Shown here in pieces: positions 1-50,988 of a stretch of DNA of 50,988 nt. The notes below the pieces were generated by a model that saw nothing but the letters and a program-made list of their open reading frames with translations, was not told the origin of the DNA and ran no database searches. Origin of the DNA: a virus (Duplodnaviria > Caudoviricetes); IMG/VR virus record IMGVR_UViG_3300023442_000003, positions 1 through 50,988 of that record. One strand, given 5' to 3'. The position numbers and the translations under genes are program-made. Positions within the stretch are counted from its first letter, which is position 1, and each line of letters begins with the position of its first letter.

Positions 1-122
1 ACGAACGCCGCCGCCGCGATCAGAACCGCCGCGATACCGCCTGCCACCGCTTTCTTGCCACGTTTCGGATTGTTGGCCCGCACCACCAGCGGGGCAGGCT
101 TGTGCTTGCTCCGCCAAATCAT
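1..122 (-). CDS. Probable SAR-type endolysin, N-terminal part (runs off window start)
   Basis: ATG at 122 overlaps the holin stop (ATGA). Translates MIWRSKHKPAPLVVRANNPKRGKKAVAGGIAAAVLIAAAAF: a basic stretch plus an Ala/Gly-rich weak TM segment directly after a holin-like gene. The catalytic domain is outside the window. Confidence 0.55.
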   Translation of the reverse strand, partial: MIWRSKHKPAPLVVRANNPKRGKKAVAGGIAAVLIAAAAF

Positions 123-331
123 CCGCTCACGCTCCGTTGCGGGATCAGCCGGGAAATGCCAGCCCCGACCATGGCCAGTGTCGCCAGAACAGCGAAAACA
201 CGCGGATCAATCCCGAACATGTCGGCGCTGACCAAAGAGAAAAATGTCGGCAGTGCCTGCAAGACCACCGCCAGCACGATCAGCCGCAGGCTCCATGCGT
301 GCCTCAGTACCTTCTTCTGTGCGTCCGTCAT
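119..331 (-). CDS. Putative holin (two TM segments)
   Basis: 70 aa with two hydrophobic segments (AWSLRLIVLAVVLQAL, VFAVLATLAMVGAGISRLI). Lies in the lysis position and is translationally coupled to its neighbours. Confidence 0.65.
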   Translation of the reverse strand: MTDAQKKVLRHAWSLRLIVLAVVLQALPTFFSLVSADMFGIDPRVFAVLATLAMVGAGISRLIPQRSVSG

Positions 332-672
332 TGTCCGTTCCTCCTGTCCAGCCGCTCCGATAGCCGCTGCAATTGAATTTCGATCCTCGCGATACCGGTC
401 AGAATGCTGTTCGTCCGTTCATCCTGCCGAGACACCGCGATTTCCGTGGCTCGAACCCTCGTTTTCAGCCGCCCGGTATCCTCGCGCGCCTCCCTCACGC
501 TCTCGGCGTTCTTCACCGCCGCATCGGTATTCGCCGCCATTCCACCGCTCAGACTGGCCCACCCCGCCCCAACAGCAAGCAGAAGCGTCACCAATTGTAT
601 AACATTTCCCGCGCTGATTGTCGCTGAAAATGTTGGTCTGAACTTGCTCAGGTTTGGGTTGTTTGTCATCAT
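328..672 (-). CDS. Single-TM coiled-coil protein of the lysis region
   Basis: GGAGGA RBS upstream; N-terminal TM (VIQLVTLLLAVGAGWASL) followed by a heptad-like C-terminus. Confidence 0.6.
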   Translation of the reverse strand: MMTNNPNLSKFRPTFSATISAGNVIQLVTLLLAVGAGWASLSGGMAANTDAAVKNAESVREAREDTGRLKTRVRATEIAVSRQDERTNSILTGIARIEIQLQRLSERLDRRNGQ

Positions 673-682
673 GCTCCTCCAA

Positions 683-717
683 GGATACCCCGTCCTTCAG
701 GGCGGGGAAGATGTTAA
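683..717 (+). mobile_element. IS200/IS605-type right-end-like hairpin remnant
   Basis: GGATACCCCGTCCTTCAGGGCGGGGAAGATGTTAA with stem CCCCGTCC-TTCA-GGGCGGGG. From memory it resembles the subterminal hairpin plus GATGTCAA end of IS605/IS1341 tnpB elements. No tnpA or tnpB nearby. Confidence 0.4.
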
Positions 718-2645
718 GTCAGTTCTTCCGTCAGTGTTGCAATATCCCCGGCCTCCAGCTTCACCCGCGAGATCGAGAAATCTCCGGTATAAACATTGGA
801 TGTTTCGGCCAACCTGAACCGAAGCTCGAAGTACGGCGATGCCCCCCATGTCAGACCAGTCGAGTCAGGCCCGGCAAACGTAATCGAATGGCGTTTCGCC
901 GTGGTCGAGAAATTGAACTCTTCCACGCTGCCCATGGCAATGCGGGTGGAGACAGACCCGCCCGATCCGTCGTAGACCTGCACCGTGACGTCATAGAAGT
1001 TCCGGCCTGTGTTCGCTGCCTTGCCAACGAAGCTCAACACAAGGTTTTGGTCCATCAGTTCCCACGGGTTATACCCCTTGAAGTATACCCACTGGATCGC
1101 CGCCGCCGTGCTGGTATTGTTCGCCCGCAGCGCCGGGAGCAGCGCCCCACGCCACGTCAGCAAGTCGCGGCTTGCCGTGATCGTCCCGCCAGTGGACTTC
1201 ACGAACCAATCTGTTGCAACCTCGGCCCCATCAGTCGATGAGGAACTCGCGGCCCATGTATCCATGCCCGGATTCAGGATGAAGTTTTTCTTAGGCGCCG
1301 CGTGTATCACCTGCACATCCGGGTCGGACAAGCTGGCGATGCCGTTGTAAATGCGAGTCTCATCCGTGCTCACATCACCGGGGTAAATCAGGTATTCAAC
1401 ACCCCCGAACACCAGCTTGTATTCCCCTGTGGCGCCGCTCGTGCGCCGTGCCCATTTCCAGCCAGTCGTTTTATCAACCCCATCCACATACCCCGGAAAC
1501 AACCCCTTGTTCGGGTTGTTGACCCCGCGCGGCAGAAGGTTCTCAACCACGATCCGGCTGATCCCCGGAGACCCTGCGCCGGCGTTGCCATACGTCCCAC
1601 CATCATCCAATTCGAACAGCGAACAATCCGACCCTTGAATGGCTGAATGCAGAAACGACCAGTTTTGGATGACAATGTTGGAGCGGTTCGCCCACAGGAA
1701 GGCCGTGTTGTTGCCAGAGAGCTGCGTCGCCTCGGTGTGCATTGCTGCAATCGTCATGGAGTCCGCGCGATCAATCTGGACCATGTGGCCGTTGCACTTG
1801 ACCTGATGGATGTTCATCTGGCCAATGGAGCAGGTCATCAGCGAATGCCCCTTGCTCGTCGCTGGACGCAGATTGAACACGTTCTCGCACGTCCACGTCA
1901 GCCCGCCTTCGATATATAGGTTGGAAATCTCGAACCCGGTGCCGGACGAGAAGTCGAACGCCCGATAGCTGAAATCTCCGATGAAGATGTTCTCCATACG
2001 CCAATTGAACGGCGTCTCCGCAAGATCGGAATAGATCACCGTCCCTGCATCCCCGAATTTCACGTCCGACAGGGGGACTGCCCCCTTGGTCACGCTATCT
2101 CCTGCGGCGTTATCAAGTTCCAGAAGCACACGTTGCCCGGCGGTTTCAGTACCTGCGATAACCCCGCTGGCATACCGAATTTCCAGTGAACTCAACCGCG
2201 CCCGACGCCGCATGATAATCGCCGAGTCGGTAATCGGAACCGCAGACGTGAACTCGATTGCCGACTTTTCACGACCATTCCCTTCAATCCACTCATTCGA
2301 GTTGAGGCTGATCTGGATAGTGCTGAGATACGTCGCGCTTTTCAGGCATACCCGGTCATCGAAATTCTTGGCGCTCACAAGTGCCGCGCCCATATCGGTC
2401 GTGCCCGGCGTTGCGTTGTCCTTGAAGTGGTCCGGGTAAGCTCTCCCGAAAGGCTCCCACCCCGGCATGTCAGATATGGCAGTAGAAGCCGACTCCGCCA
2501 CATAGGACAGCCCAGCGGCGGTTATCACAACCCCATCATCCGGCGCGTTGTCCGCCACCCACGCCACCGCCTCTGCTCGTGTAGCGAAACCCTGCCCGAA
2601 CTCCAGCGCCGTGCGCCGAAGCCCATGTATACGGAGCTTGGTCAT
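714..2645 (-). CDS. Tail spike / receptor-binding protein with beta-helix (depolymerase-like) region and C-terminal CBM-like domain
   Basis: ATG at 2645 overlaps the upstream stop. Has PDHF...GTTDMGAAL and IEGNG...S pectate-lyase-3-like N-terminal motifs, and a C-terminal KNFILNPGMDTW...W jelly-roll-like start. Confidence 0.7.
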   Translation of the reverse strand: MTKLRIHGLRRTALEFGQGFATRAEAVAWVADNAPDDGVVITAAGLSYVAESASTAISDMPGWEPFGRAYPDHFKDNATPGTTDMGAALVSAKNFDDRVCLKSATYLSTIQISLNSNEWIEGNGREKSAIEFTSAVPITDSAIIMRRRARLSSLEIRYASGVIAGTETAGQRVLLELDNAAGDSVTKGAVPLSDVKFGDAGTVIYSDLAETPFNWRMENIFIGDFSYRAFDFSSGTGFEISNLYIEGGLTWTCENVFNLRPATSKGHSLMTCSIGQMNIHQVKCNGHMVQIDRADSMTIAAMHTEATQLSGNNTAFLWANRSNIVIQNWSFLHSAIQGSDCSLFELDDGGTYGNAGAGSPGISRIVVENLLPRGVNNPNKGLFPGYVDGVDKTTGWKWARRTSGATGEYKLVFGGVEYLIYPGDVSTDETRIYNGIASLSDPDVQVIHAAPKKNFILNPGMDTWAASSSSTDGAEVATDWFVKSTGGTITASRDLLTWRGALLPALRANNTSTAAAIQWVYFKGYNPWELMDQNLVLSFVGKAANTGRNFYDVTVQVYDGSGGSVSTRIAMGSVEEFNFSTTAKRHSITFAGPDSTGLTWGASPYFELRFRLAETSNVYTGDFSISRVKLEAGDIATLTEELT

Positions 2646-5600
2646 TTCGCTACCCACCCTGTGTTACCAGTACCGCTTTCCTTGACGTACAGCGTTGTCC
2701 CGGTGCCGCCGTCCGTGCGCATGTACATGGACCCCACCGGGGCCGTCACCGCCGTCTCAGGCGACCCCGTACCACTCGTTACATTGATGTCGCTGCGCAG
2801 AATGATCTCCTTGGTTGACGCGTAAGCATACCCGATAAACCACTTGTCCGCCGTGCGGGAATAGGCCAACTCGCTCGCCGTTACTTGGTTCCCGGCCGCA
2901 TCGTAGGGCTTTAACCCTGCGGTTGCATTTGCCACGTTGTTGAACAGCGAGATCGTATCGACCCCGGAAACACTGCCCGTAATAATGTCACCAGACCCGG
3001 ACCCCATAACCTTTACGCGCTCACCGAACGCATAGCTGGATGCCCCACCAAATACGACGTCCGTTCCATCCCAGTCCCACGAGTATGTGGCTGAGCCTAC
3101 CGAGTATTCTTCCCGCACCTTCCCTGTTGGCCTGAACACTGTACGCGTTGGGTCGCTCACATTGCTCGGGACAACGATATTCTCCGGCTGATGGACAATA
3201 GCCCCCTGCCCAGCGGCACGCATGGGCACGTCACTGTACCCATTCCCGTCGTTGGCAGACGATGCGAACCACTTGGTGTCGTCCCAAACACTCGTCGCTC
3301 CGGCAGCGATGGCGGTAATAATGTCGCCCCGAACAAGCGTTGTCGTCGTAGGCGCCCCATAGACCAACGCCACGCCCGTCGAAGTGTCCGTGATAACCTC
3401 GTTGTCCAGAAATGTCCCAGTTACCCCTGTGAGACGCAGCGTGCCCGTAGACCCTATGACCTCCAGCGTCTGGATAGTGCCTGTTGCCCCGGACGTACCA
3501 CCAGTAACAACCAACCCGGCAGTAAAGTTCCCGGTATCTGCGTCGTAGTTCACCGCCAACGGCCTGATGTTGTACCCGGTATCGTCCTCCCCGACAATCC
3601 ATTGGTTCCCAGCAGCAGGCGAAGGGTGCAGACCGACACGGCAAGGGCTTACCCCGATCCCAAGCAGAGCCGTCTGCACAGCGGCTGACGAGACTATGAA
3701 CCCCTTGAAGTCCACAACCCCGGTATAGGCCCCGGTATCCTGCCGATTCAGCACGTTCCACGCCGAGTAATCCCCGGCCATGATGCCGGTTTCCTCGTCG
3801 AAGAACCCCACGGTAGCACCCGTTATGCTGTCAAGCCCGAGTGAGTAAGCCTTAGAACTCAGGTGCCCCTGCTTCGCGTATACCCGCACCCTCGGGTCAA
3901 TAATAATCGCCCGATCACTGGTCCCGCTGTCAAAGCTCGACCCGTTCCATACCGGAACCTTGTTTTTCCCCCCGGAAATAAACGACCCGCCAAAGAAGTG
4001 TATTGCGTCCCCGTGCAGCTGGATTGTCGAAGCGTCAATGTCGCAACCAATGAAGTACGCCTTGTTGGTCTGGTTCCAGCACCGAATGGACGCAGGTCCG
4101 CCGTGCGTCAGGTTGTTAATCCTCGGCTGTTCAGCAGTGCCGCCAAACCCCTGCATGACGTGGACGCCGTAGTGGTAATTATCCCCGCATCCCTGACTGG
4201 TCATCACATAGTCAACGCCACGCGCAGCGTCTGTCCACCAGCGGTTAGTAGCCGCCCGTGCCAGTGCATCCGGATACGTCCGTTTACCGATCTCCGCGTC
4301 AGAGTAGAACGGCCCCTTGTCCACCCACGCCCCACTCACGACGCGGTACAGATGGTCGTCGTCCGCCGTGATACGCTCAAGCCCGTCCGGGGTGGCGGCC
4401 GGCAGGGCGGCGGCATTGGCGACACTCGTGATGCTGGAAATGTCTCTTGTCGCGTCCAGCAGCAAGATGGCTGAGCGGCTCCACCCATAGGTGCCACTCA
4501 GGACAGTGTGGTCCTTGTAGCAAGACACCATACAGTCGCCGACGTAGTTCTCTGGCTCATTTGCCCCGTTTGGCATCATACGCCCGGAGTAGTCGCTGGT
4601 GTCAGACAAGCCCCACTGCTTCGCATTATGCTCATCGAGAACCAGTCCGCCGTTATTGTTGTTGGTCTTGAGTTCCCCGTACTTGCGGAAATTCCAAATT
4701 TGCGCCACGCGGACTTTCAGCGCCGAGCAGGAGTCATACCGAATACCTGAACACAGGAACTCGCAGTGTATCCCCCCAAAGTACGCCTGTGCGGTGCGTT
4801 TCACTCTCAGATTAAGGAGAGGCATCGGGCGCTCAAAGCCCTCCCTGAGCGCGTCATTCGCCGCAGACGTGCCCAAAGTCACCCCCAACCGCGCCGCCTC
4901 CGAGGACAGATGGCTGTCCAGACCGCCGCCGGTAGTCGCGGTGATCCGCCCGGGGTGGTCAATATCCACCTCGCATACTGCACCGTTCCACGGTGCCAGC
5001 GGATCGCTGGGCGTCTTGGTGAAATACAGGGTGTCCTTGGCCAAGAAATCCACGTAGCAAGAGAACTTCACTGAGTGCTCAGCGTCCGTCTCCTGCGTTC
5101 GCGACAGATCAGCCGCGAAGTACGCAGCGGCCTGCCATGCAGCGGAACTTTCAACCCCACTTTGAACCCCGAACTGCTCGGCCTTGATATGGTTGCCATG
5201 CTGCAATTCCGCTTGCAGTCCCGTCCCGGTCAGGTCGATATACGATCCCCCGTCTGCGGTCCCGGTCGCAGCAGCGACAATCTTGTACACAGCAGCTCCG
5301 CCATCGCCGGGCGAGTTGCGCCCCAAGGTATTGACGTAATCACCGAGAGCCAGCGCCGTGTCCGCCACCATCGCTGCCACAGTGTCAAACCGAACCCCAA
5401 CCAACGCTTGTATGGCGGTTGCCCCGTAAGCCGTCTCCGTCCACCCGGTATTACCGGAACCGCTGGTCTTCACATACAGCGCCGTGCCAGACGCCCCGTC
5501 GGTCCGCAACCGCAGCGCCCCCACAGGAGCTGTTACCGCCCCTTCCGGCGATCCTGTTCCTGCTGTTACGGTTGGCCCCGAAGCCCCGAACACCAGACTG

Positions 5601-6010
5601 GTATCTGCCGTGAGCGTAGTAAACGTCCCGGCTACTGCCGTCGTCCCGCCGATAACCGAGTTGTCGATGGTCTTGTTGGTCAGGACGGTGGTCGATGTCG
5701 CAAAATCCGTAACGGAATCCCCGACACTGGCGGCGGTAACACGCAGCTCGATACTGCTCCCGGTAGGGAACCCGAGTGCTGTTGTGCCTTCTTGCGCCCG
5801 AACAACGGTCAGCGTATCCGAAACCACGGCGGTGACCTTCACGATCTCACTGTTGCCAGACACGTCCACAAGCGTCGCGTAGAAATACTCCCCCGCCGAT
5901 GGCGACGGGAAAGACGCCCCGCCCCCTGTGGCCACGACCACAGACGTATCCGCAGCGAGAACCGCCACCGCTATTGTGGACGCCGCATTATTCGCCAGCA
6001 GTACCGTCAT
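2642..6010 (-). CDS. Tail fiber / tail spike protein (1122 aa)
   Basis: N-terminal LANNAAST...EIVKVTA...LTVVRAQEGT head-binding-type domain, a GRNSPGDGGAAVY motif, and two copies of a GTGSPE...LYVK..G.GNTGW module. Confidence 0.8.
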   Translation of the reverse strand: MTVLLANNAASTIAVAVLAADTSVVVATGGGASFPSPSAGEYFYATLVDVSGNSEIVKVTAVVSDTLTVVRAQEGTTALGFPTGSSIELRVTAASVGDSVTDFATSTTVLTNKTIDNSVIGGTTAVAGTFTTLTADTSLVFGASGPTVTAGTGSPEGAVTAPVGALRLRTDGASGTALYVKTSGSGNTGWTETAYGATAIQALVGVRFDTVAAMVADTALALGDYVNTLGRNSPGDGGAAVYKIVAAATGTADGGSYIDLTGTGLQAELQHGNHIKAEQFGVQSGVESSAAWQAAAYFAADLSRTQETDAEHSVKFSCYVDFLAKDTLYFTKTPSDPLAPWNGAVCEVDIDHPGRITATTGGGLDSHLSSEAARLGVTLGTSAANDALREGFERPMPLLNLRVKRTAQAYFGGIHCEFLCSGIRYDSCSALKVRVAQIWNFRKYGELKTNNNNGGLVLDEHNAKQWGLSDTSDYSGRMMPNGANEPENYVGDCMVSCYKDHTVLSGTYGWSRSAILLLDATRDISSITSVANAAALPAATPDGLERITADDDHLYRVVSGAWVDKGPFYSDAEIGKRTYPDALARAATNRWWTDAARGVDYVMTSQGCGDNYHYGVHVMQGFGGTAEQPRINNLTHGGPASIRCWNQTNKAYFIGCDIDASTIQLHGDAIHFFGGSFISGGKNKVPVWNGSSFDSGTSDRAIIIDPRVRVYAKQGHLSSKAYSLGLDSITGATVGFFDEETGIMAGDYSAWNVLNRQDTGAYTGVVDFKGFIVSSAAVQTALLGIGVSPCRVGLHPSPAAGNQWIVGEDDTGYNIRPLAVNYDADTGNFTAGLVVTGGTSGATGTIQTLEVIGSTGTLRLTGVTGTFLDNEVITDTSTGVALVYGAPTTTTLVRGDIITAIAAGATSVWDDTKWFASSANDGNGYSDVPMRAAGQGAIVHQPENIVVPSNVSDPTRTVFRPTGKVREEYSVGSATYSWDWDGTDVVFGGASSYAFGERVKVMGSGSGDIITGSVSGVDTISLFNNVANATAGLKPYDAAGNQVTASELAYSRTADKWFIGYAYASTKEIILRSDINVTSGTGSPETAVTAPVGSMYMRTDGGTGTTLYVKESGTGNTGWVAK

Positions 6011-6774
6011 TGGAATCCCCCGCCGTAAGCCACCATCGTGGCCCGCATGTTGCCCAGATTTGCACGCGCCCGCCGCCGCGTCACCGCCGCCCGGAACTGC
6101 TTGGCATGGTACGCCGCCAGCTCCCGGTCAGACCACGGTACATTGGGTAGCACCAGAAGGTATTGCAACGCCCCGTGTACAACCGCATCCTCGATCTCTG
6201 ACAATACCGACGTGTCCATCCCCGCCGCCGCGCGCGTCGGCTTGAGTGCGTATACCAGCCGAAGCACGGCTCCGCTGTCATCCGGCAGCGGGAGCAGCAC
6301 ATACTTGTCCGGGGTCAGCTGCGTGAAAGTGACGGGCGTACCTGCGTCGGCCAAAGCAGCCGCCGGCATGGCAGAAAGAGACCCCCCACCGTACACATAC
6401 GTGTTATACGTCGCGAGGTCCATCACGCCGCTACCAAGCGCCGCCCACACAACCGCAGGGTCCACACCACTGAACAGGTCAACCCAAGCCGGGTACTGCG
6501 CCAGTGCCACCTCCAGCGTCACCCGGCATAGGGGCGAACTGTCCAGAAGCGCCTCGAACACCGCGTGCACGTCGGTATCCGCCGGACGCGCATACTCATA
6601 CTCCGCCACTCCCGGCAACAGTGCAAACGGCGCCTGCGCGTACCGCCACGCCAAGGTCTCTTCGCACACGACACGCGCAGCACGCGAGATTGATTGCAGC
6701 GCGGTACGCTGCGGGCACCCCGGCACACTTGGTGCAACCTTGTCCATCAGGGAGGTAAACAGCGTCGTGGACAT
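6007..6774 (-). CDS. Head-tail adaptor-like virion protein
   Basis: VPGCP...CEETLAWR N-terminus and P..PWSD..LA.YH C-terminus typical of podovirus adaptors; lies between capsid and tail genes. Confidence 0.6.
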   Translation of the reverse strand: MSTTLFTSLMDKVAPSVPGCPQRTALQSISRAARVVCEETLAWRYAQAPFALLPGVAEYEYARPADTDVHAVFEALLDSSPLCRVTLEVALAQYPAWVDLFSGVDPAVVWAALGSGVMDLATYNTYVYGGGSLSAMPAAALADAGTPVTFTQLTPDKYVLLPLPDDSGAVLRLVYALKPTRAAAGMDTSVLSEIEDAVVHGALQYLLVLPNVPWSDRELAAYHAKQFRAAVTRRRARANLGNMRATMVAYGGGFQ

Positions 6775-7415
6775 CAGCTCTCCCTCCGGGTGCGGATGCC
6801 CGCATGGACATTATCCGTCACCGCCCGAATGTCCGTTGCCTGCTTGACCGAAGCCGTAAACGCATCGAGGAACAGCTTCGCACGCCCGGACACAGCGTGC
6901 TCATCGTCCACCGCCTCCGCGAGAAACACCGTCGCATCCACGAGCATCGGCAAGTATGCCCCCGGAAGGGACATCGTATCAGTCAGTGCGTATGTGCTTG
7001 GCGACTGCGCATACTGCCCCTCAAGGACAACACCGGAGCTCGGTGGGGGGTATAGAAAGAACGTGTTCGGTGACCGGGGGTCGCGCATGAAACTCTCTGG
7101 CGTACCGGACGCTGCGGAGCGCCAAGTCGGGTCGGACCTATCCAGTGTCTCCCGGTCAACCTCCAGAACGGCGGAACCCGTCTTCACACCGAATATATCC
7201 AGCAGCCGGAAAGCGTCGGATGGCAGCGCCTGCGCTACCGTGTCCGCAGTAGTCGGGATGTCACTGAGCACAGCAAACAGGTCAGGGCGCGCCAGCGCAA
7301 GCCGCTTGGTCGCTTGGTTCACGAACCCCAGAAGCGTAGCATCCGTGTACCTCTGCGGGGTAGCCGTGTCGTTGATCAGAACCCGGACCTCGGATATGAC
7401 ATCACTTGGCGTCAA
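6774..7415 (-). CDS. Head-tail adaptor / tail tubular protein A-like
   Basis: TTG start; MTPSDVISEVRVLIND...Y.D..LL.FVN...RPD and FLYPPP motifs; coupled to the next gene. Confidence 0.6.
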   Translation of the reverse strand: MTPSDVISEVRVLINDTATPQRYTDATLLGFVNQATKRLALARPDLFAVLSDIPTTADTVAQALPSDAFRLLDIFGVKTGSAVLEVDRETLDRSDPTWRSAASGTPESFMRDPRSPNTFFLYPPPSSGVVLEGQYAQSPSTYALTDTMSLPGAYLPMLVDATVFLAEAVDDEHAVSGRAKLFLDAFTASVKQATDIRAVTDNVHAGIRTRRES

Positions 7416-7650
7416 AAGGCTTCGCTGCTGCCAGCACCACGCCCTCGGGCGGGTCTTCCGGCAGCTCCGTGCTGAGGTCTATTTTCTTGCTTGCTGGGCG
7501 TTTTCGCGCCGCCGCTGCCCGCTTCTTCGGGATGAACCGCTCAGGAAAAGCCTCTTCCTCCGTAACGCGCCGCACATCCGGGTTATCCTTCATGTGCGGG
7601 TTATCCGGGTAAACCGTCCCTGCGGTGTCCATGTAGTACATCTTCATCAC
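7402..7650 (-). CDS. Hypothetical protein
   Basis: GAGGAG RBS before GTG/ATG at 7650/7647; fills the gap in the late operon. Confidence 0.55.
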   Translation of the reverse strand: MMKMYYMDTAGTVYPDNPHMKDNPDVRRVTEEEAFPERFIPKKRAAAARKRPASKKIDLSTELPEDPPEGVVLAAAKPFDAK

Positions 7651-7657
7651 GGTCTCC

Positions 7658-8260
7658 TCACGTTGGCGTGACGGCATTCGTGCCATCCGCATCAACCCAT
7701 GTAGACGACGCAGAAGCCCCCGTCGCCACCTTCAACTTGTTCGCCGTGCTGTCCCACAGGGCGCGCCCCTGCGCCTTCCCCGTAGTATTCACCGCGTGTG
7801 TAATATCCGCAATGTTCGCGGAAGATGCCACAGTGAAAGTGAGGTCCGCCGCGATGGTACCACCCGTCACGGCCACCGCGCCGGCAGCCTGCGTCGCCAA
7901 TGACCCCAGCCCGAGGTTCACCCGTGCATCCGCAGCCGTAGACGCCCCCGTACCACCGTCTGCTATGGCCAGATCGGCAATCCCGGTCAACGTCCCACCG
8001 GTAACGGCGATATTACTGATGCGAACTGCTCCTGTCCCGGAAGGGGCCAGAACCAAGTCCTCATTCGCGCCTGTGGTAGATATGGTAGCCCCGGCGAACT
8101 TTATGTCGTCAAGCTGCCCGTATGTCGTCCCGAGACGGAAAGTGGAAGCCACCCCGGACCCATCGTAAACGACACGCCCTGCGGCGTCGAACCCGCCATC
8201 CACATGCAGCACCTGATTGTAGGTGTCCTTCAACTCGCTGCTGGCAAGGCTTGTCACCAT
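7658..8260 (-). CDS. Virion structural protein (fiber-like, Gly/Ala/Thr-rich)
   Basis: DLAIADGGTGASTAADARVNLGLG motif common in phage fiber proteins; in the late operon. Confidence 0.6.
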   Translation of the reverse strand: MVTSLASSELKDTYNQVLHVDGGFDAAGRVVYDGSGVASTFRLGTTYGQLDDIKFAGATISTTGANEDLVLAPSGTGAVRISNIAVTGGTLTGIADLAIADGGTGASTAADARVNLGLGSLATQAAGAVAVTGGTIAADLTFTVASSANIADITHAVNTTGKAQGRALWDSTANKLKVATGASASSTWVDADGTNAVTPT

Positions 8261-8280
8261 GATTCACCGTCCCCCGACCG

Positions 8281-8304
8281 ATGGGGGCGCATCGGCGCCC
8301 CCAT
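8281..8304. terminator. Intergenic hairpin after the capsid/decoration genes
   Basis: Perfect 10-bp stem ATGGGGGCGC-ATCG-GCGCCCCCAT. It lacks a U-tract, so it may be a stabiliser or partial terminator. Confidence 0.45.
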
Positions 8305-8311
8305 GAGAGCC

Positions 8312-8800
8312 TTAGCTGCAGTTGACCATAACGGCCCAGACCCGCATCACAGCGGTATCGACAGAGTTGTGCCCAAGCACGATGTCGATGGTGTCAGCGG
8401 ACGCATAGTACTTGCCCACAGACCCGTAGCCCGTAACCGTATTCGGCGTGCCTTCAGCGAGGGTGAGGGTATTGGACGCCGAAGCCGCGACAGTGTTGCC
8501 GTTCACCGTGGCCAAGTAGCCGTTCGTGTCGGCACCGTCGCCAAGGTCGAAAGTGAATGTCGCACCCTCTGCCGTAGTGACGTCCACGCCGACAGCCATC
8601 ACCAGCGTGTCCGCAGGGACACGGATGATCTCCAGTACGTCGTTTGCGGCCAGCGCCGAAACCCCTGCCGTCACCCGCGCTGCTGCAATCTCGGAGAAGT
8701 CGAGATCAACCGACGCGACGACGATCTTCCCGAGGTCGGCGGCAAGGTACGCATCTGCGGTGCCCTTGTTGAAGCCATAGGAGTCAGTATAGGTAGCCAT
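8312..8800 (-). CDS. Capsid decoration / cement protein
   Basis: 162 aa beta-rich protein directly downstream of the major capsid gene; AGGAGG RBS. Confidence 0.6.
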   Translation of the reverse strand: MATYTDSYGFNKGTADAYLAADLGKIVVASVDLDFSEIAAARVTAGVSALAANDVLEIIRVPADTLVMAVGVDVTTAEGATFTFDLGDGADTNGYLATVNGNTVAASASNTLTLAEGTPNTVTGYGSVGKYYASADTIDIVLGHNSVDTAVMRVWAVMVNCS

Positions 8801-8812
8801 GATTGCCCCTCC

Positions 8813-9742
8813 TTATGCGAGCGTCACGACGGCTTGGGCGATAGCTTCCGGTTTCACAACCTTGTAGCCATATACCTGCAAACCGCGCAAGATGGTGCCG
8901 AACGTGGTTTCCGCGCGCAGCGTTTCAGTGTTGGTCAGCTGCGTGGCAAACGTAAGCCCCATCTTGTGACCGGCGATGACATTGTGCTCCGACCCGGACG
9001 TGAGCAGGTTGTGCGACATGTAGATCGTGAAGCGGTCGATCATGCCGAGGCGCCCATTCCGCAAGATCGACGTGCCGTCACCGGACAGCGACGCATCCTG
9101 CAAATCGGATTTCTTGATAAGTCCGGCCATCTTTGCTGGAATAACCAGGTACCTGTCCATCTCCGGTGCATTCGCCTCGTCCAGCACCGTGCCCATGTCA
9201 ACGATGAAGTCCGTAACCGACACGGTGCTCGATGCAACCCCATCCTTCGACAGAGCCACGGGCGTGCCAGTCACACCGAGGTTGAACGAAGCCGTCTTCG
9301 CACCGGCGGTAGCCCCCTTATTGAGCGACGAAATGCCGGTCAGCATGTTCGTCAAAACATCGACGTCAACCGCCACCTTCATGCGCTCGGAAGCGTCGCG
9401 GGTCCACATATTGAACATGTTGATGTCGGCCTGCACGCGGTCGATGTCGTCCTCGACAGCCGAGAAATACTTCCCCTTGTCAATGAGAAGCTGAATCTTC
9501 GGGCTGTCCGGGTGTTCAGCGGTGAGCGTCTGGCCCTTCACGTAGTCTCGGATGGTGAGAGTCGGCGTGGTACGGATATTCACCGTATCGCCGAACTTCT
9601 TGATCTCGCCCTCGTAGTCAGTATTTGAGATCGCCGTAAGCACGGAAGCGTCATAAAACTCGTTGATGAGCTTGCCGGACCACAGTTCGGGGATGAAGTT
9701 GCCGCTATAGTCGGGGCGGCCCCCAGCAACAGGATATGCCAT
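8813..9742 (-). CDS. Major capsid protein (HK97 fold, P22/T7-like)
   Basis: FIPELWS...NTDYEGEI...GDTVNI N-terminus and RGLQVYGYKVVKPEA C-terminus; AAGGAG RBS; follows the scaffold gene. Confidence 0.9.
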   Translation of the reverse strand: MAYPVAGGRPDYSGNFIPELWSGKLINEFYDASVLTAISNTDYEGEIKKFGDTVNIRTTPTLTIRDYVKGQTLTAEHPDSPKIQLLIDKGKYFSAVEDDIDRVQADINMFNMWTRDASERMKVAVDVDVLTNMLTGISSLNKGATAGAKTASFNLGVTGTPVALSKDGVASSTVSVTDFIVDMGTVLDEANAPEMDRYLVIPAKMAGLIKKSDLQDASLSGDGTSILRNGRLGMIDRFTIYMSHNLLTSGSEHNVIAGHKMGLTFATQLTNTETLRAETTFGTILRGLQVYGYKVVKPEAIAQAVVTLA

Positions 9743-9760
9743 GAGTTATCTCCTTGGCGT

Positions 9761-10768
9761 TCACTCGATGCGACCCTCCCGCTGTGCGGTAAAGATGTCG
9801 CGTTCAATCTGAGTGCGCTTGGCGTCATCCCCGGTATACACACCGCGCCGGACATCATCATAGAACTTGCTGATGTACTCACGAGTAACCACCGGCTCCT
9901 GCTTTGCTGCCTTCCCCCCGGTTGCGCGTCCGCGCCCCGGTGCGATCTGGCGTTCAAGCTCGGAGGACGCTGCCGCGCCTCGGTCGGGTTGAGCTTCGGC
10001 CTTCCCGTTCTGCTGCTTCCAGACATTGAAGATACTGGCAACGCGGTCGGCAGCAAAGCTGCGCTGTGCGTCGTCCAGATGCGTTTGCCGTTGCAGCCCC
10101 GTAATCGGGTCCGTGTCCAACAACCACGACTGGAAATCGGGGTCGTTGTTCACCTCCTGCCAGTCCGGCACGGCTGCCTGCAACTCCACCCAGAACCCCC
10201 GCTCGCTCGTCGCCGCCTGTGTTTGCGACAATTGCTGCATCTGGGGTACGACACTGGCACGCATCTGCTCGATCTGCTGTTCGAGCGCCGATACACGGGC
10301 CTGCGCCGCTGCGGTTTCCTCACGCGACACCCTGCGCATAACGTCGATGGAATCCCCGTATTCCTCCAAATCCTGCTCGGTTATGAGCTTCGAAGGCGGA
10401 GTATCCTGTTGTTTCGCCTCGGGTTCCTTGGCCATTGTCGCCATGAGCTGTTCAAGCTCCGCGACACGTGCCTTCAAATCCCGGTTCTCCGCGTTCACAC
10501 GCGGTATCTCGACGTTGTACTTTCCCTGCAACGAGCGGTACTTCTGCTCGAACAGGGCCTCGTTGTCCGTATTATCCTGCGCCTGCTCACTCGGCGCGGA
10601 ATCAGCAGTCACATCTTCTCCAGCAGGTACCGTATCCTCGTCCGAAGTCTCTGCGTCGTCAGCAACGCCGTCTGCGTCCTCGTCGCTGCCTTCTTCGGTC
10701 TTGGCCATGTCAGCGTAAAACTTGTCCACCGCCTCTGCCTGCTTGCGAATCTGTGCCGGTCTTGCCAT
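9761..10768 (-). CDS. Capsid scaffolding protein
   Basis: Acidic low-complexity N-terminus, coiled coil (EQKYRSLQGKYN), VPDW..VN.DP.F..WL motif; immediately upstream of the capsid gene. Confidence 0.75.
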   Translation of the reverse strand: MARPAQIRKQAEAVDKFYADMAKTEEGSDEDADGVADDAETSDEDTVPAGEDVTADSAPSEQAQDNTDNEALFEQKYRSLQGKYNVEIPRVNAENRDLKARVAELEQLMATMAKEPEAKQQDTPPSKLITEQDLEEYGDSIDVMRRVSREETAAAQARVSALEQQIEQMRASVVPQMQQLSQTQAATSERGFWVELQAAVPDWQEVNNDPDFQSWLLDTDPITGLQRQTHLDDAQRSFAADRVASIFNVWKQQNGKAEAQPDRGAAASSELERQIAPGRGRATGGKAAKQEPVVTREYISKFYDDVRRGVYTGDDAKRTQIERDIFTAQREGRIE

Positions 10769-10797
10769 CTTCAACGCTCCATCTCGGTATGCGTATC

Positions 10798-11031
10798 TCA
10801 GGAGCCGCCCGTATTCCGAGTACTGACCCCCATATCAGGGGCTTTGTCGAGTACGTCGCAGATTTCCCGCAACACCTGACATCGCCCCTGTGCCTGCTGT
10901 ATGTTATGCACGACAAGCGGCAGTTGTGCAAGCTCCGCGTTGCACCACGTCTGCACCCACTGCACAAAATGTTGGTGCCGCGCAACAATCCCCACCATAT
11001 CTTGGACCGCTTTCTGGTCTGGCCGCTTCAT
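10798..11031 (-). CDS. Hypothetical protein between portal and scaffold
   Basis: 77 aa with a QAQGRCQVL motif; coupled to the upstream ORF. Confidence 0.6.
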   Translation of the reverse strand: MKRPDQKAVQDMVGIVARHQHFVQWVQTWCNAELAQLPLVVHNIQQAQGRCQVLREICDVLDKAPDMGVSTRNTGGS

Positions 11032-11288
11032 TACCCCATACCCCGAACCACGTCTTCGAGTTCGGCTATGGCGGTGTGCGCCGCTCCCAGCATCGTGTAC
11101 CCCCCAACCATCCCGTCAAGGCCCCGCATGGCACAACCGTCAAACATGCTGGCTACAACCACCACCCCGCCGATTTCCCCGGACTCCGCCGTCTCCAGCC
11201 ATCTCCGTAGAGCCTCAACACAATCCGGCACCACAATGCGCTCGCCCGTAGGCATACCCTCCTGTAGCGGAAGTACCTCGGCCATCAT
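11031..11288 (-). CDS. Hypothetical protein
   Basis: 85 aa; ATGA overlap with the portal stop. Confidence 0.55.
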   Translation of the reverse strand: MMAEVLPLQEGMPTGERIVVPDCVEALRRWLETAESGEIGGVVVVASMFDGCAMRGLDGMVGGYTMLGAAHTAIAELEDVVRGMG

Positions 11289-13339
11289 CCTGCCCCTCCC
11301 GTGGCTCTGTTCATCACTGTATTTGCCGCCTGCCCGCCACGCGGATCGCCACCGGGCAACAACGCCTGCCCCTGTTGGGGCTGCGCTTGCGCCTGCTGCA
11401 CCTGCGGCTGACCCTTCTGCTGCGCCATTTTCTCCCGTGAGGGCACGATGTCATCGACCGGCATCTGCAACCCCTTGGCGACTTCCCGCAGCAGCGCCGC
11501 GCGCCCGTCCTTGCCGACGATCTCCATATCGACCGGATTGGCCGTGGCGTTCAGGAACTCGACCCGACGCACGTCAACCGTTTCCTTGACCGCGAGGCTG
11601 ACCGCGCCGCGCGGAACAACCTGTGCATCCCCCTTGATGGTGTTGTCCGTCGAGTAGCGCATGTTGTACACGAATTGCCGCTGCACGATTGGCTGCACGA
11701 TGTCATTGTCGATGTGCATGACGATCTGCCGAATGCCTTTCCCGGCAGACCCCATGAGCATGGACAACCCGGACGCAGTACGCCCGGCCCCCTGCACGTT
11801 AAGGTCGCCGTAGATGTACGCCGGAATCCCGCTGTGGTCGTCCGCCAGCCGGGAAAATCTATCGTATACTTCCATCAGTTCCCGCGCCCGCGACTCCGGC
11901 TGCGTAAACCGTATGGCCGGCGCACTTGACCCGAGCGGGTCGTTCATCGTCTGCCATATTTTCCATGGGTGCATCTGCGTGATGTCCTCATCCGCCGGTA
12001 TGCGATCCAGATTGACCTCGACCTGCGGCCCCGATGCCACGCCCATATTGTTGACCAGCCCGCGCGCGGCAGCGTTGCATATGCCCTGCAAGTCTGCGAC
12101 GATTTCCGGGATGCCGCGCCCCCAGAACGCCCCCGGCAGCTTGATGAAGCTGGTCTTGGCGTAGGGCTTCTCCCCGAGGGGGTCGTAGTTCAACGTCGCC
12201 TTGATGACGTAATCGCCGACCACCCACGCATTTGCATCGTACTCGCGGTCCTCGTCCGGCACCTCGGCGTCGCTCAGCCCCCACTCGCGCAACATGCGCC
12301 CGCTGATCTTCCCCCAGAACTCCAGCGCATCGTAGGTATCCGTCGGCGTGTCGTCAGCATGATGCCGCCGTTCCTCGTCCGCCTGCTCCGTCGCCAGCGG
12401 GCGCTGCACCCACGACGCCCCGTTGCCCACTTCCAGCAGCCTGCGCACGGCCTCGGCGTCATACCCCGGCACACCGACAAGCTCCGCCAAGTCCGACCGG
12501 CTCAGGCGGTGCACCTCGAACAGGTACCCATCGCGCAGGCGCGAAATCCCCGGCTCGGGGTAGATATTGAACGGGTCCACCCGCTCAAACTCCGGCCCCA
12601 GCCGCTCAACCATCCTGACCGTGGTGCTGCCATCCGCCGCCGTGGTGTACCCGAGCGTGCGCTGACGGCGCACGACCGGCCCCTTGAGAAACGCTGCCGG
12701 GTACGTCACCACGTCAGTCAGGAACTCATTGAACGCCGCCGGCCACCCGCCCTGCTGAAATTGATCCTCGATCAGCGTTTTCATGCGGTCGGCCCGCGCC
12801 TGCGCTTCCTGCATGATGGCAAGCTTCCGCTCCTGCAACGCCAGCGTCCGTATTTCCCGCATGTCGTCCGGCGACGGTGCCGTCCCCAGCGCCTGCACCT
12901 GTGCCACCACGCGGCGAGCAATGCCCGCCGCCACGCTTTCCTCTTCCCCGGGAGGCAGGGCGGGAAGCGGCGTGGGGGAGAGCGCCCACGGTGGTGACCC
13001 GTCATCGAGCAGAATATCCCGCAACCAGCTCTCCGCAGCACGGCACTTGACCTCGGTAATCATCATGTAGACTTCGGACCCGCCCTGCTTGCGTATCTCG
13101 GCCAGCTTGCCCGGCTCATACTCCCCCGTGCGCTGGCGCAGAGAGCGCAGCATGGCGTCCTCTATCGGCTGCTTCGCTTTCTTGGCGGCGTCCCATGCGC
13201 GACGCAGGTACGCCGAAAGCCCGGTTATGAGCGGGTCGTTCTGCCGCTGCTCCAGCAGGGCAGCGCGGCGCGCCGCCTCCGAGTCCATTCTGTCCAGTGT
13301 GGCGTTATCGACAACGCGTAACAGGGAAAGTCCAGCCAT
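11285..13339 (-). CDS. Portal protein
   Basis: 684 aa directly after terL; VDPFNIYP.P, FWG.GIPE and RTASGLSMLM motifs of P22-like portals; AGGAGG RBS. Confidence 0.88.
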   Translation of the reverse strand: MAGLSLLRVVDNATLDRMDSEAARRAALLEQRQNDPLITGLSAYLRRAWDAAKKAKQPIEDAMLRSLRQRTGEYEPGKLAEIRKQGGSEVYMMITEVKCRAAESWLRDILLDDGSPPWALSPTPLPALPPGEEESVAAGIARRVVAQVQALGTAPSPDDMREIRTLALQERKLAIMQEAQARADRMKTLIEDQFQQGGWPAAFNEFLTDVVTYPAAFLKGPVVRRQRTLGYTTAADGSTTVRMVERLGPEFERVDPFNIYPEPGISRLRDGYLFEVHRLSRSDLAELVGVPGYDAEAVRRLLEVGNGASWVQRPLATEQADEERRHHADDTPTDTYDALEFWGKISGRMLREWGLSDAEVPDEDREYDANAWVVGDYVIKATLNYDPLGEKPYAKTSFIKLPGAFWGRGIPEIVADLQGICNAAARGLVNNMGVASGPQVEVNLDRIPADEDITQMHPWKIWQTMNDPLGSSAPAIRFTQPESRARELMEVYDRFSRLADDHSGIPAYIYGDLNVQGAGRTASGLSMLMGSAGKGIRQIVMHIDNDIVQPIVQRQFVYNMRYSTDNTIKGDAQVVPRGAVSLAVKETVDVRRVEFLNATANPVDMEIVGKDGRAALLREVAKGLQMPVDDIVPSREKMAQQKGQPQVQQAQAQPQQGQALLPGGDPRGGQAANTVMNRATGGAG

Positions 13340-13380
13340 GCCCGCCTCCTACTTGCCCCTGCGTAGCACAGCAGAGCGCA

Positions 13381-14787
13381 TCAAGTCCACCCGGCGGAAG
13401 CCACGGCCACCACCTCCCGCCTCTGCACCCCGACGAACCCCCCGCCCCCGGCGCTGCCGATATGCAGCGCTGCGTATTGCAGGGCCTCGGCGATATGCGA
13501 ATGCTTCCCGGCCCTGCCCGTCTTGTCGATCTTGCCATTGTTGTCGAAGCGGTACCCGCCCATCATGGCCGCCTTGAGCCGCGTACAGCGGGGGTCCACG
13601 AGGAACGCGCTGTCACCATCCACCTGCCGCATGAGCAGGTCGTCCACCGAATTGAGCCGGGCACTTATGCGGTTGGTACGCGCGGGAATGACCTTGAGAC
13701 CCTCGGCCCGGATGATGTCCACCGCGCTGCGCTCATCCGTCTGCGCCCGCTGCACCCCGGCAGGGTCCACCACCACGAGCACCTGCGCGCCGGAGAAACG
13801 CTCAAGCAGCAGGGGTTTGAGCATCGTGCGCACGAACCGTTGCACCCCCATGTCGAAGCTCACCAGCTCGTCGAACAGCAGCATCCGCCCACGGGGGTCT
13901 TGCTGCGCCAGCACGGCAGCCGGCGTAAGCCCGAGGTCCATGCCCACGACGAGCGGGCGAAAGCCGTTCAATATGGGCCGGAGCGGGGACTTGGCCATGT
14001 GGTAGTCCGGGCGAAAGTACTTGTAGACCGGCATCCCGGCGGAACTCAGCCCGTACTCCCCGTCTATGTACACCCGGATGTACTCTTCGCTGCGCCCCTG
14101 CGTCGTGTAATAATCCTCGGGCAGGTTCTCCAGATTCTCCGCGTCGGGGCCGCGCCCCGAGGGCTGCTTGAATACATCCCACCCGTTGTCGTTGGCGCTG
14201 ACGCCATCCGTCGGGTCCAGATGCTCCATCTGGTAATACCACCACGTATCCATGGTCGGCGGGTTGGTATCCCCCCACATCCCGTACCACGTCGGGCCAC
14301 CATCCTTGGCCGACGGGAACCGCCCGATGCGCTTGGACATGGCGTCGATGATGTCCGGGTGGATGTCCCGGCATTCGTTGAACCACGCGAATGTCAGTTC
14401 CAGCGAGTTGAGGTTCGCCACGTCGTCGGCGTCGTCCAGCGCCCGGAACATGACCTCGCACTCCACGTCGCCGACAGCGAAGAAATACGTCTTGGTCGTG
14501 CGCATATACCGCCCGCACACCCCCGGCGGGAACCAGTCCAGAAAGGTCTTGATGGTCGTATCCTGCAACTGCCGGGCGGTCTCCCGCACCACGGCGGCGC
14601 GTGTACGTCGCTTGCCCGTATTCGCATCCGGCGCCTGCTCGGCAGCGCGTTTTATCACTTCAAAACAAGAGGTTACGGATTTCCCGGAGCCAACCGGGCC
14701 GGCCAGCACACGCATACGCGCATTTGACAACATGAACTTCTTGCATGTCGGTGCCGGTTCGAAGTCTATCTGGAGGTCAGCCATCAA
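13381..14787 (-). CDS. terL: Terminase large subunit
   Basis: Walker A GPVGSGKS, Walker B-like AWFNE, coupling motif DTNPP, nuclease GMDLG and SH.AEALQY. Confidence 0.93.
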   Translation of the reverse strand: MMADLQIDFEPAPTCKKFMLSNARMRVLAGPVGSGKSVTSCFEVIKRAAEQAPDANTGKRRTRAAVVRETARQLQDTTIKTFLDWFPPGVCGRYMRTTKTYFFAVGDVECEVMFRALDDADDVANLNSLELTFAWFNECRDIHPDIIDAMSKRIGRFPSAKDGGPTWYGMWGDTNPPTMDTWWYYQMEHLDPTDGVSANDNGWDVFKQPSGRGPDAENLENLPEDYYTTQGRSEEYIRVYIDGEYGLSSAGMPVYKYFRPDYHMAKSPLRPILNGFRPLVVGMDLGLTPAAVLAQQDPRGRMLLFDELVSFDMGVQRFVRTMLKPLLLERFSGAQVLVVVDPAGVQRAQTDERSAVDIIRAEGLKVIPARTNRISARLNSVDDLLMRQVDGDSAFLVDPRCTRLKAAMMGGYRFDNNGKIDKTGRAGKHSHIAEALQYAALHIGSAGGGGFVGVQRREVVAVASAGWT

Positions 14788-15235
14788 TCACCACCGGCTG
14801 CCGTGGCGCGGGATCGGATGCCCCGCCCAGCACTATGTTGATGCGCACCCCGGCGCCGCCGCCGCCATCCGTCCCGTCAGGTATGTCCTGCAAGCCCGCC
14901 CAGCGCACGGTGGATTTTATCAGGTCGGCCCGTACCGCCGGCGATACATCCGCGTCGTGGATCATCAGCCACGAGGTCGACAGCAGCTCTTCCGCCTGTG
15001 CCCGCGCCTTTACCCGGAAAGTAAGCCCCCGCTCCCGGACATCCACGCGGTAATCCGCCACCCGCCGAAGAAATACGCGATCCTGCTTGAACAGCGTCAG
15101 CGCGTCGTCGGAAATCCCGTACCGCTCGCGCAACTCGGCCATCGTCTCGCCGCTGCCCTCCAACGCGAGCGCCACGTCAAAAGCCAGCCGGTCGGACCAC
15201 TTCGTCGTACTCGGGGGTGCCACCATTCCCAACAT
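14777..15235 (-). CDS. Terminase small subunit (probable)
   Basis: Helical protein overlapping the terL start, with C-terminal GGGAGVRINIVLG. Start set at ATG 15235 because the longer ORF only reads through DNA repeats. Confidence 0.65.
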   Translation of the reverse strand: MLGMVAPPSTTKWSDRLAFDVALALEGSGETMAELRERYGISDDALTLFKQDRVFLRRVADYRVDVRERGLTFRVKARAQAEELLSTSWLMIHDADVSPAVRADLIKSTVRWAGLQDIPDGTDGGGGAGVRINIVLGGASDPAPRQPVVIDG

Positions 15236-15241
15236 GGCCGG

Positions 15242-15270
15242 AAGGTAGCCGCTGGCGCCGTTTTCGTCAA
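15242..15270 (-). promoter_or_regulatory. Sigma70-like promoter of the late operon
   Basis: Minus strand TTGACG-17 nt-TACCTT, ending 6 nt before ATG 15235. Confidence 0.55.
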
Positions 15271-15288
15271 GGCGCGGGCAGGGGCCAG

Positions 15289-15455
15289 GGGTATACACGC
15301 TTGGTTTTGGGGGCTGCGGGTATACACTCTTGGCTTTGGGGGCTGCGGGTATACACTCTTGGTTTTGGGGGCTGTGGACTGCGGGCTGTGGGCCGTGGAC
15401 TGGGGGCTGTGGGTATACAGTACTATACACTCTTGGTTTTGGGGGCCGTGGACTG
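15289..15455. repeat. 29-bp tandem repeats plus degenerate copies
   Basis: GGGTATACAC(T/G)CTTGG(T/C)TTTGGGGGCTG at 15289, 15318 and 15347; partial copies near 15411 and 15424. Confidence 0.9.
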
Positions 15456-15530
15456 AGATGTTTAGGACAAATAGGGGGGGCTTCGCCCCACGCCAGTCCA
15501 TGTGCCCCCCTCCGAGGTACGCCACGGCTG

Positions 15531-15594
15531 CGCTAGGCGCATATCGAGCGCGCTAGGCGCATATCGAGCGCGCTAGGCGCATATCGAGCGCGCT
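15531..15594. repeat. 20-bp perfect tandem repeat x3
   Basis: CGCTAGGCGCATATCGAGCG at 15531, 15551 and 15571. Confidence 0.95.
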
Positions 15595-15766
15595 GAAAAA
15601 CCTAATGTTTTCAGCTGGTTAGACTTCCGCAGTCTGTTGTGGGATAGATGATTTGTCCGAAACGACACGCTCTTTGAAAACTGAATACAGTCTGCCCTAG
15701 CGGGAAACCGCGATAATGGCTCCACCTGAAACGCGGCAATCATGCCGCAAACACTGGAGAGAAACT

Positions 15767-16192
15767 ATGACTGAACGCACGTATCGCCCATATGGGTCTG
15801 ACTGGGATACCAATGTCTCCATTCAGGAAGTGACCATCGGCTCTGGGGTCTTTGGGTTTGTGCCCAATGAGGACGGCGCCTACAGCGCCGACGACGTGGA
15901 AAGCATCCTCAAAGCGTTCCTCGACGCCAAGGTGAAAGTGTCCTTCTGGGCCATCTGGGCTGGTAAGGGTCTGCCGAAAATCGAGCCGGTGAACCCCGAT
16001 GAACGCCCGAAATCTCGATTCTACATCGAAACCAAGACGCTCAAATCCCTCATCAAGGCGGCCAAGACTGTTCGCCTCGTGGCGGGTAAAGGCCCGCGCA
16101 CGGCGGTCCCGAGGCTGCTGTTCGAGGTGCAGGAGTACACCGGGCGGCGCAGCGCCGGCAAGACCGAGCGTGCCAAGCCCCGGCAGCTCTGA
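15767..16192 (+). CDS. Hypothetical early protein
   Basis: GGAGAG RBS before ATG 15767; phage-like codon usage; basic C-terminus. Confidence 0.7.
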   Translation: MTERTYRPYGSDWDTNVSIQEVTIGSGVFGFVPNEDGAYSADDVESILKAFLDAKVKVSFWAIWAGKGLPKIEPVNPDERPKSRFYIETKTLKSLIKAAKTVRLVAGKGPRTAVPRLLFEVQEYTGRRSAGKTERAKPRQL

Positions 16193-16198
16193 CAACAA

Positions 16199-16222
16199 GG
16201 AAGGCGGCGCGAGCCGCCTTCC
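16199..16222 (+). other. GNRA-tetraloop hairpin
   Basis: GGAAGGCGGC-GCGA-GCCGCCTTCC, a perfect 10-bp stem between two genes, without a U-tract. Confidence 0.6.
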
Positions 16223-16243
16223 CCCAAACCAAGGAGAAACGAC

Positions 16244-16405
16244 ATGCCTGACTACAACCGCCAGATCATCGAGATCATGCGCGCGCTCGTGATGCGCGCC
16301 GCCCGCAATGAACGCATCAGCGAAGATGCACGGGCGCTGGTGCTGGCACACCGCCTCGGATGCAAGGCGCTGGTTGCCGAGATGTACCAGAACATCGCTG
16401 CATAG
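16244..16405 (+). CDS. Small hypothetical protein (53 aa, not in the ORF track)
   Basis: AAGGAG RBS; MPDYNRQIIEIMRALVMRAARNERISEDARALVLAHRLGCKALVAEMYQNIAA*. Confidence 0.65.
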   Translation: MPDYNRQIIEIMRALVMRAARNERISEDARALVLAHRLGCKALVAEMYQNIAA

Positions 16406-16412
16406 ACCCTTC

Positions 16413-16446
16413 GAAGCCCCGCCAGACCATCGGCGGGGCTTCTGTG
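16413..16446 (+). terminator. Probable terminator hairpin
   Basis: GAAGCCCCGCC-8 nt-GGCGGGGCTTC immediately after the stop at 16405; weak U-tract. Confidence 0.55.
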
Positions 16447-16624
16447 CTGCCTGCTGATGCCCACCTCAACCCCCTCGGCTAGGGTACCACCCGCCAGCGC
16501 ATGACGGCGCTCAGTCGGGCGCTCAGAGCCTCTCGGCCATGGCCTCGCCATACGTCGGGGGCATGAAGCCCACCTACGTAGCGCCGAGGATACCCCGTTC
16601 ATACCCCGACACCGTGGGGAGGCC

Positions 16625-17610
16625 GTAAGTATACACTGCGCGTACTCGCCTTAGGGTAGAAAATGTACAGTTGTGTATACTGAACTGTATATTTCCCGTT
16701 ATACGGTACTATGTATTGTTGTATCTACTAGGAAGTCATTGAAAACAAACGACATAATACAAAAACGATTGTATAGTTAGCTACAGCCCCTAAATAATAC
16801 AGTTTTAGATACTTGCTAAAGTAGAACTGGACACTATACACACCACGGGGAAAATCGTTTGGCGCCAGGGGGTTAGGTGGGGATTTCGCAGGTACCACGG
16901 ACTGTATAGTATATACTCTTATTATACAAATAGTTAGATAATACACTTTTTTTTCGTAGATACGTGTAATGTCAACTAACAAAAAGCGTAAAAAGCTCAA
17001 TGATTTCAACACCTTAGCGTTACTATACACTGTAACCCATTGAAATTCCAGCATAATCGGTTCCCGCATAGCATAACCTATTGAAATCACAAGGATTATT
17101 TATAACTATACACTGTAACCCCCTGATATTACAGCATAATCCTAAACTATACAATGGTTTATCGTTGTAAATCAATAGGTTAACCCCATCTGAAAAAGCT
17201 AACCCATTGAAATCATTACATTTTCACTAAACTATACGGAAAAAGGACCCCTGATCTACGAAAGTTTACAGTATAAACTATATAATCTAACTAATTTTGG
17301 CATTTTCTCTCGTAACCCCGTGGTACCACTGCATTTTTTCAGGCCCAAAAATGACTGAAAATCGGCCCACTGTATGCTTGTATCTACTAAGCCCGTAACC
17401 CCTTGGGGCTAAAGGCTTTTTTCACTATACACTGCTGTGTCCAGTTAGCTAACCCATTGGGATAACTGCATTATCCGAAACTATACACTAAAAATAACTA
17501 CCTAAACTGGACAGCAAAAACTATATAGTCGCGGTTTGACACCAAAAAATTTTTCCGGCAAATTCCCCGTGGCGCCGAAAAATTCCGGCACCAACAAGCC
17601 TGTATACTTA
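16625..17610. other. AT-rich non-coding region with iterated motifs (candidate origin or control region)
   Basis: Markedly AT-rich relative to the rest of the window. Repeated CTATACA and TAACCCATTG-like motifs, and a 38-bp imperfect direct repeat at 17021 and 17104. Confidence 0.6.
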
Positions 17611-17638
17611 TGGCCCACCATACACAAGGAGACACAAC

Positions 17639-17950
17639 ATGGCTTTCGAGCACCTGTTCACTGACACCCAAGCACAACCTGAGGACGAAGAATACACACC
17701 CCTTCACCAGACCGACACCCTCCATCTGATCCCGGCCTACCGCCGTGAGACCCTTACCCCCACCGATGCCGGCTATGATTGGGCCGTGGGGCGGCAGTTC
17801 GTGGTGGTTGGCCCGGAGCTGACGCCACACCGTGGCCAGCGGATTACTGTTGCCGATGTGAAGACCCTCATCCAGTGCGGCATTCGCTACATTGACATCC
17901 AGTTCAACCGTCGGTTCGGCGACAGTGTGTTGGTGGAGCTGCGTCAATGA
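17639..17950 (+). CDS. Hypothetical protein, first gene of the early operon
   Basis: AAGGAG RBS; 103 aa. Confidence 0.7.
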   Translation: MAFEHLFTDTQAQPEDEEYTPLHQTDTLHLIPAYRRETLTPTDAGYDWAVGRQFVVVGPELTPHRGQRITVADVKTLIQCGIRYIDIQFNRRFGDSVLVELRQ

Positions 17951-17997
17951 GGTATATCATGGCCCATGTCGAAGGGCGGTGCGGCGATGTTGCGTGA
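17947..17997 (+). CDS. 16-codon coupling ORF
   Basis: ATGA overlap with the upstream stop; MRYIMAHVEGRCGDVA*. Its TGA begins the first repeat cassette. Confidence 0.3.
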   Translation: MRYIMAHVEGRCGDVA

Positions 17998-18172
17998 GCT
18001 GCACTGGCCAGCCGTTGTCAGGGGCCGATGTGGCCTCTGGCCAGTACCCAAGGGCCATGACATCTGCAGCGGCGACGGTCCGCACTTCGGTGACGGCTGC
18101 ACCATGGGTCACGGCCATAGCTACGGGTTCGGTCTGCTCGATGGCCATGGTTATGGTACCAATGCCCCGTGA
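17987..18172 (+). CDS. Gly-rich repeat-family peptide 1
   Basis: MLRELHWPAVVRGRCGLWPVPKG...GHGYGTNAP*; paralog of four other copies. Confidence 0.6.
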   Translation: MLRELHWPAVVRGRCGLWPVPKGHDICSGDGPHFGDGCTMGHGHSYGFGLLDGHGYGTNAP

Positions 18173-18380
18173 ACTGCACTGGCCGGCCATTGTCAGTGGC
18201 CATGTTGGCCGTTGGCCAATACCCGAGGGGAACGGCAGGGGCTATAGCGGCCACCAGCGCTACGGCAAAGGCAGGGGCTACCGCCAAGGCAATGGCCGGG
18301 GTTACGACGGCGATGGCGGCAATGGCTACCGCTACGGCAATGGCTACCGCTACGGTAATGGCTATGGCAATGCCCCATGA
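18162..18380 (+). CDS. Gly/Tyr-rich repeat-family peptide 2
   Basis: MPRELHWPAIVSGHVGRWPIPEG...GYRYGNGYGNAP*. Confidence 0.65.
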   Translation: MPRELHWPAIVSGHVGRWPIPEGNGRGYSGHQRYGKGRGYRQGNGRGYDGDGGNGYRYGNGYRYGNGYGNAP

Positions 18381-18406
18381 ATACCAACCAACCAAGGAGA
18401 GAGAAT

Positions 18407-18691
18407 ATGAAATCCAACAAACCACACGTCGTTGTCCTGAGTGCAGGCTTCGTCTACGCTTGCAAGAAGATGGAGATCGACTTGGAGAACCGACAGGTGA
18501 CGCTCTTCGACTGCCGGTGCTGTGCCCGGTGGGACATCGACGTGGGGCTGGTGAGCCTTCTGGACGGGCCGGACGCTTCCGACAGCATCGTCTTGCAGCC
18601 CTACATCCCCATCATAACCGTGGCGTTCCACAGCTACCTGCACAGCTTCGCTGTCAGCCCGGAAGGCTGGGAAAAGCACCTTGCCCCGTGA
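18407..18691 (+). CDS. Hypothetical protein, DUF6948-like
   Basis: AAGGAG RBS. The VVVL..GFVY...VTL...RW....GL..L..GP pattern resembles, from memory, the small phage family often found next to Gly-rich ORFs. Confidence 0.55.
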   Translation: MKSNKPHVVVLSAGFVYACKKMEIDLENRQVTLFDCRCCARWDIDVGLVSLLDGPDASDSIVLQPYIPIITVAFHSYLHSFAVSPEGWEKHLAP

Positions 18692-18902
18692 ACTGCACTG
18701 GCCGGCCATTGTCAGTGGCCATGTTGGCTGTTGGTCAATACCCAAGGGTGATGGCGGTGGCTACGGCTACGGGTTCGGCTACCGCTACGGCCATTACCGC
18801 GTTGGCGAAGGCTTCGGCGGTGGCTACGGTGGCGGCTACGACTACCGCTCTGGCTACGGCAGAGGCTACCGCTACGGCTACGGCTATGACAGTGCCCCAT
18901 GA
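18681..18902 (+). CDS. Gly/Tyr-rich repeat-family peptide 3
   Basis: TTG start; (M)PRELHWPAIVSGHVGCWSIPKG...GYGYDSAP*. Confidence 0.6.
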   Translation: MPRELHWPAIVSGHVGCWSIPKGDGGGYGYGFGYRYGHYRVGEGFGGGYGGGYDYRSGYGRGYRYGYGYDSAP

Positions 18903-18924
18903 ATACCAACCAAGGAGAGAGAAT

Positions 18925-19920
18925 ATGCGTGCAAGACTTTTGGCAGATACACTGGCACAGCTGGTGCGGCTGGGCCGCACCACGGTGTTGGAAGGCCCCC
19001 CCGGTGGTGGCAAGACGTCCATCGTCCACCAAGTCGGCGAACGGCTGGGGTTGCCGGTTATCGAGCGGCACCTGCCCACCATGCTGGTGGAGGATTTTGG
19101 GGTACCCTATCCGACAGACAGCGGGTTCGAATACCGGCTGCCGGACTGGTTCCCCCGAAAGGGTAAGGCCGGGACGGAGCAAGGCGGCATTCTGCTGTTC
19201 GACGACCGCAATCAGGCCGGACCGGACTTGCAGAAGGTGCTGGCGAACATCTGTCAGGCCCGAACACTGCACGGCGCTCCGCTGGCCGATGGCTGGGTGG
19301 TACTCAGCACGGGGAACCGGCAGAAGGATCGGGCCGGGGCCAACAGGGTGCTCAGCCACCTTCGGAACCGGGAGACCGTGCTGGATTTGGAGACGCACCT
19401 TGACGACAGCACGGCGTGGATGGTCTCCCATGGGGTGAAGTCCGAGGTGGTAGCGTTTCTGCGCTTCCGCCCTGCGTTGCTGCATGACTTTGACCCGCAG
19501 CGGGATCAGAACCCGACCCCTCGGAGTTGGGTGGAGGGGGTGTCTGCTGTCATGGGCGAAGTGCCATCCGAGGCGGAGTATGAAGTATACTCCGGCGCCG
19601 TCGGTGAGGGCGCGGCAGCAGAGTTTGTCGGCTTTCTCAGGGTATACCGGACAATGCCCGACCCGGACGACATTCTCCGTGGCGTGGACCCCAACCCCGT
19701 GCCGACCGACCCGGCTACCTGCTATGCTCTGACCGGGGCACTGGCCTACCGGGTTACCCCGGATACGTTTTACAGCATGGTCAACTACCTCGAAGGGATG
19801 CCCCCGGAGTTCGGGGTGCTGGCCGTAACCATGGCTGTTCGGAATGACCCGAGCATTGCCAGTGGCCAGACATCGGGGTTTGCCGCATGGGCAGCGGCCA
19901 ATAGCGATGTACTGTTCTGA
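18925..19920 (+). CDS. MoxR-like AAA+ ATPase
   Basis: Walker A GPPGGGKT, Walker B LLFDD, STGN sensor, L.NR and PTPRSW motifs; AAGGAG RBS before ATG 18925. Confidence 0.88.
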   Translation: MRARLLADTLAQLVRLGRTTVLEGPPGGGKTSIVHQVGERLGLPVIERHLPTMLVEDFGVPYPTDSGFEYRLPDWFPRKGKAGTEQGGILLFDDRNQAGPDLQKVLANICQARTLHGAPLADGWVVLSTGNRQKDRAGANRVLSHLRNRETVLDLETHLDDSTAWMVSHGVKSEVVAFLRFRPALLHDFDPQRDQNPTPRSWVEGVSAVMGEVPSEAEYEVYSGAVGEGAAAEFVGFLRVYRTMPDPDDILRGVDPNPVPTDPATCYALTGALAYRVTPDTFYSMVNYLEGMPPEFGVLAVTMAVRNDPSIASGQTSGFAAWAAANSDVLF

Positions 19921-20125
19921 ACTGCACTGGCCAGCCGTTGTCAGCGGCCACATCGGTCGCTGGCTACTACCCAAGGGCGACGGCTCCGGTGGCGGTTACT
20001 ACGTAGGCTATGGCTATCGCTACAACCATTACCGCCGAGGTGATGGCTCCCGCGACGGCTACCACTATGGCTTCGGCGATGGCTATGCTTCCGGTGACGG
20101 TGAAGGCATCGGTTTCGCCCCATGA
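19907..20125 (+). CDS. Gly/Tyr-rich repeat-family peptide 4
   Basis: MYCSELHWPAVVSGHIGRWLLPKG...GIGFAP*. Confidence 0.6.
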   Translation: MYCSELHWPAVVSGHIGRWLLPKGDGSGGGYYVGYGYRYNHYRRGDGSRDGYHYGFGDGYASGDGEGIGFAP

Positions 20126-20150
20126 ATACCAACCAACCAAGGAGAGAGAC

Positions 20151-21005
20151 ATGACAAGGATTGCTGACAAGGCGCTGCTGGTGCAGCTCAACATCAGCCA
20201 GTGGACGGCACGGAAATACGACCGCCGGGCTACGGCGGACGTGGCGCATACCAACGGCGTCGCTATCGACGTCGGGCGGTACAACAAGAACCTGCTGCCG
20301 GTGGGCAACATGCTCAAGGACGTTGCCAAGCTGGCGACGAGGGTGCGCACGGCGTTCTATGCCAACACCTTGCCGTGGGGTATGGAAGGGACGCAGTTGT
20401 TGCCAACCGACAACTTCCTCGCATTTCGGGATCGGTTCCAGAAGGACAAGGACGATTGGCAGCAGCTTGTCAGCCGCTTCGTCGATGCCTACCCGCAGCT
20501 TCGGGCCGATGCCGAAACCTGTCTGGGGCCGCTCTACAATGCCGAGGACTACCCCCGACCCGAAACCATCGGGCGGAAATTCAGGATGGAGCTGGCGGTG
20601 TACCCACTGCCGACCAACGATTTCCGGGTACAATTGGCCGATGAGGAACTCCAACGTATCCAGAAAGACGTTGAGGATCGCACCGAAGCGGCCAGCAAGG
20701 CCGCGATGGAAGCCCTGTGGAAACGCCTCTACGACAAGGTGGCGCATCTGGCCGACAAACTGGCTGCCCCGGATGCCGTGTTCCGCGATACCACGGTTAC
20801 GGGGTTGGAGGAACTGCTGGACCTCATCCCCCGGCTCAACGTGACCAACGACCAACAGCTTGAGGCACTGCGCCAGCAGGCTGTTGCGAAGCTCACGGCC
20901 CATGAGCCGGACCAGCTGCGGCACAACCCCGGTGTGCGCAAGGCGGCCAGCGATGCTGCTGCCGATGTTCTCGCCAAGATGGGAGCATTCATGGGTGCCG
21001 CGTGA
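20151..21005 (+). CDS. Hypothetical protein, DUF3150-like
   Basis: LV.L.IS.W..RK.D, TLPW...G..LL and YN..DYP motifs; helical protein of the type commonly found between phage AAA and VWA genes. Confidence 0.6.
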   Translation: MTRIADKALLVQLNISQWTARKYDRRATADVAHTNGVAIDVGRYNKNLLPVGNMLKDVAKLATRVRTAFYANTLPWGMEGTQLLPTDNFLAFRDRFQKDKDDWQQLVSRFVDAYPQLRADAETCLGPLYNAEDYPRPETIGRKFRMELAVYPLPTNDFRVQLADEELQRIQKDVEDRTEAASKAAMEALWKRLYDKVAHLADKLAAPDAVFRDTTVTGLEELLDLIPRLNVTNDQQLEALRQQAVAKLTAHEPDQLRHNPGVRKAASDAAADVLAKMGAFMGAA

Positions 21006-21180
21006 ACTGCACTGGCCGGCCATTGTCAGCGGCCACGTTGGCCGTTGGTCAATACCCAAGAGCGGCTACCGCTTTGGCGGCGGCCTCCACTACACTGGCT
21101 TTGGCTATGGCTACGGCTGTGGGTACAGCGGCTCTGGCTATGGCTACAATCGCGGTAGTAGCCTCAGCTTTGCCCCATGA
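20995..21180 (+). CDS. Gly/Tyr-rich repeat-family peptide 5
   Basis: GTG start preceded by GGGAG; (M)PRELHWPAIVSGHVGRWSIPKS...SLSFAP*. Confidence 0.6.
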   Translation: MPRELHWPAIVSGHVGRWSIPKSGYRFGGGLHYTGFGYGYGCGYSGSGYGYNRGSSLSFAP

Positions 21181-21206
21181 ACACCAATCAACCAAGGAGA
21201 GAGAAT

Positions 21207-22313
21207 ATGACCAAGGAAATCGAGACGAAGATCAGCCGGGCGAAAGCCCGGCTTATCACCAAGCACCCGTTCTTCGGTGCCATCGCATTGCGGCTGGAGA
21301 CGCGGATCACCGACACAGTGCCGACGGCAGGGACGGACGGCAAGACGATCATGTATAACCCGGAGTTCGTGGCTGACCTGACGGACGCCCAGACAGTGTT
21401 CCTCGTAGCCCATGAATGCGGGCATCCCATGCTGGAGCATCTGCACAGGATGAAGGGCCGGGATGCTACCCGGTGGAACAAGGCGGCGGATTTTGTCATC
21501 AACCAGCTGCTGACCGACGAAGGCATCGGGGAGTTCATCCCCGGCGGGTGTCTGGACAAGGCGCTCTACCAGCGTGGCAAGACCGCCGAGGGCATCTATG
21601 CCCTGCTGGAGAGCGAGGCCGAAGGCGGCGGGGTCGGCGGCACCGGGGCCGATCTGATGGAGCCGCAAGGGTCCGAGGCAGAGCAGGCGCAACAGGCTGC
21701 CGAGTGGCGGGTTGCCGTGGCACAGGCTGCACAGGCCGCACGCATGGCTGGCAAGCTGAGTGCTGGCTTGCAACGGGTTGTCGGGGAAGCTCTGCAGCCC
21801 AAGGTGCCGTGGCGCGATGTGCTGGCTCAGTTTGTCTGCAAGGCACGGACGAATGAGCGCAGCTTTGCGCGGCCCAACCGGCGGTTCCTGTCACAGGGGT
21901 TGTATCTGCCCAGCGTGACAGGGGAAGCCTTGGGCGAGATAGTGTTCGCCATTGACTGCTCGGGGTCGGTTGGCCCCAAGGAACTGGATCAGTTTGCCGC
22001 GGAGATGCAGGTGGTACACGAGGATATGCAACCGGCGAAGCTGCATGTGCTGTATTTCGATACCAAGGTTTGCCACAGCGACGTGTTCGAGCCTGACGAC
22101 ACGTTGATGGTTGAGCCGCATGGCGGCGGCGGGACACGGTTCAGCCCAGTGTTCCGACATATCGACGAGCATGGTCTTGAGCCGGTGGCAACGGTGTTCC
22201 TGACGGACCTGTATTGCAGCGACTTCGGGGGTGCGCCGGACTACCCGGTGCTGTGGGTAACGAACGGCGCAGTGGATGCGCCGTTCGGCGATGTAACCAA
22301 GATGGAGGCTTAA
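21207..22313 (+). CDS. Metallopeptidase-VWA protein (DUF2201-like)
   Basis: PTAGTDG and HECGH (HExxH) in the N-terminal domain; MIDAS DCSGS, GGGGT.F and FLTD in the C-terminal domain. Confidence 0.88.
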   Translation: MTKEIETKISRAKARLITKHPFFGAIALRLETRITDTVPTAGTDGKTIMYNPEFVADLTDAQTVFLVAHECGHPMLEHLHRMKGRDATRWNKAADFVINQLLTDEGIGEFIPGGCLDKALYQRGKTAEGIYALLESEAEGGGVGGTGADLMEPQGSEAEQAQQAAEWRVAVAQAAQAARMAGKLSAGLQRVVGEALQPKVPWRDVLAQFVCKARTNERSFARPNRRFLSQGLYLPSVTGEALGEIVFAIDCSGSVGPKELDQFAAEMQVVHEDMQPAKLHVLYFDTKVCHSDVFEPDDTLMVEPHGGGGTRFSPVFRHIDEHGLEPVATVFLTDLYCSDFGGAPDYPVLWVTNGAVDAPFGDVTKMEA

Positions 22314-22314
22314 C

Positions 22315-22515
22315 ATGGACCTGACAACGGTATTTCTGATTGGCACAACAGGTGGTGTCGCGGCGCTGCTCGTGTCGCTCTACCTCGATGGCCGCGAGCT
22401 GCGCCGCAGGGTGGACTACTTGGAGCATGTCATCCGCAGCGCCGCCCGTGGGGAAGTCGATCTGCGGATGGTCAACGGGGAGGTACTGGCCAATGCCACA
22501 CGCATATATAATTGA
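22315..22515 (+). CDS. Small membrane protein
   Basis: GGAGG RBS; N-terminal hydrophobic segment. Confidence 0.55.
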   Translation: MDLTTVFLIGTTGGVAALLVSLYLDGRELRRRVDYLEHVIRSAARGEVDLRMVNGEVLANATRIYN

Positions 22516-22996
22516 CGAGGCGGTGCGCCGCTTGCGGCGTATCGGCATGGACGTGGACCCTGACGATATTCGGTGGAGCGGGTTCTATAGCCAAGGTGAC
22601 GGGCTGAGCTTTACGGGGTACATGTGGAGCTTTGCTCGGCTGTTCGTCGCGAGTGGCTGTGCGAAGGACAACTTCCCCATGACGTTCAAGCTGCTGTCCG
22701 GCTTTTCCGGGGAGCTGGAGTTCGTCATGAGGCGGTGGCCGGGCGGTCCCTATGTGCACGACCTGACAGTATTCGGAGACATGACCTACGCAGAGGGCTT
22801 CTACGACATGGCCATGGGTTACGACGATGTGCCGGTGCTGTTCGACATTCTGCTGGCCATGGATGAGGCCCTGTCTGACGAGGTGCAGGAGCTGGAGGAA
22901 ATATTCACCGACTATCTACGCGGCATCATGCGCGAAATCTACCGCCAACTGGAGGACTTCTACGATGAATACGAGCAAGAAACCGGAGCTGCTTGA
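22493..22996 (+). CDS. Hypothetical acidic protein
   Basis: GGAGGT RBS before ATG 22493. The I.WSGF.SQGDG.SF.G motif occurs, from memory, in a phage/MGE family often labelled antitoxin-like; function is not established. Confidence 0.6.
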   Translation: MPHAYIIDEAVRRLRRIGMDVDPDDIRWSGFYSQGDGLSFTGYMWSFARLFVASGCAKDNFPMTFKLLSGFSGELEFVMRRWPGGPYVHDLTVFGDMTYAEGFYDMAMGYDDVPVLFDILLAMDEALSDEVQELEEIFTDYLRGIMREIYRQLEDFYDEYEQETGAA

Positions 22997-23180
22997 CACC
23001 CATTGTATCCGCGAGGCAGACGATTTTTTCACCCTCTCCGCAGACATTGACCAAGCCCTGCTGGAGATACCGCAAAGCCCGGAGGACTCGGCTTATGCAC
23101 TTGGCATCGCGGAACTGCGAGAAATGGCACGGTGGTGCGACGCCGCAGCGAACTATCTGGAGGACCAAAGCAATGACTGA
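22965..23180 (+). CDS. Hypothetical protein
   Basis: GGAGG RBS; fills the gap between coupled genes. Confidence 0.5.
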   Translation: MNTSKKPELLDTHCIREADDFFTLSADIDQALLEIPQSPEDSAYALGIAELREMARWCDAAANYLEDQSND

Positions 23181-23832
23181 CTTTTCCCTGAGAACCGACT
23201 ACCTCATGGCGGCGGCGGCGTGCATGAGTACCGATGGCACGCGGTATTACCTGAACGGCGTCCATGTCGAGCCGCACAAGGACGGCGGCGTGTTCATGGT
23301 TGCGACCGACGGGGGTGTCATGGCCATTCTGTATGACAGGTATGGATTGGCGCCGCGCGGGGCCATTTTGTCAATGGACTTCAAGGACAAGGGGCTGAAA
23401 AGTACCGCACGCGAAAGCGGTGTTCGGCGGCTCATGTTCAATGACCCCGGACTGGACGCACTGTTGGCTGGCATCCCGGCAGGGGTCATACACAACTGCC
23501 CGGAATATGAACCGTCAATGGCTGACGGGACCGGCGTTGACGGGTATGTGACCGTGCGGGAGGTAGACGGGACGTTCCCGCCGTTCCGCCGGGTGATCCC
23601 CAAAGGCGATGCGGTGGGGCCGAACGCGCCTTACGGGTGGACCCTGCCATTGCTGGATCGGCTGAACAAGGCTGGGCGGATTCTCGGGCAGCGCCGCAGC
23701 GCCGCGACGTTCTACCAGACGGCACCGGGAGACCCGGCGCTTGTCACGATTACCGGGTGTGAGGATGCGGCGTTCGTTGTCATGCCGTGCCGCGCCGACA
23801 GCGCAGGCAAACCGGAGTGGCTCAATGGGTGA
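23173..23832 (+). CDS. DNA polymerase III beta-clamp-like protein (partial fold)
   Basis: TRYYLNGV, VATDG and DGTFPPFRRVIP motifs of the DnaN central domain; about 219 aa. Confidence 0.72.
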   Translation: MTDFSLRTDYLMAAAACMSTDGTRYYLNGVHVEPHKDGGVFMVATDGGVMAILYDRYGLAPRGAILSMDFKDKGLKSTARESGVRRLMFNDPGLDALLAGIPAGVIHNCPEYEPSMADGTGVDGYVTVREVDGTFPPFRRVIPKGDAVGPNAPYGWTLPLLDRLNKAGRILGQRRSAATFYQTAPGDPALVTITGCEDAAFVVMPCRADSAGKPEWLNG

Positions 23833-24568
23833 GATAGCGTTCTATCGGTATGGGCATGTGGCCGACTTCATGGTTGGCCGCGATACCCGGCCCTACATGT
23901 CTTGGGGCCGGGTTGACCGGCTTGGGCGTGGCGAGGGTTTCCGCTTGACAGTGCGTCGGAAGCCTGACCCCGCGCTGGTGTTGCGCTGGACGCCGGACAA
24001 CATACTGACGTTTGAGCCGGGGCAGGTGTTGCATGGGGCACCCAACAGCATAGGGATCAGGAGCTGGGGGCTGGCCATATGGCCAACGCGATGCGCCACC
24101 GCGCCATTCTCTGTCTCTTACGTGCGTGTCGTAGACACCGAGCGAAAGCACTTGCCGGGGTACTGGGTCTACCCCGGCTTGGCGCTCGACATGGCGACCG
24201 GGAAGGCCGTCAATCCCCGGCCTGAACCCCGGTACGAGGAAGTCCCTGAACGGCGGACAGCGTGGCAGGAGAAGGTGCGGCAATGGGCCACTGTCACCCG
24301 CGCCGCCATCGTCGTTGGCGGCGTACAGGAACCGCCAACGGCTTCGTTCACGATACCAGCCGCAAAAGCAGTTGACATACTTTACACATCCATTGTACGC
24401 TGTGAGAATACCGATGCGACATGGGGACTTCTGGTGGCTACGGCGCGGCTCAGATACAAGCCGCTCGACCCGGCAACAGTGCTGGAGCTGCTGGATACCC
24501 ACAAAGTGGCACTGCTCGTCCGGGCCGGTATTTACAGGGAGGTCTACAATGAAACAGCCGGCGCGTAA
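23825..24568 (+). CDS. Hypothetical protein
   Basis: GGAG RBS; overlaps both neighbours in the operon. Confidence 0.6.
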   Translation: MGEIAFYRYGHVADFMVGRDTRPYMSWGRVDRLGRGEGFRLTVRRKPDPALVLRWTPDNILTFEPGQVLHGAPNSIGIRSWGLAIWPTRCATAPFSVSYVRVVDTERKHLPGYWVYPGLALDMATGKAVNPRPEPRYEEVPERRTAWQEKVRQWATVTRAAIVVGGVQEPPTASFTIPAAKAVDILYTSIVRCENTDATWGLLVATARLRYKPLDPATVLELLDTHKVALLVRAGIYREVYNETAGA

Positions 24569-24788
24569 ATCACAGGTCGGCGGGGCGCACTATCTGCACA
24601 TGGCCATACAGCCATGGGAGGCGCTGGAGGCATGGCTTACCCCCGAGGAACTGCGGGGGTATCACAAAGGGGTGGTGGTTGCGTATCTGGCCCGGGAGCG
24701 GGCCAAGGGCGGCGATGTGGACATACAGAAGGCGGCGCACCACCTTGAGGCGCTGCTGGAAATAATCTCGGAAGAAGGGAGTGCCTGA
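24549..24788 (+). CDS. DUF3310-family protein (T7 gp1.7-like nucleotide kinase family)
   Basis: QVGG.HY....IQPWE...Y..R...KGG..DI.KA.H.L signature. Confidence 0.8.
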   Translation: MKQPARKSQVGGAHYLHMAIQPWEALEAWLTPEELRGYHKGVVVAYLARERAKGGDVDIQKAAHHLEALLEIISEEGSA

Positions 24789-25345
24789 TGGTACAGATAA
24801 TGATTGACTTGGAGACAATGGGGACCGGGCCGGACGCGCCCATTGTTGCCATCGGGGCAGTGGCGTTCTCCCTGCCCGCGCTGCGCGTATGGGCCACCGG
24901 CCCAGCGGATGGGTTCTATGCCAGCGTGGACCTTGGTTCTGCCATGGCAAGCGGGGGCATCCCGACTGCCGGCACTATCAAGTGGTGGTTGCAGCAGGAC
25001 GACGCAGCGCAGGAGGCCCTGTTTCGGGGTGTCGTGCCAGTGCGTAAAGCACTGGAGCACTTTGACGAGTTCATTGGCCGCACGGTTCGAAAGCACGGTG
25101 TGGTTGAGGGTGTTTGGGGGAACGGGGCGGCGTTCGACAACGTGATCCTGCGCCGAACCTATGAGCGTGCCGGGATGGAAGCCCCGTGGAAGTTCTACCA
25201 AGACCGCTGTTACCGAACGGTTCTGGCCATGGCGAGAGAGCGCGACGTTCTGATAGACCCCATGCCGGAGACAGCGACGAAGCATAATGCGTTTGACGAC
25301 GCTCTGTATCAGGCGCGAACGCTGGTTGCCATCCATGCCAGATGA
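24788..25345 (+). CDS. DEDDh 3'-5' exonuclease (DUF5051 / DexA-like)
   Basis: MIDLET, WGNGAAFD.VIL, RCYRT and HNAFDDA motifs. Confidence 0.88.
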   Translation: MVQIMIDLETMGTGPDAPIVAIGAVAFSLPALRVWATGPADGFYASVDLGSAMASGGIPTAGTIKWWLQQDDAAQEALFRGVVPVRKALEHFDEFIGRTVRKHGVVEGVWGNGAAFDNVILRRTYERAGMEAPWKFYQDRCYRTVLAMARERDVLIDPMPETATKHNAFDDALYQARTLVAIHAR

Positions 25346-27197
25346 CCGGCTGATTACCCTCGACTTCGAGACCTATTGGGACAGCGAGTACTCGCTGTCC
25401 CGGATGACTACGGAAGCGTACATCCGGGATGATCGGTTCGAAGTGATCGGCGTCGGGGTACAGCACGGCAATCAGGCCGCCGAGTGGTATAGCGGCCCGG
25501 ACGTGGCAGACTTCCTGCACCAGACAGACTACCGCGACAAGATGGTGCTATGCCACAACACGCTGTTCGATGGGGCCATATTGTCGTGGTGCTATGACAT
25601 CCGCCCGAAACTGTGGCTGGATACGCTGTCCATGGCGCGTCCCAAGTGGCAGAGTACCAGCCGCTTGTCGCTGGCGGCTTTGGCCGGGCTGTTCAAACTC
25701 GGGGTCAAGGGCGACGAGGTGCTGCGCACGCAGGGCAAACGCCGCGCTGATTTCTCTGCTGCTGACCTGCAACGGCTGGGTACATACTGTCTGGGCGACG
25801 TGGGCTTGACGCACAAGCTGTTCAACGTCCTCGTGCAGGGCTTCCCGGCGCGTGAGTTGCTGGTAATCGACCAGACGCTGCGCATGTTTACCGAGCCTCA
25901 GTTTGTGCTGGACCGGACTGTTCTCGCCCAGCATCTGTTTGACGAGCAAGCCCGCAAGCAACGTCTGCTGGATGCGCTGGGGGGCGACAAGATGCGCGCG
26001 GTCCTATCGTCCAGCGCCAAGCTGGCGGCGCTGTTGAAAGCGCTGGGGGCCACGGTGCCCATGAAAACCAGCCCGGCGACGGGCAAGCCGACTTTCGCTT
26101 TCGCCAAGACCGACACTGCGTTCACTGCCATGCGCGAACACCCCAACCCAGCCGTGCGGGCGGTGGTGGAGGCGCGCTTGGGCACCAAGTCATCCATCGA
26201 AGAAACGCGCACAAAATCGTTTCTGGATATAGCCGCGCGGGGGCCTTTGCCTATCGCCCTACGATATTTTGGCGCGCATACAGGCCGGTTTTCCGGCATG
26301 GAGAAAGTCAATCTGCAGAACCTGCCACGCGGCGGCGCCCTGCGGCGCGCGGTCGCAGCACCGAAAGGGCATGTTGTCGTGTCCTGCGACTCCAGCCAGA
26401 TAGAAGCCCGCATGATTGCATGGATGGCAGGACAGATCGACCTTTTGCGGGCCTTTGCCGGAGGGCGGGACGTATACTGCGAGTTTGCCACGGATGTCTA
26501 TGGGCGCAAGATCACCAAAAAGGACAAGACGGAAAGGCATGTGGGGAAAAGCTCCATACTCGGGCTTGGCTACGGGATGGGTGCCGAGCGGTTCGTGGAC
26601 GAATTGGCAACAGGATTCATCCCGGTCAACATGGAGCTGCACCGTGCCAAGCAGGTTGTTGACCTGTATCGCAACAAGTACCACGCCATCGCCTCACTGT
26701 GGCAGCGCGGGAACCGCACGCTGGCCCATATGGTGACGGGCGGCGCCGGTGAGTTCTGCCCGGCGGTAAGCTACGACACGTTGGGGTTTATCCTGCCCAA
26801 CGGGATGCGGATTGACTACCACCTGCTGCACAAGCGCTGGACAGGCTACGCATACAGCCGCGACCGGCGGGCTTTTCAGCAGGTAGCGCACTCTGATACG
26901 CCACTGGTGGATACGGACGACAAGTTGTGGACCAAGTTGTACGGTGCGAAATGCTGTGAAAACCTGACGCAGGCGTTGGCCCGTATCGTCGTGGCCGATC
27001 AGATGGTGGCCATCGGACGGCACTACCCCGTGGCATTGCAGGTGCACGACGAAGTAATATGCGTGGTGCCAGAGGCCGAGGCCGAGGCGTGCAAGGCGCT
27101 GATGCTGGAAGTCATGTCTACGACACCGGACTGGGCGGAAGGGCTGCCGGTCGCCTGCGAGGCCGGCATCGGGGCAAACTATGGAGAGGCAAAATGA
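25335..27197 (+). CDS. polA: Family A DNA polymerase with 3'-5' exonuclease domain
   Basis: Exonuclease DFET, HN..FD and YC..D; HTGRFSG, NLQN, motif A DSSQIEAR, motif B R..GK..ILGLGYG, motif C VHDE. Confidence 0.93.
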   Translation: MPDDRLITLDFETYWDSEYSLSRMTTEAYIRDDRFEVIGVGVQHGNQAAEWYSGPDVADFLHQTDYRDKMVLCHNTLFDGAILSWCYDIRPKLWLDTLSMARPKWQSTSRLSLAALAGLFKLGVKGDEVLRTQGKRRADFSAADLQRLGTYCLGDVGLTHKLFNVLVQGFPARELLVIDQTLRMFTEPQFVLDRTVLAQHLFDEQARKQRLLDALGGDKMRAVLSSSAKLAALLKALGATVPMKTSPATGKPTFAFAKTDTAFTAMREHPNPAVRAVVEARLGTKSSIEETRTKSFLDIAARGPLPIALRYFGAHTGRFSGMEKVNLQNLPRGGALRRAVAAPKGHVVVSCDSSQIEARMIAWMAGQIDLLRAFAGGRDVYCEFATDVYGRKITKKDKTERHVGKSSILGLGYGMGAERFVDELATGFIPVNMELHRAKQVVDLYRNKYHAIASLWQRGNRTLAHMVTGGAGEFCPAVSYDTLGFILPNGMRIDYHLLHKRWTGYAYSRDRRAFQQVAHSDTPLVDTDDKLWTKLYGAKCCENLTQALARIVVADQMVAIGRHYPVALQVHDEVICVVPEAEAEACKALMLEVMSTTPDWAEGLPVACEAGIGANYGEAK

Positions 27198-27454
27198 CGG
27201 TAGACTATACGCGCTTGGGTTTTGGGAAATACAAGCTACGGGTACAACACGGGGCATTGGACCAGATCGTTCATGAGCGGGCGGAGGCCCGGGGGTGGGT
27301 ATCTTACCCCGGCGTATGGAACCCCCATGTGCGCACATACTTATTTACCGACCCCGCACGGGTACTGCAGGTAGCCGCAGGGGCTATGCGTGGCGACCCC
27401 TGCATTTTTAGCGCCGCGCGGGAAGAAGTTGCACGGGCTATTGTCTGGTGCTGA
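27194..27454 (+). CDS. Hypothetical protein
   Basis: ATGA overlap with the polA stop; GAGG RBS. Confidence 0.55.
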   Translation: MTVDYTRLGFGKYKLRVQHGALDQIVHERAEARGWVSYPGVWNPHVRTYLFTDPARVLQVAAGAMRGDPCIFSAAREEVARAIVWC

Positions 27455-27462
27455 AAAGGGGC

Positions 27463-28128
27463 ATGATGATGACCAAGCTTACGCATTCCTATTCCGCGCT
27501 GGCGATGTACGAGAATTGCCCGAAGCGGTATTTCCACCAGCGGGTGGAGAAGTCCGTGCGCGACAGCGGCAGCCCCGCGACGGCCTACGGCGAGCGGGTG
27601 CATAAGGCATTGGAGCTGCGGTTGAACGGCGAAGCCCCGGATATGACTGACGAGACCAAGCAGTACGCTGCCCTGTGCGATGCGCTGGAGCGCAAGGCCG
27701 CCGGCGGCGTGCTGACGGTCGAGGAAGAAATGACGCTGAATGCCAAGCTGGAGCCGACGGGCTGGTGGGATGCCGATGCGTGGATGCGCTCAAAGATAGA
27801 CGTGTTGATACGCAAGGGTGATCGGGCATGGGTGCTGGACTGGAAAACCGGGAAGCGCCGTGTGAACCCGGCGCAGCTCGAACTGTTCGCGTTGCAGACG
27901 TTCCTGCACTACCCCGAGATCGACAAGCTCACGGCGACGTTTATATGGCTCAAGGTCGGCAAGTCGGACAGCCGGGATTACGAGCGTCGGTACCTACCGG
28001 GGTTGACCGCCAGCATGTTGTCCAAGGTACAACGCGTTGAACGGTCCTTGGCCGAGGACGAATGGCCTGCGCGCCCAAGTGGCCTGTGCGGGTGGTGCCC
28101 GTGCAAGGATATGTGCGAATTTAGTTGA
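27463..28128 (+). CDS. PD-(D/E)XK Cas4/RecB-like exonuclease
   Basis: SYS....Y..CP, G..VH, ID...DWKTG, QL..FA and a C-terminal C.WCP....C Fe-S cysteine pattern. Confidence 0.87.
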   Translation: MMMTKLTHSYSALAMYENCPKRYFHQRVEKSVRDSGSPATAYGERVHKALELRLNGEAPDMTDETKQYAALCDALERKAAGGVLTVEEEMTLNAKLEPTGWWDADAWMRSKIDVLIRKGDRAWVLDWKTGKRRVNPAQLELFALQTFLHYPEIDKLTATFIWLKVGKSDSRDYERRYLPGLTASMLSKVQRVERSLAEDEWPARPSGLCGWCPCKDMCEFS

Positions 28129-28154
28129 CAAACTATACAGTGGAGTGTACACCC

Positions 28155-28469
28155 ATGGCAACGACCCCCGAGGGCCGCATCAAACGGAAGCTGGATACGA
28201 TGCTCAAGCAGGAAAAAGTCTGGTACTACAGCCCGCAGGCCGGGCCGTTTGGGCACGCTGGCATACCTGACCGGGTGGCCATCGTTTGTGGCAGGTTCGT
28301 GGGCATTGAGTGCAAGGCCGATGCGAAGAAGCCGCTGCGCCCGCTGCAAGTTGTCACGCGGGATGCCATTTGCGCGGCTGGCGGGGTGTGGTTCCGCGTC
28401 CATGACGACGACACAGTGGCTTCGGTGCGGCAGTTCATCGCGGAGGCGCGCGCCCATGCTCGTCGTTAA
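28155..28469 (+). CDS. VRR-NUC nuclease
   Basis: PE..IK, GIPD, F.GIECKA and LQ motifs. Confidence 0.87.
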   Translation: MATTPEGRIKRKLDTMLKQEKVWYYSPQAGPFGHAGIPDRVAIVCGRFVGIECKADAKKPLRPLQVVTRDAICAAGGVWFRVHDDDTVASVRQFIAEARAHARR

Positions 28470-30015
28470 GCCTACGCAGACGCTGGTCATGCGCCCTGCG
28501 GTCCCGGAGCAGGTTCTCAGGGTGGTGTCATCTGCCAAGCGCCTGCGGTACCGGGACAAGGGGTTGGTGGCTGTGCCCCACCAGATGCGCGAAGTCTGCG
28601 CTCTGCGCAGCATCGGCCTGCGAGCGCCGTCTCCGATCCGGTATTACTACGATTGGCCGGGCGGGTTTGCCCCTTATGCGCACCAAGAGGCAACAGCGGC
28701 ATTCCTGACGCTGCACCGACGGTGCTTGGTACTCAACGACATTGGCACGGGCAAGAGCTTGAGCGCGCTATGGGCGGCGGACTACCTCATGCGGGAGGGG
28801 CTGGTCAGGAAGGTTCTTATCCTGTCTCCGCTGTCCACGCTGGAGCGCGTGTGGGGGGACAGCGTATTCATGCACTTCTTCCACCGCCGGCATGTTGTGC
28901 TTTACGGCTCGGCGGAGCGGCGCAAGCGCCTGCTGAAAACCAATGCCGATTTCTATATCATCAACCACGACGGGTTCAACATCATCAGCGATGACATTGA
29001 CGAGCAATTCGACTTGGTAATTGTCGATGAGGCAGCGGTATACCGCAACGCTTCCACCAACCGGTACCGTGCCTTCAACAAGTGGCGCCGGAAGCACCCG
29101 GAAACGCGGCTATGGTTGATGACCGGTACGCCGACACCCAACGCGCCGACGGATGCGTGGGCCTTGGCCAAGCTCGTAGACAGCGCCAATGTGCCACGCA
29201 CGTTCAGTGCTTTCCGCGACCACGTCATGTTCAAGCGCGGGCAGTGGGCATGGGAGCCGCGCGCAGACAGCAGCGAAGTTGTCAAGCACGTACTCCAGCC
29301 GTCGATCCGCTTCACGCGGGATGAATGCGGTGATCTGCCCGATACGATCACGCAGACGCGGGTTGCGCCCCTGACAGCAGAGCAGGAGAAGCACTATGGG
29401 ACGATGCTCAAGACGTTCATCGCCGAGACAGCGGGCCAAGGGCGGATAACAGCGGTCAACGAGGCAGTGAAACTGCAAAAGCTGGTGCAGATTGCGTGCG
29501 GTGTGGCCTACACCGATACTGGCGAAGAGTTTGCACTGGACTGCGCGCCGCGTGTCAGTGCCGTGAAAGAAGTTATCGCCGAAGCCGGGGAGAAGATCAT
29601 CATATTCGTGCCGCTGACAGGTACGCTGCACATGCTTGAGCGAGAACTGTCGAAGCACTGGACAACCGCCGTGGTGAATGGCGCTGTGCCACGCACACAG
29701 CGGGATGAAATATTCCGGGCGTTCCAAGACGACACCGACCCTCACGTGCTGATCGCGCACCCGGCGACGATGGCACATGGGCTTACGCTTACATCGGCAT
29801 CCACCATCATCTGGTATGGCCCGATCACCAGCAACGAGCAGTACGTTCAGGCGAACGGGCGGGTCGAGCGTATCGGGAAGCGGCACGTCAGCAACGTGGT
29901 GCATATCGAAGGTACGAAGTTGGAACGTAAAATGTACCACAGGCTGGCCAACAAGCAGAAGCTGCAGGGGCTGCTGCTGGAGCTGGTCCAGAAAGCGACG
30001 GAGGACGGCGCATGA
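28456..30015 (+). CDS. SNF2-like SF2 helicase
   Basis: PY.HQ, GTGKS, IVDEA, MTGTP, HGLTL and QA..R..RIG motifs. Confidence 0.9.
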   Translation: MLVVKPTQTLVMRPAVPEQVLRVVSSAKRLRYRDKGLVAVPHQMREVCALRSIGLRAPSPIRYYYDWPGGFAPYAHQEATAAFLTLHRRCLVLNDIGTGKSLSALWAADYLMREGLVRKVLILSPLSTLERVWGDSVFMHFFHRRHVVLYGSAERRKRLLKTNADFYIINHDGFNIISDDIDEQFDLVIVDEAAVYRNASTNRYRAFNKWRRKHPETRLWLMTGTPTPNAPTDAWALAKLVDSANVPRTFSAFRDHVMFKRGQWAWEPRADSSEVVKHVLQPSIRFTRDECGDLPDTITQTRVAPLTAEQEKHYGTMLKTFIAETAGQGRITAVNEAVKLQKLVQIACGVAYTDTGEEFALDCAPRVSAVKEVIAEAGEKIIIFVPLTGTLHMLERELSKHWTTAVVNGAVPRTQRDEIFRAFQDDTDPHVLIAHPATMAHGLTLTSASTIIWYGPITSNEQYVQANGRVERIGKRHVSNVVHIEGTKLERKMYHRLANKQKLQGLLLELVQKATEDGA

Positions 30016-30407
30016 CCATGAAAGTGGACGATATTATCCGCAGCTACGTTGCCTTGCGGCAGCGTAAAGCCGATCTGGAGGCAAAGGTGAAGGAGGAAGT
30101 GGCCGACATCAGGGTGATGCTCGGCAAGCTGGAGGGCTGGATACAGGCCCGTGCCGAACAAGAGGGTGTGACCTCGTTCAAGACTCCGCACGGCACGGCG
30201 TTCCTCACCACTACGGACTACGCGCAGGTGGCCGACTGGGATGCTACACTGGCCTTCATCAAGGATACTGAAAATTTCCATATGCTGGACAAGCGCGTGA
30301 GCAAGGTTGCAGTGCGTGAGTATATGGAAGAGACTGGCGAAGTCCCGCCGGGCGTGACGTATGGCACGCGCTTGGGCGTCAACGTCCGCAAACCGACGAA
30401 AATCTGA
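30012..30407 (+). CDS. Conserved phage hypothetical protein
   Basis: S.KT..GT, V.DWD and VPPGV pattern; ATGA-coupled to the helicase. Confidence 0.7.
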   Translation: MTMKVDDIIRSYVALRQRKADLEAKVKEEVADIRVMLGKLEGWIQARAEQEGVTSFKTPHGTAFLTTTDYAQVADWDATLAFIKDTENFHMLDKRVSKVAVREYMEETGEVPPGVTYGTRLGVNVRKPTKI

Positions 30408-30425
30408 TTGCACAGGAGCAACAAC

Positions 30426-31421
30426 ATGAACGACATGGTTCCCACTCTTACCGAGGTTCCCGAACACCTCGCCAAATACATTGGGCAGACATCCGCGTTG
30501 TCCGAGAGCATCGCTGCCGGGTTGTCCTCGGGCACGAGCCACCCGAGGATTTCCCTCAAGGGGAGTCGGTTCCGCATTGTCGAGGACGGCGCGGAGACGG
30601 TTATCGACGCCACTTATCTGGAGGTCATCATCGTCGGCGCCAACCCCCGGCTGTCCAAGATGTATTACGACAAGCCATGGGATCCTGACGCTGAAGCAGA
30701 GGCGCCCACCTGTTCGTCCCTTGACGGTGTATCCCCGGATACCGGCGTGGAAGACCCGCAGAGCGACTTGTGCGCAACCTGCCCGCACAACGCTTGGGGG
30801 TCGAAGACGACCCCCGCCGGCACGAAGATCAAGGCTTGCCCGGACCAGAAGCGGCTGGCTGTCGTCGCAGCCAATAACCCCAGCGGGCCGGTGTACCTGT
30901 TGGTGGTGACGCCTGCGGCGCTCAAAGGGCTGAACGCCTACCAGAAGACGCTGGACATGCGGAAAATCCCGGCGGAGATCGTGCGCACGCGCATCTCGTT
31001 CGACACCAGTGCATCCTACCCGCTGCTTACGTTCGCGGTGGCCGGGTTTATCGACGAAGATACGCAGGAAGAGGTCGAGAAGCACTTCGGGTCGGACGAG
31101 GTTCTGGAGATCACCGGCGAGGCCGTGCCAGCGAAGGCTGAGCCGGAGCCGGAGCCGAAGCCAAAGCCGCGCAAAGCGGCTGTGCGGGCCAAGCCGGAGC
31201 CGGAGCCCGAGCCGGAATCCGAGCCTGAGCCGGAGCCCGAGCCTGAGCCGAGTGCAGCGGCACAGGCTTTCGGCGCTGCGCCCGCCAAGGAGAAACCCAA
31301 AGCGGCGAAGCCCAAAGCCACGCGGGCACGGGCAAAGCCCAAGGCTGACCCGGTGGAAGTGGACGACATGGACGACCTCGTGGCAGAGATCGAGGCGCTC
31401 GTGGGTGGCGACGATGGCTGA
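30426..31421 (+). CDS. Putative ssDNA-binding protein (Zn-binding, acidic tail)
   Basis: PTC.S.DG..P...C..CP.N.WGS...KAC motif, a PE/PK linker and an acidic C-terminus; AGGAG RBS. Confidence 0.65.
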   Translation: MNDMVPTLTEVPEHLAKYIGQTSALSESIAAGLSSGTSHPRISLKGSRFRIVEDGAETVIDATYLEVIIVGANPRLSKMYYDKPWDPDAEAEAPTCSSLDGVSPDTGVEDPQSDLCATCPHNAWGSKTTPAGTKIKACPDQKRLAVVAANNPSGPVYLLVVTPAALKGLNAYQKTLDMRKIPAEIVRTRISFDTSASYPLLTFAVAGFIDEDTQEEVEKHFGSDEVLEITGEAVPAKAEPEPEPKPKPRKAAVRAKPEPEPEPESEPEPEPEPEPSAAAQAFGAAPAKEKPKAAKPKATRARAKPKADPVEVDDMDDLVAEIEALVGGDDG

Positions 31422-31701
31422 CCTGCGCGAGATCGACTTCGAGCGGCTGGAGCTTGTACGGGAAGCCGCTCGGCTTACCATCCGGGACTTCGCCGACTTC
31501 CTCGGCGTTACGCGCGCGGCGTACTACAAGTGGTTGAACGGCGGCCCCATCAGGGCCGCCAACACTGCGAAAATCCAAGAAGCCCTGCGTGACCTGCTCC
31601 CCCTCATCAAAGAGGGGGCGTGGCCCCCGAAGCGCGTGCGTGGGGTGAGCGGCGGTGACCTGTATCGGCAACTGCTTGAGCTGCTGGAGTCACGGGTGTA
31701 G
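31414..31701 (+). CDS. XRE-type helix-turn-helix protein
   Basis: R....LT..DFADFLGVTRAAYYKWLNG. Confidence 0.78.
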   Translation: MADLREIDFERLELVREAARLTIRDFADFLGVTRAAYYKWLNGGPIRAANTAKIQEALRDLLPLIKEGAWPPKRVRGVSGGDLYRQLLELLESRV

Positions 31702-31730
31702 CTTCCACAACGCAACGGAGGCTGCATTCC

Positions 31731-34571
31731 ATGGATACGGCGGATTTTCTGCGGCGGGTTCTCCCAGACGAGGGCCTGTATTGTGCGTTCACCATCAGAG
31801 GCAAAGCGAAGTACAACAAGTTCTACGGCACTACCGACGCTCTGGCTGAGGCGGTTATCGCCACTGACGCGGCAGGGAACAGCGCTTACTACGCCATCGC
31901 GGCATTCAAGACCATGGAGAGCCGGTGCACAGACAACGCCCGTGCGATACGGGTGCTGGCTTTCGACGTAGACTGCGGCGAAGGCAAACCCTACCCCTCG
32001 TGGCGGGAGGGCCTCCGGGCACTCGGGGCTTTCGTCGCCAAGCTGCGACTGCCCAAGCCGTTGATCGTACATTCGGGCAATGGGCTGCACGTTTACTGGG
32101 TACTGGACCGGGCGTTGACGGTACCGGAGTGGCTGCCATTGGCCCGTGCACTGAAAAGCGCCGCTGCTACCACGGGGTTCGATACGGACGCCGGGCCCAC
32201 GGCAAACGCGGCGCTGGTGCTGCGCCCGACCGGGACACACAACGCCAAGAACGGGAACACGGTGCGCGTGCTGCTGGACGCGGCGCCCACTACAGCGGAG
32301 ATCATGGCCAACAGGCTGGGTACCTGCACCCAAGCCCCGTCGCAGCGGGCATCCGGCAATTTGCTCAGCGCCTTGGCAGTGCAGTACAACTACCCCCCAG
32401 CGGACCCGGCAGAGGTAGTTCGCAAATGCGCGCAGGTGCGCACTGCGGTAGAGGATCAGGGGGATGTCTCCGAGCCGGTGTGGTACGCCCTACTCGGGGT
32501 CGCGGCCTACTGCGAGGACTCGGACGCCACCGCCCGCGCGTGGAGCCGCAACCACCCCGGCTACAGCGCGACAGAGACCGCGCGCAAATTGCGGCATTGG
32601 CAGGGCAGCACTACCGGCCCGGCGACGTGTGCCAAGTTCAAGGCGGAAAACCCGAAGGGTTGCAAGGGCTGCGCCTACGCCGGGGAGATAGGCACGCCCG
32701 CACAGCTCGGCGTGCAGTTCGATGAAGTCGATACTGCGGCTGACGCGCCCGAGGCGGCCAATGCGCAGGTGGAGATACCACGCCCCTTCAAACGCACGGC
32801 AGATGGCATCGTGGTATCGCTGGACGGGACAGATGTCCCTATATGCGGGTTCGACCTGTACCCCGTCGGCTATGGGTTCGACGACGCCAGACAATATGAA
32901 ACCGTGCGCTATATGTGGGACAGACCGCATGTCGGGTGGAAGCCCCTCATGCTGCGGCAGGCATTGCTGGTGGATGGCGCGTACCGCGATTTCGCCGAGG
33001 CTATCGCGGATCAGGGGATAATCCTAGAAACGCGCAAACAAACGGAGTTCTTTCAGGTCATGCTCAGATCGTACATGGCGGAGTTGCGGCGGTCGCAGAC
33101 AGTCACGAACACCCATTCGAACATGGGGTGGAAGGGGGGGTTCACGTCGTTTGCCCTCGGGGCCGATCTGTACCGCAGAACCGAGGGCGGTACAGTGGAG
33201 CATACCCTGTTGCCACTTACCTCCAGCGTCCAGCGCGCCGGCGCAACCATGTTCATCACCAAGGGGTCACTGGATACATGGCGCGCGGGTGTATCGGCGC
33301 TGGCAAAAGCCGACCTGCTGGCGATGCAATACTCGCTGGGGACAGGGCTGGCATCTGTGCTGTTCGAGTTCACGGGGCTGAAAGGTGTGACCATATCCTT
33401 CCACGGTCCCACGGGTAGCGGAAAAACACTGGCGCAGCTTATTCAGCAGTCCTTGTGGGGCGACCCCGAGCAGATACATTTCCAATCCAAATTCACACAG
33501 AACGTATTGTTCAACAGGTTCGGGATGCACGGCAACCTCCCCATGACCATCGACGAAGCTACCATCATGTCGCACAAGGACGTTGGGGACTATCTGTACT
33601 GGGTCAGCCAAGGGCGGGACAAGGCCCGGCTGGACCGCAACATCGTGGAACGCGCCCCGAGAGTATGGGCGCTCACGTCCACCCTGTCTACGAATACACC
33701 GGTAGCCAGCAAGATCGTGAGCAGCAGGCATGAGTCGGACGCGCAGCTGGCGCGCTTGCTTGAGCTGCGGGTAGACGTCCCTGCGGTACTGGCCAAGAAC
33801 ACCGAAGTGGGGCGGAAGATATATCGGCTGTTTACCACGAACTACGGGCTGGCGGGGCGCGAGTTTGTGCAGCATCTGTTAATGGCCGGCGAGGGCAAGA
33901 TACGCCGACTGATCGAGCGGGCCGAACCCGCCTTTCGCAAGCGGTACAAGATAAAGTTCACGGGCAACGAGCGGTACTGGGAGCAGGCGCTGGTGCTCAC
34001 GGACTTGGCCCTGCGGCTGGCGCGCGATTACGGCATACTCGACATTGACCCGGCACCGTGCATCCAGTGGGCTGTTGCGCAGGTGGCAGACATGCGTACT
34101 GAGGTGAAGAACCAGACGATGGACGACTTCGATCTCCTTGCCGAGTACCTCAATGAACACCTGTCAAGCACAATACGTGTGTTCTACATAGGAAAGCGCG
34201 CACCGGTGATCGACTTCGGAGACCTGCCACGAGGCAGCGTGCATGTGCGGATAGAAGTTCGTCGGGATACTGCCGACGACGATCCCCACGGGATAATGTA
34301 CATAGACCGCACGCACTTCCGTCGGTGGATGGCGACAAATGGCGGCAGTTACTCGGCATTGCGGAAAGCCCTGCAAGCTGCCAGAGCGGACTTCACCCCG
34401 GCACATGGGAAACTCACGCTGGGTCGGCACACGCCGCTGTCGTTGCCACAGCAGTATGTTCTTGGTGTTGGGTTGCATCACCCCCGGCTTGCAGGCGTTC
34501 TTGCGGACGTGGCGGCGGGGCGCAAACAAGGGGACCACAACGTGGTTCGGCTCAATACCCCAAAAGCGTAG
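31731..34571 (+). CDS. Primase-helicase (AEP/RepB-like primase, PriCT-like, DUF927 helicase)
   Basis: FDVD, SGNGLHVYW and LRP.GT.N primase motifs; CxxF..CxxC; Walker A GPTGSGKT; P.TIDE; G..K.R. Confidence 0.88.
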   Translation: MDTADFLRRVLPDEGLYCAFTIRGKAKYNKFYGTTDALAEAVIATDAAGNSAYYAIAAFKTMESRCTDNARAIRVLAFDVDCGEGKPYPSWREGLRALGAFVAKLRLPKPLIVHSGNGLHVYWVLDRALTVPEWLPLARALKSAAATTGFDTDAGPTANAALVLRPTGTHNAKNGNTVRVLLDAAPTTAEIMANRLGTCTQAPSQRASGNLLSALAVQYNYPPADPAEVVRKCAQVRTAVEDQGDVSEPVWYALLGVAAYCEDSDATARAWSRNHPGYSATETARKLRHWQGSTTGPATCAKFKAENPKGCKGCAYAGEIGTPAQLGVQFDEVDTAADAPEAANAQVEIPRPFKRTADGIVVSLDGTDVPICGFDLYPVGYGFDDARQYETVRYMWDRPHVGWKPLMLRQALLVDGAYRDFAEAIADQGIILETRKQTEFFQVMLRSYMAELRRSQTVTNTHSNMGWKGGFTSFALGADLYRRTEGGTVEHTLLPLTSSVQRAGATMFITKGSLDTWRAGVSALAKADLLAMQYSLGTGLASVLFEFTGLKGVTISFHGPTGSGKTLAQLIQQSLWGDPEQIHFQSKFTQNVLFNRFGMHGNLPMTIDEATIMSHKDVGDYLYWVSQGRDKARLDRNIVERAPRVWALTSTLSTNTPVASKIVSSRHESDAQLARLLELRVDVPAVLAKNTEVGRKIYRLFTTNYGLAGREFVQHLLMAGEGKIRRLIERAEPAFRKRYKIKFTGNERYWEQALVLTDLALRLARDYGILDIDPAPCIQWAVAQVADMRTEVKNQTMDDFDLLAEYLNEHLSSTIRVFYIGKRAPVIDFGDLPRGSVHVRIEVRRDTADDDPHGIMYIDRTHFRRWMATNGGSYSALRKALQAARADFTPAHGKLTLGRHTPLSLPQQYVLGVGLHHPRLAGVLADVAAGRKQGDHNVVRLNTPKA

Positions 34572-37500
34572 CAGCGCGCTCATATTGCGCGCGGGTGGAC
34601 TTCGGCGAGTATTTCAGTGTGCGAGCAGATACAGTCTGCTTGGCGGCGCGGACCCGGGCGGCGGCGTTTTTCTGGAAGTTGCGCACTTCCAGCCCGGTAC
34701 CTCGGGCTTCCTTGTTCCATGCGTGCACCTCACGCACGATGCGCACCATTGCGGCGGTGTCTCCACGCAACGAGGCTTGCACATAGGCGTTGTAGAATGT
34801 CGCGGCAGTGTCCCGCTGGTAGTTGGACAGGCGCTGAGCTACGCGGATAACTCCGTACTGCTGCGCGGCGGCACTGGGGTAGAACCCAAGTGCCCGTGCC
34901 ATGATGACCGCCGCGCTGGCATCCTGTGTGACATGATACCCGCGCTTATCCACAACAGCGCCGGTCTCGTGGTAAGCGTAGGCATCGGCCCATGCCCGCA
35001 CCATGGTGACAGGGGACTTGCGCGCCGCCGTCAAAAGAGACGCCGGGCGTTGTGTCAGGCCAACCGCATGGGCGGCCCACTGCGCGGCTTCCGTACCGCT
35101 GGTCAGGAGGCCGGCAATAGCACCAGCGGCGGGGCCAGCAACTGCAAGCCCTTCACGCCACGTATCCGCGTTTGGCAGGAACATGCCCGTACCGGGGAAC
35201 ATGTCCCCAAGGGACGTGCGCGCGCCGAAGTCTCCGGGCAGGACCGTGTTTATCGCGCCGCTTGTAAGGATCGACGACCACCCCGGCACTACGCTGTCCA
35301 TCGCCTCGGCGATCTTGAGGCGGATACTTGGCGTCTTGAGGCCGAGCCGCGCAGCAAGCGTATCCACTACGTCCTCCATATCCTGCGCGAAGGGCAGACC
35401 TGCGACCCCGGACAATCCGAGCATCCCGCCGAGGAAGATGAGTTGCGATTTTCGTGGCAGGTTACGCAGCAGATGTACCGTCATGGTCGGGTATATCTTG
35501 TACATGTACATGAATTGCTGCACGCCGCCGCGCCACAGCGCGGGCCGGTTGGACACGGCGTACTCACCGAGCGTGTCCTCCACGGTGGTGACAGCGAACT
35601 TGCGCGCCCGCGCCATGGCAATATCCATGGGCTGCCCGGCCTGTCGTGCGCGGTCAAACTGCAAGCGGTATGACGCCAGCAGGACCGCGCGCCGGGAAGC
35701 CTGCTCTGTGCGGTTGAACGGGAGCAGCCAGAAATCCAGAAATTTCTGCAAGGCTACGTTGGTCATACGCCCGCGCGCAGAAGCAATAAGGGCGTTCGAC
35801 AGGGCCGGGATGGCTATGCCTTCTTCGATCTCATGGGCGAGGAACAGCGCTTCGTCCGCAGTCAGGTCTGCCTTCTTCAAACCGGCGCTATCTTCGGCCA
35901 GCGCGAAGTAGTACCGCGCCGTGTTTGCCTTGGCGTTTACCATGCCGACAGTGCCAACAGTGCGCATGGCCCTGAACAGGGCAGTGATGGTCGGACCATA
36001 GTTGAAGCCCCCGCCGAAAGCGCGGGCCCCGTTGTAGGACGCCAGATACGGCACCGTGTTCGTTATGACGGATACGACGTTGAGAGACCCCGTGGCAATG
36101 GAGCCGCCGAGTTGGGCGGCGCTTGCGGCTCCGCGCACTGCTGATGCCACCGCACCGCTGCCAAAATCCGATTCGTCGAGGTTGCGCTGGCTCTCCATGA
36201 AGGCGAGTGACCGCGCTGCTTCGGCGTAGTACCGCTGGGCCATGCTGACGCCACCCGTGCCGGGCCGGGCAGTGCGTTTCTGCTGGAACTGGTACGTGCG
36301 CAGGGCGCGCTTGGCTTCGACACGCGCAGACTCACTGGCGTTCGGGTCGGCAGACAACGCGGCGTGCGAGGCTTTCAAGCGACCGAGCAGCTCCGTGTCG
36401 TTGGCGTTCCACAGCCGCCGCGAGGCAGACAGGCTCATATTCATGAGCTGGTCAAGGTCGGGCCGGATGATTGTCTTGGCGATGGTGGCCGCACGCGACT
36501 CGATGTGCCCCGATATGGCCTTGGCCGCATTTGGGCTGGCCCCCGGCTGGAAAGCACGCATGAGTCGGTTTCTGGCCCGGCTGTTCTGCCGGGTCATCGT
36601 GATGACAAGCTCTTCCATCTTCTTCGGCGGGATGGGGATACTGAAACGGCGCAAGCCGATCAGGAACTCATTCAGGTTAAGCTGCGGCGGTGCGGCTTCC
36701 AGTGTTACCGCATGGTCCGCCACGGCCTTGATATGCACATCGCGCACGCGGTACCCTCGCATGTCACCGTCCCACACGGCTACTTGGTACGTGTTGTCCG
36801 TGCCACCGAATACCTCGTTGATCTTGTCGCGCAAGGTGGCCGCTTCTCCCACAGTGTCCACCTGATGGTAGGAGAGTTGCTGCGAGAAGGAGTCCTTCAT
36901 GCGCAGTTCTTTCCCTGTTGCGGGGTCGATAGCTACCATGCGCACCTGTATGCGCCCCTCACGCAGCACCGGCACGTAGCCGGTTGCAATGGACTGCTCT
37001 GTTCTCTGGCTGCCGTCGTTTCGGGAAATCTCCGAGACCGCCAACTCTTTCATCTTGTTCTGTATGACGAACTTCTGATCTTCTGACGGATGGAACCGTG
37101 TTTTGAACTGTTCGATATTGGCGGCTACTTCGTCCGCGCGTTTGCCTGTAAACCACCCCTTCACCTTGGCGTTACGGTCTGACCCTCTGGTAGCAATCAG
37201 TGCCGCGTTGAGGTCTGCGAGGAACTGGTTGGCCCGGTCCAGCGCGGCAGTGTCCACGATGATTTGCCCATCCGAGGCAACCTGTGATCCAGCGTTGTAC
37301 AGATCACGGTATACGGAGTTCATGTCGAGCAGGAATGCACGGTCCTCTGGCGTCATGGCGCCGCCCATGGCATCGTTTATTTCGAGCAGTTGCGTGTCGG
37401 TCACTTTCAGGTGCGCGATATACTTGGCACGCAGCAGGTCCATCTCTACCTTGTCCATCTGCTCACGGGCGCGCTTGTAGAACTTCCACTCCAAGCTCTT

Positions 37501-40500
37501 TTCCGTCAGGTGCGGCAGCGCGGGGAACTTCTCCGTGCGCTCTTCGAGGAACACACCGCTGTCGATGCGCATGGCGTAGTCCGTCCTTATGGCCGCTTTC
37601 TCGGACGGGGATGCCGCCTTGGCGATGGCGGCATCCCGCGCGGCTTCCAGCTTGGCCGTAAGCTCTGGAGTCAACGGCGCTTCGTCGAATACGGTGTAGG
37701 TGAACCCCTTGCGGAAGTCTTCCAAGGCCATGTGCCCTGCCTGCTGCAATTTCTTGAGGTACGCGGCGTTCTCCACGATCTTGCCGTCTACGAGGTCTAT
37801 GAGCTTTGGCTTCTTCGCGGACGTGTCCGGCGTGTATCGGGATACCGCCAGCCGTTGCCCGGCGTACAACATGCTGTCCAGCAGTTTTTTCTGGGTAGTT
37901 GTTACGCCGTCGCCGATCTTGACAAGTTTCAGGTCGAGCTGCGGATTGAGGTACCCAGCCAGTGCTTCGTTCGCCTTCGTCTTGGTGCTCATGGCCTGCC
38001 GGTTTGCCGACATGATGATGTCGTAGTACCTGCTCAGGCCGGGGTTCTCCTTGGCGCGGTAGTTCGTCAGTGCGAATGCGTGCGATTTCATGCGGTCCAG
38101 CAAGTCTGTGACATTGTGGAAGCTGGAGAGGAGGTTGTCCTTGGACAGCGGTGGGAGCTTGCCGTTCATCAGCCCCGTGGCAAACCCCAGTTCGTGCAGG
38201 GAATTTGCCGGCATGTACCGACCGACAGCAGCCTCCGTGGCGGCCCCGGTCTCCATGTCATGCAGAGACCGCGCAATTGCCACGTTGTCGAACATGGCCC
38301 CGATGCCCCCATTGCGGACATAACGCCGCGCATGGCTTACAAGGTACCGCGCAGCATCGTCGGAGAATCCGAAACCCGCCCGGTTGAGCGCGGTCTTGAG
38401 CGCAGCCCATATGCGCGCCAGCAGACTGCTGTCCAGCGCAGCGGCGAAGTCCGCCAGATACTCTTCGACGGCCTCCGGGCGGCTCATGCCCGCTGTCTCC
38501 ACTGCTGCGTCTGCTGCGTGCCGGATAGCCGGGCTGCCGTCGTATATTTCTTGCATCATCGTGTTGAACTTCGTCGCCGGGATGACGCCCCGCAGGCCAA
38601 AATGCCCAATGGTTTCATGCGCCAGAACGGCCCGGGCGTGGGCTTCATCGGCGATGTTGTCGGTAAACAGGAACACATGCCCGTCACCGAAGGAATAGCC
38701 CGCTGCCTTGGACGCAGCAAAGTCTCCCTGCGGGCGTGCGGCGTTCGCCGCCTTGTACAGATGCGGGTCTTTCTTTCTCAGATGCGCCACGTTTCGGTAC
38801 AGCCGTACTTTCGGTCTGCGGGCCAGCTTCTTGATGTATCGGCCTACGACAAGGCGTGCTCTGCCCATCTTGATGGGGCTGCTGATGTCGTTATACGAGT
38901 CGAGCTTGTTGCGCCCCGTATCTTTGCTCACCACAGGCCGTATGCCGTTGGCGTCCCGTGCGCCCCGGTGGAAAAACTCCGGGTTTTCCGGCGAGAGCAA
39001 CGCGCTCATAGGCCCATCACCGTACTGTGGGTTGCTGTCTTTTATGCGCCGCCATGCGTCGCGCAGGGCTGAGCGCGCCTTGGCGGACAGGTTGCGGGTC
39101 TTGCCCGCGTTTATTGCGTCGATGGTGCTGGCAATCAATTCGTAGTCGAACCCCGGCGCCAACCTCCGCGTATCGCGCATGGCAGCCTCGGCTGCGTGTG
39201 CGTCCTCCCGCCGCAGTTCGTACAGGGCCTCGGCGTCTCGAACTTGCGCTGCACCGTTGGGGTCGTTCTGCACGCTCACGAGGAACTCCTTGGCGTGCAG
39301 ACGCACGGCATTGTCACCCATCTTGCTCCAGAAAATAACTTCCTCCAGTGCATGGACGGCGCGCTTGGACGTATTTGCCACTTCGGCTTGCCCGATTGCT
39401 TCGTCGAGAAACTCCCTGTCAGTCAGCGGCGCCTCCGGCCCACCAGCCTGTTTGCGGCGCGCGGCCAGCTGGCGCTGAGTATCCAGCTTGGCCCTGTATT
39501 CGGCCAGCGCCGTTTTCGGCGGCAGGAGTACGCGGCGTTCGGGCTTACTTGCGCCCGCGTTTGGTACGGGCTTTTTTGCCGTGCCTTTCGCAGGCTGCGC
39601 CTCCGGTGGCAAGGTACCCTCGGTGGCAAGGCGCGCAACTTCGGCCTTTGCTTCGGCCAATGTATTTCCGAGGTACCCATTACCTAGCGGCCCCGTGAAG
39701 TTCGGCTCCGGCGTAAACCCTTCGAGATACCAGCCGGGAACCCGGTTGGCCTGCGCTGCTGCCTCCCGCCTGATTGCTACGGTCTTACCGTCGGACAGCG
39801 TAAGGATGTGGTCTGACCCTTCGTTCACACCGAGGGAACGCCGCTTGCTGCCCACGACCGTAACTGGCGACTTCGGCGTGGCTTTCAGCTTGGCTGCCTT
39901 CGGTGCCTTGGGCTTCAGCGTGGCTTTCAGCTTGGCTGCCTTCGGTGCCTTGGGCTTCGGCGTGGCTTTCAGCTTGGCTGCCTTCGGTGCGAACGCTTTC
40001 TCCAACCGAGCTTTCGTTGCTGCCGGGTTCTCGTTGTTGGCGACTGCCAGACTGGGGTTTGGTTGCGTCGGTGACGGCAGGATCGTTGGCTGGTCCAGCA
40101 GGGGCTGCGCTTTGCCCGGTCGCACGCGGCGTTTCAGTTTTTTGAACAGCGCCTCGTCAGCGGAGCCACCAGCGACGGCCTGCGTCCAGTCCAGCCGCGC
40201 TTTTGGGGTCAGCCTGTCGAATGTAACCCGCGACTCCGGCGGGCGCATCTGTTCCCACGCGGCCTCTGCTTGCAGCAGCGCATCGCGGGCCTGCTGTTGG
40301 GCCTGCTGTTGAGCCTGCTCGAACTCCTGCTGCCGGCGCGCGGCGATCTCGGCGGCCTGCTGCTGCGCGTGCTGGTCTTGCGCAGTTGCTATCTCCTGCG
40401 CCTTGCGCATCTCAGCCTGCCGCGCCAGCAACGGGGTAAGCTGGTCTGCGATAGCCGTGCTTGTCTGTGTAGCCGGCGCGGCAGCGAAGGTATTTATGGG

Positions 40501-42099
40501 CAGCTCCGGTTGAGCAGGGCCGGGTTGCATCACAGGCGCCACCGGGGCAGGCTGTGCCGCGCGCTGGCCCATCTCGCTGGCGCGGAACATTTCAGATTGC
40601 AGGGGCAACGAAGGCTGCGTTTGTCCTGCTACAGGCGCCAGTGCCCCATCTGCTGCCGGGGCAGGCTGCGTGGCGCGCTGGCCCATCTCGCTGGCGCGAA
40701 ACATCTCGGATTGCAGCGGCGGCGTAATCAATGCGGAGTCCGACTGTGAGACGGGGCGGCCCGCTCTGACGGTGGGAGCGGCGTTCACAGGTGGCGGAGT
40801 AACCAAGGCCGGCGGAGGCAGTAGCCCGGCAGGGCGCGGCGTAGCATCCGCCAAGGGCAATGGGGCCGCCGCTGTCTGTGTCTCTACCCCGTTGAGCAGG
40901 TCAACAGGCGCAGTGGTGTCTGTATTACGTTTTGGCCTCGGCGGCGCGTCTGGCACGCCTGTTGCATCCTGCGAGGCCCCCTGTACATGCACAGCGCCCA
41001 AGGGAGCGCCAAGAGCAAAGCCCGCGCCGAATGCCACGAGGGCGTCGGTGCCGTATCGCTGTGCGACGAGCGGTGCCAGCGCGGCAATGTCCGCGTCGTT
41101 CAGCTTTGCTCGCAGCTCCGGGTCGAACATGATCTGGTCGGTGACCTGCGCAATGGCCTCGGATGACCCTTCGAGGGCGCCTGTGCCTACGCCGCGCGCA
41201 ATGCGCCCGCCCATCGTGCGCTTGACTGCATCGCCCACAACCCCGCGCAGGGCAGGCGAAAACCCGCGTGCAATGATCGTTGGGCCGACAGTCTGTATGC
41301 CAGTATTGAAGATCGACGTCAGGAGTATGTCGGTCTGCACGGATGGATCAGACGTATCATGCCCGTTCTGCTCTGCGACATCCCACGCCTGCTGCAACTC
41401 CAGTGGCAGTATGGAAGCCGCCACCCCGGCAACAGCCCCGACAGGACCACCGAACGCTCCGCCTGCCAAGCCCCCGCCTACGGCGGCCCCAATGGATGGG
41501 ATACTCTGGAGGGTCGCTGTGGCGATCTTGCCCGCCAGCCCCTGCCCTTTGGAGACGGCCCCCAGTCGAGCTTCTTGCGAGGGGCTGAGGCCGATGTGCT
41601 TGTCGGCGAAGTCCGCAATGGCGCCACCGAGCTTGTCCGCTCCGGCCAGCTGCAACCCTCGGCCAACTCCGCCGACAAGCCCTTCTCCGAGAGACTGCGC
41701 GCCTGCTGCGATGTTCCCCGTCACGCTCAGCGGCGTGGCGAAGCTGCGCAGGTATGTATCGTACCCCGCCGGATCGACACGCAGCCAGTCGCTTGCTATG
41801 CCCGTCGGCGGCGGAGCCTTGCGGCTGGCGAATGCTGGCGATTGCAGCGCCGCTGCCGCGTCGTTCTGGTCGAACACGGTGCCACCGACCGCCATCTTGC
41901 CTGTGGACGGGCTGAAAAAAATATCTGGTGCCGCAGGCGCCGCTGCGGCGGGCGGCGCGGCAGGCGCGGAAAGCACCGGCGGTGTCTGGAATGGCTGGGT
42001 GCTAAGCACCGCCGCGTCGGCAGCGGGGAACTGAAGTCCAGCAACGCCAGTAGTCGGAGTTTTTGGTAGCCGCAAAGGGCGCAGATCGGCGGTGGTCAT
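34552..42099 (-). CDS. Giant internal virion / DNA-ejection protein with metallopeptidase-like motif (~2515 aa)
   Basis: ATG 42099 overlaps the upstream stop. Gly/Ala-rich N-terminus, HETIGH (HExxxH)...EEYLA, and a G..GLPF C-terminal region; last gene of the virion block. Confidence 0.75.
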   Translation of the reverse strand: MTTADLRPLRLPKTPTTGVAGLQFPAADAAVLSTQPFQTPPVLSAPAAPPAAAAPAAPDIFFSPSTGKMAVGGTVFDQNDAAAALQSPAFASRKAPPPTGIASDWLRVDPAGYDTYLRSFATPLSVTGNIAAGAQSLGEGLVGGVGRGLQLAGADKLGGAIADFADKHIGLSPSQEARLGAVSKGQGLAGKIATATLQSIPSIGAAVGGGLAGGAFGGPVGAVAGVAASILPLELQQAWDVAEQNGHDTSDPSVQTDILLTSIFNTGIQTVGPTIIARGFSPALRGVVGDAVKRTMGGRIARGVGTGALEGSSEAIAQVTDQIMFDPELRAKLNDADIAALAPLVAQRYGTDALVAFGAGFALGAPLGAVHVQGASQDATGVPDAPPRPKRNTDTTAPVDLLNGVETQTAAAPLPLADATPRPAGLLPPPALVTPPPVNAAPTVRAGRPVSQSDSALITPPLQSEMFRASEMGQRATQPAPAADGALAPVAGQTQPSLPLQSEMFRASEMGQRAAQPAPVAPVMQPGPAQPELPINTFAAAPATQTSTAIADQLTPLLARQAEMRKAQEIATAQDQHAQQQAAEIAARRQQEFEQAQQQAQQQARDALLQAEAAWEQMRPPESRVTFDRLTPKARLDWTQAVAGGSADEALFKKLKRRVRPGKAQPLLDQPTILPSPTQPNPSLAVANNENPAATKARLEKAFAPKAAKLKATPKPKAPKAAKLKATLKPKAPKAAKLKATPKSPVTVVGSKRRSLGVNEGSDHILTLSDGKTVAIRREAAAQANRVPGWYLEGFTPEPNFTGPLGNGYLGNTLAEAKAEVARLATEGTLPPEAQPAKGTAKKPVPNAGASKPERRVLLPPKTALAEYRAKLDTQRQLAARRKQAGGPEAPLTDREFLDEAIGQAEVANTSKRAVHALEEVIFWSKMGDNAVRLHAKEFLVSVQNDPNGAAQVRDAEALYELRREDAHAAEAAMRDTRRLAPGFDYELIASTIDAINAGKTRNLSAKARSALRDAWRRIKDSNPQYGDGPMSALLSPENPEFFHRGARDANGIRPVVSKDTGRNKLDSYNDISSPIKMGRARLVVGRYIKKLARRPKVRLYRNVAHLRKKDPHLYKAANAARPQGDFAASKAAGYSFGDGHVFLFTDNIADEAHARAVLAHETIGHFGLRGVIPATKFNTMMQEIYDGSPAIRHAADAAVETAGMSRPEAVEEYLADFAAALDSSLLARIWAALKTALNRAGFGFSDDAARYLVSHARRYVRNGGIGAMFDNVAIARSLHDMETGAATEAAVGRYMPANSLHELGFATGLMNGKLPPLSKDNLLSSFHNVTDLLDRMKSHAFALTNYRAKENPGLSRYYDIIMSANRQAMSTKTKANEALAGYLNPQLDLKLVKIGDGVTTTQKKLLDSMLYAGQRLAVSRYTPDTSAKKPKLIDLVDGKIVENAAYLKKLQQAGHMALEDFRKGFTYTVFDEAPLTPELTAKLEAARDAAIAKAASPSEKAAIRTDYAMRIDSGVFLEERTEKFPALPHLTEKSLEWKFYKRAREQMDKVEMDLLRAKYIAHLKVTDTQLLEINDAMGGAMTPEDRAFLLDMNSVYRDLYNAGSQVASDGQIIVDTAALDRANQFLADLNAALIATRGSDRNAKVKGWFTGKRADEVAANIEQFKTRFHPSEDQKFVIQNKMKELAVSEISRNDGSQRTEQSIATGYVPVLREGRIQVRMVAIDPATGKELRMKDSFSQQLSYHQVDTVGEAATLRDKINEVFGGTDNTYQVAVWDGDMRGYRVRDVHIKAVADHAVTLEAAPPQLNLNEFLIGLRRFSIPIPPKKMEELVITMTRQNSRARNRLMRAFQPGASPNAAKAISGHIESRAATIAKTIIRPDLDQLMNMSLSASRRLWNANDTELLGRLKASHAALSADPNASESARVEAKRALRTYQFQQKRTARPGTGGVSMAQRYYAEAARSLAFMESQRNLDESDFGSGAVASAVRGAASAAQLGGSIATGSLNVVSVITNTVPYLASYNGARAFGGGFNYGPTITALFRAMRTVGTVGMVNAKANTARYYFALAEDSAGLKKADLTADEALFLAHEIEEGIAIPALSNALIASARGRMTNVALQKFLDFWLLPFNRTEQASRRAVLLASYRLQFDRARQAGQPMDIAMARARKFAVTTVEDTLGEYAVSNRPALWRGGVQQFMYMYKIYPTMTVHLLRNLPRKSQLIFLGGMLGLSGVAGLPFAQDMEDVVDTLAARLGLKTPSIRLKIAEAMDSVVPGWSSILTSGAINTVLPGDFGARTSLGDMFPGTGMFLPNADTWREGLAVAGPAAGAIAGLLTSGTEAAQWAAHAVGLTQRPASLLTAARKSPVTMVRAWADAYAYHETGAVVDKRGYHVTQDASAAVIMARALGFYPSAAAQQYGVIRVAQRLSNYQRDTAATFYNAYVQASLRGDTAAMVRIVREVHAWNKEARGTGLEVRNFQKNAAARVRAAKQTVSARTLKYSPKSTRAQYERAATLLGY

Positions 42100-43883
42100 G
42101 GCGCCGCTCCCGGCCTGAGAATCTGTACGCGTCGCCGCGCCGTGGGCAACCCGGGCGCGGCGTCCGGGATGGCTTCCCAATAGTGCAACTCATTGTTTCC
42201 AGTGACACTGTTGTATACAAGGACCGCCGGGCCGGAAATACCGAAGTCGCCCAAGTCCCCCGCCGCGTATTTTTGCAGCACTTGCAAGCCGCCGCTCAGC
42301 CCGAGGTCGGCGGCGGCGCGCGCGGCCTCTTTGCCTTGCGCCTTACTATTTGCAGTGGCCACCTCGGCCACTTGGTCCCTGTAGGCACTGTCGAAGAACT
42401 CACGCGCCATGTTCGCCAGTGCGTCCTTGCTCAGCTTTTGCATGTCTCGAGGACCAAGTGCGCCGTTAACATACAGGTCGTAAGTACCGTCGCCCCGGAG
42501 CACCGGTGTAACTTCGGAGCCGTAGTAGTGAGTGAGTACGCGCCCAAGGCGGGTAGCACTGCCAAGGGCGAGGTCGTTCACGGCCTGCATACCTTCCAGA
42601 TAAGTCAGCGTGGCATCCAGTTTCTGGATCGTGGTTGCATACTGCTGCGCGCGCTTTGTATCCCCCGATGCTACGGACTGGTTATACGCGGCTGTGAGTC
42701 GCTGGCGCTGCGTAATCGCGTTGACCAGCTCACCATTCAGGCGGGGCATGTCCCGGATAAGCACCTTTGACGGCGTAACGACACGCCCGCTTTCCGGCGG
42801 GGCGGCCACAACGGTGTCCACTGGCGACGCGTCTGTCTTGCCCCGCACACCCGCCTTTGGGCCCGCCGCTGTGGCAGCAGGCGGCGATTTCGCGCCAAGC
42901 TCCGGCCCCTCCAGCGCAAATACCCCGCGCGGAGCCGGGGCCTTGGGCCGCGTCGTATCCTTGGTCGCTACGGTAAATTCGGTCAGCGCGTTGTTCAGCA
43001 GTCGCTCAGCCTTGACAGTATCCGCGAGTGCCCCAGCGTCGCCAGCATCGTAGCGCTGTTGCGCCAGCTCTGCGGCGTGCTGGAGGCCCGGAATGCTCGC
43101 ATTAAGCTGCTGCGCGTAGATGGCACGAACTTGGCTTTCCAGCTTGCGGCGCTGCGCAGGCTTGGCGTTCTGGAACTCCGACGGCAGGGTGACGGCCCCG
43201 GTAGCAGGGTCATACTGCGCGATGAGGCCACTCAACCCCGGCGCTGCCACAGGTACAGTTGCGCCACCGCCTGCTACTGGCTCTGGCATGGCGGTAAACC
43301 CCGCGCGGGACGCCGCCAGACCCGCCCGCGTCGCCATGGCATCCGCTTGCGAAAGGTGCGTAGACAGCCCCGGTGCGGGCGCCGTTGGTGCCGCAGGCGC
43401 AGGTGGCGCCGTGGGAAGCCCCGGTCGGGCGGGGAATGTACTCACAGGCGCGCTGGCAGCCGGCGCGACGGCGGGCGCCCCCACAGGGGTACCGACAGGG
43501 AAGGCCGGCAGTGGCGGCGGGGCGCCTGTTACCGGCGTACCGAGAGCAAACCCGACCGGGGAGAACCCGAGCGGCGCCGGTCCCGCAGCCGGTGCAGCGG
43601 CGGGCGCGGTGTTCAGCCCGATAACATCCGGCATGGCGCCAAGGGGCGGCGGGGGTGTGCTCGCCTTGCCCCTGCCACGCGCAGCGGCTTTGGCCATGCG
43701 GAGACGCTCGGCCTGTATGGCCATGTTCTGACGTATCTGCGCGGCAGCCAGCTTGTCCTTCTCGCGCTGGCGCAGCGTTTCGTCAAGCCCGGCCAGCGCG
43801 TCAGCCGGGCCGGGGCCGGGGACAGCCCTAAGCCCCCCGAGGATGTTGACCCCACGACGAACACTGGTGGCGGACAGGACCAT
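42096..43883 (-). CDS. Internal virion protein (Pro/Ala-rich)
   Basis: AGGAG RBS; ejection-protein position. Confidence 0.6.
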   Translation of the reverse strand: MVLSATSVRRGVNILGGLRAVPGPGPADALAGLDETLRQREKDKLAAAQIRQNMAIQAERLRMAKAAARGRGKASTPPPPLGAMPDVIGLNTAPAAAPAAGPAPLGFSPVGFALGTPVTGAPPPLPAFPVGTPVGAPAVAPAASAPVSTFPARPGLPTAPPAPAAPTAPAPGLSTHLSQADAMATRAGLAASRAGFTAMPEPVAGGGATVPVAAPGLSGLIAQYDPATGAVTLPSEFQNAKPAQRRKLESQVRAIYAQQLNASIPGLQHAAELAQQRYDAGDAGALADTVKAERLLNNALTEFTVATKDTTRPKAPAPRGVFALEGPELGAKSPPAATAAGPKAGVRGKTDASPVDTVVAAPPESGRVVTPSKVLIRDMPRLNGELVNAITQRQRLTAAYNQSVASGDTKRAQQYATTIQKLDATLTYLEGMQAVNDLALGSATRLGRVLTHYYGSEVTPVLRGDGTYDLYVNGALGPRDMQKLSKDALANMAREFFDSAYRDQVAEVATANSKAQGKEAARAAADLGLSGGLQVLQKYAAGDLGDFGISGPAVLVYNSVTGNNELHYWEAIPDAAPGLPTARRRVQILRPGAAP

Positions 43884-43892
43884 GGTTGTCTC

Positions 43893-44876
43893 CTAAGCGA
43901 TGCTGCCGAACAGGCTGGGTGCGACCAAGCCTGCGGATTGCACGAAGTCGTGCTGCGCCTGTCGCCGACGCGCGGCGAGGTCATTGTACAGCGGAAGTAG
44001 CCGCCCGGCGACGCCCTCGGGCGCGTTCTGTGGCAGGGCGTTCAGCCCGGCCTGCGTGAGGTTTGCCTGCGCGGCGCTGCCGCGCGCGTAGTCGGCAGCG
44101 GCAGCGGTCGCGCCCGTCTGCGAACTGCGGATTCCCGCCCGGCGCTGGGCAAAGGCTGTCTCGGGTGCGCTCAGTCCCCGCGTACTGTCAGCAAGCTGGC
44201 GCTCGGTAGCAATCTTGGTGCGCGCAAAAGCCTGCTCCGGGTTGGGCGCCTGTTGCGCGGCCTGTTGCAGCAGCCCGTGCGCGGCAGCCACCTGCTCGTC
44301 GAGTAGTCGCCTGTCCGTGGACGCCAAGCGCGCAAGTTCCGTCTTGCGCTGTCCGATGAGCGCGCGTTCCTCTGCGCTGAGGCCATCCAGATTCGGGTTC
44401 TGCGCCGCCGCCAACAGCGTTATACGCGCCAAGGACTGCGGACTGGCCAAGGACGCCAGCGTGCTTTTCAGCGCCCCGCCAAAGCTCACAGGCGCTGCTG
44501 CTGCGGTCGCAGCAGCCGGGGCGGCAGCGACAGCGGGAGCCACCGGCGCAGCAGTAGCCGCCGTAGGCACGGCCAACCCGGCACCCGTGGCTCCCGCAGC
44601 GGGTGCAGCACCCGTAGCGCCCGTCGTTGCCGCTGTCGTACCGCCGAACAGGGAGCCGAACCCGCCTTGCAGCCCGAAAGTCCCCACGCCGCCCAAGGCC
44701 GCGCCGAGCAGTGGGTTCTGCCCGGTTGCGGCGGCGCTTGCCGCGCCAAGTCCGGCGCCCACAAGAGAAGTCCCGAGCGTCGAGGTTACGCCGAGCACAC
44801 CCGCCACCGCCGGGGCAAGGAAAGGCACCGCGACCGCAGCCACTACCCCCAGAACACGCTTTACACCCTTGGACAT
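43893..44876 (-). CDS. Internal virion / pilot protein
   Basis: Gly/Ala-rich hydrophobic N-terminus followed by a Gln/Ala helical region. Confidence 0.62.
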   Translation of the reverse strand: MSKGVKRVLGVVAAVAVPFLAPAVAGVLGVTSTLGTSLVGAGLGAASAAATGQNPLLGAALGGVGTFGLQGGFGSLFGGTTAATTGATGAAPAAGATGAGLAVPTAATAAPVAPAVAAAPAAATAAAAPVSFGGALKSTLASLASPQSLARITLLAAAQNPNLDGLSAEERALIGQRKTELARLASTDRRLLDEQVAAAHGLLQQAAQQAPNPEQAFARTKIATERQLADSTRGLSAPETAFAQRRAGIRSSQTGATAAAADYARGSAAQANLTQAGLNALPQNAPEGVAGRLLPLYNDLAARRRQAQHDFVQSAGLVAPSLFGSIA

Positions 44877-44885
44877 GCTGCCCCC

Positions 44886-45308
44886 CTATAGCTCCATGCG
44901 CATATACACGCACGATCTGTCAAACCCGAACTTGTTTCTGTACACCTCGGCCAGCCGCTCGGTGGCATAGGCATCGAGAAATACACAGCCGTTAGCCCGC
45001 AGCCAGTCAAGAATGACCGGCCAGTATGCCGCCTTGAACCGCAGCAGATGTTGTCCGCCCATGGCCACTACGTCTGCCCCTTTACGACCATTCGTGGTAT
45101 GGAATTGCAAGACCAGCACAAAGGCTAGTTCGCCCTGTAATCGCCCTGCAAACACCGCACATAGGCCGGCCAGCGCCATGGCGCGTATATCTGCCGGCGA
45201 TATGTCACCTGCGCCGACTTCATTACTTGCGCACGATGCCGCAAGGAGTGGCTCCAGCTCGGGCCACTCCGTGTCCACATCCTCCGCGCCCAGCATGGCG
45301 ATTGCCAT
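44886..45308 (-). CDS. GNAT-like small protein (T7 gp13-like position)
   Basis: V...WP.L..LL, W.R.NGC and Y..K.GF pattern; located upstream of the ejection proteins. Confidence 0.5.
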   Translation of the reverse strand: MAIAMLGAEDVDTEWPELEPLLAASCASNEVGAGDISPADIRAMALAGLCAVFAGRLQGELAFVLVLQFHTTNGRKGADVVAMGGQHLLRFKAAYWPVILDWLRANGCVFLDAYATERLAEVYRNKFGFDRSCVYMRMEL

Positions 45309-45309
45309 A

Positions 45310-45945
45310 TCACTTTTTCTGGGCCGGGTCATATTGCGCGAGCAGCTTGTCAAAGAACTCCCGCCCCTTCATGTCAACGACGTGCTTGGGCACGACATAC
45401 TCGCCCGTGTGGGCCTTTATGGGCACGGGGCGGCTTACCCCGACGTTGGGACCGACCGGGCCGCCGTCCTGCATGGACGGCCCCTGTGCGTCCTGTGGCG
45501 GCCCGGCTTCCTGCGCCCCCTGTGCAGCGCGCGCCGCGATGAGGACTGCGATAACCAGCCCTTGGTCGTATTGCGCGGGCAGGTCTTGCTCGGTCGCAAT
45601 GCCCTGTTGGATGACAAACTGCCTGATCTGCGGGTACAGCCCCGGGTCACGCAGGACCGTAGTCGCCAATTGTGCCAACATGTTCAACTCACTCAGGGTG
45701 AGTTCGCCGCTTTGCACGGCGCTGTCAATCTCTTGTCGTATCTGCGCGACCTGCTCCGGGTGGTCCGCCGCGAACTTGGCAACGCTGTCCGTCACCACCC
45801 CGACGTCCAGCGGCTGGCCCCTGCCCTGCAACCCGGCAGCGGTGTTCTGCGGTAGTGCAGCAGGCGCAGCAGGCGCGACAGGAGCAGGTGTGAACGGCGC
45901 CATCGGTGCGGCGGGTGGGCGATTGGCTATAAGCGGGTTGGGCAT
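45310..45945 (-). CDS. Virion-associated hypothetical protein
   Basis: GAGG RBS; C-terminal DGG.V...H.GEYVVP..VV..KG..FF motif common in podovirus internal proteins. Confidence 0.6.
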   Translation of the reverse strand: MPNPLIANRPPAAPMAPFTPAPVAPAAPAALPQNTAAGLQGRGQPLDVGVVTDSVAKFAADHPEQVAQIRQEIDSAVQSGELTLSELNMLAQLATTVLRDPGLYPQIRQFVIQQGIATEQDLPAQYDQGLVIAVLIAARAAQGAQEAGPPQDAQGPSMQDGGPVGPNVGVSRPVPIKAHTGEYVVPKHVVDMKGREFFDKLLAQYDPAQKK

Positions 45946-45947
45946 CG

Positions 45948-46295
45948 CTAACCTCTCAACTGCGTGATGAGTGCCTCAACGGTGGCACGCAGGTTGGCAA
46001 CGTCGTTCGCCAGTGTCTGTGTGTCCACCATAAGCCTTACATAGTCTTCAAGCAATGGCATATTGGCCCCGCTGATGGTCACGCCACTGCCATGGGCGCT
46101 GATATTGGTGAGCACCTGTGCCGGCGGGGTAGTTACGGTTATGCTCGACCGGCTTATCGCGGAACTGGCAAGGTCGGTCTCCCCGCGCGTCCCTGTCAAC
46201 AACTCTACATTTTCCTTGAGGGCGCTGAGTACACGCGACTGCCACTCTGGCAGGCCCGACTGCGGGATTGCCGGTACTGCTGTATAACGCGCCAT
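45948..46295 (-). CDS. Tail-associated hypothetical protein
   Basis: AGGAG RBS; LKENVELLTG.RG motif; follows the nozzle gene. Confidence 0.6.
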   Translation of the reverse strand: MARYTAVPAIPQSGLPEWQSRVLSALKENVELLTGTRGETDLASSAISRSSITVTTPPAQVLTNISAHGSGVTISGANMPLLEDYVRLMVDTQTLANDVANLRATVEALITQLRG

Positions 46296-46296
46296 G

Positions 46297-48726
46297 TCAG
46301 ACTCCTTTCAGCCCAATGGGCGTCTCAGCCAGCTTTATGGCGCGCAGCCGCACTGCAGCGGATACTTCCACCTCGAAGTTATCCGCCTTGTATCCTGCCG
46401 GGAGCCGGAAAGCCGTGCCGCCCGTGACGGTGTTCGTATACAACAGCGTGCCGTCCGCCCAGAACTTGAATACTACCCCGCCGCCAGTACTCCACAGCGC
46501 TGTGGATGTGCCCCACACGTCAGTAGACGCGCCCCATACGAGGGACAGATTGCTGAAATCAGCCAGAACCTGTGCCGCACCCATGTTTATCGGTGCTGGG
46601 GTTGTCAGTACCTTGGACTTCCAACGGAACGTCTGCGAAGACTGCGCGGGGTCGTCCCACTGGTATACGCTCCCGGCAGTTCCGTGCGTGAAATACATGG
46701 CATTGGTCTCAGCGTCATACCATGTTGCCGTTGGCGCAACGGATGTCGTGAGGTCAACAAAGAAGCCCCCGGCCTGCTGGTCGCGCTCGAAACTGATCCC
46801 CCCGGCGTCGTGCCATGCCAGATAGCTGTCCTTGTATGCCGCCGCGACAAGCGTTGTCGGGTCCAGATCGGCGTTCCATGTGTCGCTGTTGTACACAGCC
46901 TTGGTGAGAAGCTGCGGCCCCGAAGTCGTCGAGTACAGCACCAGCCCATCGTGCGTGGCGTACACTACCCCGAAGCCCATGTTGACCATACTGCGCTTGT
47001 TGAGGCAGGGGTAGAGTGCGTCAATGCGCGTCGTATTCAGGACCGCCGGATCGCCCCCGGCCACGAGGTACGGGTAGGACTCCGTTGCCACGAACAAGTA
47101 CCCGGACGCCGCTGACAGGCCAACTATGCCATAGGGTATGGTGATCTTGTATCGACGCGGCCACGCATGAAATTCCCCCGGCTCGGAGAAATACAGTTCA
47201 TTCCCGACAAACCCGACCAGCACATTGTTGTTGTACACCACAAGCCCGTCGAGACCAGCCGGCGGTGGCTCGTAATCGTCGGTATTGAGCGAGTTCAGCA
47301 AGCTCGCAACGGCGAAATCGTCAGTGAAGTCATATGACCCATCGCCCCAATACCGCGCGGGCGTTACCCCCGGCGTCTCGGATACATCGTGGTACAGCGT
47401 CCCCGCAGTGACCGGTGCAGTAGCTGTGGCCGACCCGGACGACGCATATGTGAAAGTGCTGGCATCTGGCGTGCTGAGTACGACGCCGCCGGAGACATCG
47501 AACGACGCATCGCTGCAACTACCAACCTTGAAGTAGTCGCCGACCGTCAGGTTATGCGGATACGCCGTTGTCACCGTTGCCGTGCTGCCGCTGCGCTGGA
47601 CCGTAGACAACCCTGTGGGAAACCACAGGGTCGCGAGGCGCAGGTAGGCCGTGTCCGAGGTGGACGACAGGGTGCGGTACAGGCGCAGCCCACGTATCTG
47701 GTTCTTCCCGGATGGCGCTGCTGTCGGCAGCCCGCTCACAGTAACGACTTGGCCCTCCTTTATGAACAACGCGTCAGCCGGGTCAGAGCCGACCGACTCT
47801 TCACTCCACGGCGTGAACCACGTATATAGGTATGTCCGCGCGGTAGTCGCGCCAGACAGGTCTATCTTGCCGTCTGTACTGGCCGTTGTAGCCACTTGGA
47901 AATCGGAGCTGAGGTAAGTGATCGTCGTAGCATCAATGACAGTAACAGCCACCGTTGGCGTGTTGAACCCAGAAATGTCCCACTCGATAGTCCCTGTTGC
48001 CGTGGTAGAAGTCGCCATGGTGACAGTGAACGTATTCACATCGGGCACAGTGACAACGGTGTACGCACTGCTGGCCGTGCCCCCGGAAGTTTGCGTAAGA
48101 ACCACGCGCGCGCCGACAGCCAGCCCATGGGCAGTTATCGTGACCGTCATGGTCGTGCCGGATTGGCTGTATGTCCCCGTCACCACGGTAAACCCGCTCA
48201 CCGTGATGAACGCCCCGGTCTTGAGGCCGTGCGCAGTGCCTGTAACGAGCGTCACCATACCGCCTGCGTCACGGGCATAGGAGGCCGTTGTCACCGTGGT
48301 GAAGGACGCCGCAGAAGTGGTCGGTGTCTGCGTAGGAAGCGGAAGCCCGAGGTCGTAGTAATCTGCCGGGTAAGGCGCAGCACCCGCCGTCGCCAGAGCA
48401 TATGTCGAGACCTTCGGGGCGCCGTCCCCTGTGTAGTAGAACCGCTGCTCACTCGAAGTCTGCGCTGCTGCCGGTGTCGCAATATCTACCCCGGTCGTCC
48501 ATGCCAGCCAGCGCAGCGTATTATCCGTTGGGTCGCGCAGCGCGTATAGCGCCTTGGGGGTGCTCAGCAGACCGTGGGAAGCTACGATGGCCGGCTGCGG
48601 GTAGGGGATGATGTCACCGGAATACAGCTTCGCATCCTCAGCGACCTGCGCAGCCTTGTCCGGCAGCAACTCAGGCGCCATGCGCGGCGCTTTGCCGAGA
48701 AACTTATCCAGCCTTATCGCGACCAT
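46297..48726 (-). CDS. Tail nozzle / tail tubular protein B-like stabilisation protein
   Basis: F.G.APR..P.LLP...AQ N-terminus, GF.GNE.YFSEP...HAWP..Y and W.SK motifs, plus three inserted T..H.L..G modules. Confidence 0.78.
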   Translation of the reverse strand: MVAIRLDKFLGKAPRMAPELLPDKAAQVAEDAKLYSGDIIPYPQPAIVASHGLLSTPKALYALRDPTDNTLRWLAWTTGVDIATPAAAQTSSEQRFYYTGDGAPKVSTYALATAGAAPYPADYYDLGLPLPTQTPTTSAASFTTVTTASYARDAGGMVTLVTGTAHGLKTGAFITVSGFTVVTGTYSQSGTTMTVTITAHGLAVGARVVLTQTSGGTASSAYTVVTVPDVNTFTVTMATSTTATGTIEWDISGFNTPTVAVTVIDATTITYLSSDFQVATTASTDGKIDLSGATTARTYLYTWFTPWSEESVGSDPADALFIKEGQVVTVSGLPTAAPSGKNQIRGLRLYRTLSSTSDTAYLRLATLWFPTGLSTVQRSGSTATVTTAYPHNLTVGDYFKVGSCSDASFDVSGGVVLSTPDASTFTYASSGSATATAPVTAGTLYHDVSETPGVTPARYWGDGSYDFTDDFAVASLLNSLNTDDYEPPPAGLDGLVVYNNNVLVGFVGNELYFSEPGEFHAWPRRYKITIPYGIVGLSAASGYLFVATESYPYLVAGGDPAVLNTTRIDALYPCLNKRSMVNMGFGVVYATHDGLVLYSTTSGPQLLTKAVYNSDTWNADLDPTTLVAAAYKDSYLAWHDAGGISFERDQQAGGFFVDLTTSVAPTATWYDAETNAMYFTHGTAGSVYQWDDPAQSSQTFRWKSKVLTTPAPINMGAAQVLADFSNLSLVWGASTDVWGTSTALWSTGGGVVFKFWADGTLLYTNTVTGGTAFRLPAGYKADNFEVEVSAAVRLRAIKLAETPIGLKGV

Positions 48727-48833
48727 GGCTGCTTGTACCACATATTCCCGGGGATGGAAGCAAATTAGCACTTGCTGTGCAAGTAGACATACTATACGCT
48801 GCTAGTTGTTGGCGAGCATCTTAGGAGGGCAAC

Positions 48834-48914
48834 ATGAACAACGGGTGGTGGATCATACCCGGACTGTGCCTGTCGCTGGCATTCTGGACGGCGCTGCTGT
48901 GGTGGCTGTTGTGA
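48834..48914 (+). CDS. 26-aa Trp-rich membrane peptide
   Basis: AGGAGG RBS; MNNGWWIIPGLCLSLAFWTALLWWLL*. Confidence 0.5.
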   Translation: MNNGWWIIPGLCLSLAFWTALLWWLL

Positions 48915-48933
48915 CTGCCATCGGGAAGATTAC

Positions 48934-49008
48934 GGCATGGGTACTGGCTGGGCCAGCGGCGGTTTGCAAAACCGTTCGCAAAGGGTTCGATTCCCTCCCA
49001 TGCCTCCA
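48934..49008 (+). tRNA. tRNA-Cys(GCA), atypical fold
   Basis: GGCATGGG/CCCATGCC acceptor stem, anticodon arm GCGGT-TTGCAAA-ACCGT, GGTTCGATTCC T-loop, discriminator T, encoded CCA. Confidence 0.8.
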
Positions 49009-49309
49009 TATCGGATGGCGTCCGCGTTTTTATGTCATGCTGTATTTCCCGTGGTACAGAGAGCAGCATGACGACCGCATATTCAAATGGTCGAACGTAT
49101 GGATGTTGCCCGAGGAACATGAACGGCTGCTCTTCCCCGATAACACCCGGCAGCTTTACGCCCAAGAGCTAGCGAAAGCTGCGTTCAACGACGCGTATAA
49201 GCCATCAGAAATAGCAATATACCTCGCGAAAGACTGCATCGTGCACTACAGGCACCTTGCTGAGAGCCATAAAACCGAGGCTATCGAGGCCCGAAAAGAG
49301 GTGTCGGCA

Positions 49310-49504
49310 ATGAAGCGGCAAAAAAGAAAGCCCGTTCGAAAAACCGTCTTGGGGTCGCACATAGCATCAGCGAAGGCGCTGGAAACCCAACTTGCCAAGT
49401 ACGGGCTGCACGCGGAGGCGGAAACAATAGCGCGGCTACGCCGAAGTGCGGAAGCTCTCTCGGCCTTGCCCAGCCATTTGGAGCGAGCCACCCACAACAT
49501 CTGA
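49310..49504 (+). CDS. Hypothetical basic protein (may start upstream at 49037)
   Basis: GAGGTG RBS before ATG 49310; its 3' end overlaps the first array unit. Confidence 0.45.
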   Translation: MKRQKRKPVRKTVLGSHIASAKALETQLAKYGLHAEAETIARLRRSAEALSALPSHLERATHNI

Positions 49505-49723
49505 GCGAGCCACTCAATATGAGAACCCCATGGCAACAAAGCGAGCCATTTGCCTTGAGCCACCCACTACACCTGAGCGAGCCACACCTAGCGAGAAACC
49601 CACTACATATGAGCGAGCCAGCTACGAAGATACGCCCATCGCACCGGAGCGAGCCGACATACATGAGAACCCCAACCCTCCAGAGCGAGCCAATTGGACC
49701 GAGACACCCCAGAGGAGCGAGCG
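49472..49723 (+). ncRNA. TIGR-like tandem interspaced guide RNA array, 7 x 36 nt
   Basis: Seven units of consensus AGCCA-N8-GAGNNNCCCA-N8-GAGCG at an exact 36-nt period (49472, 49508, 49544, 49580, 49616, 49652, 49688). The array begins and ends on complementary halves of the edge repeat. Confidence 0.8.
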
Positions 49724-49725
49724 AC

Positions 49726-50058
49726 ATGACCAGAGATGAAGCGATCCGGGCAAGCATTACGCATTGGCGCGAGGTTGAGAAAACGGACGATCCGTTTGTT
49801 CGCATAGGCGTGGGCGACTGTGCGTTGTGCGAGAAGTACCTTGATACCGGGTGCGACACTTGCCCACTCGGAAAAGCCGGTTATGGATGCCGCACCAACG
49901 CAAGCCCATATATCCGCGCCAACAAGGCGTCGTGGGGCTGGCGCCACAGCGGCACTAAGACTGCCAAAGCGAATTTCCATGCTGCCGCCAGAGCCATGCT
50001 AGAGACACTGGAAGGGCGAACAAAGGACAGACGACATGGACGGGTAGCACAATGGTAG
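49726..50058 (+). CDS. Cys-rich hypothetical protein
   Basis: GAGGAG RBS inside the last array unit; CALC...CDTCP...C motif; the stop lies within the 5' end of the tRNA. Confidence 0.6.
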   Translation: MTRDEAIRASITHWREVEKTDDPFVRIGVGDCALCEKYLDTGCDTCPLGKAGYGCRTNASPYIRANKASWGWRHSGTKTAKANFHAAARAMLETLEGRTKDRRHGRVAQW

Positions 50059-50112
50059 TGCGCTGCGCTCATAACGCATCGGTTGCAGGTTCGAGTCCTG
50101 CCCCGTCCACCA
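50038..50112 (+). tRNA. tRNA with CAT anticodon (elongator Met or Ile2)
   Basis: GGACGGG/CCCGTCC acceptor, GCAC/GTGC D-stem, CTCATAA loop, GCAGG-TTCGAGT-CCTGC, ACCA end. A paired 1:72 argues against an initiator tRNA. Confidence 0.92.
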
Positions 50113-50191
50113 ATTGAAGCGGCGGCAATGGTGCCACCGTACTCCGCCGGGCTTCGTGAGTGCGGCCCGGCGGGGAAGGAAAGGGACAGAC

Positions 50192-50389
50192 ATGACCGAT
50201 AACATCTGGTCCACCGTTGCCGCCATCAGCACCGCCCGCGCGGAAGAGCGTCGGTGGGATGCCAAGTTTGACGACCTAGTGCGCCGGGCGCGGAACGGCG
50301 AACGCAATCTGGAATGCGCCGGGGCCATGTGTGTCGGCGCGTGGAAAGCCGCCCGAAATATCCGGGTGCAATTGGGGGAAAACGAATGA
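50192..50389 (+). CDS. Hypothetical protein
   Basis: Purine-rich RBS before ATG 50192; ATGA-coupled to the next gene. Confidence 0.55.
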   Translation: MTDNIWSTVAAISTARAEERRWDAKFDDLVRRARNGERNLECAGAMCVGAWKAARNIRVQLGENE

Positions 50390-50775
50390 CTAGCAACGTG
50401 TATGGATACTGCCCTTTCTGCGGGGCCGAAGTCTACGCCCGCGAACGTCGCCCGAATGGGAACGATTGGTGCGGTAATGACCACACTTACCCGAGCACCC
50501 AATCCTTGAGTGAAAAACCGTTGGGAATGACGCAGGATGCTGCTTGCGATGTGTGCGGGCACGCCGTGATGATAGATGTCGTGGTTGCCAATGACGTATG
50601 GGCGGCGATAAGCCCCTCTGGCGATGAGCACGGGTATCTGTGCGCAAACTGCATGGTCGAGGCCATCGCCGAGAAATACAAATGGCCCAGCGTCAGGCTG
50701 TTGAGCAGCCGTGACGACCACAAAAAACCCCGCCTGACGCAAGCCGGGCGGGGAGTTGGAACAGGAAAAAACTGA
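50386..50775 (+). CDS. Zinc-ribbon hypothetical protein
   Basis: CPFCG...C.N.H, CDVCG and LCANC motifs. Confidence 0.55.
   Translation: MTSNVYGYCPFCGAEVYARERRPNGNDWCGNDHTYPSTQSLSEKPLGMTQDAACDVCGHAVMIDVVVANDVWAAISPSGDEHGYLCANCMVEAIAEKYKWPSVRLLSSRDDHKKPRLTQAGRGVGTGKN
50722..50753 (-). terminator. Rho-independent terminator (minus strand)
   Basis: Minus strand CCCCGCCCGG-CTTGCG-TCAGGCGGGG-TTTTTT, downstream of the partial minus-strand ORF. Confidence 0.7.
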
Positions 50776-50825
50776 GAAGTCTAAGGCCCTTTCCTAGTTG
50801 TCGCACCTGCACCCCGGTGCCGGGA

Positions 50826-50988
50826 TCACTCGCCGGTTTTCTCCGGCATTGGCGGCTGGGGTGGGGCATAAGGCTCAAACTCCCCGGCAGACTTGAACGG
50901 CAGTTTGATCCGCGCTTTCACCCCCGCCTGTCCCGCCTCGAAGTTCTGCCCGGCCATGCTCAGGCAGGAGCGCATGTCAGGCGACGTG
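50826..50988 (-). CDS. C-terminal fragment of a gene entering from beyond the window
   Basis: Open frame ...DMRSCLSMAGQNFEAG...PPQPPMPEKTGE* followed by a terminator. Confidence 0.45.
   Translation of the reverse strand, partial: TSPDMRSCLSMAGQNFEAGQAGVKARIKLPFKSAGEFEPYAPPQPPMPEKTGE

Follow-up and report, generated by a model that had tools for sequence, protein, structure and literature searches.

The window, by which we mean the whole stretch of viral DNA analysed here (50,988 nt), carries on its + strand, at 49472–49723, seven contiguous units of exactly 36 nt each, and the sequence there is just as an earlier interpretation made from the letters alone (hereafter the sequence-only reading) had set it out. 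Each unit consists of a half edge repeat (AGCCA), an 8-nt spacer A, a 10-nt loop repeat (GAGnnnCCCA), an 8-nt spacer B and the other half edge (GAGCG), so that the column consensus of the window units, read off the sequence, is AGCCA-N8-GAGnnnCCCA-N8-GAGCG. Two different 10-nt repeats alternate along the array—the edge GAGCGAGCCA and the loop GAGnnnCCCA—and are separated by variable spacers of 8 nt; of the 8–9 nt proposed earlier for the spacers only the shorter length stands, as all spacers in the window are 8 + 8 nt. Six full edge repeats (at 49503, 49539, 49575, 49611, 49647 and 49683, +) lie between truncated ends. Specifically, the first edge repeat is 5′-truncated (49472–49476, +), with AGCCA only and preceding bases GCCC instead of GAGCG, and the last is 3′-truncated (49719–49724, +), with GAGCG at 49719–49723 and an A at 49724 before CATG. 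The array does, as claimed, open with the 3′ half and close with the 5′ half of the edge repeat, and such truncated terminal edge repeats are described as typical of TIGR arrays (Faure et al., PMC12045711). The core between the first and last complete edge repeats (49503–49692, +) contains units 2–6, the only units (5 of 7) with complete edge repeats on both sides. Repeats in this array are almost undecayed, with four deviating bases across the seven units (one AAGCG, one AGCCG, one GAT and one CCCC). The sequence-only reading had the two alternating repeats mostly ending in CCA, as they do in 6 of 7 edge and 6 of 7 loop copies; a GAG start is likewise common to both repeats, except for one AAG and one GAT.

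Two ORFans on the + strand flank the array. The upstream one (155 aa, 49037–49504) ends in a TGA stop codon (49502–49504) formed by the last base of the unit 1 spacer B and the GA of the first full edge repeat. The downstream one (110 aa, Cys-rich, 49726–50058) begins 2 nt after the array and is in frame with an open frame that runs through the array (ORF 49519–50058). Spacer B of unit 7 (49711–49718, +; AGAGGAGC) holds a Shine–Dalgarno-like GGAG 8 nt before the ATG at 49726, and from its sequence and spacing this is likely the ribosome-binding site of the downstream ORF. The array is squeezed between the two ORFs, overlapping both the upstream stop codon and this likely ribosome-binding site. 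A tRNA-Cys (GCA; 48934–49008, +), followed by a terminator-like hairpin at 49012–49024, and a tRNA-Met (CAT; 50038–50112, +) complete the setting. No rho-independent terminator was found after 49723, where the next ATG follows directly—a terminator after the array is typical, not obligatory, for TIGR arrays (Faure et al., PMC12045711)—and 48700–50988 yielded no sigma-70-like promoter.

The flanking ORFs have no Pfam match, no relatives in viral contigs, none in a set of 5.8 billion proteins except one 100%-identical 133-aa entry (for the upstream ORF), and only unnamed or sub-threshold neighbours in the ESM Atlas. Neither is a Tas (no Tas profile matches them), and tblastn of both against 72 loci of the repeat family described below gave no match; as hidden partners of the array they were rejected on these Pfam, family-locus and Tas-profile results. 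At the nucleotide level, no metagenome contig in the searched set, from which very close records may be absent, contained either a 31-mer taken at the 3′ end or a 36-mer across units 3–4, and blastn of 48800–50988 against GenBank phages returned tRNA matches only. No RNA run was found to contain the stretch, and two metatranscriptome runs of the same study gave no match to the array; one contig covered 33 nt of the tRNA-Met at 90–95% likeness, a match that is uninformative on expression.

An array of this kind is not remotely expected by chance. The pattern AGCGAGCCA-N8-GAG-N3-CCCA, with at most 2 mismatches, has 6 matches in the window, all on the + strand and at 36-nt spacing, while dinucleotide shuffles yield a mean of 0.07 and 6 matches were reached in 0 of 100. 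Counting both strands of the 50,988 bases, the 8-mer AGCGAGCC has 7 copies, every one of them on the + strand within the array. A unit profile trained on 605 distinct units from other loci only matches the window exactly 7 times, all at 49472–49724 (+), with E-values of 1.5e-9 to 4.2e-5 and a next-best match at 0.48. Tandem Repeats Finder reports only a 72-nt period (49485–49620), because units 1–2 resemble units 3–4. Six of the eight spacer B bases are common to units 1, 3 and 4, and near-duplicate spacers are enriched within arrays, which hints at array growth by unit duplication and then divergence. The folded RNA of the array shows no unusual stability (z −1.15).

Viral contigs (67 of them) carry the same array pattern in 72 stretches, and MAGs carry it in 28. 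Among the arrays with at least 1.5 kb of sequence on both flanks, 40 of 58 lie within 200 nt of a tas gene, and 39 of these 40 share its strand; the strand of the window array was set from this and from its homology to SpTIGR in the tasH orientation. The adjacent Tas protein is roughly 225–330 aa long, and the 57 ORFs found beside arrays in 47 loci belong to a single family, one member of which matches PDB 9mty_A (E 8e-22) and TasH 21kl_A (E 1e-12). A profile of 24 Tas sequences matches TasR-like 9mty_A at E 6e-44 and TasH 21kl_A at E 6e-41, and also the IS621 transposase at E 1e-4. Of the Tyr/His processing dyad described for Tas (PMC13421893; 10.64898/2026.09.09.750476), SpTasH Y289 is aligned to Y in 43 of the 57 family proteins and H296 to H in 30. 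Spacers are hypervariable across the family (656 distinct pairs among 797 units), the CC of the repeats is conserved at 98–99% and the final A at 85%, and window-like ends (AGCCA start, GAGCG end) are found in five other short family arrays. The description of the locus as a tRNA island fits the window, with its two tRNAs, and fails as a property of the family: a tRNA is present in 5 of the 60 loci scanned, and a general tRNA link was rejected on that count.

These data strongly support, from comparison of sequences, the window array as a genuine dual-repeat TIGR array of the SpTIGR repeat family. The TIGR dual-spacer identity first proposed for it is upheld by repeats near-identical to those of SpTIGR, by the adjacency of Tas genes to such arrays in many phages and by conservation at the nucleotide level.

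No tas gene was detected in the record, which at 50,988 bp is rated 93% complete (CheckV), so that about 7% of the genome falls outside it. With filters off and segments of ≥30 aa, a six-frame search by our own 57-sequence family HMM reached an E-value of 0.23 at best, a second Tas profile (A1) gave no match in the record at E ≤ 10, and neither Pfam Nop (PF01798) nor Transposase_20 (PF02371) matched the record. A 378-aa ORF annotated by PHROGs as an ‘HNH’ endonuclease (21177–22313) was considered as a Tas and rejected, as it is a DUF2201 protein with no PDB match. In the nearest relative (G026; a phage of 53,143 bp, 97% complete), which is colinear with positions 2699–48729 of the window, both tas and the array are absent, and the window’s own ends differ in content; this points to a backbone lineage without tas and to the array as a recent accessory gain. 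Processing of tigRNAs requires Tas (Faure et al., PMC12045711; a 2026 NAR paper, PMC13421893), and without a tas in the record a yield of seven guides would depend on Tas from elsewhere, that is, the protein can only come from a co-resident element, the host or the unsequenced remainder of the genome. Of the claim that the array yields seven dual-spacer guide RNAs, the TIGR identity holds and the yield is not established, given no detectable tas and complete edge repeats around units 2–6 only; as a whole, the sequence-only reading is partly supported.

Arrays apart from tas are also found in other genomes of the family. A 4-unit family array without tas occurs in a genome rated 100% complete (G006; 44,437 bp), and in two further complete genomes the array is distant from tas (about 28 kb in G001 and about 11 kb in G011). 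The arrays of G001, G011 and G006 (4–5 edge repeats) resemble that of the window in being short, in their ends and in lying between unrelated ORFs; unlike the window record, G001 and G011 encode tas elsewhere in the genome, and the genes flanking the three arrays are unrelated to those of the window. Of the seven records with an array and a completeness of 90% or more, five encode tas.

The search for adjacent spacer A and spacer B matches on opposite strands, as the sequence-only reading had suggested, returned nothing beyond chance in the window or in related loci. The TIGR-geometry 16-mers from the seven units have 0 matches in the rest of the window at ≤2 mismatches, and 4 matches at 3 mismatches compared with 3.5 in shuffles; none matches within 837,692 bases of related loci at ≤1 mismatch, and 656 foreign spacer pairs give 0 exact matches to the window. 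At 16 bp, the sites are too short for database-wide target searches.

Our preferred reading, which we consider highly probable, is that the array is a bona fide dual-repeat array of the SpTIGR family that would work only with Tas from outside the record, by a mechanism modelled here on its homologues. The + strand would be transcribed together with the rightward cluster of small ORFs and the two tRNAs. Both the edge and the loop repeat have pseudo-symmetric (G/A)AG...CCA ends, a box D-like start and a box C finish, and through these a Tas dimer of the matching clade would bind each unit; it would then cut within the edge repeat, probably at the GAGCG/AGCCA junction, releasing 36-nt tigRNAs whose two 8-nt spacers would pair with opposite strands of a 16-bp DNA site. 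In other phages the family Tas appears to be a TasA-type protein of 225–330 aa, with a Nop domain, no nuclease domain and a mostly retained Tyr/His processing dyad, and a nuclease-less TasA of this kind would be expected to confer binding or repression rather than cleavage.

Two alternatives deny the array a TIGR identity. The periodicity could instead reflect protein structure, the units encoding a 12-residue tandem-repeat peptide, either A-x3-E-x-P-x3-E-R (ORF 49446–49739) or an ‘SEP’ frame fused to the downstream ORF (49519–50058). Both non-stop forward frames are indeed open through all seven window units (chance about 0.009 from family unit statistics), the ERA frame is open in some long arrays of the family (19 units in L037 and L063, 18 in L070, 14 in L029 and 13 in L090), and TIGR arrays inside coding sequence have been reported by Xu et al. 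Yet 75 of the 686 family unit lengths are not multiples of 3 and break the frame, and in the two best frames stops fall in 144 and 183 of 605 units (24–30%), close to the level predicted by column shuffles. In the loop repeat, left unconstrained in the search that defined the family, the invariant bases G21 (96%) and C27 (98%) sit on third codon positions and the variable position 25 on a first. The repeat codons of the window show no synonymous change (7 of 7 Arg are CGA, 7 of 7 Ala are GCC, 7 of 7 Pro are CCC), and the downstream ORF has its own GGAG and ATG. At the level of sequence evolution, a protein repeat is ruled out for the family, and as an account of the window array we regard the peptide as very improbable; some translation through the array may still occur, as one open frame continues into the downstream ORF. 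The short conserved motifs, recurring every 18 and 36 bp near a genome end, might otherwise be protein-binding sites in DNA (origin iterons or an operator array), but they lie strictly on one strand, adjoin no replication initiator, nearly match an array whose RNA is known to be processed and have identical counterparts tied to same-strand Tas genes in very diverse phages and MAGs, which leaves this explanation even more remote than the peptide.

Where the array is accepted as TIGR, what has to be weighed is how it fares without tas. The phage may be truly tas-less, with a functional stand-alone array in a variable accessory end of its genome whose guides are loaded onto a foreign Tas (of the host, a prophage or a co-infecting phage), turning that effector to the phage’s own guides when mobile elements compete, or which serves as a decoy titrating such a Tas, in effect an RNA ‘anti-TIGR’. 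Consistent with this are the absence of tas from a 93%-complete record, the colinear relative with neither tas nor array, the fully complete G006 genome that likewise holds an array without tas, and repeats with so few deviating bases. The distances between array and tas in G001 and G011 suggest, moreover, that tigRNAs act in trans anyway, and CRISPR offers precedents in viral mini-arrays (PMC6858448), RNA anti-CRISPRs (PMC10651486) and viral crlRNAs (10.1101/2024.10.29.618823). Against it, a tas gene needs only about 0.8 kb, the missing part of the genome could hold one, and the array lies 1.3 kb from the record’s end; most array-bearing records of high completeness do encode tas, and no target was found in the window or related loci. 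We accordingly treat a stand-alone function as a tentative proposal, possible and short of probable. Doubtful, in our estimate, is an inert relic, an array that recombination introduced without the rest of its TIGR-Tas locus and that now drifts without function. The lack of tas, of terminator or promoter signals and of detectable targets would fit a relic, as would a position in the variable accessory end absent from the nearest relative and the spacer B bases common to units 1, 3 and 4, which simple duplication could explain. Drift should decay repeats and spacers alike, however, and here the repeats are near-perfect and the spacers fully diverged; the terminal half-repeats match those of tas-linked arrays, and the loop centre is no more heterogeneous here than in tas-adjacent arrays (e.g., L045 and L031).

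The reading of a bona fide array served by an outside Tas bears on how such arrays are found. Catalogues of TIGR-Tas systems have so far taken tas genes as their starting point (TIGRFinder examined the sequence around 20,096 tas loci), and arrays distant from tas or in tas-less genomes are invisible to this strategy, while reading raw sequence can find a tas-less array, as the window shows. If tas sits in the unsequenced few percent of this genome, the window holds an ordinary though distal TIGR array. If the stand-alone explanation were true, tigRNA arrays would move and function independently of tas. Functional tas-less arrays would make tigRNAs an exchangeable ‘software’, used against the effectors of other phages or borrowed from them, and would bear on the natural targets of TIGR and the origin of its arrays, both named as open questions in the TIGR papers.

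Compared with known systems, the window conforms to dual-repeat TIGR arrays, defined by two alternating repeats of 8–12 nt, spacers of about 9 nt and a unit of ~36 nt (Faure et al. 2025, PMC12045711), in having repeats of 10 + 10 nt, spacers of 8 + 8 nt and 7 × 36-nt units; the same source describes 36-nt tigRNAs, a box C of CCA and opposite-strand targeting as features of TIGR. The experimentally characterised SpTIGR array of Salicola phage CGphi29 (NC_020844, locus L101, about 15365–15760) shares with the window 36-nt units, two alternating 10-nt repeats, 8 + 8-nt spacers, the CCA end of both repeats and a tailed-phage carrier, and spacers of 8 nt are those described for SpTasH (10.64898/2026.08.11.744272). 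Alignment of the repeats to this published array, a check that the sequence-only reading had called for, finds both near-identical: the SpTIGR edge is AAGCGAGCCA (its last copy is GAGCGAGCC), to which edge 2 of the window is letter-identical, and the SpTIGR loop is AAGACAACCA, compared with GAG(A/C)(A/C)(A/C)CCCA in the window. The box D-like start in the window family is (G/A)AG, as in SpTIGR, and not the UG described for TasR arrays. In SpTIGR, tasH immediately precedes the array on the same strand, and a hairpin with a T-run closes it; the window array has neither a tas in its record nor a terminator, and its neighbours are two ORFans and two tRNAs. In TIGR-TasA phage loci (e.g., L007, L032, L019 and L037), the edge is identical and the loop consensus equal to those of the window, the ends are truncated in the same way and the loop centre varies to a similar degree. 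These loci differ in having 2–36 edge repeats and a Tas of 225–330 aa, mostly ≤200 nt away (some with two tandem tas paralogues), whereas the window has seven units and no tas.

More distant systems share single elements of this design. In box C/D sRNAs and IS110 bridge RNAs, two guides lie in tandem, bounded by box C and box D-like motifs, and the protein that binds them has a Nop fold (PMC12045711), whereas the window array is without a K-turn, a fibrillarin or L7Ae partner, or a recombinase; an Rfam scan matched no box C/D family here, only the two tRNAs. A CRISPR array was rejected as an identity, with two different 10-nt repeats and 8-nt spacers here instead of one repeat of ~25–36 nt with spacers of similar size, and PHROGs or Pfam scans of about 45 of the window’s ORFs revealed no cas gene. 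Virus-borne mini-CRISPR arrays and RNA anti-CRISPRs (PMC6858448, PMC10651486), as their sources describe them, are viral array elements without an effector that rely on or hinder a foreign one; the analogy is functional only, for they have a single long repeat and a different effector family, and no TIGR array is known to play such a part. Were the stand-alone explanation correct, the window array would be their TIGR counterpart. Set beside all of these, it reads as a further array of an already known TIGR kind, possibly an orphan acting in trans.

The array at positions 49472–49723 (+) reads directly as seven 36-nt units in head-to-tail order, identical in sequence to what the sequence-only reading had reported, and the column consensus of its unit is AGCCA-N8-GAGnnnCCCA-N8-GAGCG. 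The two alternating repeats and two short spacers per unit described in that reading can be given exact dimensions: a 10-nt edge repeat across unit borders (GAGCGAGCCA) and a 10-nt loop repeat (GAGnnnCCCA) alternate with two variable spacers of 8 nt each. Half-edges had also been proposed at both termini and both are present, with the first edge cut back at its 5′ side to AGCCA only and the last at its 3′ side to GAGCGA; six complete edges lie between these truncated ends, so that units 2–6 have complete edges on both sides. The array far exceeds chance. Specifically, a pattern of 16 specified bases (≤2 mismatches) matched six times in the window, always in the array, on the + strand and 36 nt apart, while shuffles gave a mean of 0.07 matches and 0/100 reached six. 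Similarly, the 8-mer AGCGAGCC has seven copies within the array and none elsewhere in the window on either strand, and a unit profile trained on 605 distinct units, all taken from loci other than the window, returned exactly seven matches (49472–49724; E 1.5e-9 to 4.2e-5), the best match outside the array having E 0.48.

Published TIGR arrays, according to excerpts of Faure et al. (PMC12045711), have two alternating repeats of 8–12 nt and spacers of about 9 nt (summing to 16 nt in SpTIGR, the array of Salicola phage CGphi29), edge and loop repeats that both terminate in CCA (box C), typically truncated terminal edges, and 36-nt RNAs, mid-edge to mid-edge, in Tas ribonucleoproteins, with the two spacers of a tigRNA pairing to opposite DNA strands; 8-nt spacers are likewise given for SpTasH, the CGphi29 Tas, in a portion of Guan et al. 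(10.64898/2026.08.11.744272). We placed SpTIGR by its 36-nt periodicity in NC_020844, an accession that an excerpt of PMC13421893 confirms as CGphi29. The array lies directly 3′ of the 309-aa tasH CDS (14395–15324, + strand), reads AAGCGAGCCA-N8-AAGACAACCA-N8, repeated, on the + strand, and has GAGCGAGCC as its last edge, followed by a hairpin and T-run. Aligned to it, the window array has edge repeats at most one base different (edge 2 is identical, AAGCGAGCCA), the same loop layout of (G/A)AG, A/C-rich centre and CCA, and the same 8-nt spacers. This alignment to a published array, which the sequence-only reading had called for, bears out the TIGR-like assignment; however, SpTIGR ends in a hairpin and T-run, whereas the window array has no terminator.

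The repeat pattern recurs in IMG/VR in 72 stretches of 67 contigs, often in many copies at 36-nt spacing and with up to 36 edge repeats in the largest arrays, and in 28 MAG stretches from very diverse taxa (including Saccharibacteria, Dehalococcoidia, Acidobacteria, Verrucomicrobia and several archaeal bins). When all ORFs within 4 kb of arrays were clustered, one family was prominent, comprising 57 ORFs (200 aa or longer; 47 loci), all on the same strand as the array and none overlapping it. A 298-aa member (L007:821–1714, from one of the pattern-bearing loci) matches PDB 9mty_A (E 8e-22), deposited as [quoted passage not shown] and presumably the structure that Faure et al. solved for TasR, and also TasH chains (21kl_A and seven further entries; E 1e-12). 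A 24-sequence profile of the family (A1) gave 6e-44 against 9mty_A and 6e-41 against the TasH chains, vs about 1e-4 against the IS621 and ISCro4 recombinases. These matches span the coiled-coil and Nop part of TasR/TasH, not the nuclease domains, so the array-adjacent proteins are of TasA type. At the positions of Y289 and H296, which an excerpt of PMC13421893 gives as the processing residues of SpTasH, 43/57 family members have Tyr and 30/57 have His, respectively.

We counted 134 arrays in the window and the 100 pattern-bearing loci. Of the 58 with flanks of 1.5 kb or more on each side, a Tas of this family lies within 200 nt in 40 (39/40 on the same strand; 26 upstream and 14 downstream), farther away in the locus in seven, and nowhere in the locus in 11. 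Seven loci carry tandem tas pairs (L013 8702–10356, L017 2018–3396, L022 1832–3564, L039 1079–2463, L047 870–2389, L056 11195–12564 and L062 10258–11747), one paralogue scoring roughly E 1e-62 to 1e-84 against the family profile and the second being shorter (about 220–245 aa) and divergent (E 1e-19 to 1e-36), with short arrays between or around the pair in some loci (e.g., L013, L022); this raises the possibility of a heterodimeric Tas. The identical 10-nt edge repeat also turns up in MAGs of very distant phyla and archaea (loci L073–L100), so it must either be strongly constrained by the Tas Nop domain or have spread widely by horizontal transfer, perhaps on viral contigs binned into the MAGs.

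Two forward frames are open through the window array, “ERA...E.P” (ORF 49446–49739) and “SEP” (ORF 49519–50058, continuing into the downstream 110-aa gene), and family unit statistics put the chance of both staying open across seven units at about 0.009. For the family as a whole, a repeat peptide is nonetheless excluded: unit lengths break frame, stops occur about as often as in shuffles and the invariant bases include third codon positions. Among 686 edge-to-edge distances of 33–41 nt, 607 are 36 nt (five of them from the window) and 75 have a length not divisible by three (37 nt in 61, 38 nt in seven, 35 nt in three, and 34 nt and 40 nt in two each). Stop codons fall in 144/605 and 183/605 distinct units in the ERA and SEP frames, close to the 159.7 ± 8.2 and 207.7 ± 9.8 expected from column shuffles, and reverse-strand frames deviate from shuffles about as much as these forward ones. 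In the loop repeat, which was left free in the pattern search used to collect the family, third codon positions of the ERA frame are invariant (G21 96%, C27 98%) and position 25, a first codon position, varies (C 64%, A 26%). Synonymous variation at repeat codons, which the sequence-only reading had named, for homologues, as a sign of a repeat protein, is absent within the window array: all seven CGA, all seven GCC and all seven CCC codons are identical. Selection thus acts at the nucleotide level on (G/A)AG...CCA and not on a peptide.

Dual use is a separate matter. Although the ERA frame meets a stop in about 24% of family units, it stays open in several long arrays, namely those of L037 and L063 (19 units each), L070 (18), L029 (14) and L090 (13), which lie inside long ORFs directly 5′ of tas (e.g., L037 5067–6239, L063 1687–2859 and L029 6516–7343). 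These may represent the intragenic, dual-coding arrangement of Xu et al., an excerpt of which describes arrays within undisrupted coding sequence; it is therefore possible that the window array is also translated through (49446–50058).

The window spans the full length of its IMG/VR virus record (50,988 bp, linear, CheckV 93% complete), that of a tailed phage with large terminase (13381–14787, −), portal or adaptor (11285–13339, −), internal virion protein (46297–48771, −), tail fibre, DNA polymerase, helicase, primase and exonuclease genes and a 2542-aa ORF. A further stretch (18169–22313), unrelated to the array, encodes an ATPase (phrog_1297) and, after it, a DUF2201 metallopeptidase-like/VWA protein whose PHROGs label is “HNH endonuclease” although its Pfam matches are DUF2201_N and DUF2201. 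The array sits in a short rightward gene block at the right end that begins with tRNA-Cys (48934–49008). A 155-aa ORFan lies 5′ of the array, its TGA stop overlapping unit 1, and a 110-aa Cys-rich ORFan lies 3′, its ATG 2 nt past the array end and its likely ribosome-binding site a GGAG in the last spacer; tRNA-Met (50038–50112) and two further small ORFs follow. We found no promoter-like site in this block and no terminator after the array, Rfam returned only tRNAs for the array region, and the array transcript is not unusually structured (fold z −1.15). The proposed tRNA island holds for the window, where the two tRNAs flank the array, but not as a family trait (tRNAs in 5/60 loci scanned).

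Profile searches of the record detected no tas. As repeats and Tas co-vary, the cognate Tas would be expected within the modelled family, and on its own loci the family model recovered 62 ORFs at E ≤ 1e-3 (about 1e-108 to 4.5e-7). A tas pseudogene should leave partial matches, yet none in the window reached 7 bits, and the flanking 155- and 110-aa ORFans were Tas-like in no test. Among whole array-bearing records rated at least 90% complete and scanned with profile A1, five have tas (virus records G001, G005, G011, G015 and G022) and two do not: the window and G006, the record of locus L040 (44,437 bp, rated 100% complete, four-unit array at L040 1219–1373, − strand). Arrays can lie far from tas (about 28 kb for a five-edge array in G001, 11 kb in G011 and 7 kb in G005); tas adjacency is therefore usual, not required. 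We consider it probable that the phage is truly tas-less, and Tas for this array must come from outside the record.

The nearest relative found, virus record G026 (53,143 bp, 97% complete; internal virion protein 53% identical), is colinear with window 2699–48729 by tblastx, has nothing in common with 48730–50988, and carries neither tas nor array. Given this absence and the differing ends (window 1–2699 and 48730–50988), the phage backbone has no tas and the array was gained in this lineage within a variable end region. The two records terminate at equivalent positions, which suggests natural genome termini beside a variable accessory region. No metagenome contig was found that extends the record. 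The Logan assembly of the probable source sample (run X1) is interrupted within the array, where a contig coming from a different TIGR-like unit joins at 49502; the microbial mat sampled there thus seems to contain further arrays with these repeats. Within the window array, spacer B of units 1, 3 and 4 (49495–49502, 49567–49574, 49603–49610) shares 6/8 bases pairwise, and units 1–2 resemble units 3–4 (TRF period 72). Near-duplicate spacers (at least 6/8 bases alike) are 2.5–3.7 times commoner within than between arrays across 94 non-identical arrays (75/3934 and 61/3934 vs 0.5–0.6%), an enrichment that hints at unit duplication, then divergence, as a route of array growth.

Reasoning by homology from our direct results (array anatomy, family membership and tas absence), we propose that the + strand would be transcribed with the small-gene and tRNA block, that a Tas dimer would bind the edge and loop repeats at their box D-like and box C ends, and that its Y/H loop would cleave inside the edge repeat, presumably between GAGCG and AGCCA since the array naturally ends there. 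The 36-nt tigRNA would then lead the dimer to a 16-bp site, its spacers on opposite strands, where a TasA-type partner would bind or repress and not cut; an excerpt of Xu et al. reports TasA-mediated repression. No target of the window spacers was found in the rest of the window or in related loci, as parts of the TIGR literature lead one to expect for such short spacers.

TIGR-Tas systems are already known and have been catalogued starting from tas loci. Supplementary lists apart, we came across no account in the literature of TIGR arrays that are “orphan” or tas-less: neither “orphan” nor “standalone” appears in Faure et al. or Xu et al., the only use of “in trans” in either is within the title of a CRISPR paper cited by Faure et al., and literature searches on such arrays and on the repeat motif yielded only unrelated papers. 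That the stand-alone array acts in trans on another element's Tas, as hijacker or decoy, is a tentative and rather unlikely role, for which virus-borne mini-CRISPR arrays, RNA anti-CRISPRs and viral crlRNAs would be the analogues.
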